A stretch of 64,000 nucleotides of DNA, from contig CASDPB010000047.1 in the NCBI GenBank assembly GCA_949282305.1, positions 155,514-219,513 of the forward strand, read 5' to 3'. A model generated the notes under the pieces. The model searched no databases, had not been told where the DNA came from, and saw only the letters and a list, made by a program, of their open reading frames with translations. Positions 1 through 64,000 of the stretch are shown here, one piece after another (within the stretch, counting starts at the first letter, position 1; the number at the start of each line of letters is the position of its first letter). The DNA is from an uncultured Lentisphaeria bacterium (GTDB lineage: Bacteria > Verrucomicrobiota > Lentisphaeria > Victivallales > UBA1829). The translations under genes were made by a program, and so were the position numbers.

Positions 1-689
1 TGCCGGACGATCTCCGCAGCCAGCTTGAGACCATACGGGAAATGATCCGCGCATTCGGCTGGAACATCATCGAATGGGACGGTTCGGAAGCGGATGACCT
101 GATCGCCGCGGCAGCGGAGAATTTCAAGGACCGCAAAGTCCTGATTGTCTCCTCCGACAAAGACATCTCGCAGATCATTGACGACCGCATCGAAATGCTC
201 GTGCCGGATCATGACGGAAAGGGTTTTACCAGGCGCGGTGTCCAAGAGACCATCGCGAAATTCGGTGTAAAACCTGCCGCAGTCGTGGATTATCTTTCAT
301 TGATCGGGGACAGTTCCGACAACATTCCCGGAGTCGAAGGCGTAGGCCCCAAAACAGCCGCCGCACTTTTGAATCAGTTTGAATCCATCGAAGACATGCT
401 TGCGAGAACGGATGAAATCAAGCGCGAATCCCTGCGCGAAAAGATCAGGGCGTCCGCCGAGGTCATGCGCCTGAATCAGAAATTGATTCTTCTGGATAAG
501 ACGATTCCCGAAGGACTCACGCTGACGGAGGAATCTTTCCGCCGGAATGCTCCCGACTACCGGAAGATCAGCGAACTCGCATCGCAAATGGAACTGAAAA
601 GCATTCTGAGAGAACTGGAAAAACAGGCTCCCCCCGCTCCGGTTCCGCCGCAAAAAACGCAGTCAACGCAGCTTGAATTCAACTTCTGA
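1..689 (+). CDS. 5'-3' exonuclease (FEN / PolA N-terminal-domain family), 5' end cut by window edge; stand-alone, no polymerase domain
   Basis: Frame open from base 3 to TGA 687-689. H3TH motif LIGDSSDNIPGVEGVGPKTAAALL. The next gene is convergent metH, so no Pol domain can follow. Confidence 0.8.
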   Translation, partial: PDDLRSQLETIREMIRAFGWNIIEWDGSEADDLIAAAAENFKDRKVLIVSSDKDISQIIDDRIEMLVPDHDGKGFTRRGVQETIAKFGVKPAAVVDYLSLIGDSSDNIPGVEGVGPKTAAALLNQFESIEDMLARTDEIKRESLREKIRASAEVMRLNQKLILLDKTIPEGLTLTEESFRRNAPDYRKISELASQMELKSILRELEKQAPPAPVPPQKTQSTQLEFNF

Positions 690-710
690 CCACCGGCTGG
701 AGCCGGACAG

Positions 711-748
711 AAAATCTCCATTGCGTTTTTCACGTCGATGGAGATTCC
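711..748 (-). terminator. candidate intrinsic terminator downstream of metH (possibly shared with the convergent exonuclease gene)
   Basis: 9-bp stem aatctccat/atggagatt (713-721 / 738-746) with a 16-nt loop. On the minus strand the stem runs into TTTTCT. Confidence 0.45.
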
Positions 749-792
749 CCGCATTTTCCGGAAAGCCCGCAATTTCCTGTCATAAAAAGGAA

Positions 793-3700
793 TCATCGCC
801 TTGCGAATGCAAGATACGCGGCGGTCTCCTCCGGAGTCCTGCCGGAACGCTCCGCATAGTCCGCAAGCTGATCGTCACCGATTTTTCCGATACTGAAATA
901 CTTCGCTTCCGGATGCGCAAAATACATGCCGCAGACCGAAGCTCCCGGCTGCATCATATAACTTTCCGTCAATTTCATTCCGAACTTTCTTTCCACATCC
1001 AGCAGACGGAATATTTCCGCCTTGAGCGCATGGTCCGGCGCCGCCGGATAACCTGGCGCGGGACGGATGCCGCGAACCTTTCCGCGGAGCATGTCGGACA
1101 GAGCGGCAGACTCATTCTTCGCATATCCCCAGAATTCGCGGCGAACCCGAAGGAACAGATATTCAGCGAATGCTTCCGCCAGACGGTCCGCAAGTGTTTT
1201 GACAAGGAGCGCGGAATAATTGTCGCCCTGCTCCATGTAACATTTTCCAAGCTCATCCGCTCCGGCGCATGTCACGGCGAAAAATCCCATCCAGGAGTGA
1301 AAGCCGGAACCTTTCCGCGGCAGATAATCCGCAAGGGAAAGATTCGGAATTTCAGTATTCTTCTTCAACTGCTGGCGAAGCATCGGCAGACGCGCCAGCA
1401 CTGACCTGCACCGGGAATCCTCATAAACCTCAATGTCATCCTGAACGGAAACCGCGGGGAAAAGCCCCACGGAGGCGGAACAGCGGAAAAGTTTTCCGCT
1501 ACGGATTTTTTCCAGCAAAGCCTGCGCGTCATGTATCAGCTCCTCGCGGGTATGCACGGCGGCTTCCGTGTCAACTTCCCAGGTATTCAGGAACCTGTCC
1601 CAGTCGATATACGGGATGACCGCCTCCAGCGGTTCATCGGAGAGATCCGTCACCCCCGGACACTGTGGGACTTCGTTCGGCGTGGCGGACCAATCAGAAC
1701 GGAACGCATTTGCACGGGCATCCTCCAGCGAAAGCAGAGGAGCATGCTTCTCCTCGGATTCCGCACGGATCGCCGCATATTCCGCCTGCATTTCGGCAAT
1801 GAACTTTTCCCGCGTGTCCGGATTCATCAGCGCATTCACCAGCAGAACTCCCTGCGAGGCGTCGAGGGCGTGAACCACCGGGCCGCTGTACTGCGGCTGG
1901 ACCTTGACCGCCGTATGCGCCTTTGAAGTGGTCGCCCCGCCGAGAAGCAGCGGAATCTTCATTCCGCGCCGCTCCATTTCGGCGGCAATCGCAACCATCT
2001 CATCCAGAGAAGGCGTGATAAGCCCGCTCAAACCGATCAGATCCGCCTTTTCCTTTTCCGCAGTGTCCAGAATCGTCTGCATGGGAACCATAACGCCGAG
2101 GTCGATGATCTTGTAGTTGTTGCATTGGAGCACAACGCCGGCAATATTCTTGCCGATGTCATGCACGTCTCCTTTCACGGTCGCGATCACGATCGTTCCG
2201 TTGGAGGACGCCGCGCCCGCGTTCCCTTTGCGTGCCTCAATGACGGGAAGGAGTCTGCCGACCGCCTTTTTCATCACACGCGCGCTCTTCACCACCTGCG
2301 GGAGAAACATCTTGCCCTCGCCGAAGAGCTTCCCGACCTGTTTCATGGCGCTCATAAGAGGTCCTTCGATGATTTCCACGGGGTTGCCGAACACTCCGAG
2401 CGCCTCGTCCATGTCAGACTCGATGAACGCATCGTCGCCTTTCAGCATCGCATGGCTGATTCGCTCCTGAAGCGGTTCGCTCCGCCAGTCGGGAGAGGCT
2501 GCGGTCTGCGCGGCGGAAGCATCTTTCCTGTATTTTCCCGCAACTTCGATCAACTTCTCCGCCGCATCGGGACGACGGTTCAGGATCACATCCTCGGCAG
2601 CGTCCCGAAGATCAGACGGGAGGTCTTCATAAATCGCAATCTGTCCCGGATTTACAATTCCCATATCCATGCCGTTGCGGATCGCATGATACAGAAACAC
2701 GCTGTGAAGCGCCTCGCGGACAGTATTATTGCCTCGGAATGAGAAGGAAACATTGCTGACGCCGCCGCTGATTCTGCAGAGCGGCATCGCCTCCTTAATC
2801 GCCTTGACCGAATCAATGAAGTCCTTTGCATAGTTGTCATGCTCCTTCATGCCGGTGGCGACGGCAAATACGTTCGGATCGAAGATGATGTCCTCCGGCT
2901 TGAACCCCGCCTTCTCCGTCAGCAGCTGATAAGAACGTTTGCAAACCGCAACCCTGCGCTCCAGAGTATCCGCCTGTCCCTCCTCGTCGAACGCCATGAC
3001 CAGCACCGCCGCTCCGTAACTCCTGATTCTGCGTGCCTTTTCAAGAAACGGCGTCTCGCCTTCCTTGAGGCTGATCGAGTTGACCACGCACTTACCCTGC
3101 ACACATTTCAGCCCCGTTTCGATGACATCCCACTTTGACGAGTCGATCATGACGGGAACACGGGCAATATCAGGTTCGGAGGTTGCATAGAGCAGGAATC
3201 TTTTCATTGCCTCCGGAGAGTCAAGCATTGCGTCATCCATGTTGACGTCAATGATCTGCGCGCCGTTCTCGACCTGGCTTCGCGCAATATGAACGGCTTC
3301 CTCGTAATTGCCGGCTTTAATGAGATTCAGAAATTTCCTGGAACCCGCCACATTGGTCCGCTCGCCGACATTTACAAAATTCGTGTGTTCCGTAACGACC
3401 AGCGGATCAAGACCGCTCAGCCGGAAATACTTTTTCACTTCCGGCACCCGGTGTCCCGGAATTCCCCTCACGGCATCCGCAATCGCCCTGATATGCGCCG
3501 GAGTCGTGCCGCAGCATCCGCCGACAATGTTCAGGAGATTCGACTCCGCGAACTCTCTGAGGATGCCTCCCATCATTTCAGGACTCTGCGCATAGCGTCC
3601 GAACTCGTCAGGCAGTCCGGCATTCGGATGCGCACTGATCATAAACGGCGCTTTTGCCGCAAGTTCCGCAATATGCGGGCGCATTTCGGCTGCGCCGAGC

Positions 3701-4452
3701 GCACAGTTGAAGCCGATGGTCAACAGGTCGGGCGTGTGTGAAACAGAAATCAGAAACGCTTCGACATTCTGACCGGCAAGCATGCGTCCGCTGGCGTCGC
3801 TGACCGTCCCGGAAATCATGACCGGCATACGGAGCCCGCGCTCCTGAAGCGTGGATTCGATTCCGCAGATCGCCGCTTTGCAGTTCAGCGTGTCGAAGAT
3901 GGTTTCGATCAGCAGAATATCCGCACCGCCGTCGATCAGCCCCGCCGCGGCGACTTTATAGGTCGCCGCAAGTTCGTCGAACGTGATGTTGCGCATGGCG
4001 GGATTGTTGACATCCGGCGACATGGAGGCGGTACGGCCCGTCGGTCCCATGGAGCCTGCCACGAAACGCGGTTTGCCCGGATTGAGCCGGGTATAGGCAT
4101 CCGCCGCTTTCCGGGCAACAGCCGCTCCGGCCTTGTTCAGCTCGTAAACAAGATCCTGAAGCCCGTATTCCTCCTGCGAAACGGCGTTCGAGTTGAAAGT
4201 ATTGGTTTCAATAATATCCGCACCGGCTTCGAGATACGCGTTATGAACCTTCAGCACGGCTTCGGGACAGGTCATGCAGAGCACATCGTTGTTGCCCTTG
4301 AGTTCTTTCCTGAAAGTGGTGAAGTGATGCCTGCGGAAATCTTCCTCCGTAAGCCCCTGCGCCTGAAGCATCGTCCCCATTGCGCCGTCCAGAATCAGAA
4401 TCCTTTCACGGAGCGCGGCATGAAGAAGATCCATATTCATATGTTTTTTCAT
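793..4452 (-). CDS. metH: cobalamin-dependent methionine synthase
   Basis: About 1220 aa. N-terminal LILDGAMGTMLQ homocysteine-methyltransferase start, B12-binding GDVHDIGKNI motif, long C-terminal activation region. Start placed at ATG 4452 (MKKHMNMD); the ORF is open to 4497. Confidence 0.95.
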   Translation of the reverse strand: MKKHMNMDLLHAALRERILILDGAMGTMLQAQGLTEEDFRRHHFTTFRKELKGNNDVLCMTCPEAVLKVHNAYLEAGADIIETNTFNSNAVSQEEYGLQDLVYELNKAGAAVARKAADAYTRLNPGKPRFVAGSMGPTGRTASMSPDVNNPAMRNITFDELAATYKVAAAGLIDGGADILLIETIFDTLNCKAAICGIESTLQERGLRMPVMISGTVSDASGRMLAGQNVEAFLISVSHTPDLLTIGFNCALGAAEMRPHIAELAAKAPFMISAHPNAGLPDEFGRYAQSPEMMGGILREFAESNLLNIVGGCCGTTPAHIRAIADAVRGIPGHRVPEVKKYFRLSGLDPLVVTEHTNFVNVGERTNVAGSRKFLNLIKAGNYEEAVHIARSQVENGAQIIDVNMDDAMLDSPEAMKRFLLYATSEPDIARVPVMIDSSKWDVIETGLKCVQGKCVVNSISLKEGETPFLEKARRIRSYGAAVLVMAFDEEGQADTLERRVAVCKRSYQLLTEKAGFKPEDIIFDPNVFAVATGMKEHDNYAKDFIDSVKAIKEAMPLCRISGGVSNVSFSFRGNNTVREALHSVFLYHAIRNGMDMGIVNPGQIAIYEDLPSDLRDAAEDVILNRRPDAAEKLIEVAGKYRKDASAAQTAASPDWRSEPLQERISHAMLKGDDAFIESDMDEALGVFGNPVEIIEGPLMSAMKQVGKLFGEGKMFLPQVVKSARVMKKAVGRLLPVIEARKGNAGAASSNGTIVIATVKGDVHDIGKNIAGVVLQCNNYKIIDLGVMVPMQTILDTAEKEKADLIGLSGLITPSLDEMVAIAAEMERRGMKIPLLLGGATTSKAHTAVKVQPQYSGPVVHALDASQGVLLVNALMNPDTREKFIAEMQAEYAAIRAESEEKHAPLLSLEDARANAFRSDWSATPNEVPQCPGVTDLSDEPLEAVIPYIDWDRFLNTWEVDTEAAVHTREELIHDAQALLEKIRSGKLFRCSASVGLFPAVSVQDDIEVYEDSRCRSVLARLPMLRQQLKKNTEIPNLSLADYLPRKGSGFHSWMGFFAVTCAGADELGKCYMEQGDNYSALLVKTLADRLAEAFAEYLFLRVRREFWGYAKNESAALSDMLRGKVRGIRPAPGYPAAPDHALKAEIFRLLDVERKFGMKLTESYMMQPGASVCGMYFAHPEAKYFSIGKIGDDQLADYAERSGRTPEETAAYLAFARR

Positions 4453-4613
4453 TGCTGAATCCGGTTGTTGTATTTCATTTCTGCTTATTGTAAGCACATA
4501 CTATATTGCATAATTGCTGTTTTTCCAAACTTAAACGGGAAAAAGGCTTGATTTCGCTCAAAATTATGGCATAGTTTCCTGCAACAGTCAAAACAGAAAG
4601 GCGGAAAACAATT

Positions 4614-5498
4614 ATGGATACGGCAAATCTGATTGCGGAACTCAACGGAAAATTCAGCTCGGAAAGCATCTCCTTCGGCACATGGAAGGGGTCTTCCCTG
4701 CCTGCGGCATTTATCAAAAATCAATATTGCAGAGGCGCGGTATCTCCCTACGGGGCACATGTGCTCTCCTACGTTCCGAACGGGGAAAAGGATCTGCTCA
4801 TGGTATCGGAACTCAGCGTGTATGAGCCGCCGAAGGCAATTCGCGGCGGCATCCCCGTCTGCTGGCCGTGGTTCGGCCCGGCAGCAAAGCCGATGCACGG
4901 CGTTGCGCGCATTCAATTCTGGAACGTCGCGGCTGTCCGGAAGGAAAGCGACGGCTCCGATACGCTTGTCTTTGAACTCTCCATCAGCGAACCGCATCGT
5001 CTCGACGCCGTGTTTGAAGTCAATTTCGGCGCAAAACTCGCCATGAAGCTGATTACGGTCAATCAGGGGGACAGCGCCTATTCCCTCGGCGGCGCGCTCC
5101 ACACCTACTTCTCGGTCGGAGAAATTGAAAAGGCGACGATCTCCGGTCTCGGCGGCTCCACCTACTGCGACCGCGCGGGCGGTGGAAATATTCCCGGCTG
5201 TCTCTGCAAAGGCGATTTCGGCTTCGCCGCCGAAACGGACAACATTTACGCATCGAATGCCGCGGTTACGATCATCGACCCCGTGTTCGGCAGGAAGATT
5301 CTTGTGGAAAAGAGCGGCTCCGAGGCAACGGTCGTATGGAACCCCTGGATTGAAAAATCCAAAAACCTCAGTGACTTCCGCGATGACGAATATCATGTCA
5401 TGGTCTGTGTCGAAGCCGCCAACTGCGGTGACGACATCATCGAACTCAAGCCGGGGATGAGCCACACCCTCGCCCAGACAATTTCGCTGGTCAAGTAA
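4614..5498 (+). CDS. D-hexose-6-phosphate mutarotase (aldose 1-epimerase family, YeaD-like)
   Basis: 294 aa. RGGIPVCWPWFG motif typical of glucose-6-phosphate 1-epimerases. Purine-rich SD-like stretch before ATG 4614. Confidence 0.75.
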   Translation: MDTANLIAELNGKFSSESISFGTWKGSSLPAAFIKNQYCRGAVSPYGAHVLSYVPNGEKDLLMVSELSVYEPPKAIRGGIPVCWPWFGPAAKPMHGVARIQFWNVAAVRKESDGSDTLVFELSISEPHRLDAVFEVNFGAKLAMKLITVNQGDSAYSLGGALHTYFSVGEIEKATISGLGGSTYCDRAGGGNIPGCLCKGDFGFAAETDNIYASNAAVTIIDPVFGRKILVEKSGSEATVVWNPWIEKSKNLSDFRDDEYHVMVCVEAANCGDDIIELKPGMSHTLAQTISLVK

Positions 5499-5513
5499 AA
5501 AACCGGCAGACAC

Positions 5514-5562
5514 AAGGCGCGGAACGTTCTCCGGAAGAAAAACCCGTTCCGCGCCTTTTTTC
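5514..5562 (+). terminator. rho-independent terminator after the epimerase gene
   Basis: 11-bp GC-rich stem ggcgcggaacg/cgttccgcgcc (5516-5526 / 5545-5555) followed by TTTTTT (5556-5561), about 18 nt after the TAA stop. Confidence 0.75.
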
Positions 5563-5618
5563 CGCAGCGGTGAGAGCGCGGAGGCAAAGGAGCCCCGGGA
5601 AAAAGGAAAGCGGAAAAT

Positions 5619-6341
5619 CTATGAAAGCCGCTTTCCGGCAAAACGGTCCATCAGAATCGCAATTCCGCAGACGGCGGCGGTTTCCACGCGCAGAATCCAG
5701 CTGCCGAAATGAAGTCCTCGGAAGCCGGAAATGCGCATCAGTTCCTCCTCGGCTTCCGTAAAGCCGCCCTCCGGCCCGATGAACCACGCAATGGCATTGC
5801 ATGTGCGGGGCATGTCCTCTTCCCCGCATTCGGAAACAGCGCCGTAGAAACTTGCGTCACAGCAGGCTTGGGAATCCCTTGCCGCATCGGAGAAACGCAT
5901 ACTGCCGCAGAGCTCCGGAACAAAGGCGTTGCCGGACTGTTTGCAGGCTTCAAACATCAGCTCCGTCCAGCGTCCGCTGATGGAATCATTGTCGGGAAGG
6001 GAAACGGAGCGCTCACAGATCACGGGAACAATCCTCCGGACCCCCAGCTCGGTGCACTGTTTGAGTATCTGATCCATTTTCTGACGGCGCGGCGGAGCGA
6101 TGTACAGGTGAACGGAAGGTCCCCGCGGAGGAGGCACAGCCGTGCGGGAGCGAAGCACCAGAGTGCGTCCGGCGGCAACTTCGGCTTCTCCGATGTTCCC
6201 TCTGCCGTCCATCAGCAGACAGCGCTCCCCTTCCGAGGCGCGCAGTATCTTGAAAAGATGCGTGCTCTCGTTTTTCTCCAGCCTGACGGAAACTCCGGGC
6301 TCCAGAGCGGCAAGTTCATCGCAGCGGAATCGATGCATCAC
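5619..6341 (-). CDS. rsmE: 16S rRNA (uracil1498-N3)-methyltransferase
   Basis: 240 aa. C-terminal FIGPEGGFTEAEEE and SWILRVETA motifs characteristic of RsmE. Confidence 0.85.
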   Translation of the reverse strand: MMHRFRCDELAALEPGVSVRLEKNESTHLFKILRASEGERCLLMDGRGNIGEAEVAAGRTLVLRSRTAVPPPRGPSVHLYIAPPRRQKMDQILKQCTELGVRRIVPVICERSVSLPDNDSISGRWTELMFEACKQSGNAFVPELCGSMRFSDAARDSQACCDASFYGAVSECGEEDMPRTCNAIAWFIGPEGGFTEAEEELMRISGFRGLHFGSWILRVETAAVCGIAILMDRFAGKRLS

Positions 6342-6347
6342 GTCACC

Positions 6348-7481
6348 TCATACCGCACGGGCTACAAATACAATATTCTCAATCATGCTCAGAATCCGCC
6401 GGGAAGCATCGGGAATTGCAATCTCCGCCAGCTTCTCCCCCATTTTCCGGTATTTCTCCGGATCTTGAAGCCAGTCCCGGACAATGCCAGCGAAACATTC
6501 CTCCGTATAATCGGAATCCCGGACAATCCGCGCCCCGCCGGAGGACGCCAGCCATTGAGCGTTGTCCATCTGATGATTCTCCGCCGCGTAAGGATATGGA
6601 ATCACGACCGCATATTTTCCGAAATAGGCAAGCTCCGTCACAGTGCTTCCCCCCGCCCGGCAGACAATCATATCCGCCGCGGAATAAAAGAGATGCATGT
6701 CCGGCGAAGACTCCAGCAGAAGTTTCCGTCCGCTTCTTCCTTCATAATACCGCTTCAGCTCTTCCAGTTTGCCGGGACCGGCAAGATGAATCAGCTGAAC
6801 CGTATCCCCTCCGGGAAGCGTCCCGGAAATCCGGCTGGCGCGGTTGAGCGACGACGCCCCGAGAGAACCGCCGAACACCAACAGCGTGGGGGCGTCCGCT
6901 TTGAAACCTACGTTCCAGCGGCGGTTGATCTCCTCCACCGCGGCGGCTTTTTCCATCTTGCCCGCCAGCAGCTCATGACGCAAGGGCATACCGGTCAGAA
7001 TCGCCGGGCATCCGCACCGAACACTGTCCGGCGACGGGAAGGAGAGCCCCAGCGCTTTCGCATAACGACTGAGAAATTTGTTCGCCTTGCCGAGACGTGC
7101 ATTGCCGTCATGAAGAAACAGCGGAATTTTCATGGATTTCGCCGCAATGGCGGGCGGCAGCGAAGCAAAACTGCCCATGCAGAGCAAAGCCTGCGGTCTG
7201 AATTCGCGAAACGCACGAATGCACTGGCGGCGTCCGCGCAGAAACGCCAGCAGGAACCGGAACAGTTTCAAAGGATTTTTCGACAGCGGCAGCGCCGCCA
7301 CCTGAAGCGTCTGCACCCCGAACCCGCGGGCGATTTCCGCCTGTTTTGGAGCATTTTTCCCGCCGAGGATCAGAAGGGCACGGCCTCCGGCGGCGTTCAG
7401 TTCACGCGCCACGCTCAGACCGGGATAAAAATGCCCGCCCGTCCCGCCGCAGCTTACGGCAAGTCTTTCCAGTTTCATCAT
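6348..7481 (-). CDS. murG: undecaprenyldiphospho-muramoylpentapeptide beta-N-acetylglucosaminyltransferase
   Basis: 377 aa. N-terminal glycine-rich GGTGGHFYPGLSVA motif. Adjacent to ftsW. Confidence 0.9.
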   Translation of the reverse strand: MMKLERLAVSCGGTGGHFYPGLSVARELNAAGGRALLILGGKNAPKQAEIARGFGVQTLQVAALPLSKNPLKLFRFLLAFLRGRRQCIRAFREFRPQALLCMGSFASLPPAIAAKSMKIPLFLHDGNARLGKANKFLSRYAKALGLSFPSPDSVRCGCPAILTGMPLRHELLAGKMEKAAAVEEINRRWNVGFKADAPTLLVFGGSLGASSLNRASRISGTLPGGDTVQLIHLAGPGKLEELKRYYEGRSGRKLLLESSPDMHLFYSAADMIVCRAGGSTVTELAYFGKYAVVIPYPYAAENHQMDNAQWLASSGGARIVRDSDYTEECFAGIVRDWLQDPEKYRKMGEKLAEIAIPDASRRILSMIENIVFVARAV

Positions 7482-7493
7482 ATCTCAACTCTC

Positions 7494-8738
7494 TCACTTT
7501 TTATGAAAAGGATTCCATCTGTCGAACGTCTCTCTGATTCTTGCCGCCACCCCCAGATGGTAATCGGGATACGCGGCATCCAGCGCCACGCTGACAATGA
7601 GTCCCGTCGCGACAAGACACGATACGAGACTGCTTCCGCCGTAGCTGATGAACGGCGCAGGCATCCCCTTGGTCGGAAATGCGCCGGAAATCACGCCGAT
7701 ATTGATGATCGCCTGCACCGCGATAAATGTTGTGAGCCCGAACGCCAGCAGCATTCCCTGACGGGTTCTTGCACGCGTGCTGATCCTAATCGCCAAAGAG
7801 ACAAACATCGCATAGGCAAAGATCACCACGCACATCCAGACATAGCCGAGCTCCTCGCCGACAATCGAAAGGATAAAGTCCGTATGCGCCTCCGGCAGAT
7901 ACTTGTGCTTGAGTCGGCTCTCCGCAAATCCGACGCCCGTCCAGCTTCCCGAGCCGAGCGCCAGCAGAGACAGCCAGAGCTGGTATCCGGAGCCCGACTG
8001 CGTCTGTTCGGGATTGAGAAACGTTACCAACCGATCCCAGCGGAAGGGGCTGAACCATTTGATCAGGTAGAATCCCGCAGGAATCCCGATCAGAGGCCAC
8101 GGCAGAAGGCAGAGCAGACGCACGCCGGCAGCATACAGCATCGCGAAAAACACCACCATCAGGAGCACCGTCGTGCCGAGATCCTTCCCGATGAACACCA
8201 GTCCCATCACCGGGCCACACACCAGGCAGCTTATGAAAAAGAATTTCCACGGGAACGCCTCGATCATCTTGACGCGATCCGCGCACCATTTCGCGAGAAA
8301 CAGCGACAGAACCACCTTCGCGTATTCCGACGGCTGGATATTGCCCACCCCGGGAATCCTGATCCAGCGCCGCGCGCCGTTGATCGGCGAAAACATCAGC
8401 GCGATGACCAGCAGAATGCAGATTCCCAGCATCAGAATCCAGCTCCAGTCGGAGATCCGTTTGTATCCCAGAAGCAGCGCCGCGCCAAAACCGATCATGC
8501 CGACGCACCCCCACATGATCTGTTTCACGAAATAGGTGGCTCCAGCAATCCCGAACGATGTGGAATACAGCACGGCAAGCCCGAAAAGCAGCAGCATGAC
8601 CGTGGTCACGCACAGCGCCGCCGCCTCCGCCAGAGGCGGTTCGCGCTGCTGAAGCTGAACGCTTTTCTTTTCAAGTTCCCTGGAAAATCTCGGTCTCATC
8701 GCTCCAATTCCGTATTTCAAAACATAAACCCCGTACAC
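7494..8738 (-). CDS. ftsW: SEDS-family peptidoglycan glycosyltransferase (FtsW-type)
   Basis: 414 aa, polytopic. Motifs RRWIRIPGVGNIQPSEYAKV and FISYGGSSL. The FtsW versus RodA call rests on murG adjacency only; start uncertain. Confidence 0.8.
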   Translation of the reverse strand: MYGVYVLKYGIGAMRPRFSRELEKKSVQLQQREPPLAEAAALCVTTVMLLLFGLAVLYSTSFGIAGATYFVKQIMWGCVGMIGFGAALLLGYKRISDWSWILMLGICILLVIALMFSPINGARRWIRIPGVGNIQPSEYAKVVLSLFLAKWCADRVKMIEAFPWKFFFISCLVCGPVMGLVFIGKDLGTTVLLMVVFFAMLYAAGVRLLCLLPWPLIGIPAGFYLIKWFSPFRWDRLVTFLNPEQTQSGSGYQLWLSLLALGSGSWTGVGFAESRLKHKYLPEAHTDFILSIVGEELGYVWMCVVIFAYAMFVSLAIRISTRARTRQGMLLAFGLTTFIAVQAIINIGVISGAFPTKGMPAPFISYGGSSLVSCLVATGLIVSVALDAAYPDYHLGVAARIRETFDRWNPFHKK

Positions 8739-8897
8739 TAATCCATCTTTTCAAAATATCATACCCCGAAACAATCTTTTTTTCATTTTTTTCAGGAACA
8801 GGGCAATTTCAGGCGTTCTCGTGCCCGATTGTCCTCTCCGGACTTGCATTCCATCCTTTTTGAGGGTATCTTACCGGATGAAAGAAAGGATTTGACA

Positions 8898-10301
8898 ATG
8901 GAAGACACAGCATACCGCATGGAAAGCGACAGCATGGGGGAAATCAAGGTTCCCGCCGACAAATACTGGGGAGCGCAGACACAACGCTCCAACACCTACT
9001 TCAATATCGGAATTGATTACATCCCCGAAGAAGTCATTCATGCGCTGGCAATCGTGAAAAAAGCCTCCGCCATCGCCAATATGAAGGCAAAACGCCTTGA
9101 CCCGGCACTCGGCAATGCAATCTGCGAAGCGGCGGACGAAATACTCGCGGGCAAACTCGACGGAAACTTTCCGCTCAAAGTCTGGATGACCGGCAGCGGA
9201 ACGCAATCCAATATGAATCTGAATGAAGTCATCGCAAACCGCGCGTCCGAACTGCTCGGAGGCGTCATCGGGACAAAAAAACCGGTACATCCGAATGACC
9301 ACGTCAATATGTCCCAGTCTTCCAACGACACCTTCCCGACCGCAATGCACATCGCCGCCGGCGAAGCCGTTGTCCGCAGGCTTGTCCCCGCAGTAAGCAA
9401 GCTGCGCGATGCTCTTGAGGAGAAGGCGTGGGAATACGATTCCATCGTCAAGATCGGGCGCACCCATCTGCAGGACGCCGTTCCCCTGACGCTCGGGCAG
9501 GAATTCTCCGGTTATGTGGCGCAGCTCGACTACGCCCTGAAACGGATCACCGCCGTCCTGCCGGAAATTTTCGAGCTTCCACTCGGGGGAACCGCAGTCG
9601 GCACCGGGCTCAATGCGCCGGAAGGATTCGCGGAAAATGCCGCCGGGGAGATCGCCTCCCTGACGAAACTGCCGTTCACTTCCGCCCCCAACAAATTCGC
9701 GCTTCTCGCCGGGCATGACGCCATTGTCGCGCTCTCCGGCACCATCAAGGCACTAGCATGTTCCCTGATGAAGATCGCAAACGATATTCGATGGCTGGCA
9801 AGCGGTCCGCGCTGCGGCATCGGAGAACTTGCCCTGCCGGAAAACGAGCCGGGTTCCTCCATCATGCCCGGAAAAGTCAATCCGACCCAGTGCGAAGCCC
9901 TGACCATGATCTGTGTGCAGGTTGTCGGGCTGGACACCGCCATTTCATTCGCCGGGACACAGGGAAATTTTGAACTGAACGTCTTCAAGCCCGTCATGAT
10001 CTTCGATCTCCTGACCGAAGTGCGTCTGCTTTCCGACTCATGTTCCAATTTCACGGAATTTGCAGTCGCGGGCCTCAGACCCGACCGGAAGCGCATTGCG
10101 GAACTCGTCGAAAAATCCCTGATGCTCGTCACCGCGCTCAGTCCGAAAATCGGATATGACAACGCGGCGAAGATTGCCAAACTGGCGCATAAGGAAAACC
10201 TGACGCTTCGAGAAGCCTGTGCCAAAGCGGGACTCATTTCCCCGGAAGAATATGACAATATCGTCAAACCGGAAAAAATGGCGAAGCCTTACGGCGGATA
10301 A
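8898..10301 (+). CDS. fumC: class II fumarate hydratase
   Basis: 467 aa from ATG 8898 (the ORF opens at TTG 8829). Lyase signature [16 protein letters not shown], of the fumarase rather than the aspartase type. Confidence 0.9.
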
Positions 10302-10343
10302 CGGCGGCACGGCGTCCGCTTCGGGAAAACAGGACAACATCCC

Positions 10344-11153
10344 ATGAGAACACTTCTTCTGTTTCTGTTGCTCACTGCATCGCTTTCATTGTCTGCGGAA
10401 GAATTGCGGGTGGTTTCACTTGCCCCCGCCCTCACGGAACTGATCTGCCGGCTTGGAAAGGAAAACTCCCTGGTCGGCCGCTCCTCCGCATGCAATTATC
10501 CCGCCGGAGTCAAAAAGATACCGGTCGCCGGAGAATTCGGGAAACCGAATCCGGAAAAAGTGATCGTCCTGAAACCAACTCATGTTTTTGCAAATGCCCT
10601 GGCAACCCCTGCCGCGGCGGCAATGCTCCGCAGCGCCGGGATCAGGGTGATCTTGAAGCAGTGCCGCAATCCGGATGAATACAGGGAATGGATCACGCTC
10701 GCAGGAAAAGAGCTGAAATGCGAGGCGGAAGCGCAGAAGGAAAGGGAACGCTTTGATAAAGAACTGGCGGAACTCCGGCGGAAAACACGCTCATCCGCCG
10801 GGAAAAATGTTCTCTGCCTGATCTGGGACAATCCGCCGACGGCGGCGGGAAAAGGCTCTCTGCCGGATACGGTAATCCGTCTTGCGGGACAGCGCAACAC
10901 CGCAGGCGGCATCCGGCAGGAATATTTCAATCCTTCGTTTGAATGGCTTCTGAAAAATCAGCCGGACATTCTCCTACTGCCCGGTTTTCCGGAAGCCCAG
11001 GTTAAAAATCTCAGGCAAAGCCTCCCATGGACCAAACTGAAGGCGGTGAGAGAAAACCGGATCATCTCCGACATCGACCCCGATCTCCTTCTGCGTCCGG
11101 GACCGCGTCTCACGCAGGGCATACGCCTGCTCTCGGAACGCTGTCAGGACTAG
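10344..11153 (+). CDS. periplasmic substrate-binding protein, BtuF/FhuD-like (Peripla_BP_2 type)
   Basis: 269 aa. Signal peptide MRTLLLFLLLTASLSLSA. The pattern LRVVSLAPALTELICRLG...VIVLKPTHVFAN resembles cobalamin/siderophore binding proteins. Confidence 0.7.
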   Translation: MRTLLLFLLLTASLSLSAEELRVVSLAPALTELICRLGKENSLVGRSSACNYPAGVKKIPVAGEFGKPNPEKVIVLKPTHVFANALATPAAAAMLRSAGIRVILKQCRNPDEYREWITLAGKELKCEAEAQKERERFDKELAELRRKTRSSAGKNVLCLIWDNPPTAAGKGSLPDTVIRLAGQRNTAGGIRQEYFNPSFEWLLKNQPDILLLPGFPEAQVKNLRQSLPWTKLKAVRENRIISDIDPDLLLRPGPRLTQGIRLLSERCQD

Positions 11154-11164
11154 GGGAACGGATC

Positions 11165-11644
11165 ATGGGACAGAAAAAAACAGCGATGGAATATGCGGTT
11201 CAGCTTCTCGGGCTCCGCGCCTGCTCCACGGCGGAACTTAAAAAGAAGCTCCATGCAAAAGAATATTCCGCTTCCGAAATCAGTCAGGTCATTCGGGAAT
11301 GCACGCGCCACGGGTTCCTGAACGATGAACTGTATGCGGAAAATCTCGCCGCCGCTGTCTATGCACGGGGCGGCGGCAGACGCAAGGCAATTCAGAAACT
11401 CCGCACCAAAGGCATTGATTCCGAGATCATCAAAGAAACCCTTGCGGAAAAAGAGGACGGAAAAATCATGAGCGAGCTGGAGGCGGCGACAGGCGCTCTC
11501 GCCCGCAAAGCATCCGCTTTAGCACGGGAACCCGATCCGCGCAAACGCAGAGAGAAAGCGCTTCGTTTTCTGGCGGGACGCGGCTTTTCCGCGCAGGTCG
11601 CCTATGAAGCCCTGCGGACAGCCGGACAACCGGACACGGAATAA
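11165..11644 (+). CDS. recX: RecA regulator RecX
   Basis: 159 aa from ATG 11165. AVQLLGLRACSTAELKKKL, repeated helical units, and C-terminal RFLAGRGFS typical of RecX. The upstream part of ORF 11027 overlaps the previous gene and is discounted. Confidence 0.8.
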   Translation: MGQKKTAMEYAVQLLGLRACSTAELKKKLHAKEYSASEISQVIRECTRHGFLNDELYAENLAAAVYARGGGRRKAIQKLRTKGIDSEIIKETLAEKEDGKIMSELEAATGALARKASALAREPDPRKRREKALRFLAGRGFSAQVAYEALRTAGQPDTE

Positions 11645-11741
11645 AATTTCCGGAGATCAGCAAGAACTCAATACAGAAATGCAGGACGGCGGCGTCCCGG
11701 ACTTGCGGATACCGCCATCCCTGCACCCGGAAAAGCAGAAC

Positions 11742-13769
11742 TCAGTCTTCCTCTTCGCCGTGTTCTGCCTTGAACTTGGCGATGATCTCGTTCGCCACAT
11801 TCGGCGGCACCATTTCATAACGTGCAAAAGACATCTCGAAGGTCCCCTGCCCCTGTGTCATGGAACGCAGTTCCGTAGCGTATTTCGCGAGTTCCCCCTG
11901 CGGAACTTCCGCCAGCAGAACCTGCATACCGTCCTCGGCGTCCATTCCAAGAATACGTCCCCGCTTATGGTTCAGATGTCCGGTGACGTCTCCCATGTAT
12001 TCTCCGGGAATGATGATTCTGACGGACATCACAGGTTCAAGCAGAACCGGATTTGCCTTGCCCATCGCCTCGTTGAATGCGCGACGCGCGGCAATCTTGA
12101 ACGCCATTTCGGAAGAATCGACGTCATGGAACTTGCCGTCGTAAACCGTGACCTTGACATTTTCCACCATGCACCCGGCAAGCGGTCCGCGCTCCATCGC
12201 CTCAAGCACGCCTTTCTCAACCGCCGGGATGAAGTTCTTCGGGATAGCGCCGCCGACCACCTCATTCGCAAACTGGAATTTCTCTTCGCAAGGCTCAATC
12301 CGCAGGTAAACTTCCGCAAACTGACCGTGCCCGCCGGACTGTTTTTTATGGCGGTAATGTCCTTCCGCCCTGCCGTTGATCGCCTCGCGGTAGGGAACTT
12401 TCGGCGTCGAAACGATGACATCGGTTTTGGTCAGCTCTTTCAGGCGGCGCAAGGCGATCTGGAGATGCTGTTCGCCCATGCCGCTGAAAATGGATTCATG
12501 CGTCTCGTGATTCGTGGCAATATGAAGCGTCGGGTCGCATTCGCACAGCCGCTGCAGACCGGACATGATTTTTTCCTCCTCCCCGCTCTTCGCCGCGGTA
12601 ATCGCATAGGAGATCACCGGAGCGGGAAACTCCATCGGCGACATCACATGACATTGACTGTTTTCACCGAGCGTGTCTCCGGTTTTCGTCGCCCGCAGCT
12701 TCGCCACGCCGCAGATACATCCGGAACATGCCTCCTCTATCGGGATCTGAGTCTTTCCGTTCAGGAAAATCAGATGCCCGAGACGCTCCTTCGTGCCGTT
12801 GTTCAAGTTCAGAATGTCGCTGTTCGCCCTGATCTTTCCGGTAAGAACGCGGAAAAAGGCGAACTGCCCGACATGCGGATCAATGACTGTCTTGAAAACA
12901 AATGCCGCCGCGGGACCGTCCTCCGCGGGCTTTACAATCGTGCCGTCGCTGGCGACGCGCGTGCGTTCCAACGGACTCTGGCTGATATTGATGATGCCGT
13001 CCATCACTTCACAGACGCCGATATCCTTCGCGACGCTTCCGGCGAAAATCGGAATCAGGGCGCCGCTCTTGAGCGCATCATGGAGTCCGCGCAGAATTTC
13101 CGCCTCGGTCAGCGGTTCGCCGCCGAGATAGCGTTCCATCAGTTCTTCATCCGCTTCCGCCACAGTGTCAAGCAGGATCTCCTTGCATTTCGCCGCAATG
13201 TCTTTCAGCTCCCCGGGAATCTGCGCAGGATCGCCGAGCACACTCACGACACGTTCCAGTTTTGCGCCGCTGCCGACCGGCAGGGTCATGGGGACGGCGA
13301 CGTTTTTGCCGTATGCCTCCTGAAGCTGCTGTACAACCTTGAAAAAGTCGGCATTGTCACGATCCATACGGTTCACAAAAGCAAGCTTCGGAATGTCAAA
13401 CGCCTTCCCGAGTTTGAATGCGCGGACAGCGCCGATTTCCAGTCCGTTTGCGGCGTCAAGCACGACCAGCGCCGCGCCGCTGGCGCGATAAGCGGGAATC
13501 ACCTCCCCGATAAAAGGCCCGTAACCGGGAGTATCCGAGAAAAAGAAACGAAAACCGTTCCATTCGCAGCTCATGTATGAAGTATAAATGCTGGACCCTT
13601 TTTCCTGCTCATCCGGAGTAAAATCCGATACGCTTGTCCTGGTATCGACGGAACCCAGGCGCTCCACGGCTTTCGCCTTGTAGAGCATCAGGTCGCAAAG
13701 AGAGGTTTTACCGCTGCCGCTGTGGCCCGCCACAACGAAATTTCTGATTTTGGATGACTCGAACTTCAT
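11742..13769 (-). CDS. elongation factor G paralog (EF-G-like GTPase)
   Basis: 675 aa. G motifs AGHSGSGKTS, DTPGY and NRMD, then EF-G-like domains II-V (e.g. GAIPKNFIPAVEKG, EPVMSVRIIIP). Not in an str-operon context. Confidence 0.85.
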   Translation of the reverse strand: MKFESSKIRNFVVAGHSGSGKTSLCDLMLYKAKAVERLGSVDTRTSVSDFTPDEQEKGSSIYTSYMSCEWNGFRFFFSDTPGYGPFIGEVIPAYRASGAALVVLDAANGLEIGAVRAFKLGKAFDIPKLAFVNRMDRDNADFFKVVQQLQEAYGKNVAVPMTLPVGSGAKLERVVSVLGDPAQIPGELKDIAAKCKEILLDTVAEADEELMERYLGGEPLTEAEILRGLHDALKSGALIPIFAGSVAKDIGVCEVMDGIINISQSPLERTRVASDGTIVKPAEDGPAAAFVFKTVIDPHVGQFAFFRVLTGKIRANSDILNLNNGTKERLGHLIFLNGKTQIPIEEACSGCICGVAKLRATKTGDTLGENSQCHVMSPMEFPAPVISYAITAAKSGEEEKIMSGLQRLCECDPTLHIATNHETHESIFSGMGEQHLQIALRRLKELTKTDVIVSTPKVPYREAINGRAEGHYRHKKQSGGHGQFAEVYLRIEPCEEKFQFANEVVGGAIPKNFIPAVEKGVLEAMERGPLAGCMVENVKVTVYDGKFHDVDSSEMAFKIAARRAFNEAMGKANPVLLEPVMSVRIIIPGEYMGDVTGHLNHKRGRILGMDAEDGMQVLLAEVPQGELAKYATELRSMTQGQGTFEMSFARYEMVPPNVANEIIAKFKAEHGEEED

Positions 13770-13887
13770 ACTTGGTCTCCCGTTTATTTAGGGTTAAGGA
13801 AACTCCCGGCGGAACCATGGGAAATCCGCCGCTGTTTCCGAAAAGAATTCAACCAAAGAACCAAATCACCTGAGTGGTTTAAGTTTG

Positions 13888-13916
13888 ACTATAGCATCAC
13901 TCAAACTTGATGTCAA
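13888..13916 (-). promoter_or_regulatory. sigma70-type promoter for the EF-G paralog
   Basis: On the minus strand, TTGACA (13916-13911), a 17-nt spacer, then TATAGT (13893-13888). It lies about 120 nt upstream of ATG 13769. Confidence 0.55.
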
Positions 13917-13989
13917 ATCCGATTTCATCCGTAAAATCAAATTTTATGCGGGAAACGGCATCCGGGCGACGCGCCGCCGCCCGTTCCGG

Positions 13990-15270
13990 TCATTTTTTCT
14001 CCGAAGCCGGCGGGGAAAGCAGTGCCGGCGACGCCGACACCATGCCGGAAGTATCGCTGCACTGCTGGAAAACACGCAAATCAAAAGTCGGCAGGATCGC
14101 CAGCAGATGGTCGAATATGTCAGACTGAATGCCCTCGTAAACAATCCAGCGCGTATCATTCGTGAAACAGTAAATCTCCAGCGGTATTCCGGTCGCACCG
14201 GGCTGGAGCTGGCGAACCAGCACAATCATGTCCTGGCGAATGTGCGGATTGTTCCGCAGATAGTGTTCGACATACGCGCGGAACGTCCCCAGATTCGTCA
14301 CACGCCGTTCATTGATCGGCCTGGCGCCTTTCGCTTCAAGTTCCGCATTCCAGGCGCTCAATTCCTCACGCTTCTTCTGCAGATAATCATCCAGCAGCAC
14401 AAATTCCTCCAGACGCCTGATCTCGGCGTCATCAAGAAAACGCACGCTGCGCTGGTCAAGATAAAGCGCGCGCTTGATGCGGCGCCCGCCGATTTCCTGC
14501 ATTCCGCGCCAGTTCTTGAAGGAGTCCGTAATGAGTTTGCGGATCGGAATCGTGGTAATGGTCTTGTCCCAATTCCGCACCTTGACCGTATGAAGCGCAA
14601 TTTCAATCACGTCGCCATCCGCGTTAAGGCTCGGCATCTCAATCCAGTCACCGATCCGCACCATGTCGTTGGAACCGATCTGAACGCTTGCCACAACAGA
14701 GAGGATCGTATCCTGAAAAATCAGCATCAGAACCGCCGCCATCGCACCCAGCCCGGAAAGCAGGATCAGCGGACTGCGGTTCACCAGAACCGCAATCATC
14801 AGAATGGCTGCCACCACACCGATAAAGATTTTGAAGAGCTGCAGATACCCCTTGATCGGCTTGCTTGCCGCATCCGGACGCCGGCGGTAGGCAATGTCCA
14901 CCAGATCCAGAATCTTCCCCAGCGCCAGCGCCGCACTCAGCACTATAAACGCGGAACACACGTTGCGTATGATGACGACAAGCGTCTCGCGAATGCCGGG
15001 AATCATCGCCGCGCCCCCCGCAAGCACAAGAGCCGGAACAATATTCGCCAGATGCGAGATGACGGACAGTCTTATCGGCGTTTCCTCGCTCTCTCCGGAC
15101 GGCAGAGCCCGCATCAGCCGGTCCACACCGTGCAACAGAATCCGTTTCGTAATCCAGTTGACAATCCATGCGATGACGATGAGCACACATGCGGCAATCG
15201 CGCTGTATGCCCACGGATAGGGCGACAGGTTTTCCTTCAATTCATGCAGATATTCCAAAAGCGTATTCAT
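13990..15270 (-). CDS. mechanosensitive ion channel, MscS family
   Basis: 426 aa. N-terminal TM helices plus the MscS beta-domain pattern DMVRIGDWIEM...GDVIEIALHTVKVRNWDKTITTIPI. GGAGG SD before the ATG. Confidence 0.85.
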   Translation of the reverse strand: MNTLLEYLHELKENLSPYPWAYSAIAACVLIVIAWIVNWITKRILLHGVDRLMRALPSGESEETPIRLSVISHLANIVPALVLAGGAAMIPGIRETLVVIIRNVCSAFIVLSAALALGKILDLVDIAYRRRPDAASKPIKGYLQLFKIFIGVVAAILMIAVLVNRSPLILLSGLGAMAAVLMLIFQDTILSVVASVQIGSNDMVRIGDWIEMPSLNADGDVIEIALHTVKVRNWDKTITTIPIRKLITDSFKNWRGMQEIGGRRIKRALYLDQRSVRFLDDAEIRRLEEFVLLDDYLQKKREELSAWNAELEAKGARPINERRVTNLGTFRAYVEHYLRNNPHIRQDMIVLVRQLQPGATGIPLEIYCFTNDTRWIVYEGIQSDIFDHLLAILPTFDLRVFQQCSDTSGMVSASPALLSPPASEKK

Positions 15271-15465
15271 TTCTTCTCCTCCGTTTCTTCTGGCGGTCTG
15301 TAATATATACCGGAAAAGGAAATTTTAAAATCTCCCTCCGTCCGGAAACGACTGCGGACAGAACGGAAAAGCGGATTCCCGGAATTTCCCGCGCCTCCCG
15401 GACAGCCGTCATTGAACTTCCGAGGCGGAGATTCATCAAAAGAAGGCGGAACGGCAAAGCGCCGA

Positions 15466-17034
15466 TCACCTGTCGGACTCTGTTTCCCGGTCAACGATTG
15501 AGAACTGATCCAGTATGATCTCCTTCCGGTTGTTTCCCGGCGGAGTCAGCCAGACAACAACCCGTTTGGAATCATAAGGAGTAAAGACGCACCCCTTTTC
15601 CCCGATGTTGAAAAACATCTGCACCTCTCCCCAGCAGCGCAGATGAAGCAGTCCCCATTTATCCGGGAAAACACGCCCGTCCGCATTCGGCTCCGCTTTT
15701 TTTCTTTCAGTCACCACGCCGACGGCATCGCCATCTCTCAGAGCCGCCGGAACCACCTGCCGCATTCTTTCCAGTTGAAACAGGTTGCCGTCATCCAGTC
15801 TGGCGTTCACAGTGTAAATGGCACTCGTCAGTATCCAGAGCAATATTGCAGTCAGCAGAAGAGCCCATCTCCATTTCCTCCCGTTCCGGCACCAGTTCGC
15901 CAAAATAGGCAGGGCCGCGCAAAAGAGCAGCATCCCGACGGAAATCACGGCAATCAGATAGCGGTGAATGACTCTCTCCGGATAAACAATCGGATGAATG
16001 TTGAAAATAATATAGCAGTGGCACAGATACGCCCCCAGAAAAGCAACGGCAAGAAAACGTCTCCTCAGATCCCCGTGGCATATCAGCACAAACGCGGCAA
16101 TACATCCCAGCGCAACGGAAAGATTCTGCGGAATGAAACTGTAATATTTCCCGTCCCAGCGGAATTGACGCAGGAAGCTGAACAGATACTCCAGGACGGA
16201 AGGGGCTTCCGGCTGGTTCTCCACAATCAGATGCGTATGGCAGAGCAGCTCATAACGTCCCAGTCTGCAGCCGTAAATTCCGTTGAGAATCAGAGTCTCC
16301 AGTCCGATGCCGGCAATGCAGCAGAAGAAGAAAAGCAGCATCCCCGGTGTAAGATGAACTTTTTTCCAGCGGAAACAATATTTTTCTGCCGGAGCAAACG
16401 CCAGAAACAAAAATATCCCCGGCGCCCAGAAAAAGGAGGTTTCCTTACAGCCGTAGGCAATCACCAGACAGCCCCCCGCAACCGCCATCAGCCAGCTTTG
16501 CCGCTGTTTCCCGTCAATAAAACGCAAAGTCACCAGCAGCGTCAGCAAAATCCAGACCGTGGCGGGAACCATCGGCAGAAACTGCGTCCCCTCATGGATG
16601 ATGACCGGATAAAAAGCATACAGCAGGACGACAAGCGGCGCCATGGCTGCGCTGAGAATCCGCCGCGCCAGAAGAAAAAGCACGAGCCCTCCTGCGCAAT
16701 AGCATAAAATCGGATACAGATAATACAGATAAATGGAATAACCGAAAAGTTTGCAGAACGCAACAGCAGGCCAGATCAATCCCCAGCGCAGCAAATGATG
16801 ATCCGGCTGCAACGGCAGAAACGTCCCGTTCTCAAGAAATACGCGGATCAGGAACCACTTATGGATTGCATCCCCTGATTTTGCAATAAACTGCAGGTTG
16901 CAGACAATAACAAACAAAAGGAACAAAAAGACCCACAGGCACTGCCGTCCCACGGGAAGTTTTCCGAACTGATCCGCAGCAATAGAAACTCTCATTACAA
17001 GTTTTTCATAGCAATGAACGATTTTCTGTTTCAT
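15466..17034 (-). CDS. polytopic membrane protein, probable GT-C-type (ArnT/PMT-like) glycosyltransferase
   Basis: 522 aa with many hydrophobic segments over the first ~400 aa and a soluble C-terminal tail. The ATG overlaps the upstream stop (ATGA at 17031-17034). Family call rests on architecture and context, not a strong motif. Confidence 0.5.
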   Translation of the reverse strand: MKQKIVHCYEKLVMRVSIAADQFGKLPVGRQCLWVFLFLLFVIVCNLQFIAKSGDAIHKWFLIRVFLENGTFLPLQPDHHLLRWGLIWPAVAFCKLFGYSIYLYYLYPILCYCAGGLVLFLLARRILSAAMAPLVVLLYAFYPVIIHEGTQFLPMVPATVWILLTLLVTLRFIDGKQRQSWLMAVAGGCLVIAYGCKETSFFWAPGIFLFLAFAPAEKYCFRWKKVHLTPGMLLFFFCCIAGIGLETLILNGIYGCRLGRYELLCHTHLIVENQPEAPSVLEYLFSFLRQFRWDGKYYSFIPQNLSVALGCIAAFVLICHGDLRRRFLAVAFLGAYLCHCYIIFNIHPIVYPERVIHRYLIAVISVGMLLFCAALPILANWCRNGRKWRWALLLTAILLWILTSAIYTVNARLDDGNLFQLERMRQVVPAALRDGDAVGVVTERKKAEPNADGRVFPDKWGLLHLRCWGEVQMFFNIGEKGCVFTPYDSKRVVVWLTPPGNNRKEIILDQFSIVDRETESDR

Positions 17035-18974
17035 ACCATATCCATTTCTTTTTTTATCTGGAGTTTTTCTTTGAATTTGACAATACTGTCAGCCAGGCGG
17101 GCAGAATCTCCGCGCGGACAGAAAATAATTTCCTCCGGATTCGCCTTAAAGAGCTCATGATTTGCCGGTGTATCTCCTAGAATGACAGGTTTCTTCATAG
17201 CTCTGTAAATATATGCTTTTCCCGGAATAGTGCGTGCAGCTTTCCTTATTTCCGCATTGAAATGTCCGGCAAGACAGAGGTCTGCACGTGAAATCTCAAA
17301 GGCAAGTTCCCGTTGACTTAGATAATCAAAAATAACAGCATTTGCAGAGGCAAGCCGTTTCTTCTGCATCTCCTTCAAAGGTCCAATAAGGATAAAACGA
17401 ATATCTGTTCTCTTTTTCAGAAGCAATATCGCATCAATAATCACTTCCACACCTTGAAGGGGTAAAATTGAGCCGAAATAAAGAACATTCAGTATTTTTC
17501 CGTCATAATCATATTTCGGATAAAGTGCCGGATCATAATAGGTTCTGTCAGCCTCAAGATACAGAACTTTAATCTTATTCTTGTCCGCCTTGAGAAATTT
17601 GATAAAATAACGACTGTGCGCCCTGGTATCGCAAATTATCTCATCGGCAAGGCGCAACGTGAGAACATCCAGACGATAAAGCAGATGTGCCGCCGGAGAT
17701 CTCCTCCGAAATATCTTGCGATCAGAAATAAAGGTATCATAAAGTGAAATGAAGAAGTCAATCGTAATCTTTTTGTGTCTAAACTTCCAATACCAGAAAG
17801 GCAGCACAAGCTGTGGTGAAAAACCACAGAAGAAATGATCAATTTTTCCCGCGGAAGTAAATAATAAATGCCAGTAGACATAAATCAGCCTCGCAAAATA
17901 ACTTCTGCCTGAACTTGCAATCCGGCTTACCCGCCGTCCACTGCTGTTCAATAATTTTATCTCCTGGGTATTGCGCAGATAATCACGATTTTTAGTGGAC
18001 ACAAAAAGAACTCTTTCGGATGAAGCATCTTGCCCCGGTGAACAATCGGTTTTGAATAAAATCTGTGTCATTCGCAATATCTTGATTCCAATAAAGGCAA
18101 ATACCTCACCGACAATCGTCCAGCATCTCGCTGCAACAAGCAATACGATCAACTGTGCCGCTTCCAGTGCTCCTGTTCCGAAAAACTGCAATACATATTC
18201 TCTTACTCCCAGCCCATTCGGTGTCGGACTTAAGAACCCAGCCACCCAGGCAACCGGATAGGCGACCCCAAGACGCGCCGCCGCCCCGAAGCTGGTATCT
18301 CCTATCGAAATGCAAAGCACTGCAAGCCCCATGCCGACACTGAACCACATTAAGATATATCCGACAAACAAGCCATAGACCGCAGTATTGCTCAACGAAT
18401 ATTCTGACTGGGATTTAAAAAGCCGGCAGAGCAACTTAAATCCCAGTCGGATAAAAAAAGGCAGAAATGCAAACGCTGAAATGCCGCAAGCAAAAACCGC
18501 AACTCCAGCAATGGCTGAATTCTTGAAAATGAACGGCAGAAAAAACAGCAGAAAGAAAAGTGATGACATAATCTGAAATAGATATTCAACGCAAATCGCT
18601 CCGGATGTCCGGCAGGGAGATGCTCCGCGCTTTATGCACCATACAGCCTTGCCGACAATATTCCAGATACCACCGGGAATGTAACGGGCAAATGCACTGG
18701 TAATGAAAATATCAATATAATCCAGCTTACTGATGTTTTCTTTTCTGTCATACTGTATATACATCCACAAGTATGCCATAAAAATAAAAGAAACACCATA
18801 CATCAGCGAGGCAGCAAGAAACAGAGCAATTCTGATATTCTTTACTGATTGCGACAGTTCCTGATATGAACCGGAAAAATTCCGATACACAAAATAAAAC
18901 ATGACAATGGCAAGAAACAACCCCAAAAGACGTAAAACTGTCTTTAACGGAAACTTGGATTCTTTGCGAATCAT
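17031..18974 (-). CDS. fusion protein: flippase-like TM domain (LPG_synthase_TM/UPF0104 type) + C-terminal GT4-type glycosyltransferase
   Basis: 647 aa. The N-terminal ~300 aa are polytopic, with FARYIPGGIWNIVGKA and SPTPNGLGVREY motifs seen in the MprF-like flippase-type domain. The C-terminal half has a GT1/GT4-like pattern (YFGSILPLQGVEVIIDA...IPGKAYIYRAMKKPVILGD). ATGA overlaps at both ends. Confidence 0.65.
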   Translation of the reverse strand: MIRKESKFPLKTVLRLLGLFLAIVMFYFVYRNFSGSYQELSQSVKNIRIALFLAASLMYGVSFIFMAYLWMYIQYDRKENISKLDYIDIFITSAFARYIPGGIWNIVGKAVWCIKRGASPCRTSGAICVEYLFQIMSSLFFLLFFLPFIFKNSAIAGVAVFACGISAFAFLPFFIRLGFKLLCRLFKSQSEYSLSNTAVYGLFVGYILMWFSVGMGLAVLCISIGDTSFGAAARLGVAYPVAWVAGFLSPTPNGLGVREYVLQFFGTGALEAAQLIVLLVAARCWTIVGEVFAFIGIKILRMTQILFKTDCSPGQDASSERVLFVSTKNRDYLRNTQEIKLLNSSGRRVSRIASSGRSYFARLIYVYWHLLFTSAGKIDHFFCGFSPQLVLPFWYWKFRHKKITIDFFISLYDTFISDRKIFRRRSPAAHLLYRLDVLTLRLADEIICDTRAHSRYFIKFLKADKNKIKVLYLEADRTYYDPALYPKYDYDGKILNVLYFGSILPLQGVEVIIDAILLLKKRTDIRFILIGPLKEMQKKRLASANAVIFDYLSQRELAFEISRADLCLAGHFNAEIRKAARTIPGKAYIYRAMKKPVILGDTPANHELFKANPEEIIFCPRGDSARLADSIVKFKEKLQIKKEMDMV

Positions 18975-19957
18975 TTTTCTTCTCCGTCAAACAGCTTTGC
19001 CCTTCTCATTGTATATTGTATGTCTTCAAGCATCATCCGATTGACAGCAAGCAGGTCGGCGACAAAAGCAATCATCCCGGCAATCACCCCAGTCAGCAGA
19101 AAAAGTGCCGCTAAAAGCAAAGATTGTATTTTTCCACTTCCAGCACCCTGAAAAAAATACCAGAGGAAACGGCAACCAAGAATGGAACCAATGCAGAAAC
19201 AACCAATCCCCAGGGTCATGAAAAAGCGGAACGGATAATAAAGAATCGCAATGCGGATCATGGTGAAAGCGGAACGCTTGATATATTGCGGAATGCTTTT
19301 CACCAGCCGAGATGGACGAAGATCCTCATTGACATGAATCGGCACGCACAGAATTCCAAGATTCTTGTAACCAGCCTGAATGATTGTCTCCAGCGTGTAG
19401 GTATAATTATTGAAGACATTCATCCGCAAGGCAGCCTCCCGGGAAAGAGCCCGGAATCCGCTGGGAGCGTCCTCCACCACCGTGCCGGAAAATTTCCGCA
19501 CCATGAAACTTCCGAATTTCTGAAGCATCTTCTTGAGCGGCGAAAAATGCCGGATCTCCGAAATCGGACGGGTTCCAATCACATACTGCGCCTTTCCGTC
19601 CAGAATCGGCTGTGTCAGCAGGGGAATATCACGCGCATCATATTGATTGTCCGCATCCGTATTGACGATCACATCCGCATCCGCCGACAGAGCCGCATGA
19701 AGCCCGCTCATGAATGCCCGCGCCAGACCGAGATTCGCATGATGCCGGACAATATGCTCCACTCCGCACGCCGCCGCCACCTCCGCCGTATTATCAGTCG
19801 AACCGTCATCAATCACCAGAAATTCCACCTTTTGAAAACCGGGCACTTCACGCGGCAGCTCCCGGATTGCCAGCGCCAGTGTCTCAGCTTCATTATAACA
19901 TGGAATCTGGATCACCAGTTTCCGCTCATGTCGCATAATATATTTTATGTTATTCAT
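18971..19957 (-). CDS. GT2 glycosyltransferase, polyprenyl-phosphate sugar synthase type (DPM1/ArnC/GtrB-like)
   Basis: 328 aa from ATG 19957 (GGGAG SD; ORF open to 20041). Motifs QIPCYNEAETL, VIDDGSTDNT and NTDADNQY, plus C-terminal TM helices. Confidence 0.85.
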   Translation of the reverse strand: MNNIKYIMRHERKLVIQIPCYNEAETLALAIRELPREVPGFQKVEFLVIDDGSTDNTAEVAAACGVEHIVRHHANLGLARAFMSGLHAALSADADVIVNTDADNQYDARDIPLLTQPILDGKAQYVIGTRPISEIRHFSPLKKMLQKFGSFMVRKFSGTVVEDAPSGFRALSREAALRMNVFNNYTYTLETIIQAGYKNLGILCVPIHVNEDLRPSRLVKSIPQYIKRSAFTMIRIAILYYPFRFFMTLGIGCFCIGSILGCRFLWYFFQGAGSGKIQSLLLAALFLLTGVIAGMIAFVADLLAVNRMMLEDIQYTMRRAKLFDGEEK

Positions 19958-20164
19958 CAAAAACTCCCTGCCGGAATAATAACTTTTAACACCACCTTCA
20001 ACATCAGACAAACCCAGGTATTTCCACTCAAAATACACCACATAAAATATATTATGCGAACTTAAATTCAGCCTCAGCCGACACTTGGAAACAGCCTGCA
20101 GTTAATAAAAATATTACAGAAAATAATTTTTTCAAGCAACGAGCAGTTTTTTATAAAAAGATAT

Positions 20165-21268
20165 TCACTCGACGGACTTCAATATCTCATGCTCAAGCAG
20201 CCGGACAGCTTCCTCCTCCGGAAGAATCGCAAATTTCACACCGGATTTGAACAGGACAAGTTCACCTCCGGCGGCACCGCCGGCAATGCCGATATCGGCA
20301 TCCGCCGCCTCCCCGGGACCATTCACGGCACACCCCATCACCGCCACTTTCCGCAGATTGATTTTCCTGCCGTCCGCCTTGATCGAATCAATGAAATTCT
20401 CCACGCGGGAAACCAGGGAAATCAAATCGTAAGAGGTTCGCCCGCAGGTCGGGCAGGAGACGATTTCAGGCAACGAAGCACGCAGTCCGGCGGCTTCCAG
20501 AATCGCCTTCGCGGCACGGATTTCCTCCACCGGCGGAGCGCTCAGACTGACACGGATCGTATCTCCAATGCCGTCCAGGAGAAGAGCACCGATTCCGACG
20601 GCGGACTTGATCGCCCCCCGGAACGCGGTCCCGGCTTCCGTCACACCGAGGTGCAACGGCAAATCAGAACGGGCGGAGAACATGCGGTATGCGGCAACCG
20701 TCACGGGAACGGAACTGGCTTTCAGAGAGACCTTGATCCGGTCGAATCCGAAATTTTCCAGAATTTTCACCTGCTCGAAAGCGGCTTCGACAAGCGACTC
20801 CGCCATGGCATCGTCACGTGTCATGCCGTTGCGCATTTTCGACTCCAGCAATCCTTTCGGCAGACTGCCGGAATTGGCACCGACACGAATCGGAACCCCC
20901 GCTTCCCCAGCCGCCTCCGCAACTTTTTCCGCACGGTCGGAACCGCCGATGTTGCCGGGATTGATCCTGACGGCGTGGACGCCGGCCTTGATGGAAGCGA
21001 TCGCCAGACGGTAATCGAAATGAATGTCCGCAATCACCGGTATGGGGCTTTTCTCAAGGATCTCATGAAGCGCTTCCACGGCTTTCATGTCAGGCACAGT
21101 CACACGGATGATCTGGCATCCCGCACGACAGACTTCCCGAATCTGCGCCACCGTCGCCGCGGCATCCCGCGTGTCGGTATTCGTCATGGACTGGATTGAC
21201 ACGGGAGCTCCGCCGCCGACGACGACGGAACCGACCTTAATTTGCCTTGACGGGCTCCGCCTTGACAT
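20165..21268 (-). CDS. ispG: 4-hydroxy-3-methylbut-2-en-1-yl diphosphate synthase
   Basis: 367 aa. SCPTCGRT and MGCAVNGPGEA Fe-S motifs. Conserved N-terminal VVVGGGAPVSIQSMTNT. Confidence 0.95.
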   Translation of the reverse strand: MSRRSPSRQIKVGSVVVGGGAPVSIQSMTNTDTRDAAATVAQIREVCRAGCQIIRVTVPDMKAVEALHEILEKSPIPVIADIHFDYRLAIASIKAGVHAVRINPGNIGGSDRAEKVAEAAGEAGVPIRVGANSGSLPKGLLESKMRNGMTRDDAMAESLVEAAFEQVKILENFGFDRIKVSLKASSVPVTVAAYRMFSARSDLPLHLGVTEAGTAFRGAIKSAVGIGALLLDGIGDTIRVSLSAPPVEEIRAAKAILEAAGLRASLPEIVSCPTCGRTSYDLISLVSRVENFIDSIKADGRKINLRKVAVMGCAVNGPGEAADADIGIAGGAAGGELVLFKSGVKFAILPEEEAVRLLEHEILKSVE

Positions 21269-22922
21269 CCTGCGACTCCAAGTTTTCCGTTTTCAGTTCC
21301 TCTTTTTCCTCCATGGAACGGATCAGCGGTGTTGCCAGCTTTTTCACGTCGTAGAAAGAAACGAACAGCATGAAACTGATCAGCAGCACCACGAAACCAA
21401 TCGTGATGGGCTCCAGAATCTTCTGCGGCATCGGACGCCGGAAAATGATCTCAAGGAAAGCCAGCACAATATGTCCGCCGTCCAGCACGGGAATCGGCAG
21501 AAGGTTCAGCAAGCCGAGATTGAACGTAATCAGCACGACCAGCATCAGCCCCTGAATCACGGAACCGTAATACACGGACGTGTAAAGATACCTGCCGATG
21601 CCGATGGGGCCGCTCATGTGCTTGGGCTCAATCGTAGTGTATTTCTCCGTCAGGTTCAGTTTCTTTCCGATGCTGACGCCGATGCCGCGCAGAGATTTCC
21701 ATGTCATGACGATCACATTCTCGAACTGCGCCCAGGGCGTAGGATGAGTCAGCATCGCAAAGTTCACACCCGTCAAAGTGTAATATTTGACATACACCGG
21801 GGTAATGTCCGTCTCCTGCATCTTGCCGTCGCGCTCATAAACCACTTTCAGCGTCTTTCCCTGCGTCCTGTCTATGACGGCGCGGACGTCGGCAGTATCA
21901 CGGATTTTTATTCCGTCCAGCGAAACAATTCTGTCGCCCTTTTTCAGTCCCGCCTTTTCCAGCGGCGACCCGTTCGGCACCCGCAGCAGCGGATTTTCGC
22001 TCATACGCAGGAAGTAGCCCCCCTCGGCACCATCGGCATCCTTGACGGGAGTCGGCATGACTCCTTTGAACTCCAGTTCTCTGCCGTCGCGCAGAACGGT
22101 AAACGTCATCGGTCTGCCGCCGCACTCGAACAAAAGCATTGAGGAAAAGTCGCCGGCCTCGTTGATTTTCCTGCCGTCCACCATAATCAGGCGGTCGCCG
22201 TTTTCAATACCGAGTTTCGCGAGCTGGGAATTCTTCTCCGGATAAAGGTAAACCGGAATCTTCGGGAAGAAGAAGGGATACGCGATTCCCTCCTCCGGAC
22301 TGATTTTCCTGTTGACGGCGGGGAAGTAGGAAACTTCAAATTCTCTGCCGTCGCGCTTTACGCCGAGCCTGACCTCGCCGATTGTAAAAAGAATCTTGCT
22401 GACGAAGCCGTTCCACGTGGTATCGAAAGTCTCGCCGTTCAATTTATAAATCACGTCGCCCTTCCGCAGACCCGCATTGTATTCGGGACTCTTCTCCTCA
22501 ATGCTCTCCACCTCAATCTCCTTCAAGGTGGGCGTATCCTGCGGCACGCCGCAAATCCAGATCACAGTCCCCAGAACAAAACCGAACAGAATATTGAACA
22601 GCGGCCCCGCGACCACAGCGATCATGCGGTCCAGCGGTTTCGCCTTCGGCAGAGGCTTGCCGTCTTCATCCAGCGCCTCGCCGCTTGCATCGACCTGCGG
22701 GATTTCCACATAGCCGCCGAACGGAATCCAGCCGATCCGGTATTCAACCCCGCCGATCTTCCTGCTCCATATCTTGCGGAAGCCGATGGAGAACGCAATC
22801 ACATGCAGTCCGCGCCACTTCGCGGCAAGAAAATGCCCCAGCTCATGAATGAAAATACAAAAGCCGAAAAAGAACACCATGAAGGCGACGGCGCCGATTT
22901 TCAATAAAATATCACCCAACAT
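21237..22922 (-). CDS. rseP: RIP site-2 zinc metalloprotease RseP with an extended multi-PDZ region
   Basis: 561 aa. HELGHF zinc motif and LLNLLPIPVLDGGH. Three PDZ-like cores are visible (GDVIYKLNG, GDRLIMVDG, GDRIVSLDG). The 3' end overlaps the ispG start by 32 nt. Confidence 0.9.
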   Translation of the reverse strand: MLGDILLKIGAVAFMVFFFGFCIFIHELGHFLAAKWRGLHVIAFSIGFRKIWSRKIGGVEYRIGWIPFGGYVEIPQVDASGEALDEDGKPLPKAKPLDRMIAVVAGPLFNILFGFVLGTVIWICGVPQDTPTLKEIEVESIEEKSPEYNAGLRKGDVIYKLNGETFDTTWNGFVSKILFTIGEVRLGVKRDGREFEVSYFPAVNRKISPEEGIAYPFFFPKIPVYLYPEKNSQLAKLGIENGDRLIMVDGRKINEAGDFSSMLLFECGGRPMTFTVLRDGRELEFKGVMPTPVKDADGAEGGYFLRMSENPLLRVPNGSPLEKAGLKKGDRIVSLDGIKIRDTADVRAVIDRTQGKTLKVVYERDGKMQETDITPVYVKYYTLTGVNFAMLTHPTPWAQFENVIVMTWKSLRGIGVSIGKKLNLTEKYTTIEPKHMSGPIGIGRYLYTSVYYGSVIQGLMLVVLITFNLGLLNLLPIPVLDGGHIVLAFLEIIFRRPMPQKILEPITIGFVVLLISFMLFVSFYDVKKLATPLIRSMEEKEELKTENLESQDVKAEPVKAN

Positions 22923-22954
22923 TCATTATCTCCTTTCAGACAGTTTACTCTAAT

Positions 22955-23428
22955 TCACTTTTGACAGCTTGCAACCAAAGATTTCAAAAAACGAAAATAA
23001 TTCATCAGATGGCTTTTCTCCCAGCCTGTCCGTTCATAAAATTTTCCGGCGGGCAGATTCGTTTCATCGCATAAAAGCTGCATTCTGGTGATTCCGCGCC
23101 CGCGCGCCCACTGTTCCGCCTCCTCAAGAAAACGGCTCCCGATTCCGCGCCTGCGGAATTCCCGGCTTACAACAATATCTTCGATCATTGCCGAAAGACC
23201 GCCCTCCGCAGTGGAAATCAGAGTTTGGACACTGCATGTGCCCACAATGTTCCCTTCGCATTCGGCGGCAAGGAGCAGACAGTCCGGATTTTCCAGGATC
23301 ATGCGGAGGGCGCGCATCTGCTTTGCCCGATCCGGTTCAAAATCCACTTCGAGCGACAAAAGTTCATGTAGCATCTCCACCATCGGCGGAAGATCGCTTT
23401 CCACAGCCCTTCGGATCACAACCTTCAT
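22955..23428 (-). CDS. GNAT-family N-acetyltransferase
   Basis: 157 aa. Acetyl-CoA binding pattern VSREFRRRGIGSRFLEEAE. The start overlaps the dxr stop (4 nt). Confidence 0.8.
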   Translation of the reverse strand: MKVVIRRAVESDLPPMVEMLHELLSLEVDFEPDRAKQMRALRMILENPDCLLLAAECEGNIVGTCSVQTLISTAEGGLSAMIEDIVVSREFRRRGIGSRFLEEAEQWARGRGITRMQLLCDETNLPAGKFYERTGWEKSHLMNYFRFLKSLVASCQK

Positions 23429-24576
23429 CCGTTCCCCTCCACCGATGCGGCTTTCATGCGTGCCCAGCGGTCCGCCTCCAGAATATCGTCCAGTCCGGCG
23501 TTCTTCACAGTATGATGCGCCCGCATCGTCTCTTCGATCACATGCCAGATTCCGGTAAAGCCGATTCCGCCTTGCCGGAACCGTTCAAAAGCCACCTCAT
23601 TCGCCGCATTCATGACACACGGCATCGTCCCCCCCGCTTTCAGCGCCTCGCGCGCAAAGCCCAGCGACGGAAAACGTTCCGTATCCGGCGCTTCAAATTC
23701 CAGCGTGCCGATCTTCGCCAGATTCAGCTTCTCCAATCCCCCGGGGCAGCGCTCCGGACAGGTAAACGCATACTGAATCGGGAAACGCATGTCCGGCACG
23801 CTCATCTGCGCCATAATCACGCCATCTGTGAACTCGACCATGGAATGGACGATCGACTGCGGATGAATCACCACGTCAATCTGCCGCTCCGGACAGTCGA
23901 ACAGAAAAGAAGCCTCAATCATTTCCAGCGCCTTGTTCATCAGGGTTGCGGAGTCAATCGTGACCTTCTGCCCCATCGACCACGTCGGATGCACCAGAGC
24001 GCGCTCCCACGTCGCATTCTTCATCTCCTTCGGCGACGCCTTGCGGAACGGACCGCCGCTCGCGGTAAGAATCAGGCGCTCCACATTCACAGGCGCACGA
24101 TTCCCGAGACACTGAAAAATGGCGCTGTGCTCACTGTCCACCGGAATCAGACGCGTCTTGTACTGCTTCACCATCGGCATGACCACCGAACCCGCCATGA
24201 CCAGCACTTCCTTGCTGGCAAGCGCAATCTCCCTGCCAGCCTTGAGAGCCTCCATGACGGGAATCAGCCCGCCGGTGCCGACAATGGAACAGAGAATCAT
24301 GTCAACCTTGTCCGAGCGCACCATCTCAAGAATTCCGTCAAGTCCGGCAAGCGCCCGGCAGGTTCCCGGCAAAGCCGCGGAAAGCTGTTCCCGCATCCCC
24401 GGCTCCGCAATGCAGGCATAGGAACAGCCGAGCGCCCGCGCCTGTGCCGCCAGCAATGCGGCATTGGATTTCGCAGCGACGCCAACCACCTGCACACGGT
24501 CGCGCAGAGCCTCTGCAACCCGGCAGGCATTCCTCCCGACCGAACCGGTCGAACCGAGGATCACAACCCGTTTCAT
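23425..24576 (-). CDS. dxr: 1-deoxy-D-xylulose 5-phosphate reductoisomerase
   Basis: 383 aa. [14 protein letters not shown] motif, [12 protein letters not shown], and [20 protein letters not shown]. Confidence 0.95.
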
Positions 24577-25031
24577 ACGCCGACCCCTTCCCTGCTCTCC
24601 AGCAGAAACGTCACGGGACCGTCATTGAAAATCTTCACCTTCATGTCCGCGCCGAAGCGTCCGGTCTGAACCGTCGCAACATTCTGCTGTTTCATGAGTT
24701 CCACAAAACGCTCATATAATTTCTCCGCGACTGCGGGGTCTGCGGCATCACTGAATCCGGGGCGGCGTCCCTTGCGGCAGTCGCCGTAAAGCGTGAACTG
24801 CGATATGACCAGTGCTCCGCCGCCTATGTCCAGCAGGGAAAGGTTCATCTTGCCGTTTTCATCACAGAAGATGCGCAGATTCGCGCATTTCTCGGCAAGA
24901 TAGACCGCATCCTTCTCCGTATCGCCGTGCGTGACGCCCAGCAGGATCACAAGTCCCTGCCCGATATTTCCGATCATCTCGCCATCAACGGATACGGAAC
25001 CTTCGGTCACTCTTTGAACCAGCGCCTTCAT
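24573..25031 (-). CDS. dtd: D-aminoacyl-tRNA deacylase
   Basis: 152 aa. MKALVQRV start, [11 protein letters not shown] motif, C-terminal NDGPVT. ATGA overlap with dxr. Confidence 0.9.
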
Positions 25032-25036
25032 GAGAA

Positions 25037-25957
25037 TTATTTCTTGACCTGCGGAAAAGTGTCAAGCGCTTCCTGAGCGCACTGCTGAAGAAACTTCGCC
25101 TCGCTTTTTCCGATCATCTTCGGGATAAACTTGACGTCCGAAGTCTTCCTGTCATACAATGCGGCAAACCAGAGACACGCCTGCAGATAATCGCCGCGGT
25201 CATTCAGATGGGAAGGATCCCGCCGGATTTCCATTTCGCCGCTCTTTCTGTTTTTGCCCCAGTAGAACTTGCCGACGACGTCCCCTGCCTGCGGCGGAAG
25301 ATCAGGACATTTGAACGTCCTGAGAATTGCAGGGTCATAACTTTTGAATCTCTGACTGTCGGGAGTCTTTGCACGGGTCAGCTGGACGGCGGCGCCTGTC
25401 GGAATCACGCGAAGCTGATATTTCTTCGCAAGGTCGCTGTAACACTTTGTCAGGCGGTCATACATTTCCGTCTGTCCTATTTTCCAGTTCCTCAGGCGTC
25501 CGTCGTCAAGACGATACGCCCATGTCTGCTGGATCACAATTTCAGCCTGCGGCGCAAGTTCGCGGATCAGCTTGATGAGATTCTCCGCATAAGGTTCATA
25601 GGATTCCGGCTTCCAGCTCTGATGACTCCCCTGCTGAATCGTCACGACGTCCCATTTCTTCGAGGTCAGAATTTCCCGCAGAGTACGTTTCTTCTTGCTC
25701 CAGCCGTAAGGTTTGTAATCCGGTTTCTCCTCCGCTTTCTGATGCTCCTTCCAGTGGCGTTCCAAAGTGCAGCCGCCAATGTTCGCGCGATCCATTTCGA
25801 TCTTGCAGCCGGGGACGGATTTCACGACGGACGGAAGGTAATGAAACACACTGTCGGCAAAACTGTTTCCGATCGTCAAAACCTTCAGTTCTTTTGCGGA
25901 ACAAACCATCGCCGCCGCAAAAACGGCGGTCAAAGCGATTTTCTTCAAACACTGCAT
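25037..25957 (-). CDS. secreted SGNH/DUF4886-like hydrolase-fold protein
   Basis: 306 aa. Signal peptide [34 protein letters not shown] resembles the GDS(L)-type block I. Family call is tentative. Confidence 0.5.
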
Positions 25958-25982
25958 GTTACCTGCTCCTCCTGTTTATTTT

Positions 25983-26525
25983 TCAGTTTTTAATCAGTTT
26001 CAAAAATTCCATCCGCGTCGTCTGCTGACTGCGGAAGGAACCGAACATGGCGGATGTCACCATGGTGGAATTCTGTTTCTGGACGCCGCGCATCAGCATG
26101 CACAGATGCTGCGCCTCCATCACTACCCCGACGCCCTCCGGCTGAATCGTCTCGTAAATCGTGCGGGCGATCTGATTGGAAAGCCGCTCCTGTATCTGAA
26201 GACGCCGCGCAAACATATCGACGATGCGCGCCAGCTTGCTGACTCCGAAAATCTTTCCCCGCGGAATATAGCCGATGGCGCATTTTCCGAAAAACGGCAG
26301 CATGTGATGCTCGCACATACTGTAGAATTCAATATCGCGGACAATCACCATATCCTGGCTCTCCACCTCGAAAACAGCGCCGTTGATGACTTTTTCCAGA
26401 TCCTGCTGATAGCCGCGCGTCAGATATTCCAGACTTTTGCGGACCCGTTCCGGCGTTTTCTTCAATCCTTCGCGCTCCGGATCCTCTCCGAGCCGAAGCA
26501 GTATCTTTCTGATTTCCTCTTCCAT
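25983..26525 (-). CDS. folE: GTP cyclohydrolase I
   Basis: 180 aa from ATG 26525 (ORF open to 26579). Motifs [12 protein letters not shown] and [11 protein letters not shown]. Confidence 0.9.
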
Positions 26526-26727
26526 AAATTTCCCACTCTGTATGATGATTAAGTCGCTTAATATACACCGTCTTTCCAATTTATGAAACGGAGAAAAGAG
26601 TTATTTTGCAAAAAAGACGCCGGGAACATCCGCCGGGGGGAAAGCAGAGGAACCGGAAATTTTCATCTTTCCGCGCAAACACCCCGGAAGAACATACGCA
26701 AAAAACACGGAGACGTCCGTCCCGGGC

Positions 26728-26756
26728 TTGATTTTTCCGGCAAATCGTTGTAATCT
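26728..26756 (+). promoter_or_regulatory. candidate promoter for the 26784 membrane-protein gene
   Basis: TTGATT (26728-26733), 17-nt spacer, TAATCT (26751-26756). CAGGAG SD before ATG 26784. Confidence 0.35.
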
Positions 26757-26783
26757 ATCCAAAAAACAGGAGCAGGTTCGTTC

Positions 26784-28676
26784 ATGACGGCAGAAAAAAA
26801 ACAGATACACTGGGAAAAACATCCGCATCTTTATGGCGGCGTCATTATTTTTCTTGCCTGGTTCCTGCTGCATGTCTTTACGATCTCGTGGGAACTGCCG
26901 CACACCATGCCGCCGGAAACAGACGGCATCTCCCCCGACACGTCTCTCAATGCGCGCGCAATGATGGCGAAGGAAACATTCAAGTACCCGCCGCTGCAAT
27001 ATCTGACGGTGGACTGGCTGACGCCGCGGATCGCGGAAAAAGGAATGACGCCCGAGCAAATCCTGGAACACCGGTCCGCACGCCTTGAAACAATGCGCTG
27101 GATCACGGCGTCGCAGGAACTCCTGACCGCATTCCTGATCCTCTTTTTCGCCGTCGGAATCCTTTCGCTTCCCCTGCTTCCCTCCCTCTGCGCGGCGCTC
27201 TCCTTTCTTCTGCTGCCTCTTTCGCTTTTCTACTCCCAGACAACCAACATGGACATGCCGTGCACATTCTGGTTTTTTGCCTCCGTCACTTGCGCGGCAT
27301 TTGCGGAATCTTTTGCCGAACGGAAAAGATTCTACCTCCCGCTTTCTCTGGCGACAGGCATTCTGATCGGCTGCGCGTTCTGCACCAAGGATCAGCTCTA
27401 TGCGGCATATCTGCTTCCCGCCGCGGCATTTGCAATCTGGAAATTCCGGCAGCACGGAAAAATCGCGCAGACTCTCCTCCCGTTTCTTCTGTGGTTTGCA
27501 GGATTCCTGATTTCAACCGCGTCCATCTACCTGCTGATCGGAAAAGAGACCTTTCTTCCGCATTTCAAATGGATTACCGGAAGCGGTTCCGATGCGTCCT
27601 ATGCCATGGTCGCCGACTCCGTCTCCGGACATCTGCGCCTCCTTCTTCTTCAGCTTCAGGATACGGGGACGGCTCTTGACTGGCCGCTTCTGCTGTTCTT
27701 CCCGCTCATGATTATCCTGTTCGCCGGAAAACCGTCTGCCCTCAGGGAAAACAAAGCGATACTGCCTCTGGCCGCCTTCACTCTGCTGACGGTGTTTTCC
27801 ATTCATCTCTTTTTCTGCCAGGCGGTCCGTTACACCTATCCCCGCTACCTCGTCCCCGTCCTGCCGTTTTTCTGTCTGCTCGCGGCATTGCTCTGGCATC
27901 AGGGACTTTCCCGGAAAGCGGTACGGTACACATTTCCCGCACTTCTTTTCCTGCAATGCGCCATTGCGGTTCAATTTCTCTGCGGACTGAATCATACGCC
28001 GCGGTCGCAGCTGGTACGTCTCATCGAAAACGACAGGGAATCCCTGTCGCAAATTCGGATGAACACGGTTTCCGCAGCCGTCGGAGCGCGTTACATTCTG
28101 AATGAGGACGGGTCGATGCACCCGAAGAAAAAAATACAGCCATGGGGCGCGCAGCTGGGGCTCAGCCGTTTCGGGATTTATGACATCATGCCCGACGACA
28201 TCTCCATTTTCATGGTTGCTCCGGCATTGCTCGTTTCCGAATCGCCGGCGGAAATCCTGCAGGATTCCGGTTTTCAGCTCCGTCAGACTTTCCATTTTCC
28301 GTCCCCCCTGATCCCGACTCTGTACCGTCATGATGCGCATCCGCTCTTTCTGTATGCCGCGGCGCAGCGTCCCGCCGTCCGGGATTCGCTGGCGGATTTC
28401 AGAAAAGAATCCCTTGAAATGCAGATGATCAAGCTGGCATATCTTGTCAGCAGAAAGCCGCCGCTGAGCAATCAGAAACTTGCGGAAATCGGCAGGGCGC
28501 TTGCGGCGTTCCATCCTCCGGACACTGCAAACTACGACCTGCCGCATTTCGTGCATCTTTTCCTGTATTTCGCCTACCGTGCCGCGGGGCGCGGCAAAGA
28601 CGCGGAGATGCTCCGGGACTATCTCCGCCGGGCGTTCCCGCAGGAGTCGCTGCCGCCTCAGATGAAACAAGCCTAA
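26784..28676 (+). CDS. polytopic membrane protein, probable GT-C (GT39/PMT_2-like) glycosyltransferase with a soluble C-terminal domain
   Basis: 630 aa. The first-loop KYPPLQYL resembles the conserved PPL-x-Y(W/L) block of ArnT/PMT_2 proteins. Many TM segments to about aa 400, then about 230 aa soluble. Confidence 0.5.
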   Translation: MTAEKKQIHWEKHPHLYGGVIIFLAWFLLHVFTISWELPHTMPPETDGISPDTSLNARAMMAKETFKYPPLQYLTVDWLTPRIAEKGMTPEQILEHRSARLETMRWITASQELLTAFLILFFAVGILSLPLLPSLCAALSFLLLPLSLFYSQTTNMDMPCTFWFFASVTCAAFAESFAERKRFYLPLSLATGILIGCAFCTKDQLYAAYLLPAAAFAIWKFRQHGKIAQTLLPFLLWFAGFLISTASIYLLIGKETFLPHFKWITGSGSDASYAMVADSVSGHLRLLLLQLQDTGTALDWPLLLFFPLMIILFAGKPSALRENKAILPLAAFTLLTVFSIHLFFCQAVRYTYPRYLVPVLPFFCLLAALLWHQGLSRKAVRYTFPALLFLQCAIAVQFLCGLNHTPRSQLVRLIENDRESLSQIRMNTVSAAVGARYILNEDGSMHPKKKIQPWGAQLGLSRFGIYDIMPDDISIFMVAPALLVSESPAEILQDSGFQLRQTFHFPSPLIPTLYRHDAHPLFLYAAAQRPAVRDSLADFRKESLEMQMIKLAYLVSRKPPLSNQKLAEIGRALAAFHPPDTANYDLPHFVHLFLYFAYRAAGRGKDAEMLRDYLRRAFPQESLPPQMKQA

Positions 28677-28690
28677 TTGTTAGGCAGAAT

Positions 28691-28718
28691 TTGACAGATC
28701 ACATTTTCCATCTATATT
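28691..28718 (+). promoter_or_regulatory. sigma70-type promoter for the LacI-family gene
   Basis: TTGACA (28691-28696), 16-nt spacer, TATATT (28713-28718). It lies 42 nt upstream of ATG 28760. Confidence 0.55.
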
Positions 28719-28759
28719 AAAGTCAAAAGCTCAAACGATTAGGCAAGAAAAAAACGGCG

Positions 28760-29770
28760 ATGAATGTGAATGAAACACATCAGGAAATCAGCTTGAAGGA
28801 GCTTGCGGCGCATTGCGGGCTCTCCTCCGCGACGGTATCCGACATCATCAACGGGAAAGCACGCCGGAAACGGATCTCCGTCAAAACGGAAACACGTGTC
28901 CTTGACGCCGCAAAACGTCTCGGCTACCGCCCGAACCGTCTGGCGGCATGTTTCCGCCGCGGACAGAATCCGGCAATCGGAGTCTTTCTGCCGGATCAGG
29001 CTTATGCGCCCGTAGCCGCACTTTCCATGGGAATCTCCGACGCCGCGCTGAAAGACAACATTCCGCTGAATTTCTATTACGGGCTCCAGGACAGCGATTA
29101 TGCGTCCTTTCTGGATCTTGTCAGCATCAACGGCAACTGCGGCATCATCTCCTATATGCCGAGTTTCGCCGCATTTGAAGACAAGATCAGGCGGTTTACG
29201 GAACGCGGCGGAACCGTTGTCATGCTGAACTCGCCGTCTATGGAAAACCTGCATGTGAAATATCTCTCTCTGCGCAATTACGACGCGGGGGTCATTGCCG
29301 CACACGGACTGCTCAAAAGCGGATGCGAAGAATTTCATGCGTTCTGCGGGCATGACATTCAGGGCGGACAGCGGGAGGCCGGTTTCCGGGACTGTCTGCT
29401 GGAAAAGAAAATCCTGCCGCACCTGCATGACGGCAACGGGTGGAAAGAGGCGGATCTGAAAACAATCATCCGGAAAGCCGCCGGTAAAACCGTCGGCATT
29501 TTCGCATGGACCGATTTTGTCGCGCTGGAAATGTTCCGTTGTTTCCGGGCTCTCGGCGCCTCTGAGAAAATCGGGAAAAGCATCAGGATCATCGGATGCG
29601 ACAATTCACCGTTCTGTCATTCGATGGATCCGCCCCTGAGTTCGGTCGATCTTGCATTCCGCGAGCTCGGTTTCACGGCAATGAAATATCTGCTGGAGTG
29701 CATGGATACGCCGGACGCACCCCCGCCCCCGCTTCCGGAACCGCGTCTGGAACAGCGGGAAAGTTCTTGA
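28760..29770 (+). CDS. LacI-family transcriptional regulator
   Basis: 336 aa. N-terminal HTH ISLKELAAHCGLSSATVSDIINGK and a periplasmic-binding-fold effector domain. Confidence 0.85.
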   Translation: MNVNETHQEISLKELAAHCGLSSATVSDIINGKARRKRISVKTETRVLDAAKRLGYRPNRLAACFRRGQNPAIGVFLPDQAYAPVAALSMGISDAALKDNIPLNFYYGLQDSDYASFLDLVSINGNCGIISYMPSFAAFEDKIRRFTERGGTVVMLNSPSMENLHVKYLSLRNYDAGVIAAHGLLKSGCEEFHAFCGHDIQGGQREAGFRDCLLEKKILPHLHDGNGWKEADLKTIIRKAAGKTVGIFAWTDFVALEMFRCFRALGASEKIGKSIRIIGCDNSPFCHSMDPPLSSVDLAFRELGFTAMKYLLECMDTPDAPPPPLPEPRLEQRESS

Positions 29771-29818
29771 ACACAACGAAAAGTTCACAATATCAAACTC
29801 AAAAAAAGGAGGCTTGAA

Positions 29819-30652
29819 ATGAAAAAACTCGGATTCATCGATCTCTTTATCGACGAATGGCACGCAAACAATTATCCGGCATGGATCAAGGAAGCGAAAC
29901 GCGGAACGGAATTTGAACTTGCCTATGCCTGGGAAAAAGCTCCGCGCAACGGGCGTCCGCTTGAAAAATGGTGCGAAGATTTCAGTGTAACGCCGCTCGG
30001 AAGCATTGAGGAAGTCGTAGAAAAATCGGATGCGGTTTTCGTGCTTGCGCCGTCCAATCCGGAAGTTCACCGCGAACTGGCTGAAATTCCCCTGAAGAGC
30101 GGTAAGCCGGTCTTTGTGGACAAACCGTTCGCTCCGTCAAAAGCCGATGCGGAGGCAATGTTTGAACTTGCGGCAAAGCACAACACCCCGCTGATGTCAA
30201 GTTCCGCCCTCCGTTTCTCCACCGAACTGAACGCCTATCGTAATCAGCCCGGCACGACTTATATCGAAACAACCGGTGGAGGAAGTTCCTTCTGGGAATA
30301 TTCGATTCACCAGGTGGAAATGATCGTTTCCGTGCTCGGGACAGGCGCAAAACGCATCATGCAGTGCGGCGCGAACGGCGTGGAACACATGGTCATACAA
30401 TACGGAGACGACCGCAGGGCATCCCTGACTTATACTTCCAATGCCCCGTTCACGGTCAATCTGGTTCACGAGGGAAAAATGATTGTCAACCCCCAGTGCT
30501 CCGATTTCTTCCCGGTTCTTCTTTCGGAGATTCTGGACTTCTTCGCAACAGGAAAATCTCCGATTGATGCCGCTCAGACGATTGAAATCGCAGCACTTGT
30601 CGCCGCCGGAATCAAAGCTCTCGAAGCAAAAGACGTCTGGCACAATCTCTGA
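29819..30652 (+). CDS. Gfo/Idh/MocA-like protein (atypical N-terminus lacking a clear GxGxxG)
   Basis: 277 aa. KKLGFIDLFIDEWHANNYPAWI start and ...PVFVDKPFAPSKADAEAMFELA, resembling the EKP/DKP block of this family. AAGGAGG SD. Confidence 0.55.
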   Translation: MKKLGFIDLFIDEWHANNYPAWIKEAKRGTEFELAYAWEKAPRNGRPLEKWCEDFSVTPLGSIEEVVEKSDAVFVLAPSNPEVHRELAEIPLKSGKPVFVDKPFAPSKADAEAMFELAAKHNTPLMSSSALRFSTELNAYRNQPGTTYIETTGGGSSFWEYSIHQVEMIVSVLGTGAKRIMQCGANGVEHMVIQYGDDRRASLTYTSNAPFTVNLVHEGKMIVNPQCSDFFPVLLSEILDFFATGKSPIDAAQTIEIAALVAAGIKALEAKDVWHNL

Positions 30653-30668
30653 TCCGACAAGATCAGGC

Positions 30669-30716
30669 AAAAAAAATGCGAGGCTTGCAGACAACTGGCA
30701 GACCTCGCATTTTTTA
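30669..30716. terminator. bidirectional rho-independent terminator between convergent genes
   Basis: Stem aatgcgagg/cctcgcatt (30675-30683 / 30703-30711), flanked by an A-run on the left and a T-run on the right. Confidence 0.7.
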
Positions 30717-30730
30717 TATGCGCAAAAAGG

Positions 30731-32134
30731 TTATTTTTTCCTGGCACTTCCGGCTTTTTTCACAGGCGCGGCAGCTTTGGCTTTGACTGCTACTTTCTTC
30801 GCAGGTGCGGCGACTTTAGCGGTCGCAGTTTTCTTCGCGGGCTCCGCTTTGACTGCTACTTTCTTCGCAGGTGCGGCAGCTTTGGCGGTCGCAGTTTTCT
30901 TCGCGGGCTCCGCTTTGACTGCTACTTTCTTCGCAGGTGCGGCGACTTTAGCGGTCGCAGTTTTCTTCGCAGGTGCGGCAGCTTTGACTGCTACTTTCTT
31001 CGCAGGTGCGGCAGCTTTGGCGGTCGCAGTTTTCTTCGCGGGCTCAGCTTTGACTGCTACTTTCTTCGCGGGTGCGGCGGCTTTGGCTTTGACAGGAGCG
31101 GCTTTCCTGACTGCGCCGGCTTTGACGGATGTTTTGGAATTTGTTTTACGCATCCTCGGCTCCACCGCTTTCTGTTCCTTGTTGGACTCTATGATTGCCA
31201 TGCACAACGCAAGAGCCTCGCGTCCGACTTTCCAGTTTTCATTGCCGCCCTTTGCAATTGACGAGGCAAATACAGCATGAGAATTCGGAATCGCCTTCAG
31301 CGATGCAAACTTGATCACTTTCGGTTTTTTCTGTCCTTTCTTATGAATTTCAATGCTGTCATCGGTCAGCAGAATGGCGCCATTCTGTCCGTAAATTTCA
31401 AACTTGTTCCCGCCGATCGGGAAAGTCCAGCTCAGTTCCAGCGTTGCCGTCGCGCCGTTCTTATAACGGAACAGGGCAACCACATTGTCCGGCACCTCAT
31501 GCGTCAGATTCGTCGTCTGCGACATGACAGTGTCGACGGGTCCGAAGTACCATTGAAGCAGGTCGGCCATGTGAACCGCAATGTCCGTCACGAGACTGCC
31601 TTTGTATTTCTTCTGGACAAACCATGTCGCTCCCGGAGACCAGCCGACATCCGGGCTGGATGTGGCGGCACGCAGACAACGGGCATGGAGCGGCTTGCCG
31701 ATCTCGCCCGCCGCCACAAGTTCCGCGATTTTTTTGTACAGCGTATGGAAACGAAGCGACTGATTGACCTGAAGAATCAGGCCGTTTTTCTCTGCAAGAT
31801 CAATCATTTCATCCGCTTCCTCCACGCTGGAAGCCATCGGTTTTTCAACAAGGACATGCTTGCCGGCGTTCAGACACTGGAGAGTCTGTTCGTAATGATA
31901 CAGGTTCGGCGTCGCAATGATGACCGCGTCGACATCGGATTTCAGGAGTTCATCCAGGGATCTGCAGAACTTCGGTTTCACTTTATGCTTCCCTGCCAGA
32001 GCTTCCGCTTTGCCTTTTTTGATGTCGAACATCGCCGTCACTTCTGCATTTTTGCCGAGAGAAAGCATTTCCGGCATGTGATTGGCATCCGCGATTTTTC
32101 CGCACCCGACCAGACCGACTTTCAGTACACCCAT
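30731..32134 (-). CDS. Gfo/Idh/MocA-family oxidoreductase fused to a C-terminal Lys/Ala/Pro-rich histone-H1-like repeat tail
   Basis: 467 aa from ATG 32134 (AAGGAGG SD 6 nt upstream; the track start 32158 is TTG). Rossmann motif VGLVGCGKIADANHMP and VLVEKPMA block. The last ~135 aa are AAPAKKVAVKA / EPAKKTATAKA repeats. Confidence 0.85.
   Translation of the reverse strand: MGVLKVGLVGCGKIADANHMPEMLSLGKNAEVTAMFDIKKGKAEALAGKHKVKPKFCRSLDELLKSDVDAVIIATPNLYHYEQTLQCLNAGKHVLVEKPMASSVEEADEMIDLAEKNGLILQVNQSLRFHTLYKKIAELVAAGEIGKPLHARCLRAATSSPDVGWSPGATWFVQKKYKGSLVTDIAVHMADLLQWYFGPVDTVMSQTTNLTHEVPDNVVALFRYKNGATATLELSWTFPIGGNKFEIYGQNGAILLTDDSIEIHKKGQKKPKVIKFASLKAIPNSHAVFASSIAKGGNENWKVGREALALCMAIIESNKEQKAVEPRMRKTNSKTSVKAGAVRKAAPVKAKAAAPAKKVAVKAEPAKKTATAKAAAPAKKVAVKAAAPAKKTATAKVAAPAKKVAVKAEPAKKTATAKAAAPAKKVAVKAEPAKKTATAKVAAPAKKVAVKAKAAAPVKKAGSARKK
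30770..31115. repeat. in-frame tandem repeat, about 5 units of 66 bp (each two 33-bp half-units), encoding the basic tail
   Basis: The marker ctttgactgc recurs at 30781, 30847, 30913, 30982 and 31048 (periods 66, 66, 69, 66). Units are nearly identical. Confidence 0.9.
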
Positions 32135-32245
32135 TTCTCCTCCTTGCTTTTTTGCCAACTTGATATTTTCCTGTGGAACTTATGGAAGTTAACACATAAA
32201 ATATGAAATTTCAATATCACCGCAACAATTAAATGCAAATAATTT

Positions 32246-32923
32246 TCATATCAGCATGCCATCTTTCAGTTCTACCGTCCGGTCCGCCAGCCCCGCCACA
32301 TACTTGTCATGTGTAACCATGACAATCGTCACTCCGCCCTCCGAGCGCAATTCATGAAAAATATCGAGGATTCCCTGCCCCGTCACCGAATCCAGATTCC
32401 CGGTCGGTTCATCCGCGAGAAGCAGTTCCGGCGAATTCATCAGGGAACGTGCAATCGCCGCGCGTTGCTGTTCACCGCCGGACAGTTCGTTCGCCCGGTG
32501 TTTGACACGATGCGCCAGCCCCACACGTCCGAGCAGGGCAAGCGCTTTTTCACGTGCCTCTCCTTTCGACATGCCGTCCAGCATCGACGGAAGCATCACG
32601 TTCTCGCAGATATTGAGTTCAGGCAGCATGTGGTATGCCTGAAAGACAAAACCGATCTTATGCCGCCGGAAGGTTACGGTTTCCCGCGCAGAAAGCGCAA
32701 GCACGTCCACCCCGCCGATCAGCAGACTGCCGGAATCGGGATGGGAAATCGTCCCCATGATATCCAGCAGAGTTGTCTTCCCGCTTCCGGAGGATCCCAG
32801 AAGCGCCACCCACTCGCCCTGCTCCACAGTCAGGGAAACGCTTTTCAGCACCTCCACCTTGTGAGAGCTTATTTTGAAAGACTTCGATATATTTTCCGCA
32901 TTCAGATAAATCATTTCTGCCAC
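32246..32923 (-). CDS. lolD: ABC transporter ATP-binding protein, LolD-type
   Basis: 225 aa. Walker [18 protein letters not shown], Walker [13 protein letters not shown]. Follows an FtsX/LolCE-type permease. Confidence 0.8.
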
Positions 32924-32932
32924 TCCTGCAAC

Positions 32933-34228
32933 TCACTCATAACGCAATGCTTTTGACGGATCCAGTTTGGCGGCGCGCAGTGCGGGAATCACTCCGCCGA
33001 AAGTGCAGAGGAGAACGGAAATCACTCCAATCCACAACAGGTCGGTCATAATAATACGGGCGGGAAGTTCGTCAAAGAGATAAATCTCCTGCGGGAAAAT
33101 CTCCTGTCCCGTCACAAAACGAAGCGCGCGCAAAATACTCATCCGGTAGATTACAACCAGTGCTCCGAGAATAATCCCGGAGGCAGTGCCGATCACTCCG
33201 ACATAAAATCCCTGCAGAATAAAAATGCGCATTACCGTTCCGGAACTCGCGCCCATTGCTTTCAGAAGCCCGATCTCGCGCGTCTTCTGGATCACCTGCG
33301 TAATGAGTGTGTTTGTAATGCTGAACGCGGCGACAAGCACAATAAAAACCAGCAGGAAAAACTGCATGTTCTTTTCCACGGCAAGCACTCCCAGAATCCG
33401 CCCGTTGATCTCCTGCCAGGACTCGATGAAATAAAGCGGTGCCTGTTCCTTCAGGCTCTTTTCCATTTTCGCCATAAAATCATCCATATGGAACGGATCG
33501 TCGGTCCAGACGTAAACCGCCGTTGCCGTTCCCCAGTCAAGCGAGAAAAGTTCATCGGCATCATCCAGATTCATGAAAATGAAATCGCGGTCGAAATCAT
33601 ATTTTCGGAAATTGGAAATCCCGGTAATTGTGAATTCGGACGGCAGATAAAGTTCGGAGTCCTTCGTCAATTCGATTCTGCCGTCTTTCCCTTTCCTGAA
33701 CAGTTTTGCAATGTTCGTCGAGGAATGGATCAGGATTTTGTCCCCGACATTCAATCCGAGTTCGCGCGCAATCACATAACTGACAATCACCTCTCCGCGC
33801 TTCAGGGAATATTCTCCGGCGAAAACAACCTCATCCACCCGCAGCTTGTTCGAGGTCTGCGCCGGATCGAATCCGATCACGACCTTCGGAACAAATGTAT
33901 CGTTCTTCTGCATCAGCACCGGAGCGATCACCGTCGGAAGAGCCTCGCCCCCCGCCTCTTTCACAAGATTCACAACGCGGTCAGGCTCGTCAATCACCAT
34001 CGAACGGAATTTGGGACGAATCTGCGCGTGCGAAGTCGTATCAAGAAGTTTCTCGCGCATCTTATCGGAAAAACCGCTCATGACTGCCAGCACAACGATC
34101 AGGACGGCAACGCCGAGCGCCACACCGACCACGGAAATCAAGGTTATGACAGAAACGGCGCTGCGTTTCGGTTTGAAGTATTTCCACGACAGGAAAAATT
34201 CTGTTCTGATTTTCATTCTTTTCTGCAC
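32933..34228 (-). CDS. lipoprotein-releasing system permease, LolC/E family (FtsX fold)
   Basis: 431 aa. N-terminal FFLSWKYFKPKR, a large periplasmic loop, and three C-terminal TM helices with GLLKAMGAS. Confidence 0.75.
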   Translation of the reverse strand: MQKRMKIRTEFFLSWKYFKPKRSAVSVITLISVVGVALGVAVLIVVLAVMSGFSDKMREKLLDTTSHAQIRPKFRSMVIDEPDRVVNLVKEAGGEALPTVIAPVLMQKNDTFVPKVVIGFDPAQTSNKLRVDEVVFAGEYSLKRGEVIVSYVIARELGLNVGDKILIHSSTNIAKLFRKGKDGRIELTKDSELYLPSEFTITGISNFRKYDFDRDFIFMNLDDADELFSLDWGTATAVYVWTDDPFHMDDFMAKMEKSLKEQAPLYFIESWQEINGRILGVLAVEKNMQFFLLVFIVLVAAFSITNTLITQVIQKTREIGLLKAMGASSGTVMRIFILQGFYVGVIGTASGIILGALVVIYRMSILRALRFVTGQEIFPQEIYLFDELPARIIMTDLLWIGVISVLLCTFGGVIPALRAAKLDPSKALRYE

Positions 34229-34358
34229 CTTCCAAGTTATCCTGATAAATTATCACTCATTTTATGATTTTTCATCCCCGTTCTCTGTATTTTCAGCAAA
34301 AAACAATGTATATTACCTCTCCTGACAACCCAAAACGGGACTTCCGGGGAAAAATGCA

Positions 34359-36608
34359 ATGAGAAAAAACAAATTATCCGAAATCGAGCTTCTGGCGCCG
34401 GCGGGAAACATGGCAAGCGCACTTGCCGCATTCGACGCGGGAGCGGATGCGGTTTACTGCGGCTTGAAAAAATTCAACGCCCGGGACCGTTCCGAGAACT
34501 TCACACCGCAGGAAATGTCCAAACTTATTGCTTATGCGCACAAAAACGGAAAGAAAGTCCATATCACTTTCAATACCCTCGTCAAAGAGTCGGAAATCCC
34601 TGCGGCGGCGGAAGAACTCTCCCTGCTTGAGGAGCTGGGGCCGGATGCCGTCATTGTGCAGGACATCGGCATTCTTTCCATGATTCGGGATTTTTTCCCC
34701 TCGCTTGCGATCCACGCCTCGACACAGATGGGGATTCACAATTCCGCCGGGCTTGAGCTTGCCGCGAAAACAGGGGCGAAGCGCGTGATTCTGGAACGCC
34801 AGGTCTCGCTGGACGAAATCAATCAGATGACGGATTACGGAAAGAACCTTCCGCTGGAACTGGAGGTTTTCGTTCACGGGGCGCTCTGCTGCTGTCTCTC
34901 CGGCTCCTGTCTTTTCTCCTCGTGGTTCGGCGGATGGAGCGGAAATCGCGGAAAATGCAAACAGCCTTGCCGCAGACAATATTTCGACTCCGGAGACATC
35001 GCGAAAAAGCATGGGGAATTTCTCTTTTCCCCCGACGATCTCTGCGCCATCGAACTGCTGGAGGATTTCAGAAAAGCCGGAGTCTGTTCCTTCAAAATAG
35101 AAGGACGGCTGCGGCGTGCGGACTACGTTTCCAAAGTCGTGTCCGCATACCGCATGATTATGGATGCCGAACCTGAAAAACGGACTCAGGCAATGGAAAA
35201 GGCAAAAAGCATTCTGCAGGGAACCTACACAAGAAGACTGTCCCTCGGATTTTATACGGATGTATCAGCAAAGGGACTGGTCCGCCGCGACGGAACAGGC
35301 GGATCCGGACTTTACTGCGGCAAGGTCACGGCAGTACGCCCGGACGGCTTTACGGCGTCCCTGACAAAACGTCTGCACGTAGGCGACACGATCCGCGCAC
35401 AGGGACTTTCCGATTCAGGAGACGGAACTACTTTTTCCGTGCTGAGTCTCTTTGTTCATAACAAGCCGGTCATGAAAGCACTTTCCGGCGAGCAGTGCTT
35501 TATCAGGACAGACAGGAAAATCACAAAAGATTCCCTGCTTTATAAAACAGGAGAATCCAGCTCCGACTATACTCAGAGAATCTCCGCCATGCCGATGGCG
35601 AAAACCGCCCTGAACCTGAACATCAGCTTGTCCCGGCGGGGCATATCCGCGGAAGTGAAGAATTTTCCGGAAAAGCTGCTTTGGCAAATGGAGCTGCATC
35701 TGGAGGAGGCGGCAAAGAATCCGCTGAGGAAAGAGTCTGTCATAAAAGAATTCTCGGCAGCGGCATCCAGCCGTTTCACCCTGGGGGAAGCGGAGATTTC
35801 CATTGCGGAAAATCCTTTTGTCCCCGCCAGTGAACTGAAGAAAATCCGGCGGGCATTCTGGCAGTGGGCGGAAGCAAACATCACGGAGGAAATGCCGGCG
35901 TGGAGAAGAAAAGAATCGCTCCGGATTTTTACACAGTTCCACTGCAATCTGAAACAAACGGATTTGAAACCGTTTCAGGACTGCACCGCTCTCCCGAAAG
36001 GCAAAAAGAACAATACGGGAACGGCAACCGCGCGGGCATGGAATGAAGTACTGTCTCCTGAAGATGAAGTGATACTGCCCTATTTCACAACGGAAAATGA
36101 ACTCGGCGCGCTGAAATCGGAGATTGACGGTCTCATTCGCAGGGGATGCAGAATATTCAGAGTCACTTCACTTTTTCATTTTGAACTGCTGAAGGACAAG
36201 GGAGTAACGCTTCGCACCTGTTTTCCCCTGCCCTTGACCAACTCGCTGGCAGTCCGGGAATGCCGGAAACTCGGCGCATCCGGTGCGCAGGCATGGATTG
36301 AACTGGGAAAGGAGGATCTCACCGAATTGCGGAAACATTCCGTTCTGCCGCTGGAACTTTATGCCTACGGGCGTCCCGGGCTTTTTTCCACGCGGGCATC
36401 CATCAGAAAGAAAGAACAGGAAATCTCCGACATCCGCAACAACCGCTTTTTTCTGCGCAGGAACGGGAAACTGACCTGCATTTTTCCGGACCGCCCGATG
36501 AAACTGGAATGGGATGCTCCCGGTTTTTCCCGTTTCACGGATTTGAGAAATGCCGTCCCGGACGAGAAGGAAACATCCGGCTTCAATTTCAGCAGGGGAC
36601 TTTCCTGA
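34359..36608 (+). CDS. peptidase U32-family protein (long form with C-terminal extension)
   Basis: 749 aa. N-terminal ELLAPAGN...AGADAVY and the U32 signature ELEVFVHGALCCCLSGSCLFSS. Confidence 0.85.
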   Translation: MRKNKLSEIELLAPAGNMASALAAFDAGADAVYCGLKKFNARDRSENFTPQEMSKLIAYAHKNGKKVHITFNTLVKESEIPAAAEELSLLEELGPDAVIVQDIGILSMIRDFFPSLAIHASTQMGIHNSAGLELAAKTGAKRVILERQVSLDEINQMTDYGKNLPLELEVFVHGALCCCLSGSCLFSSWFGGWSGNRGKCKQPCRRQYFDSGDIAKKHGEFLFSPDDLCAIELLEDFRKAGVCSFKIEGRLRRADYVSKVVSAYRMIMDAEPEKRTQAMEKAKSILQGTYTRRLSLGFYTDVSAKGLVRRDGTGGSGLYCGKVTAVRPDGFTASLTKRLHVGDTIRAQGLSDSGDGTTFSVLSLFVHNKPVMKALSGEQCFIRTDRKITKDSLLYKTGESSSDYTQRISAMPMAKTALNLNISLSRRGISAEVKNFPEKLLWQMELHLEEAAKNPLRKESVIKEFSAAASSRFTLGEAEISIAENPFVPASELKKIRRAFWQWAEANITEEMPAWRRKESLRIFTQFHCNLKQTDLKPFQDCTALPKGKKNNTGTATARAWNEVLSPEDEVILPYFTTENELGALKSEIDGLIRRGCRIFRVTSLFHFELLKDKGVTLRTCFPLPLTNSLAVRECRKLGASGAQAWIELGKEDLTELRKHSVLPLELYAYGRPGLFSTRASIRKKEQEISDIRNNRFFLRRNGKLTCIFPDRPMKLEWDAPGFSRFTDLRNAVPDEKETSGFNFSRGLS

Positions 36609-36621
36609 CTGCGGAAACGAC

Positions 36622-36660
36622 AGAAAAAAACCTCTGCGGGGCAAAGTCCGGCAGAGGTTC
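36622..36660 (-). terminator. rho-independent terminator of the pst-pho string (hairpin may also stop the convergent U32 gene)
   Basis: Stem aacctctgc/gcagaggtt (36629-36637 / 36651-36659). On the minus strand it is followed by TTTTTTT (36630-36624), about 22 nt after the phoR stop. Confidence 0.6.
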
Positions 36661-36680
36661 ACAAAGAGAAAAGGGTTATT

Positions 36681-38468
36681 CTATTCCGCTTTCCTGTTTT
36701 CCAAAGGCAGCTGGATATAAAAATCGCTGCCCTTTCCGGGTTCGCTGACAAGACCCGGTTTGCCGCCGTGAAGCAATGCCACATGTTTCACGATCGCCAG
36801 TCCAAGTCCCGTCCCCCCGAGTTTACGGCTCCTCGCCTTATCCACACGGTAGAAACGCTCGAACACCCGTTCCTGATGCTCCTTTGCGATCCCGATTCCA
36901 TGGTCAAGCACATCAATGCGGAACAGATTGCTGCCGCTTCGCTTCATCGTAACTTTGACGTCGGAACCCTCATTGCTGTATTTGATCGCATTGTCGATCA
37001 GATTGATGACCGCCTGTTCCAGGAGCTGGGCGTCGGCGCGGATCATCACATTATCCACGACATCAAGATTCAGCTTGATGTTTTTCGCCTCGGCGCGCGG
37101 ACGGCAAAGTTCCACGGCTTCGCGCACGGCTCCCTCCACCGAAATTTCCGGCATTTCCTCGGTGGAGCTCAAACGCTTGTGCTCCAGATTGGAAAGGCTC
37201 AGAATGTCCTGAACCAGCGCATTCAGCCGCGTGGCCTGCTGGGTGATAATCTTCATGAAACGACTCTGCGCCTCTTTGTCATCTCCGACGTTCTCCAGAG
37301 TTTCGACAGCGGCAATGATTGAGGTCAGCGGCGTCTTGATCTCATGCGTGACATCGGCGATGAAATCACGACGGAACTCCTCCAGTTTGCGGATCACGGT
37401 AATGTCCGTAATGACGAGAAGCACGCCGGGCTTGCGTTTTTCACCGAGATTCAAACGGCCGGCGCGAGCGATGAAACTGCGTTCGCCGTCCGGCATGTTG
37501 AGTGTCAGCTCCGACTCAAAAACACCGTCGGAATTCTTCGCGTCCTCAGCCAGTTTGATTAATTCGCGACTGCCTACAATCGCCGCAAAGGAAAGCCGGT
37601 TTCCATCGGAGGAGAAGTTGAACATCGCCTCCGCTGCCTTGTTCCAGCGCTTGATGATCCCGTTGCCTTTCACGAGGATCACTCCCTCCGTCATGCTGGA
37701 CAAAATCGCATCGCGCTCATTTTTTTCACGTGTGATCTTCGCCAGTTTCGCTTTGAGCTCCTCGCTCATGGAGTTCAGGGCAATCGCAAGGCTCCGTATC
37801 TCCCCGTTGTTCGGGACAGGCAGGCTCACGTCAAAATCACCTTGCGCGACCCGGTCCGCGGCACGGCGCAGTTCCTCCAGAGGATGCGTGATCAGCCGGA
37901 ACAGATAAAAAGCAAGTCCCGCGGCAACCAGAGCGCCGATGATCCCGGCGAGAAGAATCGTGCGGAACGCCTGTTTCAGAAGGACGCCGAGCCGTGCGGC
38001 TCCGACCGCCGTCCGGATGCAATAGGTCTTTCCATTCACCACGACCGGCATGGCATAGTAGGACATATAAGTTCCGAGCGTGCTGCTGTACCGGGTTGCT
38101 CCCGCGGCTTTCCCCTCCAGCGCGGAGGCGACTTCAGGGCGTTCCAGATGGTTTTCCATGAAATGGGGATCATTTTTCGAATCGGCAAGAATTTTACCCT
38201 TGTCATCAATCACAGTAACGCGGGTGTCCATTTTTTCCGAGATTTTTCTGCAGTATGCGCGCAGTTTGTCGAGATCCCCTTTTCCGATATATTCCGCAAC
38301 GGTGTCGCTCATCAGGAAATCACGCGCGGCGAGATTGTTGCGAACCGTCTCAAAATAACCGTCCTCCAGATTCGCTGCCTGCTTGTAAACGGCGAACAGC
38401 AGAAGCACAATCGCCAGCAGAAGAATCAGAGGAAGATAAATGAAGAGTTTGAAGTTGAACGTTTTCAT
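36681..38468 (-). CDS. phoR: phosphate-regulon sensor histidine kinase
   Basis: 595 aa. Two TM helices flank a periplasmic domain, then HAMP and PAS-like regions. H-box FIADVTHEIKTPLTS and G2 box GGTGLGLAIVKH. Sits directly downstream of phoB. Confidence 0.8.
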   Translation of the reverse strand: MKTFNFKLFIYLPLILLLAIVLLLFAVYKQAANLEDGYFETVRNNLAARDFLMSDTVAEYIGKGDLDKLRAYCRKISEKMDTRVTVIDDKGKILADSKNDPHFMENHLERPEVASALEGKAAGATRYSSTLGTYMSYYAMPVVVNGKTYCIRTAVGAARLGVLLKQAFRTILLAGIIGALVAAGLAFYLFRLITHPLEELRRAADRVAQGDFDVSLPVPNNGEIRSLAIALNSMSEELKAKLAKITREKNERDAILSSMTEGVILVKGNGIIKRWNKAAEAMFNFSSDGNRLSFAAIVGSRELIKLAEDAKNSDGVFESELTLNMPDGERSFIARAGRLNLGEKRKPGVLLVITDITVIRKLEEFRRDFIADVTHEIKTPLTSIIAAVETLENVGDDKEAQSRFMKIITQQATRLNALVQDILSLSNLEHKRLSSTEEMPEISVEGAVREAVELCRPRAEAKNIKLNLDVVDNVMIRADAQLLEQAVINLIDNAIKYSNEGSDVKVTMKRSGSNLFRIDVLDHGIGIAKEHQERVFERFYRVDKARSRKLGGTGLGLAIVKHVALLHGGKPGLVSEPGKGSDFYIQLPLENRKAE

Positions 38469-38471
38469 GTT

Positions 38472-39179
38472 TTACGGCTCCTGAGAGAAACGGTATCCGA
38501 TTCCGCGGACAGTTTCGATCAATTCTCCATATTCCCCCATTTTGCGGCGGAGTCCGACAATCTGCACGTCGATGGCGCGTTCCGTCACGGGATAATCGTC
38601 GCCGCGGATCGCGTTCACGATCTGATTGCGGGTAAACACCCAGCCGGGGCGTTTCGCCAGATGATAAAGGATATTGAATTCGGAACAGGTAAGGTCAAGT
38701 TCCTGCCCGTTCAACATCGCGGAACGGCGCGCCGCATTCATGTGCAGGGGACCGCGGGAAAGCTCCTTTTCATCCTCCGACGTCTCCTCCAGGGCGGCAA
38801 TGCGACGAAGAACCGCGCGGATGCGCGCCGTCAGGATTTTCGGGCTGAACGGTTTCGTGATATAGTCGTCCGCGCCGAGCTCCAGCCCGATCACGACATC
38901 GCTTTCTTCACTTTTCGCGGTCAGCATGATGACCGGAATATTCTTTGTGACAGGATCCGCCTTCAGATTCCTGCAGACCGTCAGCCCGTCCACTCCGGGA
39001 AGCATCAGGTCAAGCAGAATCAGATCCGGCTTGTAAGTGGCCGCGCTTTCCAGTGCGGATTCGCCGTTTTCGCAGCAGACAGGCACCTGATATCCCTCTC
39101 TCTGCAAATTGTACTTGATCAATTCCTGAATGGATTCCTCATCCTCGACGATCATGATTCTTTCTTTGCTCATCGGCAA
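38472..39179 (-). CDS. phoB: phosphate-regulon response regulator (OmpR/PhoB family)
   Basis: 235 aa. Receiver IMIVEDEESI...DLILLDLMLPGVDG, winged-helix C-terminus IETVRGIGYRF. Confidence 0.9.
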   Translation of the reverse strand: MPMSKERIMIVEDEESIQELIKYNLQREGYQVPVCCENGESALESAATYKPDLILLDLMLPGVDGLTVCRNLKADPVTKNIPVIMLTAKSEESDVVIGLELGADDYITKPFSPKILTARIRAVLRRIAALEETSEDEKELSRGPLHMNAARRSAMLNGQELDLTCSEFNILYHLAKRPGWVFTRNQIVNAIRGDDYPVTERAIDVQIVGLRRKMGEYGELIETVRGIGYRFSQEP

Positions 39180-39230
39180 AACCTTTCAAGGTTAAAAACA
39201 AGTCAAAATGTTTCTCTGTAAAATAATGCG

Positions 39231-39938
39231 TCAAAGTTCTTTTTCAACTACGGAAGAATGTTCTCCGCCGCCGGAAAAGCGGGAATAGGCATGACGCACG
39301 ATGCGCCCCGACTCCAGATAGATCACATCCTCGGCGATGTTCGTGGTGCAGTCCGCAATCCGTTCCAGACTCCGCGAAACGCCGAGCAGCGCCTGATAGG
39401 CGGCGACATGTTCCGGATCAGTCCGGACACGTTCGGGAAAATGTTCCGAATAACGTTCATGCAGCTCGTCAATCACATCATCCCCCATGATGACCTCCGT
39501 GGCGAGCGGGACATTGTGGCTGGAAAGCGCCTTGATCGAAGAATCCAGCATCCTGCGCACGGAAGCGGTCATGGCTTCAAAATCGACCGGAAGCGGCGGC
39601 ACGACGGAATCAGGCTTCGACTCCGTTGTAAACTCCGCAATGTCCACGGCAAGATCGCCGATGCGTTCCAGCTCGCCATTGACCTTCAGAACAGTGATAA
39701 TGTAACGGAGATCCCCCGCGACGGGCTGATAAAGGGCAAGCAGCTTGAGGCACTCTTCCTCGATCATGATTTCATTCCGGTCGATGTCTTCGTCTTTTTC
39801 AACGGTTTTCGCGGCAGCCTGCACATTGCCGTTCAAGAACGCCTTGACCACATTTCCCAGCATTTCGGCAACATCCACAGCCTGAGAGTAAAGTTTCTGG
39901 TCCAGAGCGCGAATCTCTTTGTAAAGATGTGTTTTCAT
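39231..39938 (-). CDS. phoU: phosphate signalling modulator PhoU
   Basis: 235 aa. Duplicated PhoU repeats, each containing an ERI(G/A)D motif. Confidence 0.9.
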   Translation of the reverse strand: MKTHLYKEIRALDQKLYSQAVDVAEMLGNVVKAFLNGNVQAAAKTVEKDEDIDRNEIMIEEECLKLLALYQPVAGDLRYIITVLKVNGELERIGDLAVDIAEFTTESKPDSVVPPLPVDFEAMTASVRRMLDSSIKALSSHNVPLATEVIMGDDVIDELHERYSEHFPERVRTDPEHVAAYQALLGVSRSLERIADCTTNIAEDVIYLESGRIVRHAYSRFSGGGEHSSVVEKEL

Positions 39939-39958
39939 TTCCGTATTTCTCCTTTGTA

Positions 39959-40738
39959 TCAGCCGAAACGTCCGGTGATGTATTCTTCCGTTTTCTTATT
40001 GGATGGATTGGTAAAAATCTTCGCCGTCGTGTCATGTTCTATGATGCGCCCTTTGTAGAAAAAGGCGGTGTAGTCCGAAATTCGCGATGCCTGCTGCATG
40101 TTGTGCGTGACGATCACGATGGTGAACCTCTGGCGCAGTTTCAGGAGCAGTTCCTCGATTTTCAGCGTGGCGACGGGGTCGATTGCGGAGGTCGGTTCGT
40201 CGAGCAGAAGAATATCCGGCTCGGCGGCAATCGTACGCGCAATGCAGAGACGCTGCTGCTGTCCTCCGGAAAGTGCCAGTCCGCTGCCGTTGAGTTTGTC
40301 CTTGACTTCATCCCAGAGGGATGCGCCGCGCAGAGCCGTTTCCACCCGTTCGGCGATCTCGCTTTTTCTGAGCTTGAAGTGAAGCCGCATTCCGTAGGCA
40401 ACATTGTCGAACACGGACATCGGGAACGGGGTCGGACGCTGGAAGATCATACCGACTTTGCGCCGCAGTTCCAGCACATCGACATTGCGGTCAAGAATGT
40501 TCTGTCCGTCGATGACGACCTCGCCTTCGACGCGCTGTTCGCGGTAAAGTTCAAAGATGCGGTTGTAAATTCTCAGATGAGTGGATTTTCCGCATCCGGA
40601 GGGCCCGATCACAGCGGTGATGCGGTTTTCCGGGATTTCCAGATTGTTGTCAAACAGCGACTGGTGGTCTCCGTAAAAGAAATTGAGGTTCTTCGCGGCG
40701 ATTTTGATTTTCGGTTTTTCTTCGTTTTGAATGGTCAT
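39959..40738 (-). CDS. pstB: phosphate ABC transporter ATP-binding protein
   Basis: 259 aa from ATG 40738 (ORF open to 40780). [10 protein letters not shown], Walker [23 protein letters not shown]. Confidence 0.95.
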
Positions 40739-40739
40739 G

Positions 40740-41612
40740 TCAAGCATTTTTCTTCTCCCTGCAGATGTAACGGAGGACAATGTTCATCAGCAGCAATGTT
40801 ATCGTAATCAGGAATGCGGCGCCCCATCCCATCGCGTGCATCTCTTCGCTCGGAGAGTTGGTGGCGTATTCGTTGATGAGGACAGGCAGATTCGCGGTCG
40901 GCTGTGTGAAATAATGCCACGGCCAGGCATCGCTCCAAAGCGCCGTAAACAGAAGGGGAGCAGTCTCCCCGGCGGTTCGGGCGACGGCAAGCAGGATGCT
41001 CGTCACGAGCCCGCCTTTGATGGACCGGCAGACAATGCACAGAACGGAACGTGCGCGCGTCATGCCCAGAGCGAGGGAAGACTCATGAACAGCCGCAGGC
41101 ACCATCAGGATCATATCCTCCGTCGTGCGCATGACAACCGGAAACATGATGATCGCAAGGGAGAGCGATCCGGCAAGCCCCGAACGATGCCCGGTCGTGA
41201 CAACCAGCAGCGCATATACAAACACACCTGCGAGAATGGAAGGCAGCCCCATCATCACGTTGACGGAAAACCGGATCAGATTGCCGAGCTTGCTGTTCTG
41301 TCCGTAAATGGCAAGCCCGATTCCCCCGGCAAATGCGGCAGGCACTCCGATCAGAACCGCCATCAAGGTAATGAAAATGGTTCCGAGGATCGCGTTTCCG
41401 ACTCCGTTGTCAGGCTCGCCCGCAGGTTTGCTCCCGCAGAAAATAAAATCCAGACTGATCACCCCCGCGCCGTTTCTGATGACCGACCAGAGAATCCACA
41501 ACATGCAGAAAACCGCAAGCGCGACGCCCGCCACGGAAAGAAGCCACATCACCGAGTTCAGAAGTTTCCGGAAGAACATCGGGCGTCTGGCGACAGTAGT
41601 TGTCTCACTCAT
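40740..41612 (-). CDS. pstA: phosphate ABC transporter permease PstA
   Basis: 290 aa, polytopic. EAA-like loop [16 protein letters not shown] overlap with pstC. Confidence 0.9.
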
Positions 41613-42544
41613 TTTTCACCTCTCTTTCTGTCCATATTCTTCAGGTAAAGCTGCGCGACGGCCTGGACAGAGAGGGACAGCAGCATCAGGATCAGCCCGA
41701 GTGCGAAAAGAACACTGCGGAGAAGACCGTCCGCCTCATTGAAATTGTTTGCAAGAGTCGCGGCAATCGTGGTTCCGCTCCCGAACAGGGAAGTCGGGAG
41801 TTCCGCAATGCCGCCGATCACGAACAGGACCGCCATCGTTTCCCCGAGGGCGCGTCCGAGTCCGATAAACACTGCGCCGAAAATCCCGCGGATGCCATAG
41901 CGCAGAATGATGTGCGAAGCCACCTCCCACGAGGTACAGCCAATCCCGTAGGCGGCTTCCTGAAGCGGAGCGGGAGTCATGCGGAACACATCGCGCATGA
42001 CGGCGCAGATATAAGGAAGAATCATCAGGGCGAGGATGAGTCCGGCGGTCAGGAAGCCGAACCCGTTGTAATCCTCGCCGAAGAATGGAACTTTCCCGAG
42101 GTAAAGCGTATCAGCCAGAAACGGCTGGATGTAATCCTGCATGACGGGAGCCAGGACAAAGAGTCCCCACATACCGTAAATGATGCTGGGAATCGCCGCC
42201 AGCAGATCCAGCGCCTGGCTCAGCGGATACCCGAGCCATTTCGGCGCGTTCACGAGAAACAGCGCCGTGATGAAGCCCAGCGGGGCGGCGATGCCCACCG
42301 CAATCACCGTTGTCACCAGCGTTCCGGTGATCGCGGGAAGCGCCCCGTAAAGCTGCTGGACGGGATCCCACTGCGTTGACAGGATGAATTTGAAACCGAA
42401 TGTCCGGAATGCCTCGACCGAGTTGCCCCCCAGCAGGATAAAGAATCCGGCCGCAACCACCAGCGGGATGAAGGTGCACAGGAGCGTCAGGATCATGAAC
42501 ATCCGGTCCCGGATATTTTCTTTCTTTCCGAACTGATAAAACAT
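41609..42544 (-). CDS. pstC: phosphate ABC transporter permease PstC
   Basis: 311 aa, polytopic. QEAAYGIGCTSWE loop. Position between pstS and pstA. Confidence 0.9.
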   Translation of the reverse strand: MFYQFGKKENIRDRMFMILTLLCTFIPLVVAAGFFILLGGNSVEAFRTFGFKFILSTQWDPVQQLYGALPAITGTLVTTVIAVGIAAPLGFITALFLVNAPKWLGYPLSQALDLLAAIPSIIYGMWGLFVLAPVMQDYIQPFLADTLYLGKVPFFGEDYNGFGFLTAGLILALMILPYICAVMRDVFRMTPAPLQEAAYGIGCTSWEVASHIILRYGIRGIFGAVFIGLGRALGETMAVLFVIGGIAELPTSLFGSGTTIAATLANNFNEADGLLRSVLFALGLILMLLSLSVQAVAQLYLKNMDRKRGEK

Positions 42545-42563
42545 ACCTCAGGATCCGTTTCTC

Positions 42564-43598
42564 TTAAAGTGCGTTTTTCTGCCCGTTGACGGTGATCTCG
42601 TTTTTCCAGTAATCGCCGATCATTTTGACCACATTTTCGGGCATCGGGACATAGTGCATCTTCGCGGCGGAGGCGCGCCCGCTCGTGAAGCACCAGTTGA
42701 AATATTTAAGCATCGCTCTGGCGGCGTCGGCATTTTTCTGGTCGCGATGAATCAGAATGTAGGTGACGCCGACAATCGGCCAGCTGTCCGCGCCGGGCTG
42801 ATCGGTCAGCATCTGGTAAAAGCCCTGATCGGCTTTCCAGTCGGCATGGGCGGCAGCAGCGGAAAACGCTTCGCTGTCCGCCGTGACGAATTTTCCGTCT
42901 TTGTTTTTCAGGGAGGCAACCGGAAGTTTGTATTCCGTTGCAAACGTGTATTCCGTATAGCCGATCGCGCCGCGGCTCTTTCTGACCATATTGCAGACGC
43001 CGGGGTTCTTGCTTCCGCCGATACCCGCGGGCCACTTCACGTCAGAGCCTGCGCCGACCTTGTCCGCCCATTCCTTGGAAATCTTGGCAAGATAATCCGT
43101 AAAGATATAGGTTGTTCCGGAGCTGTCGGTTCTGTGCACAACGGTGATTTTGAGTTTCGGCAGACGGAGCCCCGGATTCAGAGCCGCAATGCGCGGATCG
43201 CTCCAATTCTTGATCTTCCCGAGGAAAATATCGGCAAGAACCGCCTGATCCAGCTTCAGCTGATTCGTTTTGACACCCGGCAGATTGTAAATCAGAACCA
43301 CGCCGCCGCTGAGCATCGGGAACTGAAGAAGCCCGGATTTGTTGAGCTCGTCGATTTTGAGCGGTTTGTCGGTTCCGCCGAAGTTTGCAGTCGCCGACTT
43401 GATCTGATTGATTCCGGCTCCGGAACCGAGAGGCTGATAATTCACGCGAACGTCCTTGTTGACATTGCTGAATCCGTAAGTCCAGACCCGATACACCGGC
43501 GCGGGGAACGACGCCCCGACTCCATTGATCGTGAGGTCTGCGGCGGAGACACTCAGTGCAAGAGCCCCGGCCAGTACAGCGAGAGTTTGTTTCAACAT
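42564..43598 (-). CDS. pstS: periplasmic phosphate-binding protein
   Basis: 344 aa from ATG 43598 (AAGGAG SD; ORF open to 43631). Signal peptide MLKQTLAVLAGALALSVSA. GVGASFPAPVY motif. Confidence 0.9.
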   Translation of the reverse strand: MLKQTLAVLAGALALSVSAADLTINGVGASFPAPVYRVWTYGFSNVNKDVRVNYQPLGSGAGINQIKSATANFGGTDKPLKIDELNKSGLLQFPMLSGGVVLIYNLPGVKTNQLKLDQAVLADIFLGKIKNWSDPRIAALNPGLRLPKLKITVVHRTDSSGTTYIFTDYLAKISKEWADKVGAGSDVKWPAGIGGSKNPGVCNMVRKSRGAIGYTEYTFATEYKLPVASLKNKDGKFVTADSEAFSAAAAHADWKADQGFYQMLTDQPGADSWPIVGVTYILIHRDQKNADAARAMLKYFNWCFTSGRASAAKMHYVPMPENVVKMIGDYWKNEITVNGQKNAL

Positions 43599-43620
43599 AC
43601 CATTTTCTCCTTTTTTCAAT

Positions 43621-43689
43621 TTTCCGGGCATCTCCCGGAAAACCTGTTTTGTTGATTTATTTCAAGCGGGGCAGATTCCGCCGCCCCGC
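43621..43689 (-). other. two stem-loops in the 100-nt secretin-pstS spacer (possible partial terminator / processing or attenuation site)
   Basis: GC stem gcggggc/gccccgc (43666-43672 / 43683-43689) begins 10 nt after the secretin TAA. A second 8-bp stem tttccggg/cccggaaa (43621-43628 / 43634-43641) lies about 20 nt before the pstS SD. Neither has a strong minus-strand U-tract. Confidence 0.4.
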
Positions 43690-43698
43690 CCTTTTTCT

Positions 43699-45585
43699 TT
43701 AATATGTGTCCAAATCCAGTTTCTTTCCGGAATCGAATCCCCATTGTCCATAGCCGTAGGAATTGCTGTTTCCGGCATCTTTGGTCGCATCGCGGATGAC
43801 CTGAATATCGGAATTGATGTTTTCCGGAAGCGCGCTGTCGGGACGGACACTTTCGCATTCCGCCACTACGACCAGCTGCGATTTCTTTGTGGATTCGCTT
43901 TCCGTCGAAAACGCCCAGCCGATCAGCGGAATGTCCTTGAGAATCGGAATACCGCCCTGCCCTCTCACGACATCCAGTTTCTCAATGCCGCCGATCACGA
44001 AACGGTTGTTCCTGTTGCCGATCATGATACGGGTCGTCAGAGGCTCCAGCTGTGACTGCCGCGGCGTGCCGTCGGAAAGATACCCCATCAGCGTATTCGA
44101 TGTGATGGAAACGTCCAGAATCGTGGCATTCGCCGTAATGGAAGGCGTCACATCCATCCTGAACTGATAGCCGTTGGAGATTCCTTCCTCAATCTTGAAT
44201 CCGCTGTCGGAAAGAACATTTTCCTCTTCGCCCCACGTGATTCCCTGCACGCTGTCCGAAACCACGACTTTCTTCCCGTATTCCTGCCCGTTCTTGTAGA
44301 AGCGGGCCCCGTTGTGCGCCGTCAGTGTCACACGGACATCGCCGTTGGCGTCGGTTGTCTTCGCCGCCCCGACCACAGCATTTGCGGGGACGACCGCAAC
44401 CGCCGTTCCGCCCATGTCGATCATGTTCGTAACCGGCGTCACAGTGCCGTTTTCACTGTAGTTGCTGCCGAGCTGCATCTTGAACGCCGGATCAATCTGA
44501 TCGCCCTGTTTGGCATAGACGATTCCGGTGTTCCTCACAAGAGAGCCCTTTTTATTGTTGCGGACGGAAAGTTCTCCGGTGTAGGCGACTTTGCCTTTTC
44601 CCCTGGAGACAAGGAAGTCAAGATAACGGGTATTCCACTTCGGATTGAAATTGAAATACTGGGAATTGTTGGAACCGGCGCCGCGCTGAAGTCCGCCGCC
44701 GAAAGCCGCAGACCAGTTGTCGCGGTATCTCGCGCCCGTGCTGAAGAAATCCGCGCCGTCATTGTTCTTCCATGCCTGGAAGTCGGCGCCGAGGCGTCCG
44801 TCGTTTTCCGCGTAAATTTCATAAATCATATATTTCACGCGGACTTCCGGATGCGGGATGTCGTAAAGTTTCAGCATGTCCTCGATATTCTTGCGGGAGT
44901 AGAGAGCGGTGCTGAAGAAGAGACAGTTCAGTCCGCCGTCCACGGCGACTTTGTCCTTGCCGCCGATCAGTTCCACCGTGTCGTCGGAAACGTTTGCACC
45001 GACATTTTTGATCATCGTCTCAAGTTCACTCGCCGGACGGTTCGCGGGGAAATAGATGAATTTCGGCTGACCGGACGAGTTTCTGATGCCGGGCTTGTCC
45101 AGATGGGCAACGATGGAATCAATCCCCATGCCGTTCGGACTGTCTTTGAAACGGTATTCCTCGGCGGAGATGATGACCGCCCCGGTGCCGTCGGCAAACT
45201 TGACGCACTCAACTCCGGAGGGAATCGCAATATCGTTCTTGGTGCGATAGATGTTGTAATAGTTGTGCGGCTGGTTCGGATCTTCCCCGTCCTTGTAGTT
45301 TACGCGCAGCGCCTGGACCATTTCACGCAGATACGGGCGAATCTCATAGGCGTCGGCGTGCTTCAGGAGATAAGTTTTCGTAATGATTTTCGGATCGTTG
45401 GTATCGCGGATGAAATGAACCATTTCGGTGCCTTCCCTGATGTTCAGGCGGAGCTGAGCCTGCACCATGGACGGAGAATACGCGGGATTTGCATTGCCGG
45501 TCGGCATTTCATTGGCAAGAAGTGTCGAACCGCAGAGTGCGAGAAATGCCGTGACAGCCGATCTTTTCATATTTTTTCTTTTCAT
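43699..45585 (-). CDS. secretin-family outer-membrane protein (paralog B)
   Basis: 628 aa. Signal peptide MKRKNMKRSAVTAFLALCGSTLLA. N-domain-like KTYLLKHADAYEIRPYL. C-terminal secretin signature GGIPILKDIPLIGWAFSTESESTKKSQLVVVAECE. Confidence 0.8.
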   Translation of the reverse strand: MKRKNMKRSAVTAFLALCGSTLLANEMPTGNANPAYSPSMVQAQLRLNIREGTEMVHFIRDTNDPKIITKTYLLKHADAYEIRPYLREMVQALRVNYKDGEDPNQPHNYYNIYRTKNDIAIPSGVECVKFADGTGAVIISAEEYRFKDSPNGMGIDSIVAHLDKPGIRNSSGQPKFIYFPANRPASELETMIKNVGANVSDDTVELIGGKDKVAVDGGLNCLFFSTALYSRKNIEDMLKLYDIPHPEVRVKYMIYEIYAENDGRLGADFQAWKNNDGADFFSTGARYRDNWSAAFGGGLQRGAGSNNSQYFNFNPKWNTRYLDFLVSRGKGKVAYTGELSVRNNKKGSLVRNTGIVYAKQGDQIDPAFKMQLGSNYSENGTVTPVTNMIDMGGTAVAVVPANAVVGAAKTTDANGDVRVTLTAHNGARFYKNGQEYGKKVVVSDSVQGITWGEEENVLSDSGFKIEEGISNGYQFRMDVTPSITANATILDVSITSNTLMGYLSDGTPRQSQLEPLTTRIMIGNRNNRFVIGGIEKLDVVRGQGGIPILKDIPLIGWAFSTESESTKKSQLVVVAECESVRPDSALPENINSDIQVIRDATKDAGNSNSYGYGQWGFDSGKKLDLDTY

Positions 45586-45604
45586 AATCGCTCAATCTCC
45601 TCTG

Positions 45605-47095
45605 TTATTTCTTCGCCGGGACAAGATCCGTCAGAGAGGTCATGCGGCCGGAGAGCTCCGCAATGTCCGCATCAGGATGGATGAACTCGGCGGTGACGGT
45701 CAGGAAAAAATGGGTCTTGTCAATATTTTTCGTGGTATAGCCGAAAATATATTTCAGCACCGGAAGTTCGCAGAGGAACGGAATGCCGATCGTCTGCTCC
45801 ACTTCGGAATCCTTCGTCCACGAGGTCAGCAGCTTTTCATGGTTGACTGCCATCGTCACATAAGAGTCGACGCTGCTGGACTCCGTCAGCTCTTCACCGT
45901 AGTTGTTCCGTTCCACAACCTGCGAAGAATTCAGCAGATAATTGAAATTGACGTTGCCGCCGAATTTTCTGCTGTAATCCTCCTTTGTAAAAGGCAGGAG
46001 CCCGTCTTTGTCCGGCTTGACGGAATTGAAGCAGATCACCGGATTGGAAATCGTAACGGAAAATTCAGGCATGGAGGAACGGATAAACGTCTTGTCGTTC
46101 TCCTCGCCGTCCTTCACCAGATTCTGGTATTCCGGCGTGAAAGCGAGCTCGTAGCTTCCGCCCTCGTTATTGGTGATCGTGAGGCTGCCGCTGCCCGCAA
46201 GCGTTGCTTTCCCGTTCTGCTGCAGAAGACGGATGAAGCTCATGTCAAAGGCAGGCGCCACAAAAAAACCGCCGTAGGAATAGGAAAACGCGCCGGCAGC
46301 GGAGGGAGCCGCCTGGAGCAGCGTCTGAATCAGCGCCTCATTCAATTTCAGACTTGTCAAATCGAATCCGGCAGCCATGAGATCCATGCCGGGACCGTTT
46401 TTCCATGCCAGATAGTCAACGCCGAGATCACGCATCGTACTTTCGCGGATTTCGTAAATATGGAATGTCAGGTTGACCTGCGGAAGCGGGCGGTCCAGCC
46501 AGCCGATGTATTTGATCAGGTCGCGCGTCTTGTTGCCGGAATCCTTCCAGTAGATCAGGTTTGTGGCTTCGTCGTATTGAACGACCGCGTCCTGCTTCCG
46601 GTCGCTCGTCGCATTGGAGGGAATTCCCGTGTCGCTCATGATATCCACAATCTCCTGACTGGAGCGGAACTTCGGCGTATAGACGTAACGCTGAATCCCG
46701 GTTCCGTCAAGAAGAGAACCGAACGGTCCGCGTTTCGCCGATGGACGGTCCAGCTTGGCGACCATGTCATCCACGTAAGGCATCATTTTCACGCCGGTGG
46801 TGACAACGATCATCTGTTTTGCCGAATAGTTGATGCGGTCAACCGTGGAGTTTGAGGAGTAACGCTTCACGGCGCCAAGGACAAACGGCACCAGATCGTT
46901 CGCCTTGAGATGCTTCAGATCATAGACCTTGCTGACCATATAGTTCTGGGCATCGTCCTCCTTGAATCTGATTTTCTGGACTTTGTCCGGTGCTGGCTCT
47001 TTCGTTTCAGAAGCGGGGTCGAAAGCTGCCGCGTCCATCGCGCACAGCAGTCCGCAGGCACCGCCAAGACTGACTCGAAACCATTTGTCATTCAT
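45605..47095 (-). CDS. secretin-family outer-membrane protein (paralog A)
   Basis: 496 aa from ATG 47095 (AAGGAG SD; ORF opens at TTG 47149). Signal-like MNDKWFRVSLGGACGLLCAMDAAA. N-domain-like SKVYDLKHLKANDLVPFV. C-terminal IGIPFLCELPVLKYIFGYTTKNIDKTHFFLTVTAEF. Confidence 0.75.
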   Translation of the reverse strand: MNDKWFRVSLGGACGLLCAMDAAAFDPASETKEPAPDKVQKIRFKEDDAQNYMVSKVYDLKHLKANDLVPFVLGAVKRYSSNSTVDRINYSAKQMIVVTTGVKMMPYVDDMVAKLDRPSAKRGPFGSLLDGTGIQRYVYTPKFRSSQEIVDIMSDTGIPSNATSDRKQDAVVQYDEATNLIYWKDSGNKTRDLIKYIGWLDRPLPQVNLTFHIYEIRESTMRDLGVDYLAWKNGPGMDLMAAGFDLTSLKLNEALIQTLLQAAPSAAGAFSYSYGGFFVAPAFDMSFIRLLQQNGKATLAGSGSLTITNNEGGSYELAFTPEYQNLVKDGEENDKTFIRSSMPEFSVTISNPVICFNSVKPDKDGLLPFTKEDYSRKFGGNVNFNYLLNSSQVVERNNYGEELTESSSVDSYVTMAVNHEKLLTSWTKDSEVEQTIGIPFLCELPVLKYIFGYTTKNIDKTHFFLTVTAEFIHPDADIAELSGRMTSLTDLVPAKK

Positions 47096-47164
47096 AGAAA
47101 CTCCTTTGTTTCCTTGTTTGGTTTTCGGCATTTCCGCCGTCGATACCAATAAGATAAACCCTGA

Positions 47165-47204
47165 AAATTAGCCTCGGGTAAAGTGCTTGTTAAAGTTTCG
47201 TTAA
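47165..47204 (-). promoter_or_regulatory. candidate secretin-operon promoter with a proximal pair of phased TTAACA-type repeats
   Basis: On the minus strand, TTAACG-aaact-TTAACA (47204-47188, 11-bp period). The second hexamer acts as the -35, followed by a 17-nt spacer and TAATTT (47170-47165). Confidence 0.4.
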
Positions 47205-47266
47205 CTTCTTTTCCGCATCTTTTTCTAACAATATACTGTCCGGAAATTCAGGATGAATTAAGAAAA

Positions 47267-47283
47267 TGTTAGACTTCTGTTAA
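47267..47283 (-). promoter_or_regulatory. distal pair of phased TTAACA-type repeats (Pho-box-like)
   Basis: On the minus strand, TTAACA-gaagt-CTAACA with an exact 11-bp period. Confidence 0.35.
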
Positions 47284-47442
47284 ATGCGGCAAAAAGTCCC
47301 CGCCCCCGAATGTTGGAAATCCGCAAGGAAAATATGAAATGCGGCACGGCAATGGCACCCCGACGGCTTTTCCGCCGGAAGCCCCGGAACCGGCGGAAAC
47401 CGGAACATTTCCAGAAAAATGTATTTATTTTCCGCCGTCCAA

Positions 47443-47470
47443 TTGAAAAACTGAAAAAGAAGAGTATATT
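47443..47470 (+). promoter_or_regulatory. sigma70-type promoter for the second LacI-family gene
   Basis: TTGAAA (47443-47448), 16-nt spacer, TATATT (47465-47470). It lies 50 nt upstream of ATG 47520. Confidence 0.5.
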
Positions 47471-47519
47471 GGCAAAGTCCCTAAACCGCTTTAGGATAAC
47501 ATCTTATCTGGAGAATACG

Positions 47520-48506
47520 ATGCTGAAGAAACGACTTACCTTACGCGATATTGCAAAAAAAGCAAATGTATCTTTGACTTCGGCATCCATGTATCTGAAC
47601 GGGAAAGCCCGCGCAAACCATATTTCCGAAAAAACCTGCGCCCGGATTGAAGAAGTCATCCGGCGGGAAAATTATCAGCCCAATGTCAATGCGCGCGCCA
47701 TGGCTATGAAACGGACAAATCTGGTCGGATGCGTCATGCGGGACAGCCTGGAAAGTTCCTTCTGGGCGGACATCCTTGCGGGAATTGATGAACAGCTTGC
47801 GCCGGAGAATATTCATCTGCTCCTGACCGTCTCCTCCGGCGGACTGGAAGCGGAAATGCAGGCTTTTGAATTTCTGCGCGCGAAAGGCGTCGATTCCTAT
47901 ATCTGGATTCCGACTGTAAAACGGGGCGGCAGCAACAATTATGAATCAATCCGGGAGTTTTCCGCGGAGCGCCCGGTTGTCACGCTCACAAGTCTGGTGG
48001 AGGGACTTCATGGAGTTGCCGTCGACGATGAAGCGGGAGGGCGTCTCGCCGCACGCCATTTTGTGGAAAACGGACACCGAAAACTTGCAACACTCGCAGG
48101 AAGCCGGGTCTACAAACGCTGCGAATACTTCGCGGACGAGGCAGAAAAACTCGGAGCGGAAGTCACCGCATTCAAGCACCTGGAAGACATCGCACCGGTC
48201 ATTCGGGACTTTACGGCCGTATTCTGTTTTTCCGACATGAAGGCGCTGGAGCTGTACAAATTCTGCGCCGGAGCAGGAGTACGCATTCCCGCAGACCTTT
48301 CAGTAATCGGTTATGACAATCTTTTGTTCACAGACCTCATGCTGCCTTCCCTGACCACAATTCACCAGCCGAAGCACGAACTGGGGCGTGAAACGGGAAA
48401 GCTCGTATTGAAAGCACTCGCAGACAAGAAACTGCCGCCGGAACAGATCAAACTCCCGCCGGAGCTGATTCTCCGCGCAAGCACGGCGAAATTCGTGCCG
48501 CAATGA
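47520..48506 (+). CDS. LacI-family transcriptional regulator
   Basis: 328 aa from ATG 47520 (GGAG SD; the longer ORF from 47310 is a basic low-complexity extension). HTH LTLRDIAKKANVSLTSASMYLNGK. Confidence 0.85.
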   Translation: MLKKRLTLRDIAKKANVSLTSASMYLNGKARANHISEKTCARIEEVIRRENYQPNVNARAMAMKRTNLVGCVMRDSLESSFWADILAGIDEQLAPENIHLLLTVSSGGLEAEMQAFEFLRAKGVDSYIWIPTVKRGGSNNYESIREFSAERPVVTLTSLVEGLHGVAVDDEAGGRLAARHFVENGHRKLATLAGSRVYKRCEYFADEAEKLGAEVTAFKHLEDIAPVIRDFTAVFCFSDMKALELYKFCAGAGVRIPADLSVIGYDNLLFTDLMLPSLTTIHQPKHELGRETGKLVLKALADKKLPPEQIKLPPELILRASTAKFVPQ

Positions 48507-48625
48507 ATCCGCTCAGGAAAAAACGCCCGGAACAGGCGGTCCGGCGCTCCGGAGATGCAGAATTCCGAAGATTACCGGAACGATGCCGCCATCGTGAAAA
48601 AAAGGCAAATCAATTTTTCCCGCTA

Positions 48626-48654
48626 TTGCCATATTTCCATTCAGGATGTATATT
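48626..48654 (+). promoter_or_regulatory. sigma70-type promoter for the LysM...murI gene string
   Basis: TTGCCA (48626-48631), 17-nt spacer, TATATT (48649-48654). It lies 33 nt upstream of ATG 48687. Confidence 0.5.
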
Positions 48655-48686
48655 GATTCCCCAATATAACTGTGTGGGAGATTTTT

Positions 48687-49715
48687 ATGCCTAAACCGGG
48701 AATAACCTACAAAGGAAAATCAATTGGGGCGTCTGGAAAAGGCGGCTCGAAAAAGAAAAACGGCGAAAGCGCCGGAAGCAGCAGATGGCTCTGGTTCTTC
48801 GCAGTTGTCCTGATCGTTGCCGCCATTGCTTTTGCCGGCTACTGGTTTACACGCAGGCAGACGGTGCTGATTCCCACGACTCAGGAGGTTTCCGAAACGA
48901 TGCGCCGTCTGACGGGCACCGGGGAGGAGGAGCCCGCGGTTCCGGCAAGCAATCTGCCGGTCAGCATTCCGGAGGATCAGGGCATCGCCATCAAGACTCT
49001 GGCAAACGGAGAAAAACTGTTCGCCATGAAGCGTTATTCCGCGGCAAGAGACCATGCGCGGCGCGCAATCGGGATTTTCAAGTATGCGGATCCGAACTGG
49101 CAGAAAAGCGTGGAGCTTCTGAATAAAGCCAGCACCCGGATTCTGAACGGCGACGGCAATTCGCCCGAAACATTCGTGTACACGGTTCAGCGCGGAGACA
49201 CCTTCACCAGAATAGGGGCGAAATTCGGAACAACCGCGGAAGCCGTCCAGCGGATCAATAAAATCTCCATTGCAAGAAGCGACCTGAAAATCGGTCAGGA
49301 GCTGACCGTTTACCATGGCAAATGGAATCTGAAGATCAGCAATGCCCGCAAGAAACTGTTCCTCTATGACGGGCAGAATCTCTTCAAGGTTTATCCGATC
49401 GGCGTTGCCATGGAGTTCAATTCCGCGCAGGGGCTTTACAAGCTCACTTCCAAGGTGAAGTATCCTATCTGGAAATACAAGGAAAGCAGTTACAATCCCG
49501 GCGATCCCCTGAATATTCTCGGCAGCCGGTATCTCGGCTGCGAAGACGCCGCCGATTACAAGATAAAGCAGCCGTTCCTGATTCATGGAACCAACAGGGC
49601 TGAAAATATAGGGAAAACAATCGCCGGACCGGGTTTCATCAGCATGAGGAACGAAGACATCAACGAGCTGTTTTCGATCATCCCGAACGGCATAGAAGTG
49701 GAAGTAATCAGATGA
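48687..49715 (+). CDS. membrane-anchored LysM + YkuD (L,D-transpeptidase)-like protein lacking the catalytic cysteine
   Basis: 342 aa from ATG 48687 (GGGAG SD). TM anchor WLWFFAVVLIVAAIAFAGYWF. LysM YTVQRGDTFTRIGAKFGTTAEAVQRIN. YkuD-like core LIHGTNRAENIGKTIAGPGFISMRNEDINELFSIIPNG, where the usual (S/H)xGC(I/V)RM is GPGFISM. Confidence 0.75.
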   Translation: MPKPGITYKGKSIGASGKGGSKKKNGESAGSSRWLWFFAVVLIVAAIAFAGYWFTRRQTVLIPTTQEVSETMRRLTGTGEEEPAVPASNLPVSIPEDQGIAIKTLANGEKLFAMKRYSAARDHARRAIGIFKYADPNWQKSVELLNKASTRILNGDGNSPETFVYTVQRGDTFTRIGAKFGTTAEAVQRINKISIARSDLKIGQELTVYHGKWNLKISNARKKLFLYDGQNLFKVYPIGVAMEFNSAQGLYKLTSKVKYPIWKYKESSYNPGDPLNILGSRYLGCEDAADYKIKQPFLIHGTNRAENIGKTIAGPGFISMRNEDINELFSIIPNGIEVEVIR

Positions 49716-49762
49716 CTGCCCGTGCGGGGCGGATCGTCCAAGAACAATATCGGAGAAGATAA

Positions 49763-50734
49763 ATGGCTGAAATCGTGCTTGAGTTTGAAAAACCGATTGC
49801 TGAGCTGGAAGCAAAACTTGCGGAATGGGAGTCTCTCAGCTCGTCCAACAATATGAGCGTTGACGACGAACTGAACGCTTTGAAGCGGAAGATTGAGGAG
49901 ACGAAAAGGAATGTCTACAGCTCCCTGACGCCGTGGCAGAGAGTTCAGCTCGCCCGTCATCCGAACCGCCCCTATACCCTGGACTATATAGAGCGCATTT
50001 TCACGGATTTTCTTGAATTCCACGGCGACCGCCGTTATGCGGACGATCCCGCCATCGTCGGAGGGTTCGCCAAACTCGACGGCAATCCCGTCATGGTCAT
50101 CGGGACTCAGAAAGGCAGAAACACCAAGGAAAACGTCTTCCGCAATTTCGGCTGTCCGCATCCGGAAGGCTACAGGAAAGCCCTGCGCCTCATGAAGATG
50201 GCGGATCTCGCGGGGGTTCCTGTCATCACCTTCATCGACACCCCCGGGGCATTCCCCGGAGTCGCATCCGAGGAACGCCACATCGGTGAAGCCATCGCGG
50301 TCAACCTGCGTGACATGTTTTCGCTGACGGTTCCCGTTGTCGCGGTCGTGATCGGCGAAGGAGGCAGCGGCGGCGCGCTCGGCATCGGCGTCGGCAACAC
50401 CGTGCTCATCATGGAAAACGCCTATTACTCCGTGATTACTCCCGAAGGCTGTGCGGCAATTCTGTGGAAAGACCGCGCCTACTCCGAAAAAGCAGCGGAG
50501 GCGCTTCATCTGACCGCAGGCGATCTGACGGAACTCGGTCTGGTTGACGGCATCGTCAAAGAACCTCTCGGAGGAGCGCACAAGGATTACGATACGGCTG
50601 CGGAGCTCCTGAAAAAGTCCGTAGTTTCCGCCCTCGGCAAATATGAAAAGATGTCCGGCGAAGAATTGAAAGCATCCCGTTACGAACGTTTCCGCAGTAT
50701 TGCATTCTATCGCGACCCCTCGGACGCAAAGTAA
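49763..50734 (+). CDS. accA: acetyl-CoA carboxylase carboxyltransferase alpha subunit
   Basis: 323 aa. Conserved RPYTLDYI, PVITFIDTPGAFPG, and VVIGEGGSGGALGIG. Confidence 0.95.
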   Translation: MAEIVLEFEKPIAELEAKLAEWESLSSSNNMSVDDELNALKRKIEETKRNVYSSLTPWQRVQLARHPNRPYTLDYIERIFTDFLEFHGDRRYADDPAIVGGFAKLDGNPVMVIGTQKGRNTKENVFRNFGCPHPEGYRKALRLMKMADLAGVPVITFIDTPGAFPGVASEERHIGEAIAVNLRDMFSLTVPVVAVVIGEGGSGGALGIGVGNTVLIMENAYYSVITPEGCAAILWKDRAYSEKAAEALHLTAGDLTELGLVDGIVKEPLGGAHKDYDTAAELLKKSVVSALGKYEKMSGEELKASRYERFRSIAFYRDPSDAK

Positions 50735-50748
50735 AAAGTGGCGGCATC

Positions 50749-51216
50749 ATGGATCATTTGAACATTCGTCCCGCGGAACCGGGGGATGTCGGAAAAATCT
50801 GGGAACTGCTTGCGGCTTATGCGCACGAGCGGCTTCTTCTCGCGCGTCCGCAGGAGGACATTCAGGAAAAGCTGAAAAATTTCCGCGTCGGGGAAATCGA
50901 CGGGGAATTCATCTGCTGTCTCGCCCTGCGGAATTTCGGCAACGGGCTCTACGAGGTGCGCTCGCTGGCAGTCCGCCGCGAATACAACAATCGCGGCATC
51001 GGTTCCAGACTGGTTCAGGGGGCGGTCGATCACCTGAAGACGCTGGGGAAGCCGTGCCGCGTTTTCGCCTTGACCTACCGCGCTCATTTTTTCCATCGTC
51101 TAGGCTTTCAAACTGTCGACAAGGAACTGTTCCCGCAAAAAATCTGGAGTGACTGCTCGAAATGCCCGAAGAAAGAACATTGCGACGAGACGGCGGTTCT
51201 GCTGGAACTGAACTGA
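50749..51216 (+). CDS. GNAT acetyltransferase of the ArgA/N-acetylglutamate-synthase-like type
   Basis: 155 aa. YEVRSLAVRREYNNRGIGSRLV acetyl-CoA motif and the C-terminal LFPQKIWSDCSKCPKKEHCDETA Cys cluster typical of this small GNAT subgroup. Confidence 0.75.
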   Translation: MDHLNIRPAEPGDVGKIWELLAAYAHERLLLARPQEDIQEKLKNFRVGEIDGEFICCLALRNFGNGLYEVRSLAVRREYNNRGIGSRLVQGAVDHLKTLGKPCRVFALTYRAHFFHRLGFQTVDKELFPQKIWSDCSKCPKKEHCDETAVLLELN

Positions 51217-53123
51217 TTCACCTGACGCCCCACCACGACGATCCGGAGGAAGCCGCGCAAATCCGCGACTCCTTCAAGGCGGTGCGCAGCGACAAGGTGG
51301 ATCTCTTTGTCTATGGCACCATGATGAACGATCATCATGTCCGTCTGCTGTTCAACCGCAAAGTGGACAGCGAACCGGCAATTCTCCATAATTATATGCG
51401 TGTCGTTCCTCCGGGAGCTTTCTTCTTCATCGTCAAACAGCACGGCGCGGTCACGCAGGGGCGCCTACTGAAAGATCTTACCCGCGAAGAGCTTGCGCGG
51501 ATCGACGCCTTCGAGGACGAAGGCAATCTCTATTACAGAAAAGTGGTCGTCGTCCGCACGCAGGAAAACCGGCGGCGGCGCTGCATGACCTACGTCGGCA
51601 ACATTTCCGCGCTCCAGAAATCCTTCGGGAAGGAAATTCTCTTTGAAGACCGTTACAGTCTCTATCTGGAGCGAAAAATCGACCAGATTCTCGAGAAGAT
51701 CGAACCGGACCGCCACGAAATCACGCGCCGCGCCCTCCGCGAACTCATGGGTTCGGCGGTGGACAGCCTGATCGAATCTCATTTCGACGGCAATTACATC
51801 TGCAACTATATCATGATTCAGGCATTCAATGATGCGCGGCCTCCCCTTCTGGCGAATGTCATGGCGATTGAGGAACTGCGTCCCTACGCGGACAATTATA
51901 TCCGCTTTGCCTGCAAGCACATCATTTTCAATCAGCTTGTGGAACTGATCCGCCACCATTTCCCCGACGCCGTCCGCCTCTCGAAGAAATATTTCAGACA
52001 CGGTGTTGCAATCCTGCTGGCGTTTCTTTACTACAACGGGCGTTATGAACGCATCCGCAGGTTGATGATGGAAAAGTCGCTGGATCGGATCGTTCCGGGG
52101 CGTCTTTACCGGGATTACGCAGTGCTCTGCATCAATCTGGTTGAGGAAATCTACAACCGCGATGAAATGGCGGCGATCTGCAACGATGTAGATCAGCACT
52201 GGTATTCCACACCGACGCCGCTGGGAGCGGAACTGGAATTCAGTCATCTCGGCGCGCGTGCAGTGGTGGCGGAGCCCGGCGAAGACCAGTTCTACGACGG
52301 TTTCTTCTGGTTCAACGACTTCGATCTCCAGCGCCGCACCTGGCGCATGGGGGGGCACGTGGATTCCCATAGGACAGTGGTCGCGGGAAACGAGCGTCAC
52401 CGCGGCTTTTTTGAATATGCCTTCGGACGCTTCAATATCGTCGGCGACCTCTCGCGCCCTCTGTTCGACTGTCCGTGGGCAATGTCCAAACTGATTAATG
52501 AAGCGGTGCGTTTTCTGGACATTCCTCCGCACAGTCTCCACATTTCCATGGAACTCTCCGGCGAAAAGCATTCGCACATCACCGCGGTGCCGCACAAATT
52601 CAGCGATCTGGCGTGTCTGCTGATGCTCGGGGGGGATCTGCGCAGGGATGACGAAGGCAGACTCCGCGAATGGCGTATCTTCAACAGGGAACTGGACACC
52701 AACATGCGCGGCTCCCTGAATTTCTCGGACCGCAAATACCATTACAGCCGTCCGGAGCAGAGCGAAGACGAGGCGTCGGACGTCATGGAATACAAGTTTC
52801 TGCGTCTGCGGGAGGAAGAGACGGACTACTCCAATGTGATCGTGGCATTGAAAGGTTATCAGTTCGGCACCCACGCCCGCCCGATTTCCATTCCGAAACA
52901 AGGGCAGCCGGAGCTTCCGGAACAGCTTTTTCTGCGTGAGTGGGCGGCTTCTCCCCAGTCGCTCTCCATTCCGGAAATCCAGGCGTTCGTCGATACGGTC
53001 GAACGGGGGCTCTGCGAAGAACACAACGTGAAGAAAGTGAATAAACGCGGACAGACCTATCTCGAAAACATCTATTTCACGCTGCTGGAAAGGAATGCCT
53101 ATGTCGCAAAGAATGCCAGATAG
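51162..53123 (+). CDS. fusion protein: N-terminal gamma-glutamylcyclotransferase (GGCT/AIG2-like) domain + about 500-aa uncharacterised domain
   Basis: 653 aa if ATG 51162 is used (55-nt overlap with the GNAT gene; alternative GTG starts at 51282 and 51297). GGCT motifs DLFVYGTMMN and RIDAFEDEGNLYYRKVVVV. The remainder matches no family I recognise. The 3' end overlaps murI by 29 nt. Confidence 0.65.
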   Translation: MPEERTLRRDGGSAGTELIHLTPHHDDPEEAAQIRDSFKAVRSDKVDLFVYGTMMNDHHVRLLFNRKVDSEPAILHNYMRVVPPGAFFFIVKQHGAVTQGRLLKDLTREELARIDAFEDEGNLYYRKVVVVRTQENRRRRCMTYVGNISALQKSFGKEILFEDRYSLYLERKIDQILEKIEPDRHEITRRALRELMGSAVDSLIESHFDGNYICNYIMIQAFNDARPPLLANVMAIEELRPYADNYIRFACKHIIFNQLVELIRHHFPDAVRLSKKYFRHGVAILLAFLYYNGRYERIRRLMMEKSLDRIVPGRLYRDYAVLCINLVEEIYNRDEMAAICNDVDQHWYSTPTPLGAELEFSHLGARAVVAEPGEDQFYDGFFWFNDFDLQRRTWRMGGHVDSHRTVVAGNERHRGFFEYAFGRFNIVGDLSRPLFDCPWAMSKLINEAVRFLDIPPHSLHISMELSGEKHSHITAVPHKFSDLACLLMLGGDLRRDDEGRLREWRIFNRELDTNMRGSLNFSDRKYHYSRPEQSEDEASDVMEYKFLRLREEETDYSNVIVALKGYQFGTHARPISIPKQGQPELPEQLFLREWAASPQSLSIPEIQAFVDTVERGLCEEHNVKKVNKRGQTYLENIYFTLLERNAYVAKNAR

Positions 53124-53934
53124 GACCAATCCGCCGGACAATCGTCCCATCGGCGTTTTCGATTCCGGAATCGGAGGGCTGACTGTCGTGCGCGCCCTGC
53201 GGTGCGCCCTGCCGAATGAGGACATCTGCTACCTCGGCGACACGGCGCGTGTCCCCTACGGCAGTAAATCCGTGGATTCGATCATCCGTTTTGCCGGGGA
53301 AGACGCCGCATTTCTTGTGGAAAAAGGGGTCAAGGCGCTGATCGTTGCCTGCAACACCGCTTCCGCCGTGGCAATGGATTCCCTGCGGAAACACTTTCCC
53401 GCCCTTCCCGTCATGGGAGTGATTGAAGCCGGGATCGAAGCCGTCATGCGAACCGGCGCGGAACGGATCACGGTCATCGGGACACGTGCAACGGTCAGCA
53501 GCGACGCCTACCGGCGCGGACTTCACGAACGCAGACCGTCGCTCCTGATCGAAAGCATTCCGTGCCCGCTTTTTGTCCCGCTGGCTGAAGAGGGGCAGTT
53601 TGAGGGCAAACTTGCGGAGGAGGCGTTTGACCTTTATCTTTCGCATCTGCGCAGATCGCCGCCGGAGGTGCTTCTGCTCGGCTGTACGCATTATCCGCTT
53701 TTCCGCCAGGCGCTGGAACGTTATTTTGAATGAAAAGTGAGGATCATCGACAGTGCGGAGGCGTGCGCGGAATCCGCACGTGTGTTTCTTGATGGAAATT
53801 CCATTGCGGCAAGCCTTGCAAAAACAGGGAATGTACGCTATTATTTTACGGATCTGCCGTCCGACTTCAACGGCGGTCTGTGGCGTTTTCTCGGCAGCGC
53901 GCCTTCCTATATGGAAAAAGCGCAGCTGGGATAG
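53095..53934 (+). pseudogene. murI: glutamate racemase reading frame interrupted by one in-frame TGA (53731-53733): pseudogene, assembly error or read-through gene
   Basis: IGVFDSGIGGLTV, first catalytic motif VACNTAS, second LGCTHYP, then ..ERYFE*KVRIIDSAEACAE.. continuing in the same frame to TAG 53932-53934. The combined length of 279 codons is normal for MurI. Confidence 0.75.
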
Positions 53935-53975
53935 TCGGAAAACAAAAATGAATCCTATTCGGAGAAGAAAAAGTA

Positions 53976-55580
53976 ATGAATGAAAAGCGGGAACATTGGT
54001 CTGGGAACTGGGGATTCCTGATGGCTCTGGCGGGTTCGGCAATCGGTCTCGGCAACATCTGGAAATTCCCTTATGTAACAGGAAAATACGGAGGCGGGGC
54101 ATTTGTCCTCGTCTATCTGTGCTGCATCATGGTGATCGGGATTCCGATCCTGATCGGGGAACTGACCATCGGGCGCGCCACGGGTCTGAATCCCGTCGAA
54201 GCCTTCGCGGCGCTCTGCCCGAAACGTTCCAAACTGGCGGACTTTCTCGGCGGCATCGTTCTGCTTTCGGGAATCGCCCTGATCACTTTCTCCCAGATAG
54301 GCTACGGCATTCTGGTCATGATTCTCGGCGCCGCCATTCTCTACGGAGGATGGAAAACAATCGGGCTGGTCAGCGGCGTCATCACCCCTTTTCTGATTCT
54401 CGGCTATTACGGCGTGGTCGGCGGCTGGACGCTGATCTATGCGGTCAAAGCCGTCACCGGCAATCTCGTGTTCAAGACCGCAGCGGAAGCACAGGCGGCA
54501 TTTCTTCCGATTCAGCAGGCGGCTCCCGGAACCTGGTGGTATGTGATCGGCGGACAGCTTGCATTCATGACATTGTGCGGAATCGTCCTCTGGTTCGGGG
54601 TTAAAAAGGGAATTGAGCGCTGTTCCAAGGTGCTGATGCCGTCACTCTTCCTCCTGCTGATCGTGCTGATTCTGCGCAGCATCTCCCTGCCGGGAGCAAG
54701 CGCCGGAATCAAGTTCTTCCTTTCGCCGGACTTTTCAAAACTCTCCGCCGAAGCGGTGCTTGTGGCGCTGGGACAGGCATTTTACACGCTGAGTCTCGGC
54801 ATGGGCATCTCCATTGTATACGGCAGCTACGTCAAGAAGGAAACAAACCTTCCGAAGAGCGTTCTTCAGCTGATCGGGCTGGACACGATGGTGGCAATGA
54901 TGGCGGGACTGGCAATCTTCCCCGCAGTCTTCGCCATGGGATTCGAGCCGGCGGCGGGCGAGGGACTGGTGTTCCAGATTCTTCCGACCGCATTCAACAT
55001 GATTCCCGGCGGACTCGGCCCCGTCTGGAGCACATTCTTCTTCATTGCCGTGGCAATCGCCGCCATCACGAGCGGCATCAGCCTCATGGAAGTGATCGTG
55101 TCCGTACTGATTGACTACTTCAAAATGAAACGCCGGACGGCGGTGCTTCTGTCCTGGAGCACCATCTCCGTCCTCGGCGTCTTCTGTTCCATCAGCATGA
55201 GTTCCTGGAAAAACATTCCGTGGATGGAAAAGGGACTGACCACTCTCTTCGGAACACCTCCCGAAAGCCTGTTCCTGACGCTGGACAACCTGACCGCGAA
55301 CTGGTTTCTTCCGGCGGCGGGCATGGCAATTTCATTTTTCGTCGGCTGGGTATGGGGCGTGCGCAACGCCATGAATGAAATCCGCAGAGGCGCGGGACGC
55401 GAGCTGGATACCAACTTCTTCATTCTGCTTTCCGGCATGCGCGGCGAATCCGGTTACGGTGATTCCTACAAGCATATTTTCACTCCGGCATCCGTCTGGG
55501 GATTCTTCATTCGTTTCATCACGCCGATCAGCGTCATGTTCGTGTTCCTGAATATGACGGGAGCCATCAAGTTCAACTGA
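53976..55580 (+). CDS. sodium-dependent transporter, neurotransmitter:sodium symporter (SNF/NSS) family
   Basis: 534 aa. N-terminal signature WGFLMALAGSAIGLGNIWKFPY. About 12 hydrophobic segments. Confidence 0.9.
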   Translation: MNEKREHWSGNWGFLMALAGSAIGLGNIWKFPYVTGKYGGGAFVLVYLCCIMVIGIPILIGELTIGRATGLNPVEAFAALCPKRSKLADFLGGIVLLSGIALITFSQIGYGILVMILGAAILYGGWKTIGLVSGVITPFLILGYYGVVGGWTLIYAVKAVTGNLVFKTAAEAQAAFLPIQQAAPGTWWYVIGGQLAFMTLCGIVLWFGVKKGIERCSKVLMPSLFLLLIVLILRSISLPGASAGIKFFLSPDFSKLSAEAVLVALGQAFYTLSLGMGISIVYGSYVKKETNLPKSVLQLIGLDTMVAMMAGLAIFPAVFAMGFEPAAGEGLVFQILPTAFNMIPGGLGPVWSTFFFIAVAIAAITSGISLMEVIVSVLIDYFKMKRRTAVLLSWSTISVLGVFCSISMSSWKNIPWMEKGLTTLFGTPPESLFLTLDNLTANWFLPAAGMAISFFVGWVWGVRNAMNEIRRGAGRELDTNFFILLSGMRGESGYGDSYKHIFTPASVWGFFIRFITPISVMFVFLNMTGAIKFN

Positions 55581-55590
55581 AAAAACAAAA

Positions 55591-55635
55591 GGGTGGAAAC
55601 AGAGAAAACGGAATCTCTTTTCCACCCGTCTTCCA
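55591..55635 (+). terminator. candidate terminator after the NSS transporter gene
   Basis: 9-bp stem gggtggaaa/tttccaccc (55591-55599 / 55619-55627) starting 11 nt after the TGA. The trailing sequence is only moderately T-rich. Confidence 0.4.
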
Positions 55636-55745
55636 TTTCCCTCCCCCGGGAAAGCATAATTTTTCATTTTTTCTTCTGAAAACCGCTTTCTTTGACAGCT
55701 TCCTATGATAAATTAAGTGCCCGTCAAAACAACAAGAAGGCATTT

Positions 55746-56885
55746 ATGTCTGAAATTCTCAGAATCGAAAACATCAGCAAGAGCTTCGGCTCTCAGAAAG
55801 TCCTTGACCACATTTCCCTTTCCATCGGTGCCGGCGAGATTTTTTCCATGCTCGGTCCCAGCGGCTGCGGGAAAAGCACCCTGTTGAGGATCTGCGGAGG
55901 CTTTGAAGAGCCGGACGAGGGACGGATCATCCTGGACGGGGAGGACATTACACGTGTTCCCCCCAATAAACGCGGAATTCACACGGTATTTCAGAGCTAT
56001 GCGCTCTTTCCGAACATGACCGTGTGGGACAATATCGCGTTTCCCCTGAAAATCGCAAAGGCGGAGAAGAAGTACATCAGACAGGAGGTCGAGAAATATC
56101 TTGACATGATCCAGATGACCGAACACGCCGACAAGAAACCGCGGGAACTCAGCGGCGGTCAGAAGCAGCGTGTCGCAATCGCCCGCGCCCTCGTGAACCG
56201 TCCGAAAGTGCTTCTGCTGGACGAGCCTCTTGCCGCGCTGGATCTGAAACTGCGCCAGAGAATGCTGGTGGAACTGGATTCCCTGCATGAAGACGTCGGC
56301 ATTACATTCGTCTACGTGACCCATGACCAGCAGGAGGCAATGAGCATCAGCAACCACATCGCCGTCATGCACCAGGGAGTTGTGGAACAGGAGGGGACAC
56401 CGACTGAAGTCTACGAGGCGCCGAAAAACAGTTTCGTCGCCGCATTCATCGGAGACACCAATTTTTTCGAGGGGACAATCTGCGACCTGCACGGCGACTA
56501 CTGCATCCTGAAAATCGAAGGGTTTCCCCCGTTGGAAGTCTTCAACGACAAAAAGATGAAGGAAGGCGAACACGCCCACCTGAGCATACGCCCGGAAAAA
56601 TTCTCGGTCACGCTCGAAAAACCGGAAAATCTGCCGCCCCGGACCAATCTCTTCCGGGGCAGAGTGGAGGATGTGATTTATCTCGGTGCACAGACACGGC
56701 TCTGGATCCGCGTCGGAGAACGTCTTGTCGCCGTGGTGAAGCAGCACACGTCGTTTGCGCTCGACCGGAAAATCCGTTACAAAGACGATGTCTGGCTCAC
56801 CTGGCACGCCGACAACGCATATATGCTGGAGGACTACCGTCCCGCGGATGAATCTCTTGTCCTCCACCCGGATATCGGAAAATGA
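55746..56885 (+). CDS. potA: spermidine/putrescine ABC transporter ATP-binding protein
   Basis: 379 aa from ATG 55746. Walker [23 protein letters not shown], and a C-terminal TOBE-like domain. Confidence 0.9.
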   Translation: MSEILRIENISKSFGSQKVLDHISLSIGAGEIFSMLGPSGCGKSTLLRICGGFEEPDEGRIILDGEDITRVPPNKRGIHTVFQSYALFPNMTVWDNIAFPLKIAKAEKKYIRQEVEKYLDMIQMTEHADKKPRELSGGQKQRVAIARALVNRPKVLLLDEPLAALDLKLRQRMLVELDSLHEDVGITFVYVTHDQQEAMSISNHIAVMHQGVVEQEGTPTEVYEAPKNSFVAAFIGDTNFFEGTICDLHGDYCILKIEGFPPLEVFNDKKMKEGEHAHLSIRPEKFSVTLEKPENLPPRTNLFRGRVEDVIYLGAQTRLWIRVGERLVAVVKQHTSFALDRKIRYKDDVWLTWHADNAYMLEDYRPADESLVLHPDIGK

Positions 56886-57772
56886 AAACCTCCGCAAGAA
56901 AAAAACTCAATGAGATTCTCCTCTCCTCGCCGTCGATGATCTGGCTGATTCTCTGGTTCGTGATCCCGACCGTCATCGTGTTCCTGATGGCATTCAAGCC
57001 AGTGGATCCATGGGGCGGAATCGGTTCCGGCTGGACTCTGCAGACAATCCGGGAGCTCTCGAACCCGAACTATCCCGAAATCGTCGTCAGGACTCTGGCG
57101 CTCGGCGTCGGTTCGACTCTGATCTCCATCCTGATCGCCCTGCCGCTGGGGTATTATCTGGCGCGCGTCCCGAAGAAACTGCGCGACCTGCTCCTGCTGC
57201 TGATTATTATTCCTTTCTGGACCAACTTCCTGATCCGCATCTTCGCATGGAAGGTTCTGCTCCATGCGGAGGGGCCCCTCGCAAGATTTCTAATTTATGT
57301 CGGGGTTCTGCCGCAGGACGCGACTCTGCTTTACAATCCGTGGGCGGTGCTGGCAGTCATGGTCTATTCCTACCTTCCGTTCGCGATTTTGCCGGTCTAT
57401 GCGGCGGCGGAGAAGTTCGACTTTTCCCTGATCGAAGCCGCACAGGACCTCGGAGCGACACGGCTTCAGGCATTTTTCCGCGTTTTCATTCCCGGTATCA
57501 GCCGGGGCATCTGGACCGCGACCATCGTGGTATTGATTCCTGCGCTCGGTGCGTATCTGATTCCGGACCTCGTCGGCGGAACCGCCAGCGAACTGATCGG
57601 CGACAAAATCGCGCAGCGCACATTCATCGACCGCAATCTGCCGCACGCCAGCGCACTGTCCGCACTGCTGATGTTCGTCGTGATGATCCCGATTTTCTTC
57701 GTCGTGTTCTTCACCGGCTCCCGCAAGTCCATCACGGGAACCGGGCATTCACGGGGAGTGAAGCAGAAATGA
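56882..57772 (+). CDS. potB: spermidine/putrescine ABC transporter permease
   Basis: 296 aa, polytopic. EAAQDLGATRLQAFFRV loop. ATGA overlaps on both sides. Confidence 0.85.
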   Translation: MKTSARKKLNEILLSSPSMIWLILWFVIPTVIVFLMAFKPVDPWGGIGSGWTLQTIRELSNPNYPEIVVRTLALGVGSTLISILIALPLGYYLARVPKKLRDLLLLLIIIPFWTNFLIRIFAWKVLLHAEGPLARFLIYVGVLPQDATLLYNPWAVLAVMVYSYLPFAILPVYAAAEKFDFSLIEAAQDLGATRLQAFFRVFIPGISRGIWTATIVVLIPALGAYLIPDLVGGTASELIGDKIAQRTFIDRNLPHASALSALLMFVVMIPIFFVVFFTGSRKSITGTGHSRGVKQK

Positions 57773-58599
57773 AAGAACATTACCTGACAAAACGGAGTTT
57801 CTTCCCGAAATTCGTCACGTGGACGACGATCGTGTTTTTCTACATCCCGCTTCTCGTGGTCGCCGTCAACTCCTTCAACCGGAGCAAGGGCGGCGGCGTC
57901 TGGAAAGGATTCACATTCCAATGGTATGCACAGCTGTTTTCCGACACCCGCATTTGGGAGGCTCTGCGAAACACGCTCGTCATCGCCTCGTTCGCAACTG
58001 TCATTGCAACGGTTCTCGGTACACTCTGCGCTTTTGCCCTGCACCGCTACCGCAGCAGACTCCAGAAAACCCACTACATGCTGGTCTACCTGCCGCTGAT
58101 CGTGCCGGACATCCTGCGCGGAATCAGCATGTTGCTGCTGTTCGTCCTGCTGTTCGCATGGATCAATCCCATTCTGCGCCGGACAGTGGGCATCCGGATC
58201 AATCTCGGTATCACGACGATCATCATCGCGCACATTACATTCTGCCTCAGTTACGTGGCGATGGTAGTTCTGGGACGGCTTCAGGACTTCGATTTCTCGC
58301 TTTATGAAGCCGCTCTGGATCTGGGGGCGAACAAATTCCAGGCATTTTCCAAAGTCGTGATTCCGGCAATTATGCCGGGGATTCTCGCCGGCGCCCTGCT
58401 CTCGTTCACGCTCTCGCTGGATGACTACGTAATCACGTTCTTCGTGGCGGGCAAAGGCTCCCTGACGCTTCCCATTTACATTTACGGTTCCATGAAACAC
58501 GGCAATCCGGCAGTGATCAACGCACTCTCCGTGATCCTGCTGATCGTCACGTTCATCACAGTCTATATCGCACAGAAACTTCTGGAGGATAAAAAATGA
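57769..58599 (+). CDS. potC: spermidine/putrescine ABC transporter permease
   Basis: 276 aa from ATG 57769 (MKEHYLTK). EAALDLGANKFQAFSKV loop. The longer ORF from 57010 is an out-of-gene extension over potB. Confidence 0.85.
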   Translation: MKEHYLTKRSFFPKFVTWTTIVFFYIPLLVVAVNSFNRSKGGGVWKGFTFQWYAQLFSDTRIWEALRNTLVIASFATVIATVLGTLCAFALHRYRSRLQKTHYMLVYLPLIVPDILRGISMLLLFVLLFAWINPILRRTVGIRINLGITTIIIAHITFCLSYVAMVVLGRLQDFDFSLYEAALDLGANKFQAFSKVVIPAIMPGILAGALLSFTLSLDDYVITFFVAGKGSLTLPIYIYGSMKHGNPAVINALSVILLIVTFITVYIAQKLLEDKK

Positions 58600-59630
58600 A
58601 ACAACTTTCCCTGTCCCTTCTCGTCTTCCTGGCTCTCCTGTTCTCCGGGTGCGGCGGCAGACCGGCGCTTTACATCTACAACTGGGGCGATTACGTTTCG
58701 CCGGAGGTCATCAGAAAGTTCGAGAAGGAATACAATTGCAGGGTTGTGCTGGATTTCTTCGACTCGAACGAATCCATGTATGCCAAGCTGAAAGCCGGCG
58801 GTGGCGGATACGATCTGATCGTCCCGTCCACTTACATGACGGATATGATGTATGACCAGAAAATGCTCCGTGAACTTGACAGAAGCAGACTCCCGAACCT
58901 GAAATACATCGATCCGGACTATCTGAAGAAAGTGCGCGATTCGGAAATGAAGTATTCCGTGCCGTATCTCGTAAGTTTCACCGGCATCGGATACAACAAG
59001 AACAAAGTAAGAAACTTTGAACCCTCATGGCGCATGTTTGAAAGGGAGGACATCCGGGGACGCTGTGTGCTTCTGAACGATCCGCGTCAGGTGATCGGCG
59101 CGGCGCTGATCACGCTCGGTTACGACCCGAACACCCGCAACGAAGAGGAGATCGGCAAAGCCGCGGATCTTGTGATTCAATGGCGCCGGAATATCGCAAA
59201 GTTCGACGTCGACGAGGCAAAGCGCAGCCTGATTTCCGGAGAATTCTGGCTGATCCAGACTTACAGCGGCGATATGCTTCAGGCTCTGGACGAAAATGAA
59301 AATATTGAGTTTGCTTTCCCGAAAGAGGGCTGTATCTTCACCGCCGACACCTTCGTGATCCCCGCCGATGCAGTCAATGTGGATCTGGCGTATGACTTCA
59401 TCAACTTCATGCACCGCCCGGAAATCGCCGCGGAAAACATGCAGTTCGTCAAATTCCGCTGTCCCAATACCGAAGCCCTGAAAATGCTGCCGGAAAAACT
59501 GAAAAACAAGCCGAGCATCAATCCGACGAAAGCACAGTGGGACGCCGCCATGCCGACACTTGATCTCGGAGCGGACACCCGTCTCTACAATGCCGCGTGG
59601 GACAGAATCAAAAGCGGAAGCGCGGACTGA
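58596..59630 (+). CDS. potD: spermidine/putrescine-binding periplasmic protein
   Basis: 344 aa. Lipoprotein-type signal LFSGCGG. LYIYNWGDYVSPEV and DLIVPSTYM blocks typical of PotD/PotF. Confidence 0.85.
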   Translation: MKQLSLSLLVFLALLFSGCGGRPALYIYNWGDYVSPEVIRKFEKEYNCRVVLDFFDSNESMYAKLKAGGGGYDLIVPSTYMTDMMYDQKMLRELDRSRLPNLKYIDPDYLKKVRDSEMKYSVPYLVSFTGIGYNKNKVRNFEPSWRMFEREDIRGRCVLLNDPRQVIGAALITLGYDPNTRNEEEIGKAADLVIQWRRNIAKFDVDEAKRSLISGEFWLIQTYSGDMLQALDENENIEFAFPKEGCIFTADTFVIPADAVNVDLAYDFINFMHRPEIAAENMQFVKFRCPNTEALKMLPEKLKNKPSINPTKAQWDAAMPTLDLGADTRLYNAAWDRIKSGSAD

Positions 59631-59643
59631 ACCGGTTCCGCGG

Positions 59644-60654
59644 TTATGCGGATTTTCCGGTTCCGCAGATTTTCCCGCGGAAAAACAGCATTCCGCCGCC
59701 AATCAGCAGAAGGCAGACTCCCGCCCGGAACAGCCATCCGGTCTGATTCAGCCGGCTGGACAGGATATATTCGACCGTGTCCGTGCCATCTCCGGAATCC
59801 ACTCTCCTGCACTCCGCCGCCATGCCGCCATCGGGTAGAAACTCCACCATCCAGTAACCGTAACGCGGGTCCTTCCCTTCCCCCTTCTGTCCGGAAGTCG
59901 GAACAACCAGAAGCGGCGCACCCGCGAACTCCCAGCGCGCCTCCGCATGCTGGTGCCCGGCAACGATCAGCGAAACGCGATACTCCCGCAGAAGCGGTTC
60001 CAGGCGGCGGACATCCTCATCAGGCAGACATTCGCCGCGCCCGTCGCCGCGCAGATCGACCGGGGGAACATGCGTGAACACAACCAATCTGCTGAAATGG
60101 CTTCTTTCCGCCTTGAGAACCTCTTCCAGACGTTCAACTTCCCCGGCTGCCAGACGTTCCGCGGAGGTGTCCAGCGACACAAACAGCGAATCCCCCCAGG
60201 CAAACCAGTATCCGGGCTGTCCGAAGGAACCTTTGTATGCACGCAGACCGTTTTCACGCGGATCCCTTGATTCCCTGTCATTGTTTCCCGGCGTGCAGAA
60301 AATCTTCAGATCCCCCGCCGCGCGTTTCATCCGTTCGGCAAGCCAGCAGAAATGCCGGACTTCACGTTTTCTCGCCATGTCCCCGACGCAAAGCGCAAAA
60401 TCCGCCCCACTGCTGCGGACAGCCCTCACCACCGCTTCAAACGGCTCCGTTTGAATCCGGAAGTCGCCGAACACGGCAAAGCGCATCCCCGGCTTCTCCG
60501 GATGGAAAAAACGTCCTGCCGGGGGAAGCATCAGCGGGGAGGCGTGCCCGTCATATCTTCGCTGCAGTTCATAGCAGAGTGTGCACAACACCGCCCCGAC
60601 GGCAATCAAAGCGCAGCCTCCGGCTGACAAGATTTTTTTGCGTATGTCCGACAT
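59644..60654 (-). CDS. membrane-anchored metallophosphoesterase (calcineurin-like)
   Basis: 336 aa. FAVFGDFR, CVGDMA, TPGNNDRE and VFTHVPP motifs. Hydrophobic segments at both termini. Confidence 0.8.
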   Translation of the reverse strand: MSDIRKKILSAGGCALIAVGAVLCTLCYELQRRYDGHASPLMLPPAGRFFHPEKPGMRFAVFGDFRIQTEPFEAVVRAVRSSGADFALCVGDMARKREVRHFCWLAERMKRAAGDLKIFCTPGNNDRESRDPRENGLRAYKGSFGQPGYWFAWGDSLFVSLDTSAERLAAGEVERLEEVLKAERSHFSRLVVFTHVPPVDLRGDGRGECLPDEDVRRLEPLLREYRVSLIVAGHQHAEARWEFAGAPLLVVPTSGQKGEGKDPRYGYWMVEFLPDGGMAAECRRVDSGDGTDTVEYILSSRLNQTGWLFRAGVCLLLIGGGMLFFRGKICGTGKSA

Positions 60655-60675
60655 TTTCCCGAGTTCCGTTCCAGG

Positions 60676-60710
60676 TTGACCAGCAGAATTTCTATACTAT
60701 ATCTATACTA
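60676..60710 (+). promoter_or_regulatory. candidate promoter overlapping two 11-bp-phased TCTATACTA direct repeats
   Basis: TTGACC (60676-60681), 16-nt spacer, TATATC (60698-60703). TCTATACTA occurs at 60691-60699 and 60702-60710. Confidence 0.4.
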
Positions 60711-60817
60711 AATTCTAAATCAAGTATAAAAGAAGTTTTTTTTCTGGAAAAAGAAGGTGGACAGCACATGTTATAGGAAAAAAGTTATGAAAATGGAAAT
60801 TGATATGGTCTTGCCTT

Positions 60818-61183
60818 ATGGGACGAAGAATCAGAATTACGAATGAAATCCGCTCGGCAATTTCCCAGGCGATTGAAGCGCTTGGCTCGCAAAGCGAACT
60901 GAGCCGCCGAAGCGGGGTTCCGCAGAAGAACCTGAGCAACTATATCAGCAGTGCGAACAGCCTGATGAACGAGGCAACCTGGATGCAGCTTCATCCTTTC
61001 GTCCGTGATTTCCTGCCGTATGAAAAGACAGCGGAAAAAAAGGATCTTCTGACCGTCTGCCATCTGGAAGGGATCACCACGCGGGCAGAAATCATATCGG
61101 AGCTGGTGCAGCGTGTCGCGGAATGTGACGAACTTGATGAACATGCGCGCCTTACCGTCATCCGCCTGCTTTCCCGGAAATAG
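60818..61183 (+). CDS. small XRE-like helix-turn-helix protein
   Basis: 121 aa from ATG 60818 (the ORF opens at TTG 60800; no clear SD). HTH-like LGSQSELSRRSGVPQKNLSNYIS. Confidence 0.55.
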   Translation: MGRRIRITNEIRSAISQAIEALGSQSELSRRSGVPQKNLSNYISSANSLMNEATWMQLHPFVRDFLPYEKTAEKKDLLTVCHLEGITTRAEIISELVQRVAECDELDEHARLTVIRLLSRK

Positions 61184-61432
61184 GGGAAACTCCGGCATGT
61201 TTTTGCGCCGCACACTCTAAAACCGCATGGAGAAACGGAGCAAGCGTCAAGCTCCGCCGTGCCGCCGCAAACGCACATCAGACACGTTCTGAAAACAAGT
61301 CAGACTTCAGCCGGAACGAATCCGGCGGAATATGCGGACCGCGGTCTCACCGGTTCGGAACCCACCGGCACGGCATTCAGTCATTCTCCGCATCATGAAA
61401 CCGTTCTCTCTCCATGCGGACGAAACGGCAAG

Positions 61433-61804
61433 TCACTCACCTTCCAGGATCACCGTCGCGACGGCATGGAGCTTTTCATGGCTGATGGAAAGATGGATCC
61501 GCTTCACGCCGAGGGCGTCCGCCGTCCGTTTCGCATTGCCGGAAAGCGTCATGACGGGGCGCCCGCTTTCCGCATCGCGCAGAATCTGAATGTCCTCAAA
61601 CGCGCATCGGGAACCGATTCCGGTTCCGAGAGCCTTGGAAAGCGCCTCCTTCGCGCACCAGCGCCCCGCCAGATAGGAAACACCGTCAAATTCGGCGGCT
61701 TCCCGTTCCGTCAGGACACGGCGCAGGAAACAGTTTCCGTGACGCAACATCATCTTTTCAATGCGTGCGCAGTCCGTAATGTCCGTTCCGAGTCCAAGAA
61801 TCAT
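61433..61804 (-). CDS. acpS: holo-[acyl-carrier-protein] synthase
   Basis: 123 aa. MILGLGTDITDCARIE start, WCAKEALSKALGTG, and the SISHE motif. Confidence 0.9.
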   Translation of the reverse strand: MILGLGTDITDCARIEKMMLRHGNCFLRRVLTEREAAEFDGVSYLAGRWCAKEALSKALGTGIGSRCAFEDIQILRDAESGRPVMTLSGNAKRTADALGVKRIHLSISHEKLHAVATVILEGE

Positions 61805-61812
61805 GAATGCAC

Positions 61813-62499
61813 CTATCGCAAAAGACGATGTTCCTTAAAGCTGAACGCATCATTCCGCGAAACGACCAGATGGTCCAGCAGATAAATATCCAGAAGTTTC
61901 AAGGCATCGGAAACGGCACGAGTGAACTCGCGATCCGCCATGGACGGCTGCGTCACTCCGCTGGGATGATTATGAACGATAATCACTCCGGCAGCCTTCT
62001 TGCGCAGTGCGTCCGCCGCAATCGTGCGGGGATAAATCACCGCCGCATCAATCGTTCCCCGGGAAACGATTTCCGCATCAATCACATGATTTTTCGTGTT
62101 CAGGCAGATGACCATGATGACTTCGTCCGAATAACCGGCCAGCTTCATTCTTGCGTAGTTGACCAGTTTCTCGGGGGAGGAAATCACATCGATGTCACGC
62201 ACCTTGTTTTCCAGATAACGGACACAAAGATCGCGCATGATCCTGAACAGCAGAGCGGAATTGTCGCCCATGCCGCCGATCTCGCAGAGCTCCTTCGGAT
62301 CGGCATCCATAACTCCGGCAACATCCTTGAAACGGCGCAGAAGCTCCCTTGCAATCGGCTTGACGTCACGGCGCGGGATGGCATAAGTCAGAACCAGCTC
62401 AACAATATCATAGTCGGTAAAGCCATCGCCACCCGCCTTGAGATAACGCGAACGGAGCCGCCCGCGATGTCCGTCCCTCTCAATTTCCATTTCCTTCAC
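61813..62499 (-). CDS. radC: RadC-family JAB/MPN domain protein
   Basis: 228 aa. HhH-like N-terminus (LLRRFKDVAGVMDADPKELCEIGGMG) and the JAMM motif VHNHPSG. Confidence 0.85.
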   Translation of the reverse strand: MKEMEIERDGHRGRLRSRYLKAGGDGFTDYDIVELVLTYAIPRRDVKPIARELLRRFKDVAGVMDADPKELCEIGGMGDNSALLFRIMRDLCVRYLENKVRDIDVISSPEKLVNYARMKLAGYSDEVIMVICLNTKNHVIDAEIVSRGTIDAAVIYPRTIAADALRKKAAGVIIVHNHPSGVTQPSMADREFTRAVSDALKLLDIYLLDHLVVSRNDAFSFKEHRLLR

Positions 62500-62538
62500 T
62501 CCTGTATTGCCTTTGGAACCGTTACGCCATAATATAAC

Positions 62539-63762
62539 TTATGAAACATATTTTAGCAATGTCACAGTTTCAAAATGTGCGGTGGAAGGAAACATGTCAA
62601 TCAAACCGGTCTCGAGAATGCGGTATCCGGCGGCGGTCAGCAGCTTCAGATCACGCGCCAGAGTGTCCGGAGAACAGGAAACATATACAAGATATGCGGC
62701 ACCGCTCCGGCAGACCGCATTCAATGTCCGGAGCTCAATTCCGGAGCGCGGAGGATCCGCCAGAAGCAGACTTCCCTGCGGCAGACGGCGGGGAAAAAGA
62801 CGGTTCATCCCCTTCCCCGCATCCCCTGCGGCGAAACGGCACTGCCGCGAAACGCCGTGAAGCGCCGCATTCCGTTTCGCGGTGTCAATCGCCCCGGGGT
62901 CAATTTCGACCGCACTGCATTTCAACCCGGGAAACCGCTCCGCCGCGATGATCGAAAAGCAGCCGCTCCCGCAGTAAAGCTCCATCAGATGCGATGGCAG
63001 GCAGGCTTCAATCAGGGAAACAACCCGTTCCGCAAGCTGTCCGGACATTCCGGAGTTGATCTGGAAAAAGGAAGTTTCGGGAACGCAGAAATCTCCGAAA
63101 TATCCGATTGTCTCCGTCAGCAGGCGCGATTTGCTGCCGCTGCGCTCCGTAAACCACCGGACGCCGTCCGCCGCAGTAAAGCGGAATGTGACGGAGCTGT
63201 CCGCCGCTGTCACATCCTTCTTCCACTCTCCCCGCCGGAACGCCTCGCTGATCTCCTCCACAGCAAGCGGGCAATCCTCAATTTCAATCAGAGACACATT
63301 GTCCTCCGCACGATATCCGGCATGAATTCCTCCCTCTGCGTCATGCTCCAGCGACAACTTGAGTTTATTCCGCCAGCGGGTCCGGCGGTCCGCTCCCAGC
63401 GGCTTCCGGATTCTGTCCGGTTCAACGAGCTTTCCCCTCACCAGAAAGGATTCCAGCTGTCTCTGCTTCCATTCCAGTTCCGTTTCATAAGAGACATGCG
63501 CATAGGAACACCCCGGGCACGGATTCGGACAGCCGGCGGCAACCCGCAGCGGAGATTCATTCAAAACACTCTCCAGACACCCTTCGGAATATGATTTCTT
63601 ATCGGCGATGATCTTCACCCTGACCGTTTCTCCGGGAACTGCTCCACGCACAAAACAGACCTTCCCGTTTTCCCGTCTGCCGATGGCACGCCCGCCGAAG
63701 GCAAATCCATAAATTTCCACTTTTTCCATGCACATCACAGCGTTTTCCATGTTCATCTTCAA
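62539..63762 (-). CDS. TRAM-domain RNA (uracil-5-)-methyltransferase, RlmD/RumA/TrmA family
   Basis: 407 aa. N-terminal TRAM-like GRAIGRRENGKVCFVRGAVPGETVRVKI, SAM motif ELYCGSGCFS, and C-terminal YVSCSPDTLARD...DMFPSTAHFETV. Start among several Met codons is uncertain. Confidence 0.8.
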   Translation of the reverse strand: MKMNMENAVMCMEKVEIYGFAFGGRAIGRRENGKVCFVRGAVPGETVRVKIIADKKSYSEGCLESVLNESPLRVAAGCPNPCPGCSYAHVSYETELEWKQRQLESFLVRGKLVEPDRIRKPLGADRRTRWRNKLKLSLEHDAEGGIHAGYRAEDNVSLIEIEDCPLAVEEISEAFRRGEWKKDVTAADSSVTFRFTAADGVRWFTERSGSKSRLLTETIGYFGDFCVPETSFFQINSGMSGQLAERVVSLIEACLPSHLMELYCGSGCFSIIAAERFPGLKCSAVEIDPGAIDTAKRNAALHGVSRQCRFAAGDAGKGMNRLFPRRLPQGSLLLADPPRSGIELRTLNAVCRSGAAYLVYVSCSPDTLARDLKLLTAAGYRILETGLIDMFPSTAHFETVTLLKYVS

Positions 63763-64000
63763 AACCGGTACAGATACTCGTGTTTCACCCGTTTTTCAAT
63801 GCGGGAAACAAAAAAGACGCAGAATCACCCTCGGGAAACCTCCGCAAAATGCAGAAAGACGAACGGGACACTCTGCGAAAATATTTTCCGACCGACATCA
63901 TCCGTTCTGCGGTCTTCCGGCAGAAGGGCGGAAAACCGGGGTAATCAATTTTTTCTGGCTTTTTCCGCCGCTTTGCGCCAGCGGACAGATTCCACATTGT

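Follow-up and report, generated by a model that had tools for sequence, protein, structure and literature searches.

A putative phase-variable glycosylation operon with an invertible segment at its first translation start in an uncultured gut Lentisphaerota bacterium

In the protein MprF a synthase is fused to a flippase. Flippase-like domains of the same type (UPF0104, or PplT; PF03706) were drawn into glycosylation by Makarova et al. (2015, PMC5898192), who predicted PF03706 to be a glycolipid or carrier flippase; in archaea, UPF0104 proteins (arCOG00899) neighbour AglD-like GT2 enzymes and a PMT/STT3-like protein, and AglD is itself a GT2 + UPF0104 fusion. Elsewhere, HexS and HexF make HNHDRG (PMC10128005), GpgS is a GT4 enzyme forming GlcNAc-PG with GpgF as the UPF0104 protein (PMC12713373), and a survey of the PplT domain includes GT-B + PplT fusions as existing architectures (bioRxiv 10.1101/2022.03.11.483950). 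As for invertible DNA, the "partial intergenic" invertons have so far mostly been long shufflons that exchange protein domains (PMC10028968).

The locus described here lies in a 64-kb stretch of DNA (the window) from an uncultured gut Lentisphaerota bacterium. It consists of three minus-strand genes (18971-20041, 17031-18974 and 15466-17034 in the ORF list, in window positions) which are chained, exactly as the initial annotation had read them, by ATGA stop/start overlaps (TCAT on the plus strand) at 18971-18974 and 17031-17034. Such overlaps are frequent in operons and on their own are no remarkable feature. The downstream neighbour, an MscS-family channel gene on the same strand (13990-15270; PF00924) of normal GC (GC3 0.68), is preceded by a promoter-like site in a consensus scan (15329-15302), and is probably a transcription unit of its own outside the operon.

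The protein classes first proposed for the three genes all held. The GT2 ORF opens at a mechanical GTG, the biological starts being ATG 19957 (gene 18971-19957, 328 aa) or ATG 19936 (321 aa), and its product (PF00535, 78.8 bits) has the DPMS/ArnC/GtrB-type layout of a polyprenyl-phosphate-sugar synthase, i.e., a catalytic domain followed by two C-terminal TM helices (residues 247-265 and 281-299). DDGSTD and DAD motifs can be read directly from its sequence, its PDB sequence matches include Dol-P-Man synthase (5mlz, 1.6e-10) and ArnC (9hwj, 4e-10), and its nearest NCBIfam models, AglJ, PpgS and ArnC, all score under their cut-offs. The second gene, which has a Shine-Dalgarno (SD) sequence of its own, encodes a fusion. 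Residues 1-307 (18054-18974, minus strand) form an MprF-type flippase-like membrane domain (PF03706, 51.3 bits against a cut-off of 33.4) that is modelled by AF2 as all-helical with a pLDDT of about 90, and standalone homologues of it are annotated in their sources as "flippase-like domain-containing protein". Its SPxPxGxGxRE motif was aligned to MprF 6lvf at a non-significant E-value of 0.88, and no MprF fold was found among the best 50 Foldseek matches of the fusion, all of which were GT4. Residues 321-647 and the stop codon (17031-18014, minus strand) form a GT4-like GT-B domain (PF13692, 38.2 bits), the AF2 model of which matches MshA, SenB, PglA, BshA and PimA (E 1e-10 to 1e-8), and in which an invariant RTIPGKAYIY stands in place of the canonical EX7E. 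Against the NCBIfam lipid-glycosyltransferase models this domain had no match, and its sole weak match was to WcaI-like enzymes, whose substrates are polyprenyl-linked glycans. The third gene (15466-17034, minus strand), which has no SD, encodes a GT-C fold polytopic transferase (PF13231, PMT_2; 43.6 bits, cut-off 26.1) with a C-terminal extracytoplasmic beta-rich domain and conserved KSGDAIHKW (D55) and PDHH..RW motifs after TM1. Its AF2 model (pLDDT 79, pTM 0.82) found GT-C enzymes exclusively (AglB, ALG9/12, PglB, STT3, Pmt4, AftB and PimE), at TM-scores of just 0.40-0.48 that do not tell subfamilies apart.

An 89-bp segment (19951-20039) that overlaps the translation start of the GT2 gene inverts in natural populations. 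It is bounded by a perfect 20-nt inverted repeat, the gene-distal arm of which (20040-20059) reads TCGCATAATATATTTTATGT on the minus strand, and the gene-proximal arm of which (19931-19950; ACATAAAATATATTATGCGA) contains ATG 19934-19936. These arms are the only perfect inverted repeat of at least 16 nt in the 64 kb (arms within 800 nt), where shuffles expect 0, and they are 100% identical in L083-L087 and L098, contigs whose flanks are about 86% identical; the chance of all 40 of 40 positions being kept at that identity is 0.86^40 = 0.002. Near-identical metagenome contigs carry both orientations, both in the lineage of the window, which has state A, and in a sister lineage: the segment of L001 is the exact reverse complement, with 2 mismatches across the next 6951 nt, that of L098 is the exact reverse complement of that of L083 (1 mismatch in 563 nt of upstream flank), and that of L085-L087 is likewise inverted. 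In addition, three contigs (L002, L099 and L100) break off precisely at the inner edge of the arm nearer the gene. No Rfam family was found. The segment had been overlooked in the initial annotation.

In state A, the gene-proximal end of the segment supplies an SD (GGGAG, 19964-19968), an element present at about two thirds of the genes in the window, and an ATG (19955-19957) in frame with GT2. This end is conserved in three lineages, the remainder of the segment being 56-73% identical, and the calculated SD-antiSD pairing is -7.7 kcal/mol in state A versus +1.6 in state B. In state B the only remaining start codon is ATG 19934-19936, which corresponds to the N-terminus of homologues that have no switch and lies within the 20-bp stem formed by the arms (-23.8 kcal/mol); in the folded leader its unpaired probability is <0.001 in both states. 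Following this sequence logic and the thermodynamic fold of an assumed transcript, state A would be ON, with the segment bringing an SD and a start codon to GT2, and state B would be OFF or lowly expressed, having no SD and its ancestral ATG locked in the stem. Through the ATGA overlaps the state would reach the downstream genes, at least the SD-less GT-C gene; coupling to the fusion gene may be incomplete because of the SD that it carries. The cell would thus probably switch a surface decoration on and off, and the flip itself would be performed by a recombinase encoded outside the window. One counterpoint is that the stem, 5 nt downstream of ATG 19957, could impede initiation in state A too. 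A weak candidate for a fixed promoter, TTGAAA-16-TATTTT, was predicted by consensus scan on the minus strand of the AT-rich spacer (20108-20135), upstream of and outside the segment; it has 9 of 12 consensus matches, the number of such matches being at chance level, and L083/L085 have a similar TTGAAA-17-TATTTT at the same place, although blastn homology begins only at 20074.

The inversion evidence comes entirely from assembled contigs rather than reads, and it might be argued that the two orientations are assembly artefacts of a repeat that is merely an RNA hairpin. This is very improbable: the contig names (k87, k141) imply assembly k-mers far longer than the 20-nt arms, which means that reads spanning an arm set the orientation, and the two states turn up repeatedly, across independent samples and assemblers and in two lineages, with junctions exactly at the arms, where the three broken contigs also end. 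What the inversion controls is a question on which precedent and sequence pull apart. The majority of known invertons act on transcription, the cwpV switch lies between a fixed promoter and its ORF (PMC2784873), and in state B a TTTCCA-16-TAAAAT pair, its -10 in an arm, would face the gene; the segment could then hold a promoter, as in fimS or Bacteroides, or a terminator or Rho site, as in C. difficile cwpV/flgB. We nevertheless consider transcriptional control rather unlikely, as -35/-10 pairs are not conserved among the segments of the three lineages, the state-B -35 is missing in L098 and L085 when these are read directly, neither orientation shows a terminator-like hairpin followed by a run of U, and the sole conserved feature inside the segment is the SD and ATG at one end, which instead points to translation.

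The cassette had also been described as a block of sharply lowered GC. The three hand counts of G+C behind this description (22/60, 25/60 and 37/60) were exact on recount, and the spacer at 20042-20164 is indeed AT-rich (28.5% GC), but the sharp drop is confined to the middle gene, based on per-gene GC3 (window mean 0.631, sd 0.061): the fusion gene is at 0.420 (z about -3.5), GT2 at 0.535 (about -1.6) and GT-C, near normal, at 0.598 (about -0.5). Overall GC of the fusion gene is 0.421 versus a background of 0.546 (sd 0.019, minimum 0.497) in gene-sized windows of 1944 nt, and the GC2 of the cassette is not aberrant. The absence of a flanking integrase, tRNA or IS element was borne out across the entire window, in which the tRNA search, the Pfam-scanned ORFs and a comparison with XerC/D-like integrases yielded no tRNA, no recombinase or IS and no integrase match, respectively.

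Our best explanation for the whole, which we favour with moderate confidence, is a phase-variable operon for the extracytoplasmic glycosylation of an envelope component. GT2 would load a sugar onto polyprenyl phosphate at the cytoplasmic face, the MprF-type domain, as predicted flippase, would turn the lipid-linked sugar across the membrane, and GT-C would move it to an envelope acceptor at the periplasmic face. The fused GT4 would add one further cytoplasmic sugar to the lipid-linked substrate that is handed to its own flippase domain, i.e., it would extend the polyprenyl-P-sugar, making the GT-C donor different from that of alleles with no GT4. We know of no PMT_2-type GT-C enzyme that uses a polyprenyl-monophosphate disaccharide donor, which weakens this preferred role for GT4. 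The logic of charging, flipping and transfer, already suggested in the initial annotation, remains the best-supported reading, with added support from the allele of the sister species, which at the same locus has GT2, UPF0104 and a divergent GT-C with no GT4, and from the archaeal neighbourhood prediction (PMC5898192). The accompanying analogy to Arn and Gtr does not by itself explain GT4, an optional extra. That GT4 is optional, and that two neighbouring genes have been fused independently on several occasions, this fusion being one of them, had escaped earlier notice: UPF0104-GT4 fusions have arisen repeatedly and in both domain orders, an unfused four-gene version (GT2, UPF0104, GT4, GT-C) exists, and Lachnospiraceae carry GT2-UPF0104-GT4 triads.

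A possible, if doubtful, alternative follows MprF, HexSDF and GpgSDF, in that the cassette would be a minimal lipoglycan pathway: GT4 would glycosylate a membrane lipid (diacylglycerol, a glycolipid or phosphatidylglycerol) inside, the fused UPF0104 would flip the glycolipid, and GT-C would decorate it outside with the polyprenyl-P-sugar made by GT2, much as mycobacterial PimA/PimB are followed by PimE with Ppm1. Of GT-B + UPF0104 operons, those studied by experiment all make glycolipids (PMC12713373, PMC10128005), MprF too joins synthase and flippase in one protein, the repeated fusion partner of UPF0104 in this family is GT4 rather than GT2, PimA is among the Foldseek neighbours, and in a Firmicute relative (L089) the fusion adjoins a GT87 (PimE-family) GT-C. 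Against this, the sister-species allele keeps the other three components with no GT4, so its flippase needs another substrate; the cassette would offer the polyprenyl-P-sugar no second candidate flippase, it has no deacetylase like that of hexSDF/gpgSDF, and GT4 matches no NCBIfam lipid-glycosyltransferase model and has just a weak match to WcaI-like enzymes. As to the acceptor, the Pfam family of GT-C takes its name from protein O-mannosyltransferases, Pmt4, STT3, PglB and AglB are among its structural matches, and the best NCBIfam match of GT2 is AglJ, of S-layer N-glycosylation, all of which would suit an enzyme that O-mannosylates secreted or envelope proteins like actinobacterial Pmt or S. 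mutans Pgf. We think this quite improbable, as PF13231 extends to ArnT-like lipid A and glycan transferases, the TM-scores do not separate subfamilies, and the conserved block encodes no candidate target protein. The origin of the cassette invites a similar weighing. An old horizontal acquisition, as initially proposed, is plausible though not proven: the cassette is poorer in GC than its flanks, in GC3 also, in each host examined (locus GC 0.46 to 0.60), its outer flanks are different in each lineage, with varied genomic contexts among relatives, no copy follows ispG in the closest GTDB species, and homologue clusters are few among the matches listed (at least 23 for the fusion query and at least 8 for GT-C, from a word-index search scoring the top 8000 candidates). 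A recent transfer is disfavoured, since the cassette and the normal-GC MscS gene diverge equally between lineages (about 85-86% nucleotide identity; 85-87% for the MscS gene). This equal divergence also suits an ancestral, vertically inherited cassette, its low GC stemming from membrane proteins that are hydrophobic and rich in AT codons, from low levels of expression or from diversifying selection, as is the case for many O-antigen loci; so do the retention of the cassette beside MscS in four lineages (including L083-L087 and L099), the failure to find mobility genes, tRNA or flanking direct repeats at the cassette, the unremarkable GC2 and the normal GC3 of GT-C within the window. Vertical descent is still unlikely in our estimation, for GC3, which is 3.5 sd low in the fusion, is largely independent of amino-acid content, MscS and RseP are membrane-protein genes of the window with normal GC3, and neither the variable flanks, the gap at ispG nor the scarcity of homologues fits it well. 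Furthermore, alleles are replaced within species at sharp breakpoints, showing that recombination with foreign alleles takes place here. With its foreign composition and its variable alleles, the cassette resembles a serotype-type surface-variation locus, and it was plausibly acquired before this species split from its sister species.

Compared with the systems known to us, the locus shares with the three-component machineries for periplasmic glycosylation, namely Gtr (GtrA/GtrB/Gtr(type)) of O-antigen glucosylation, ArnC/ArnEF/ArnT, the Gram-positive CsbB/GtcA/YfhO and GacI/GacK/GacL, and the C. youngae ORF15/14/12 system (PMC11127046), a membrane-anchored GT2 and a GT-C transferase in a compact operon, the GT2 being akin in sequence to DPMS and ArnC, and with the serotype-converting Gtr systems the character of a surface-variation locus. 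It differs from these in its flippase candidate, an MprF-type UPF0104 domain rather than GtrA, SMR, MATE or Wzx, in the extra GT4 domain fused to that candidate, and in phase variation via DNA inversion at the translation start. The mycobacterial PIM/LM pathway, for which we know of no flippases, employs the same enzyme classes (PimA/PimB GT4, Ppm1 GT2, PimE/MptB GT-C), a functional analogy only, with no sequence-level orthology. The archaeal arCOG00899 neighbourhoods link the same GT2, PF03706 and GT-C-like partners and led to the same flippase prediction, but that case is itself a prediction only, and here the host is bacterial (PVC) and the fusion partner is GT-B/GT4 and not GT-A. With MprF, hexSDF of C. 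difficile (PMC10128005) and gpgSDF of P. aeruginosa (PMC12713373) the locus has in common a cytoplasmic lipid-modifying enzyme paired with or fused to a PF03706 domain; it departs from them in having neither a deacetylase nor an aminoacyl-PG synthase domain, in having a polyprenyl-P-sugar synthase and a GT-C on either side of the fusion, and in a GT4 subfamily that has no EX7E and, with the tools of this analysis, no match to a HexS/GpgS-type model. The switch resembles cwpV (PMC2784873), fimS and the Bacteroides capsule invertons in its short inverted repeats and small segment upstream of a surface-structure gene, the cwpV switch in particular in that the promoter apparently lies beyond the segment and that no recombinase is encoded next to it, and the partial intergenic invertons (PMC10028968) in having one arm inside a coding region. 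In contrast to known leader or promoter invertons, its conserved payload is an SD and a start codon rather than a promoter or terminator, hence our prediction of a translation-initiation switch. Taken as a whole, the locus is best read as a phase-variable and allelically diverse example of periplasmic glycosylation by "charge, flip, transfer", with an MprF-like predicted flippase.

The initial annotation had described three minus-strand genes chained by ATGA overlaps, and all three open reading frames and both overlaps were recovered at the same positions: a GT2 gene (18971-19957), a gene fusing a flippase-like membrane domain to a GT4 domain (17031-18974) and a GT-C gene (15466-17034). Pfam bore out these classes, the products matching PF00535, PF03706 plus PF13692, and PF13231, respectively, and the core interpretation was largely right; what it lacked was an inversion switch at the start of the GT2 gene. 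The GT2 product matched Glycos_transf_2 (PF00535) at 78.8 bits, its closest solved structures in a PDB search were Dol-P-Man synthase (5mlz, 1.6e-10) and ArnC (9hwj, 4e-10), and two TM helices (residues 247-265 and 281-299) lie at its C-terminus. A GT-A domain with C-terminal TM helices fits the polyprenyl-phosphate glycosyl synthase type, which is the predicted activity; the nearest NCBIfam models were AglJ, PpgS and ArnC, with scores far under every equivalog cut-off. The GT-C product matched PMT_2 (PF13231) at 43.6 bits against a cut-off of 26.1, and the Foldseek matches of its AF2 model (pLDDT 79, pTM 0.82) at E <1e-3 were exclusively GT-C enzymes (AglB, ALG9/12, PglB, STT3, Pmt4, AftB and PimE). 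The motifs KSGD55AIHKW and PDHH..RW are conserved after its TM1, with acidic residues in the first outer loop. A lone GT-C paralogue, 63% identical and without GT2 or PF03706 partners, was found on three other contigs (L101:8140-11714, L102 and L103), where a 539-aa processive-type GT2 gene comes next and secretin and MacB-type genes adjoin; consecutive ERZ accession numbers place L103 in one sample series with L001 and L002, two metagenome contigs nearly identical to the window. The window has two adjacent secretin-domain genes of its own (628 and 508 aa; 43699-47131, minus strand).

In the fusion protein, the PF03706 match (51.3 bits, cut-off 33.4) covers residues 16-286 and profile positions 2-294 of 302, and the second domain, Glyco_trans_1_4 (PF13692, 38.2 bits), covers residues 497-633. 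In its AF2 model (pLDDT 90.9), residues 9-307 form a helical membrane domain that a short linker joins to a GT-B domain, the latter with MshA, SenB, PglA, BshA and PimA as Foldseek neighbours (E 1e-10 to 1e-8, target-normalised TM 0.6-0.7), and the C-terminal half was assigned to the GT4 (retaining GT-B) fold. The best 50 Foldseek matches of the whole model were all GT4, so a fold comparison with MprF is absent from that list. A PDB profile search with the fusion gave MshA and MprF matches only, all non-significant; that of MprF (6lvf/7duw) to the PF03706 domain was weak (E = 0.88) and confined to the SPxPxGxGxxE region. PDB searches with the fusion or GT-C protein as single sequences gave nothing useful. 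An EX7E motif is expected in the C-terminal domain of GT4 enzymes; it is missing from this GT4 domain, where an invariant R581-TIPGK-AYIY-R591 holds the site, and the sole NCBIfam match, a weak one, was to the WcaI family. The coding region for the membrane domain contains a hairpin (18403-18451; 16 nt, 94% complementary, 17-nt loop), and the AT-rich fusion gene (18272-18286) shares with the stretch just 3' of the MscS gene (13968-13982) an exact GC-rich direct repeat of 15 nt, GACGCGCCGCCGCCC, probably by chance.

The Gtr/Arn-type pathway logic that had been proposed held for the GT2 and GT-C parts, with a flippase candidate of another family. The cassette contains no ORF or domain of the GtrA, SMR (ArnE/F), MATE or Wzx-type small flippases, which leaves the PF03706 domain as its only flippase candidate. 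That candidacy was strengthened by natural variation in a sister lineage, in which the central cassette was found to have been replaced within a single species. Compared with L083:9025-13509, the contigs L099:1-3600 and L100 are 94-99% identical in the flanks and over the opening 600 nt of the GT2 gene, and between the GT2 TM tail and a point ~300 nt before the GT-C end they are 55-72% identical or unalignable, the breakpoints being sharp (within the GT2 gene ahead of the TM tail, and ~300 nt before the GT-C stop). Such a replacement shows that the locus swaps cassettes in the manner of serotype loci. The second allele encodes a GT-C ~68% identical to that of the window and a PF03706-only protein, with no GT4, that is 45% identical to the membrane half of the fusion. 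By its content GT2, PF03706 and GT-C form a complete unit, and the completeness of a GT4-less unit supports PF03706 as the putative flippase of the GT2/GT-C pathway. Comparison of the alleles also shows the GT4 to be an optional extra, the presence of which co-varies with the type of GT-C and with the GT2 membrane tail. The linkage of that tail to the central cassette type predicts that GT2, fusion and GT-C would assemble into a complex in the membrane.

What the GT4 would contribute can be read in two ways. In the preferred reading, it would extend the polyprenyl-P-sugar made by the GT2. The main rival is that the GT4 makes a glycolipid, which the fused PF03706 domain flips and the GT-C decorates, and it draws on precedent, since the products of the experimentally studied GT-B plus PF03706 operons, hexSDF (PMC10128005) and gpgSDF (PMC12713373), are glycolipids; lipid translocation by HexF and by GpgF is unproven (PMC10128005, PMC12713373). 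Against a glycolipid stands the GT4-less allele, which retains GT2, PF03706 and GT-C, and because those parts persist when the GT4 does not, we weakly prefer extension of the polyprenyl-P-sugar. The preference is a weak one because, to our knowledge, there is no PMT_2-type GT-C that uses a polyprenyl-P-disaccharide as donor.

The fusion itself is rare: at least 23 matches, of which at least 11 were full-length fusions, came from 5.8 billion proteins searched by word index, and ~4 full-length fusion clusters from 1.84 billion representatives searched exhaustively by profile. The profile search also gave hundreds of standalone GT4-like and many standalone PF03706 proteins that strongly match each half. 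Within the family, PF03706 occurs alone with GT2 and GT-C, beside a separate GT4 gene, or fused to a GT4 in either order, P0077 having both domains reversed; elsewhere in the GT4 subfamily the fusion partner is a GT2 or a polytopic domain without a family match. An NJ tree of the membrane domain places fusions at several points among unfused members, and the window clade, which includes fused and unfused forms, is sister to, rather than nested in, a large Clostridia-type clade. Repeated fusion in both orders is strong evidence that the GT4 and PF03706 domains would act together. An unfused four-gene version (GT2, PF03706, GT4, PMT_2) is present in L094; in Lachnospiraceae contigs (L095-L097) a gene for an 861-aa membrane protein is followed by GT2, PF03706, GT4 and UDP-glucose dehydrogenase genes, adjoining ChW/CHAP wall proteins; and in the low-GC relative L089 the fusion is flanked by GT87 and GT2 genes, within a large cluster for wall polysaccharide that includes LCP and Bac_transf. 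The membrane proteins that flank the GT2-PF03706-GT4 module in these relatives (L095:4425-7010, 861 aa; L089:12373-15222, 949 aa) are without family matches, although the larger presumably resembles YfhO, and they may be the GT-C equivalents of the Firmicute relatives. In both contexts the immediate neighbours include UDP-glucose dehydrogenase, a hint that the sugar may derive from glucuronic acid. In P0015, P0014, P0038 and P0040 (L090:8001-10250) this same GT4-like subfamily is joined to a ~430-aa polytopic N-terminal domain, and these P0015-type fusions lie in Firmicute-like loci with UDP-galactopyranose mutase. We had suspected this N-terminus to be Wzx/MOP-like, an identity that Pfam, NCBIfam, PDB and hhalign comparisons with E. 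coli RfbX and WzxC did not support.

IspG, RseP and Dxr placed the host in the Lentisphaerota. The closest GTDB species, represented by an uncultured Lentisphaeria MAG (L003), has 87%, 86% and 75% identity in these proteins (next relatives <=65%) and keeps the dxr-rseP-ispG order; its synteny with the window ends exactly at the ispG 3' end (window 20165, L003:11095), and there is no cassette, MscS or EF-G-like gene in the 10 kb beyond. That stretch of L003 holds unrelated genes, just one of which matches elsewhere in the window (29822-30457). The window has an EF-G-like paralogue at 11742-13769 and, between dxr and rseP, a GNAT acetyltransferase gene (22955-23428) missing from L003, where dxr and rseP are adjacent; its ORFs without a Pfam match include 26784-28676, 39258-40058 and 40731-41648. 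The three-gene unit was found in L083/L084 (fusion 87% identical) and L085-L087 (86%), contigs of sister lineages, and in the more distant L088 (54%). The upstream context is different in each of these groups, and MscS lies downstream in all but L088. Nucleotide homology between the window and L083 is limited to 20074-15466 (86%) and to MscS at 15330-13994 (85%), so cassette and MscS have moved together since the lineages split, the outer flanks having changed on both sides.

Composition added a second line to this history. The hand counts of G+C in the initial annotation (22/60, 25/60 and 37/60) were exact on recount, and the spacer it called AT-rich (20042-20164) has 28.5% GC, but the sharp drop that it saw across the module proved to be uneven. 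It is clear for the fusion gene (GC 0.421 against a background of 0.546, sd 0.019, minimum 0.497, in 1944-nt windows) and weak for the window's GT-C gene, GC3 being 0.420 for the fusion, 0.535 for GT2 and 0.598 for GT-C against a reference of 0.631 (sd 0.061; 46 ORFs of the window). Cassette GC3 is under that of the flanks in L083, L085, L088, L094 and L099. The values are 0.42, 0.38 and 0.46 in L083, compared with 0.56-0.68 for genes downstream of its cassette, and 0.65-0.75 in the GC-rich L094, compared with flanks of 0.86-0.87, the GT2 gene of L094 showing no such depression. The module resembles its surroundings in the Lachnospiraceae and in low-GC hosts. As first reported, no integrase, tRNA or IS element flanks the block: the 64-kb window contained no detectable tRNA, recombinase or IS, and no mobility genes, tRNA target, flanking direct repeats or att-like sites bounding the block. 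Either an old acquisition or a surface locus with a lasting AT bias would fit this history; any taxonomy of a donor is based on context genes (LCP, ChW/CHAP) and the names of a few sources (Lachnospiraceae, Clostridium).

A repeat search of the window revealed a perfect 20-nt inverted repeat with arms at 20040-20059 (distal) and 19931-19950 (proximal), 89 nt apart, the only perfect inverted repeat of at least 16 nt with arms no more than 800 nt apart, where chance would be expected to give none. The segment that it encloses (19951-20039) is 89-90 bp long across lineages and was observed in both orientations. In L001, from another sample, its exact reverse complement is present at the proximal arm, with 2 mismatches in the 6951 nt downstream; L002 has 0 mismatches and starts exactly at the inner edge of the proximal arm, and L099 and L100 likewise start exactly at an arm edge. 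In the sister lineages, L083 and L084 have the window's orientation (state A), L085-L087 have the inverted orientation (state B), and L098, from a metagenome scan for the arm, has the exact reverse complement of the L083 segment and differs at 1 of 563 nt in the upstream flank. Between lineages ~86% identical elsewhere the arms are identical at 40/40 positions (0.86^40 = 0.002), and the segment is only 56-73% identical. An assembly artefact could in principle give the same difference in orientation, and is unlikely since the arms are far shorter than assembly k-mers. An exact-match search with the short GT2 form (321 aa) found no record, so state B in the window lineage rests on 67 nt of L001. 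Neither the 54%-identity cassette (L088) nor the Firmicute relatives have the switch. No serine or tyrosine recombinase was found within the 64-kb window, and the recombinase is presumably encoded elsewhere, as RecV is for cwpV. A XerC/D-like integrase 3.5 kb upstream in L083 was considered as the invertase and rejected, being absent from L085 and the window.

How inversion would act was suggested by what the segment conserves. Apart from the first ~10 bases at the opposite end, common to L083 and L085, the only portion conserved across the three lineages is the gene-proximal end, which in state A reads GGGAG-N6-ATG-AAT-A in frame with GT2. A second ATG, at 19936 inside the proximal arm, corresponds to the N-terminus of the switch-less L088 homologue, so state A would add a Shine-Dalgarno (SD) sequence and a 7-codon extension. 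In state B only ATG 19936 is left, without SD complementarity (+1.6 compared with -7.7 kcal/mol in state A); an SD-like motif precedes about two thirds of the window's genes. In the modelled leader fold the arms form a 20-bp stem in both states (-23.8 kcal/mol), with ATG 19936 <0.1% unpaired, and in state A the SD is ~50% and ATG 19957 ~27% unpaired. There is no conserved promoter pair inside the segment, a weak TTGAAA-16/17-TATTTT lying upstream of and outside it, and no terminator or Rfam family was found in the leader. With SD and ATG conserved at the segment end and neither a conserved promoter pair nor a terminator found, we propose a translation-initiation switch for which state A, that of the window, would be ON, and infer that expression would depend on orientation at this step. 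The rival is that the segment carries a promoter: TTTCCA-16-TAAAAT is present in state B, and its lack of conservation in the sister lineages makes this the less favoured reading. Also set aside was a 28-codon state-A upstream ORF running from the distal-arm ATG (20041-20043 to 19957-19959), the TGA of which overlaps ATG 19957 (TGATG); in L083 a stop immediately follows its ATG. Under the translational switch, the ATGA coupling would carry its state downstream, at least to the GT-C gene, which is without an SD; the fusion gene has one.

The system would add a case in which DNA inversion seemingly supplies or removes translation-initiation signals instead of a promoter, with both states seen directly in gut metagenomes of an uncultured phylum, the Lentisphaerota, whose surface biology has barely been described. 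Phase variation together with allele swapping would mark the glycan as a target of strong diversifying selection, with phage and host immunity as possible agents. Few steps of envelope biogenesis are as poorly proven as the flipping of polyprenyl-phosphate sugars and glycolipids, and for this step the PF03706 family offers natural genetic experiments. A bolder synthesis, which we consider rather unlikely, is that the 89-bp inverton, carrying ribosome-binding site and start codon, is a purely translational switch over a four-activity pathway, in which a bifunctional MprF-like GT4-flippase would make and flip either a glycolipid or an extended polyprenyl-P-glycan and, with GT2 and GT-C, give this Gram-negative PVC gut bacterium a minimal pathway to a lipoglycan or surface glycan that is phase-variable and allelically swappable. 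If true, it would provide genetic evidence for PF03706 domains as the long-sought flippases of polyprenyl-P-sugars or glycolipids.

Each element has known counterparts. The same trio has been predicted in archaea (PMC5898192), and a PplT survey lists architectures combining GT-B and PF03706 (bioRxiv 10.1101/2022.03.11.483950). With hexSDF and gpgSDF the cassette shares the pairing of GT-B and UPF0104 (PF03706), fused in the window and adjacent in L094 and L095-L097; a polysaccharide deacetylase of the type in those operons was found neither in the cassette nor in the relatives examined. The Gtr, Arn and related three-component systems (PMC11127046) have the same GT2/flippase/GT-C logic, although the flippase family differs here. 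For the switch, the nearest described is that of cwpV in C. difficile (PMC2784873), in which the invertible region likewise separates a fixed promoter from the ORF and the recombinase gene is at another site. The switch of the window, with one arm inside the ORF, belongs to the class that PMC10028968 calls "partial intergenic" invertons. The locus is thus an allelically variable three-component glycosylation system with a GT4-fused, MprF-type putative flippase and an inversion switch that seemingly acts on translation initiation.

Follow-up and report, generated by a model that had tools for sequence, protein, structure and literature searches.

Lysine-, alanine- and proline-rich histone-like tails are increasingly seen as modules by which bacteria in general bind DNA, RNA and polyphosphate condensates, as in AlgP, PhaF, Hlp and Ku, and have so far been known on proteins that are associated with nucleic acids or organise granules. 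In Pseudomonas, the KPAA C-terminal domain of AlgP binds DNA and is required for the spacing of polyphosphate granules (PMC9239181), and the disordered KPAA region of PhaF binds RNA through its lysines (PMC12818456). In these proteins, a functional N-terminal domain joined to a polyanion-binding tail tethers PHA granules, in the case of PhaF, or organises polyphosphate granules, in the case of AlgP (PMC9239181, PMC12818456). Lysine-rich tails are cut to pieces by trypsin, as noted for AlgP (PMC9239181). The PAKKA tails represent a further class, defined by composition and not by homology. They are fast-evolving, have been proposed to have arisen repeatedly on unrelated proteins, and touch DNA in Hlp and Ku (PMC3553676). 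More generally, lysine-rich low-complexity regions are over-represented in DNA- and RNA-binding proteins (PMC6821194).

Here, we describe a tail of this type in a gut-type Lentisphaeria (Victivallales) bacterium, within a stretch of 64,000 nucleotides (hereafter, the window), where it directly continues what looks like a normal sugar dehydrogenase. The literature searched contains no account of such a fusion, nor of histone-like tails in Lentisphaerae.

The enzyme core and its polycationic extension

The features of the gene are collected in Table 1. The ORF spans 30731..32158 on the reverse strand, with the true start at the ATG at 32134, a position supported by the orthologues, which begin with the same MGVLKVGL; the strong Shine-Dalgarno sequence and start codon named in the initial annotation stand.

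Table 1. Window coordinates of the dehydrogenase gene, its signals and the parts of its product
Feature	Positions	Strand	Details
Bidirectional intrinsic terminator	30667..30721	.	A-tract / GC hairpin / U-tract; common to the convergent gene 29819-30652 (+)
Complete CDS, Gfo/Idh/MocA oxidoreductase with polycationic tail	30731..32134	-	467 aa; TAA stop 30731-30733
Disordered polycationic tail, aa 333-467	30734..31138	-	A/K/V/P/T; net charge +36; pI 11.2
Tandem DNA repeat array coding for the tail	30780..31087	-	4.6 copies of 66 bp or 2.3 copies of 135 bp; exact repeats at most 59-65 bp long
Gfo/Idh/MocA C-terminal alpha/beta (substrate/dimerisation) domain, aa 133-254	31373..31738	-	PF22725 E 7.4e-28; PF02894 E 5.7e-15; D184...H188
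NAD(P)-binding Rossmann domain, aa 4-124	31763..32125	-	PF01408 E 4.6e-32; GCGKIA glycine loop; E97-K98-P99; pLDDT >90
Shine-Dalgarno AAGGAGG	32139..32145	-	Read from the sequence; 4 nt 5' of the ATG at 32134

Residues 1-332 make up a complete oxidoreductase of the Gfo/Idh/MocA family, the identity already given to them initially. PF01408 scores 111.7 bits against a Pfam cut-off of 24, PF22725 97.5 against 27, and PF02894 56.1 against 22.9; in the alignment, the glycine loop (G10-C-G12-K-I-A) is invariant across orthologues, as are E97, K98, P99, D184 and H188 (12 orthologues). The EKP motif and the Asp/His catalytic pair are the defining marks of this family. The AlphaFold (AF2) model of the core is confident and matches chain A of 2glx with a Foldseek TM-score of 0.85, the structural matches comprising 1,5-anhydro-D-fructose reductase, levoglucosan dehydrogenase, glucuronide-3-dehydrogenase and WlbA. 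Among the NCBIfam equivalogs, the enzyme falls under every cut-off, including those of the myo-inositol 2-dehydrogenase IolG (TIGR04380; 125.8 bits, 355 required) and UDP-GlcNAc 3-dehydrogenase (NF040723; 119 bits, 450 required). Throughout the orthologue group the catalytic core is basic, with a mean pI of 8.0-8.7 versus 6.75 in the wider family; core-domain charge was considered as a correlate of tail presence and rejected, with no difference between tailed and tail-less proteins.

From this core, the reading frame runs stop-free into a tail of 135 residues, in agreement with the initial annotation as to the uninterrupted frame, the length of about 135 aa, the composition and the repeated units, and the interval that it gave (30731-31150) correctly takes in the stop codon together with the region coding for the tail. 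Alanine (38.5%), lysine (27.4%), valine (11.9%), proline (8.1%) and threonine (6.7%) make up most of the tail, which contains nine PAKK motifs within units such as EPAKKTATAKA and AAPAKKVAVKA. Every 11-mer has a proline, and the whole tail is modelled as coil, at a pLDDT of about 35. An amphipathic, lipid-binding tail of helical 11-mers or 22-mers, like those of apolipoproteins or synuclein, was considered and ruled out by the prolines, the varying period and the coil model. At the DNA level, Tandem Repeats Finder describes the array by either of two periods, 66 bp (91% matches, score 519) or 135 bp (95% matches, score 548), and the first of them bears out the early count of about five 66-bp repeats. 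This repetitiveness is far beyond chance.

The tail was also searched by itself, as had been advised: the full protein returned the Pfam domains of Table 1 and no match to HC2 (PF07382) at E<=0.01, and the tail no Pfam family at E<=10. A homology search with the tail alone gave no matches at the default threshold because of the composition-bias correction, and weak compositional matches only at E<=10 (HU, SWIB, DksA, L21 and S1).

The hairpin and U8 tract that follow the stop codon have a dG of -26.7 kcal/mol (z -4.79), with none of 200 shuffles as good. Genes similar to lolD/lolE lie upstream in the window and at the P0006 loci and are missing at other orthologue loci, and in two clades of orthologues a gene for AP_endonuc_2, a sugar isomerase-like TIM barrel, is found downstream, an arrangement known from keto-sugar pathways. 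A conserved neighbourhood was sought as a functional clue and set aside: lolDE precedes the gene in two lineages, AP_endonuc_2 follows it in two others, and neighbourhoods are not conserved, so that no operon-based function is proposed. The Pho regulon (phoR/phoB/phoU/pstSCAB) lies 5-12 kb from the gene. As support for polyphosphate binding, this proximity is treated as a coincidence, because the 6-kb flanks of orthologue loci from lineages other than that of the window did not show the block.

Reality and variation of the tail

A repeat block that is an assembly artefact, out of frame or untranslated, with a real gene antisense to it or a protein that ends before the tail, can hardly be credited, and this reading has already been largely refuted. 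It would draw on the copy number, which differs between two assemblies (467 vs 423 aa), and on an antisense ORF of 265 aa (30483-31280, +). However, the window protein is identical to the public protein P0121, recorded in both NCBI and ENA as encoded on a 239-kb contig; the sole difference between the second assembly and the window is a clean deletion of 132 bp (two units), both versions being in frame; and the array is resolvable, since no exact repeat in it exceeds 65 bp and the other assembly used a k of 87. In-frame tails are also found in dozens of orthologues. The antisense ORF, which reads FFAGAAALAV..., is without a match in Pfam and overlaps both the terminator and the 3' end of the convergent gene; it was rejected as implausible. 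Neither an assembly artefact nor a frame error accounts for the tail.

The copy-number variation between strains that had been predicted is seen in these two assemblies and again inside 90% clusters, where tail length ranges from 61 to 250 aa and 31 of the 34 length variants stay in frame to the terminal KKK. A form of 487 aa recurs, identical, on >160 contigs. K/A/P tails with differing repeat units and the same composition are also present in orthologues at 50-93% identity, where they measure about 20-250 aa and close with KKK in almost every case; PAKKA units number seven in P0004, four in P0020 and none in the window tail, which has PAKKV and PAKKT instead. At least six subclades of one Lentisphaeria orthologue group include long tails, interleaved with basic stubs of 14-16 aa, and the different repeat periods in this group (22, 17, 33, 5/15, 13 and 14 aa) suggest that a short basic stub (PKNRRKK) was expanded several times independently. 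A long tail is missing from many close orthologues, the nearest sister P0007 among them, which makes the enzyme fold independent of it and, together with the wide length range in 90% clusters, the requirement for it loose. Two further Victivallales loci at 48-49% identity are both tail-less, among the matches listed in a contig pattern scan, and neither the window nor roughly 130 kb from related genomes contained any other K/A/P segment. The tail is real, in frame, kept across diverged orthologues, strain-variable in length and limited to one orthologue group.

Such a tail might be a tolerated, nearly neutral by-product of slippage at a Lys/Ala-coding stub, growing and shrinking without any specific binding role, a possible but somewhat unlikely explanation. 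It would account for the near-identity of the 66/132-bp DNA repeats, the strong length polymorphism and the common, interleaved tail-less orthologues, and it agrees with the four synonymous versus four non-synonymous codon differences between repeat units, too few for a selection signal to be measurable within the array. It fits poorly with the older, diverged tails, such as that of P0002, where repeat identity is lost at the DNA level but the A/K/P/V composition and the terminal KKK are kept and acidic or aromatic residues are almost absent. The in-frame state of nearly all length variants, even though a C-terminal frameshift would be harmless to the enzyme, also speaks against it, as does the recurrence of expansions in this dehydrogenase gene only and not in its neighbours. 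With its shared composition, terminal KKK, in-frame variants and recurrent 487-aa form, the tail would appear to be under constraint.

Candidate roles of the tail

Taking AlgP, PhaF and Hlp as analogues, we propose, at about even confidence, that this cytoplasmic enzyme would use its slippage-grown tail as a non-specific electrostatic tether to polyanions. The enzyme, of the Gfo/Idh/MocA family, would act in the cytoplasm as an NAD(P)-dependent dehydrogenase or reductase of sugars or glycosides, and its C-terminus would have been lengthened, by slippage at short DNA repeats that keep the frame, to a long disordered polycationic Lys/Ala/Pro/Val tail. This tail would hold chromosomal DNA, RNA or ribosomes, or polyphosphate granules without sequence specificity, so that the enzyme would be concentrated or sequestered on the surface of the nucleoid or of granules, and the repeat number would set the strength of binding. 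The more demanding proposition, that one Victivallales sugar-oxidising enzyme has gained H1-like tails independently at least six times, selected for placement at the nucleoid, RNA or polyphosphate, we hold to be unlikely.

Tethering is consistent with the proteins on which comparable tails are found. The ORF survey was seeded with AKKAAPAKKA, a motif not present exactly in the window tail, and carrier domains were named from 25 of 32 Pfam families; the carriers, among the matches listed, comprise DksA/TraR, SWIB, HC2, HU, sigma-70, TopA, Ku, ribosomal-protein, DEAD and H-NS, with one OmpA-domain carrier as the sole exception to nucleic-acid association. No metabolic enzyme carried a comparable tail among the matches listed in three sampled surveys, nor did any of 146 other Gfo/Idh/MocA representatives. 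The carriers, among the matches listed, would point this tail class to polyanion binding, and because such tails stand there, the OmpA-domain carrier apart, only on nucleic-acid-associated proteins, the fusion with an enzyme is indeed unusual, as first supposed.

A tail that anchors the protein to anionic membrane lipids or catches anionic carbohydrates (with sulfated or uronic oligosaccharides and nucleotide sugars as candidate substrates), in place of binding nucleic acid or polyphosphate, is distinctly unlikely. A published title refers to the repeats of mycobacterial HBHA, which are Lys-rich and of the KKAAPA type, as heparin-binding (PMC10665949), the basic orthologue cores are compatible with anionic ligands, and lolD/lolE-like genes stand upstream in the window and at the P0006 loci. 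Against these, the protein has no signal peptide and no hydrophobic or amphipathic element, the unconserved repeat period and the coil model leave no membrane-binding helix, the lolDE adjacency is missing elsewhere, and the tail class tracks nucleic-acid-associated proteins, with the OmpA-domain exception, among the matches listed. The anionic envelope polymer that the initial annotation had offered as one possible partner is disfavoured too, since the Rossmann strand from residue 4 leaves no room for a signal peptide.

The tail could finally be a physicochemical accessory with no defined partner, that is, an entropic bristle, a solubility tag or a guard against tail-specific proteolysis, which we regard as highly unlikely. 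Its predicted full disorder, its flexible length and the conservation of the terminal KKK rather than of any specific motif would suit such a role, which nevertheless leaves unexplained the constant strong cationic charge, the restriction to one enzyme family and the lengths of 100-250 aa.

If the more demanding proposition of six or more selected gains is true, no bacterial metabolic enzyme before this one would have been found to be targeted by a disordered H1-like tail. The protein would then moonlight, binding NAD(H) in association with the nucleoid or with granules, or would carry out a metabolic step that is organised in space, and the repeat number would serve as a strain-level tuning knob. 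A catalytic dehydrogenase with repeatedly evolved tails of this kind would show that bacteria also position ordinary metabolic enzymes with them. The tail-less, 20-, 100- and 250-aa versions, some of them differing by repeat number alone, constitute a natural series for relating length to affinity, localisation and condensate partitioning. Were the tail inert, the locus would still provide clean in-frame minisatellite variation in a MAG-only lineage, as well as a warning, given that the public annotation 'Gfo/Idh/MocA family oxidoreductase' conceals the tail.

Comparison with described enzymes and tail systems

Residues 1-332 share their two-domain fold (TM 0.73-0.88) and the EKP and D..H motifs with 1,5-anhydro-D-fructose reductase, levoglucosan dehydrogenase, the glucuronide/glycoside 3-dehydrogenases, DgpA and WlbA, at only 22-27% identity. 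Contrary to the window protein, none of the solved relatives has a basic tail.

With the eukaryotic H1 C-terminal domain and chlamydial Hc2 (PF07382), the window tail has in common its K/A/P composition, disorder and polycationic charge; there is, however, no PF07382 match at E<=10 and no globular winged-helix domain. The initial likening to H1, Hc1/Hc2 and AlgP thus holds for composition and fails for homology, the likeness being, as judged from these profiles and the zero count of KPAA, compositional.

AlgP and PhaF come closer in architecture, with a long, cationic, Lys/Ala/Pro-rich C-terminal repeat tail, predicted to be disordered, on an unrelated N-terminal domain, and with a repeat number that varies between species and strains, as in the window gene. 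Their repeats are of the KPAA type (KPVA/KTAAA), whereas the Val/Thr-rich window tail is built of units of 11/22 aa on PAKK(V/T); their N-terminal partner is a helical regulator or phasin instead of a catalytic oxidoreductase, and the Lentisphaeria tail comes from another lineage with no detectable sequence homology. By sequence, it does not belong to the AlgP, PhaF or Hlp families. Whereas the described PAKKA carriers are DNA-binding folds and the window carrier is a metabolic enzyme fold without known nucleic-acid activity, the window tail resembles those of Hlp/HupB (actinobacterial/Deinococcus HU) and the Ku of M. smegmatis in its PAKK-centred, low-complexity Lys/Ala/Pro repeats, with PAKKA units proper in the orthologues P0004 and P0020.

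Gene, tail and surroundings

The gene is a single unbroken reading frame (Table), whose 467-residue product carries in the same frame, from about residue 333, a tail of 135 residues (A 38.5%, K 27.4%, V 11.9%, P 8.1%, T 6.7%) with a net charge of +36, a pI of 11.2 and nine PAKK motifs. The tail-coding array is described by Tandem Repeats Finder either as 4.6 copies of 66 bp (91% matches) or as 2.3 copies of 135 bp (95%), and it encodes EPAKKTATAKA units alternating with AAPAKKVAVKA. The reading frame, the in-frame tail, the unit sequences, the 66-bp array and their positions are all as the initial annotation had described them. Past the TAA stop lies an A-tract/GC-hairpin/U8 structure (dG -26.7 kcal/mol, z -4.8), which is a bidirectional terminator common to the tailed gene and its convergent neighbour. 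An antisense frame (30483-31280, +) was rejected, as it reads FFAGAAALAV..., lacks a Pfam match, and crosses both this terminator and the 3' end of the neighbouring gene.

Features of the window (Gfo, Gfo/Idh/MocA; domain positions in residues of the tailed protein)
Feature	Position	Strand	Remarks
Tailed reading frame	30731-32158	-	
Start codon ATG	32134	-	4 nt past AAGGAGG; all orthologues share MGVLKVGL start
Shine-Dalgarno AAGGAGG	32139-32145	-	4 nt before ATG
Tail-coding tandem array	30780-31087	-	Tandem Repeats Finder
Gfo NAD-binding Rossmann domain	aa 4-124	-	Pfam E 4.6e-32
Gfo C-terminal domain	aa 133-254	-	PF22725 E 7.4e-28; PF02894 E 5.7e-15
277-aa protein gene	29819-30652	+	convergent, directly downstream of tailed gene; N-terminal Gfo domain only, E 1e-11
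LacI-family regulator gene	28760-29770	+	precedes 277-aa protein gene
Phosphate-starvation block, complete	36681-43631	-	phoR-like kinase, phoB-like regulator, phoU, pstB, pstA, pstC, pstS; 5-12 kb from tailed gene
Two adjoining secretin-domain genes	43699-47149	-	628 and 514 aa; weak Secretin matches; directly upstream of pst operon
Envelope-glycosylation cluster	15466-20041	-	PMT_2-type glycosyltransferase; 647-aa fusion (lysyl-phosphatidylglycerol-synthase-like TM region and GT1 domain); GT2
Large ORF, 1010 aa	5709-8741	+	no Pfam match at E<=1e-5
Large ORF, 630 aa	26784-28676	+	no Pfam match at E<=1e-5; also called, again without Pfam match, in independent assembly L001
Large ORF, 472 aa	13885-15303	+	no Pfam match at E<=1e-5
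Large ORF, 342 aa	4485-5513	-	no Pfam match at E<=1e-5

Since the start of the 277-aa neighbour (MKKLGFIDLFIDEWHANNY) is without the GxGxxG loop, this protein is a degenerate paralogue that probably does not bind NAD. Its gene and that of the LacI-family regulator occur as a pair in the window and in L001, a second assembly of this locus, and not beside the other orthologues. The phosphate-starvation block was not seen within the 6-kb flanks of the more distant orthologue loci, and a polyphosphate link through its proximity was therefore set aside as coincidence.

The catalytic part (residues 1-332) is a member of the Gfo/Idh/MocA family and shows every defining feature tested. The glycine loop (G10/C11/G12), the EKP motif (E97/K98/P99), D184 and H188 are invariant in an alignment of 12 orthologues, and AlphaFold2 models this core with a pLDDT mostly of 85-98 and the tail as unstructured coil (about 35). 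Its nearest solved relatives are 1,5-anhydro-D-fructose reductase (2glx, target-normalised TM 0.85), levoglucosan dehydrogenase, glucuronide-3-dehydrogenase, DgpA and WlbA. Because identity to these is only 22-27% and the score lies far below every NCBIfam equivalog cut-off (e.g., 125.8 against 355 bits for IolG), the protein is predicted to be a sugar or glycoside dehydrogenase/reductase without an assignable substrate. Strand beta-1 begins at residue 4, which leaves no space for a signal peptide, and the protein should be cytoplasmic.

Variation and evolution of the tail

An identical 467-aa protein (P0121), encoded on a 239-kb contig, is already public in both NCBI and ENA. L001, from an ENA metagenome, is 100% identical to the window over 7.2 kb upstream and 99.87% over 6.2 kb downstream, the sole difference within the gene being a clean in-frame deletion of 132 bp (two 66-bp units) that results in a 423-aa protein. 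Exact repeats in the array reach at most 59-65 bp, below the k=87 of this other assembly, so that short reads can resolve it; strain variation is a more likely source of the two lengths than repeat collapse. Lentisphaeria/Victivallales MAG orthologues at 50-93% identity have tails rich in K/A/P, which are about 20 to 250 residues long and nearly all end in KKK. Different lengths coexist inside 90%-identity clusters (e.g., 106/108/115/123/125/250, 107/152/169/186 and 61-93 aa), with the frame kept through the terminal KKK in 31 of 34 length variants, and one 487-aa form is identical on more than 160 contigs. The two forms of this locus and the many lengths per cluster bear out the copy-number variation between strains that had been predicted. 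Several independent lines thus agree that the tail is real, in frame and translated; given the identical public protein, the in-frame L001 form and the in-frame variants, a repeat block that is an artefact or out of frame is hardly credible.

Three members of the P0003 cluster (P0144, P0146 and P0147) end, after a partial tail, in non-K/A/P sequence (e.g., ...AKRRLVSGFGAMRASSVTSSSRT); a frameshift in the allele or a misassembly of the array may account for them. In P0218, a 221-aa ORF (50 members), a PAKKAAPAKV repeat follows an N-terminus that looks like nonsense, and the ORF is possibly a mis-called fragment of a gene of this type.

A neighbour-joining tree built on the catalytic cores, crude and without support values, puts long tails (at least 35 aa) in at least six separate subclades within one clade, interleaved with orthologues ending in a basic stub of 14-16 residues (…P-K-N-R-R-K-K); relatives below about 50% identity have an earlier, less basic C-terminal end. 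The repeat period differs between subclades (22 aa in the window protein, 17 in P0004 and P0002, 33 in P0145, 5/15 in P0020, 13 in P0034, and 14-15 in P0043 and P0178), which argues for repeated independent expansions, and not for one ancestral tail lost many times. In older tails, such as that of P0002, the DNA-level repeat identity is gone and the A/K/P/V composition is kept, acidic and aromatic residues being nearly absent, a pattern that selection on composition would produce. P0007, the closest sister to the clade of the window protein (70% identity), is tail-less, and the enzyme fold therefore does not need the tail.

Carriers of Lys/Ala/Pro tails

A metagenome scan for DNA encoding AKKAAPAKKA returned at least 122 ORFs, mostly small and dominated by low complexity; among the matches listed, 76 of the 122 had 50 or more residues beyond the low-complexity region. 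The commonest Pfam domains of these 76 were the DksA/TraR zinc finger (at least 19), SWIB (at least 16), HC2 (at least 14), HU (at least 9) and sigma-70 (at least 3), with single cases, among the matches listed, of topoisomerase I, Ku, ribosomal L17/L21/L22/L29/S20, a DEAD helicase, IF2_N, H-NS, a repressor, an integrase and OmpA. Metabolic enzymes were absent from the matches listed (25 of 32 Pfam families shown). The window tail, used as a protein query, matched nothing at E<=0.001 and, at E<=10, gave weak compositional matches only, on HU, SWIB, DksA, L21, S1-domain and small uncharacterised proteins. Finally, none of 146 further Gfo/Idh/MocA representatives listed (50% clusters; exhaustive phmmer search, catalytic domain as query) had a K/A/P-rich segment.

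These surveys are samples, not censuses, and their results agree: this tail class normally marks nucleic-acid-associated proteins, and its presence on a Gfo/Idh/MocA enzyme is atypical, as the initial annotation had proposed. This fits the published general rule that low-complexity regions rich in Lys are a mark of DNA/RNA-binding proteins and are under-represented in metabolic ones (PMC6821194). Such tails on Gfo/Idh/MocA enzymes appear to be confined to one Lentisphaeria orthologue group. The tailed gene is alone in having a K/A/P segment, both across the 64 kb of the window and across about 130 kb from tail-bearing relatives, where the HU gene adjoining the orthologue P0004 encodes a tail-less 96-aa product. 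Public names are only 'Gfo/Idh/MocA family oxidoreductase' or 'hypothetical protein', and no description of such a tail fused to a dehydrogenase was found in the literature searched. Among the listed matches from environmental metagenomes (loci L087-L206), DksA/TraR and SWIB outnumber HU as tail carriers (19, 16 and 9 of 76), and neither was found mentioned as a carrier in the PAKKA/KPAA literature searched.

Proposed tail function and studied analogues

The likeness to H1, Hc2 and AlgP proposed at the outset holds for composition and not for family membership: by its composition the tail is one of the H1-like Lys/Ala/Pro class, but it has no match to PF07382 (HC2) even at E<=10, contains no KPAA units of the AlgP/PhaF kind, and has only PAKKV/PAKKT variants of the PAKKA motif of Hlp and Ku, which some orthologues carry literally. 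By sequence, it falls in no known family. What is new here is the carrier type of an already known kind of polycationic tail.

By analogy with these proteins the tail probably works as they do, and would act as a non-specific electrostatic tether to polyanions. We give about an even chance to such tethering to DNA, RNA or polyphosphate, without choosing among the three ligands. Frame and composition are conserved in the tail, whose length changes in steps of entire repeat units. We regard as rather unlikely a slippage product tolerated without function, and as distinctly improbable a generic role in solubility or protease protection. Throughout the Lentisphaeria orthologue group (P0001-P0120) the cores are basic, with or without a tail (mean pI 8.0-8.7, against 6.75 in wider family representatives, P0251-P0388), which could stem from a substrate that is anionic or from a proteome bias across the lineage. 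Basic cores are compatible with, and not diagnostic of, a tail binding anionic lipids or anionic glycan substrates, which we consider improbable.

The tether reading is based on experimentally studied analogues. In Hlp and Ku, the PAKKA tails make contact with DNA and form bridges between its ends (PMC3553676), the KPAA domain of AlgP binds DNA and is needed for the spacing of polyphosphate granules (PMC9239181), and the disordered KPAA region of PhaF binds RNA through its lysines (PMC12818456). The significance of the fusion would rise if the tail proved to place a metabolic enzyme on the nucleoid or on polyphosphate granules. The nearest functional model is the layout of PhaF, a functional N-domain followed by a polyanion-binding tail, for which a role in tying PHA granules to DNA has been proposed in P. 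putida (PMC12818456, PMC9239181).

Follow-up and report, generated by a model that had tools for sequence, protein, structure and literature searches.

A paired secretin family of Victivallales linked to phosphate and iron importers: a possible outer-membrane route for nutrient entry

Introduction

In textbooks, secretins are homo-oligomers that serve as exit gates, always together with a T2SS, T3SS, type IV pilus, or phage assembly machine. In the window analyzed here, which is the whole 64-kb stretch of DNA, two adjacent secretin genes (named A and B in the following) directly precede the genes for phosphate import and its regulation. This raises the question of what a pair of secretins does at the head of a phosphate locus. 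No published description of this arrangement was found in the literature on paired or heteromeric secretins, on secretin-pst, secretin-feo, and secretin-MacB associations, and on import pores of the PVC group, in agreement with the original prediction that it had not been described.

Organization of the locus

The locus consists of the following genes and spacers:

45605..47095, minus strand: secretin A, 496 aa from ATG
45586..45604, minus strand: A-B spacer, 19 nt, containing a GAGGAG ribosome-binding site
43699..45585, minus strand: secretin B, 628 aa
43599..43698, minus strand: B-pstS spacer, exactly 100 nt between the stop codon of B and the start of pstS (ATG at 43598)
42564..43598, minus strand: pstS, periplasmic phosphate-binding protein (PBP_like_2, 128.6 bits)
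41609..42544, minus strand: pstC, permease
40740..41612, minus strand: pstA, permease
39959..40780, minus strand: pstB, ATPase
39231..39938, minus strand: phoU (orthologue in locus L091 matches PF01895)
38472..39179, minus strand: PhoB-type response regulator (Response_reg and Trans_reg_C)
36681..38468, minus strand: PhoR-type sensor histidine kinase (orthologue in L091 with HisKA and HATPase_c)

These coordinates confirm that the two ORFs are 19 nt apart on the minus strand and that B stops 100 nt before pstS. A and B are thus the first two cistrons of a one-strand string A-B-pstS-pstC-pstA-pstB-phoU-phoB-phoR, the regulator of which belongs to the OmpR/PhoB class. The ATG of A is preceded by an AAAGGAG ribosome-binding site 7 nt upstream. 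A longer form starting with TTG at 47149 is possible, and the 496-aa form is used by independent gene calls on identical contigs. A megablast search against plasmids returned no matches for the region.

Secretin identity and domain structure

The assignment of both ORFs to the secretins, which had been made from sequence features, is borne out by Pfam, with PF00263 scores of 29.2 bits for A and 56.2 bits for B (cut-off 27.5), and by Foldseek, for which the best matches of A (E 1.3e-18) and B (E 6.9e-14) are all secretins (GspD, PulD, InvG, PilQ, pIV). The N-terminal part of this assignment fared less well in the HMM search, as Secretin_N remains below its cut-off of 28.2 in both proteins (A 19.8, B 15.3); two beta-alpha-beta-beta-alpha N-domains appear in the AlphaFold models of each protein, which are monomer models of moderate confidence (pLDDT 67-70). 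Both proteins carry the predicted signal peptide, which is of the SPase-I type. With 21% identity to each other, A and B are not recent duplicates, as had also been proposed.

In A, the signal peptide is followed by N-type ring domains at about residues 53-115 and 134-200 and by the secretin domain at residues 206-472. In B, a conserved N-terminal stretch of about 35 aa follows the signal peptide and precedes two N-type domains and the secretin domain at residues 247-580; the C-terminus ends in a conserved tail (NSYGY.Q..D). An N0 domain was found in neither protein, either by a Pfam scan for N0/STN or in the AlphaFold topology of both N-domains, and mature A starts 10-25 aa before its first N-domain, which leaves no room for N0. 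Neither Porin_O_P nor any other porin family matched A or B in Pfam and NCBIfam searches up to an E-value of 1. A role of A as a liposecretin or pilotin-like lipoprotein was rejected because a conserved lipobox is missing.

An obligate secretin pair in Victivallales

The distribution of the pair was surveyed in 80 species-level Victivallales loci, from which 77 pairs could be measured and 68 loci were informative for the downstream context. A is located immediately upstream of B in all of the 80 loci having DNA to show the order. The gap between both genes has a median of 18 nt and is not larger than 40 nt in 74 of the 77 pairs, and the distance matrices of A and B correlate with r = 0.96 (77 pairs). 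Several genomes contain two to three pairs, and one locus is arranged A-B-A-B. A and B are an obligate, co-evolving, lineage-specific secretin pair of gut Lentisphaerota (Victivallales). Hence, the original view of the pair as an orphan oddity of the phosphate locus had to be given up: it belongs to a multi-copy family, other members of which stand alone. The suggested hetero-oligomer of A and B is plausible, because adjacency is obligate in the 77 pairs and both proteins co-evolve.

Linkage to phosphate and iron importers

The linkage to pst is evolutionarily conserved. In 20 of the 68 informative loci, B is directly followed by pstS and then by pstCAB-phoU, in part with a response regulator and a histidine kinase, and the linkage is also seen in independent gene calls. 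Secretin-secretin-pstS synteny is present in relatives. The pst-linked loci mostly belong to one large clade that includes the window, with two additional distant branches, and pstS starts between -77 and +331 nt relative to the end of B. In a second clade, 12 loci have feoA-feoB after B, starting 45-152 nt past its end. Both linkage types occur in one MAG (L041 and L081). Neighbors with a fixed position after B are the pst genes (clusters 1, 2, and 5-8) and feoA/feoB (clusters 13 and 25, in 5-6 loci each). Other recurrent neighbor clusters, namely a prepilin-like family and a TIM/lipoprotein/PilM block, have no fixed position. In Victivallis, an Amuc_1098-1102-like cluster neighbors the pair.

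Even where protein identity falls to 40-50%, both importers remain tightly linked to their pairs on the same strand. No importer is adjacent to about half of the pairs, which form bicistrons of their own in varied contexts. The phosphate-specific roles proposed for the pair, i.e., export of phosphatases or nucleases and uptake of DNA or polyphosphate, are argued against by the feoAB linkage in the sister clade, and this genomic context favors a general outer-membrane conduit for small-solute importers.

Search for export machinery

By Pfam, the rest of the 64-kb window contains no genes for a T2SS, T4P, Tad, T3SS, or phage assembly, so that the description of the pair as machine-less in this stretch holds. 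Among machine genes, the 80 neighborhoods yielded only a single PilT-like ATPase, located 4.6 kb from its pair on the opposite strand, and neither a machine gene nor a candidate secreted substrate is conserved beside the pairs. A Walker-A regular expression for GspE/PilB had two matches, an HrpA helicase and this lone PilT-like ATPase, neither of which indicates a machine. Prepilin-type proteins are numerous in these genomes, with an N_methyl/DUF1559 family in 12 loci, and the one T4P-like cluster seen near a pair, in Victivallis, has its own 849-aa secretin.

Pho-box-like arrays upstream of A

The region upstream of A contains two repeat arrays:

47245..47283, minus strand: Pho-box-like array 1, TTAACA / CTAACA / TTAATT / TGAATT, exact 11-bp period
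47230..47235, minus strand: TATATT, -10-like hexamer about 10 nt past the last repeat of array 1
47166..47204, minus strand: Pho-box-like array 2, TTAACG / TTAACA / TTTACC / CTAATT, 11-bp period

With at least three TTAAC units required at an 11-bp period, these are the only two such arrays on both strands of the 64 kb, and none occurred in 30 shuffles. In sense orientation, they lie within the region 70-190 nt upstream of A. Array 1 is conserved in loci L009 and L010, variants of array 2 are conserved in L011-L013, and the TATATT hexamer is a putative promoter element. In related loci (1.25 Mb), seven of eight such arrays lie just upstream of an A gene. A held-out PWM test against 138 intergenic controls was significant for pst-linked (p = 4e-6) and stand-alone pairs (p = 2e-7), many of the latter also having repeat arrays, but not for Feo-linked pairs (p = 0.68), upstream of which neither a Fur-type box nor a shared motif was found. 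PhoP/PhoB boxes consist of 11-nt direct-repeat units (PMC2275107, PMC4832192), and the promoter region of A contains 11-bp direct repeats of this Pho regulon operator architecture. From architecture and position, the arrays are operator-like and may represent PhoB-type operators.

The B-pstS spacer contains neither a Pho-box array (array score -6.6) nor a sigma-70-like site on this strand. It has two stable hairpins without a U-tract (dG -35 kcal/mol, z -4.1) that are conserved in L009 and L010.

The gate regions of A and B

The GATE1 hairpin of A has a canonical length, with 18 aa in the window and 12-19 aa across the pairs. In B, the hairpin is rebuilt by an insertion, which was placed by mapping against GspD wild type versus the G453A variant:

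44173..44502, minus strand: hypervariable all-beta insertion in the GATE1 hairpin of B, 110 aa, B residues 362-471

The length of this insertion ranges from 16 to 172 aa among the 77 pairs, and B identity is 13-21% inside the insertion versus 48-61% elsewhere. The AlphaFold model has a pLDDT of about 90 in this region. Feo-linked pairs are more acidic than pst-linked pairs, with charges of -9.4 versus -2.7 for B GATE1 and of -10.2 versus +1.4 for the B secretin domain; since two clades are compared here, these contrasts are not phylogenetically independent. The A gate of Feo-linked pairs contains a conserved KD(E/D)DH motif.

Possible functions of the pair

The reading we prefer, with a probability of about 0.45, is that A and B form a machine-independent, probably hetero-oligomeric secretin channel that provides the outer-membrane step in the import of phosphate or Fe2+. 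According to this model, phosphate limitation would induce the whole string from A to phoR. A and B would be co-produced, exported by Sec, and co-assembled as one mixed outer-membrane ring, which would act alone as a channel and let phosphate reach periplasmic PstS, a job that PhoE or OprP porins have in Proteobacteria. The ring would work on its own because both proteins are devoid of N0, through which classical secretins are coupled to a machine in the inner membrane. The canonical A gate combined with the rebuilt, variable B gate would result in a permanently constricted, solute-sized passage instead of a protein-sized gate, and paralogous pairs would have the corresponding role for Fe2+ upstream of FeoAB. 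The evidence for this model is computational and consists of genomic context and monomer models, and a mixed A/B ring, its stoichiometry, and its conductance are hypothetical. More tentative is the extension of this model to a whole family of secretin-derived, heteromeric, inward nutrient porins, in which A/B paralogues would be specialized for phosphate (Pho-regulated, at the head of pst operons) or for Fe2+ (at the head of feoAB operons), with the rebuilt GATE1 of B as a permanent constriction or a selectivity element.

As precedents, PhoE and OprP are phosphate porins under Pho control, and small solutes pass through leaky mutants of pIV and PilQ. On the other hand, the pores of secretins have the size of proteins, leakiness makes them toxic, and we are not aware of any secretin with a demonstrated role as a nutrient porin. 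The pst-linked gates also lack a positive charge like that of OprP (about -1 for A GATE1), which counts against uptake, as does the lack of an adjacent importer at about half of the pairs. For iron, Francisella has FupA, an outer-membrane protein dedicated to Fe2+ uptake with high affinity, which works with FeoB (PMC3973589). An argument from the absence of porins in Lentisphaerae was dropped because a TCDB survey lists some classical porin families for the phylum, OprD-type among them (PMC4827864).

The main rival reading, a starvation-induced exit gate, is rather unlikely. Here, A-B would be an alternative secretin of a machine of the T2SS or T4P type, the genes of which lie elsewhere, and would release scavenging proteins such as phosphatases, nucleases, or iron-mobilizing proteins under Pi or Fe limitation. 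It would fit the secretin fold and conserved C-terminal signature of both A and B, the Pho-box-like arrays, and the many prepilin-type proteins of these genomes with the N_methyl/DUF1559 family in 12 loci. The Pho-regulated Hxc system with HxcQ and the orphan secretin XqhA are parallels from Pseudomonas. In Caulobacter, a lipoprotein of the phosphate-starvation response depends on the T2SS for its release (PMC2996285). However, A and B have no N0 for docking to GspC or PilP, no machine gene or candidate for a secreted substrate is conserved beside any pair, and the T4P-like cluster in Victivallis has its own secretin. The neighbors with fixed positions are importers, one of which, Feo, does not depend on a secreted factor, and the rebuilt B gate hairpin is hard to square with an opening protein gate.

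An envelope function unrelated to the linked nutrient, either as a structural or stress complex that shares starvation promoters or with A and B as two separate homo-oligomeric rings, appears less probable still. While the occurrence of about half of the pairs on their own, in varied contexts, and the repeat arrays at many of these would agree with such a role, it does not account for the tight same-strand linkage to two different importers, kept down to 40-50% protein identity, or for the clade-specific gate chemistry that differs between the pst and feo linkage types. The initial idea of a HofQ- or PilQ-like uptake of polymeric or organic phosphorus (DNA, polyphosphate, organophosphates) is very improbable: the Pho-type regulation and pst linkage of the pair and a weak NCBIfam similarity to HofQ and PilQ speak for it, but the scores of 24-57 bits are far below the cut-offs of 284-598, genes for pili, ComEA-like proteins, or nucleases are not linked to the pair, and the parallel feoAB linkage is left unexplained.

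Implications

The family breaks three rules for secretins by having two obligate, co-evolving subunits, by the lack of a nearby machine and of N0, and by forming operons with small-ion importers. Secretins, so far known only as gates for export, may here provide an outer-membrane entry route for nutrients. If the nutrient-porin reading is true, A/B would be the first secretin that is heteromeric and the first with a physiological role in import. A phylum of the PVC group would then have a solution to outer-membrane permeation that is built on another protein scaffold, secretins would have a wider range of functions, and a route for phosphate and iron acquisition would be defined for gut Lentisphaerota. 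Even under the rival reading, the pair would be the first heteromeric, starvation-switched secretin. As Victivallis vadensis is culturable, the question is directly testable.

Comparison with known systems

Under the proposed model, A/B would share job and regulation with PhoE of E. coli, OprP/OprO of Pseudomonas, and FupA. Those proteins are classical beta-barrels with no homology to A/B, and the likeness is confined to operon position, regulation, and a putative function.

A and B share their superfamily with PilQ/HofQ and the Amuc_1098 family, with weak NCBIfam matches. The scores are 40 and 57 bits for PilQ (TIGR02515, cut-off 284) and 24-27 bits for HofQ (cut-offs 554-598), which places A and B outside both. 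Unlike PilQ/HofQ, A and B have neither an AMIN nor an N0 domain and no pilMNOP context.

The T2SS secretins GspD/PulD/XcpQ and HxcQ of Pseudomonas aeruginosa, a liposecretin regulated by phosphate starvation, share the fold and signature of the secretin C-domain and N1/N3-type ring domains with A and B. In contrast to these, A and B have no N0, are encoded outside a gsp/hxc operon, are two co-evolving paralogues instead of one homo-oligomer subunit, and have a rebuilt GATE1 in B. With the GspD equivalog TIGR02517, they score 47.1 and 49.3 bits, below the cut-off of 351.

A minimal secretin of similar size with two N-domains only is pIV (PDB 7OFH; Foldseek E 5e-12 and 2e-9). pIV is a phage-encoded homo-15-mer with an N0 that docks to pI/pXI, whereas the A/B genes lie on the chromosome, have been duplicated together, and are linked to importers.

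Identity of the secretin genes

The two genes upstream of pstS encode members of the secretin superfamily that lack the features defining the GspD, PilQ and HofQ families.

45605-47095, minus strand: secretin A, 496 aa from an ATG with AAAGGAG before the start
43699-45585, minus strand: secretin B, 628 aa

A and B are separated by 19 nt, and exactly 100 nt lie between the stop of B and the ATG of pstS (43598). Downstream of B, pstS, pstC, pstA, pstB, phoU and genes for an OmpR/PhoB-class response regulator and a histidine kinase are encoded on the same strand. Identical contigs of public metagenomes carry identical gene calls for A and B. Both proteins exceed the cut-off of 27.5 bits of the Pfam Secretin model (A, 29.2 bits; B, 56.2 bits), and score five- to twenty-fold under the cut-offs of the NCBIfam models for GspD, SctC, PilQ, MshL, HofQ and Amuc_1098. 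AlphaFold models were built from alignments of 61 (A) and 49 (B) sequences, with pLDDT values of 69.6 and 66.6. In a Foldseek search of the PDB their top matches were exclusively secretins (GspD, PulD, XcpQ, InvG, PilQ, pIV, RcpA, BfpB), with best E-values of 1.3e-18 (A) and 6.9e-14 (B). The original prediction of two adjacent minus-strand secretin ORFs with these coordinates and spacings is thus confirmed in all particulars by gene calls, Pfam and Foldseek, as is their strong divergence (21% identity). The proposed lack of a secretion or pilus machine in the 64 kb is borne out as well: by Pfam annotation, the other genes encode ordinary metabolism, transport and glycosylation, with no components of T2SS, T4P, Tad, T3SS or phage assembly.

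Two further features of the window were noticed.

32246-34228, minus strand: LolCDE/MacB-like pair (Pfam ABC_tran and MacB_PCD/FtsX), adjoined by no adaptor protein or outer-membrane partner
15466-20041: low-GC island (GC dip at 16001-20000, 0.456-0.465 versus ~0.55 elsewhere)

The island encodes a PMT_2 glycosyltransferase, a fusion of LPG_synthase_TM and GT1, and a GT2 enzyme, and is probably a laterally acquired surface-glycan cassette.

Distribution and pairing

The closest relatives of the window pair (92% identity) are encoded in gut MAGs labelled Lentisphaeria or Victivallales, with Victivallis vadensis among the more distant ones. When one genome per GTDB species was scanned with a pattern, 489 stretches encoding a relative of B emerged, the named ones nearly all from Lentisphaerota, and an exhaustive search of 1.84 billion representatives with the family A profile yielded only 112 proteins at E <=1e-30, of which about 40 are full-length clusters. 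Database names are either 'hypothetical protein' or an automatic 'GspD' label. The family is small, lineage-specific and without a curated name.

The best 80 of the 489 loci were surveyed (L numbers refer to these loci). According to family HMMs, A lies directly upstream of B on the same strand wherever the contig permits, giving 77 pairs with a median gap of 18 nt (<=40 nt in 74 of 77, several overlapping). Pairwise distances within A closely track those within B (r = 0.96 between the matrices), and the pairs therefore duplicate and diverge as units. Several MAGs hold two or three separate pairs, and one Victivallis genome at least two. A direct A-B-A-B tandem in one MAG (L079:34-6561) looks like a snapshot of such a duplication. 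Judged from sequence, obligate pairing and co-divergence are the behaviour predicted for two subunits of one complex.

Domain architecture and gate

A and B both carry SPase-I signal peptides; neither has a conserved lipobox. Mature A begins 10-25 residues ahead of its first domain, and both N-domains of each protein show the beta-alpha-beta-beta-alpha order known from N1/N3 ring domains. GspD, PilQ, InvG and pIV contact their inner-membrane partners by the N0 domain. Neither A nor B gave an N0 or STN match, which argues for their autonomy.

When the B profile was aligned to wild-type Vibrio GspD and its G453A gate mutant, a variable segment of B fell inside GATE1, the gate hairpin within the secretin domain. 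The B segments of the 77 pairs measure 16-172 aa and those of A 12-19 aa (72 of 77), compared to 18 aa in canonical GspD. The insert of window B is a confidently modelled all-beta domain of 110 aa; between clades the B inserts are 13-21% identical versus 48-61% in the rest of the protein. If canonical gates alternated with bulky, rebuilt ones in a ring, the passage would presumably stay constricted at all times and not open for folded proteins.

Genomic neighbourhoods

All-against-all clustering of the neighbouring ORFs produced few recurrent families, and only two gene sets, pst and feoA-feoB, occupy a fixed position directly after B. Pairs with these genes are termed Pst-type and Feo-type. 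The linkage to pst, originally noticed in the window, is shared by relatives: pst genes lie downstream of B in 20 of the 68 loci having enough downstream DNA. In these loci pstS starts -77 to +331 nt from the end of B, with pstC-pstA-pstB-phoU next and, in most cases, a regulator and a kinase. The layout was reproduced when genes were called independently on a contig of 1.38 Mb. In the B tree, Pst-type pairs, including that of the window, fill most of one large clade; adjacency to pst is lost in a sister sub-clade and present in two distant branches (L028 and L053). A small conserved ORF of 115-132 aa between pstS and pstC was observed in L053 (4760-5158), L091 (12213-12560), L070, L074, L081 and L083; it has no Pfam match and is absent from the window.

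Linkage to feo was seen in 12 loci of a single clade, distinct from the pst clade: feoA starts 45-152 nt after B (Pfam FeoA 54 bits, FeoB_N 187 bits). The two types coexist in one MAG (Feo-type, L041; Pst-type, L081). All other pairs are bicistrons that stand alone, in varied surroundings.

No machine genes were found beside the pairs: an ATPase of the T2SSE family is encoded only once in the 1.25 Mb, by a solitary PilT-like gene on the opposite strand, at a distance of 4.6 kb. A second regular-expression match for a T2SS/T4P-type ATPase was rejected as an HrpA helicase. Prepilin-type proteins are encoded in 12 loci at no fixed position. In the Victivallis clade (L006-L008, L025, L026, L040, L046) and in L071, the A-B pair adjoins a conserved block encoding a small lipoprotein, TIM, SecG, an Amuc_1102-like protein, PilM, an Amuc_1100-like protein, a 412-aa protein and an 849-aa secretin. 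The block represents a T4P-like cluster of the Akkermansia type (Amuc_1098-1102-type) with its own secretin.

Another secretin arrangement was seen in L003 (237-5309, minus strand), L004, L005 and related loci, where an operon with overlapping stop and start codons encodes a canonical secretin of 512 aa (126.8 bits to PF00263), a membrane-fusion protein of the HlyD type, an ABC ATPase and a permease of the MacB type. Here, the secretin occupies the place expected for a TolC-like outer-membrane factor. It is the lineage's second example of a secretin whose partner is a transporter other than T2SS; no literature on a secretin-MacB-type operon was found.

Predicted phosphate control

Two direct-repeat arrays are located upstream of A.

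47283-47245, minus strand (A orientation): array 1, TTAACA, CTAACA, TTAATT, TGAATT, exact 11-bp period
about 10 nt past array 1, A orientation: TATATT, read from the sequence
47204-47166, minus strand (A orientation): array 2, TTAACG, TTAACA, TTTACC, CTAATT, exact 11-bp period

With three TTAAC units at period 11 and no more than one mismatch per unit and two overall, these are the only matches on both strands of the 64 kb; 30 composition-matched shuffles gave none. Related loci (1.25 Mb) gave eight matches, seven of them no more than 130 nt upstream of an A gene. The window, L088 and L051 served as the sole training set for a PWM. In the remaining loci this PWM separated pst-linked (p = 4e-6) and stand-alone pairs (p = 2e-7) from 138 intergenic controls of the same loci; Feo-linked pairs could not be told apart from the controls (p = 0.68). 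The TTAAC core resembles Bacillus and cyanobacterial Pho boxes. PhoP/PhoB operators are direct repeats with an 11-nt unit (PMC2275107, PMC4832192).

The spacer between B and pstS (43599-43698, minus strand) contains neither a Pho-box-like array (score -6.6) nor a sigma-70-like site on the coding strand. It can form two stable hairpins (dG -35 kcal/mol, z -4.1) without a U-tract; L009 and L010 share them, with some bases of the stems exchanged. The hairpins may represent an attenuator or a processing/stability element setting the secretin:PstS ratio. A-B-pst-phoU-phoBR would constitute one Pho-controlled unit with its predicted operator before the secretins. In L032 (Lentisphaerae bacterium WC36, CP085689; 4780-11842), genes for a PhoR/PhoB-like kinase and regulator diverge from a stand-alone A-B pair, and the shared intergenic region holds a repeat array (score 15.6), which suggests Pho control even without adjacent pst.

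Charge differences between Pst-type and Feo-type pairs

Channels passing phosphate or Fe2+ should differ in lumen chemistry. Compared with Pst-type pairs, Feo-type pairs are clearly more acidic in GATE1 of A (-2.7 vs -1.1), GATE1 of B (-9.4 vs -2.7) and the secretin domain of B (-10.2 vs +1.4). The direction fits the prediction, but its support is weak: the gate of Pst-type pairs lacks a basic character, and the comparison is in essence one between two clades. Throughout the Feo clade, a KD(E/D)DH motif is conserved in the A gate hairpin, in full L-K-D-(E/D)-D-H-R-(T/S)-S-V-D-V-G-G-D-A-S with an invariant His (e.g., L035, L057, L068). The motif corresponds to residues ~327-344 of window A, and also occurs in Feo-clade members without feo seen adjacent. 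This gate is a candidate for metal coordination.

Proposed function

A and B are predicted to form a machine-independent, probably mixed secretin ring that provides the outer-membrane leg of nutrient import (probability roughly 0.45). In the window, this ring would serve phosphate import under Pho control. Neither secretins in pairs or heteromers nor secretins encoded in pst or feo operons turned up in literature searches. More tentatively, A/B might be heteromeric secretin porins that work inwards, which would make them a new functional class.

The main rival, in which A/B would be an alternative exit gate that starvation induces and that serves a machine encoded elsewhere in the genome, is rather unlikely. 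The secretin fold of both proteins and the abundance of pseudopilins favour such a gate, which would liken A/B to HxcQ and XqhA, but it is at odds with the missing N0, the rebuilt gate, the linkage to feo and the lack of linked substrates. Two separate homo-oligomers, or an unrelated envelope role, are less probable still, and uptake of polymeric phosphorus sources is improbable. For the proposed import ring, PhoE and OprP are parallels in phosphate import. Another parallel is FupA, which acts with FeoB (PMC3973589).
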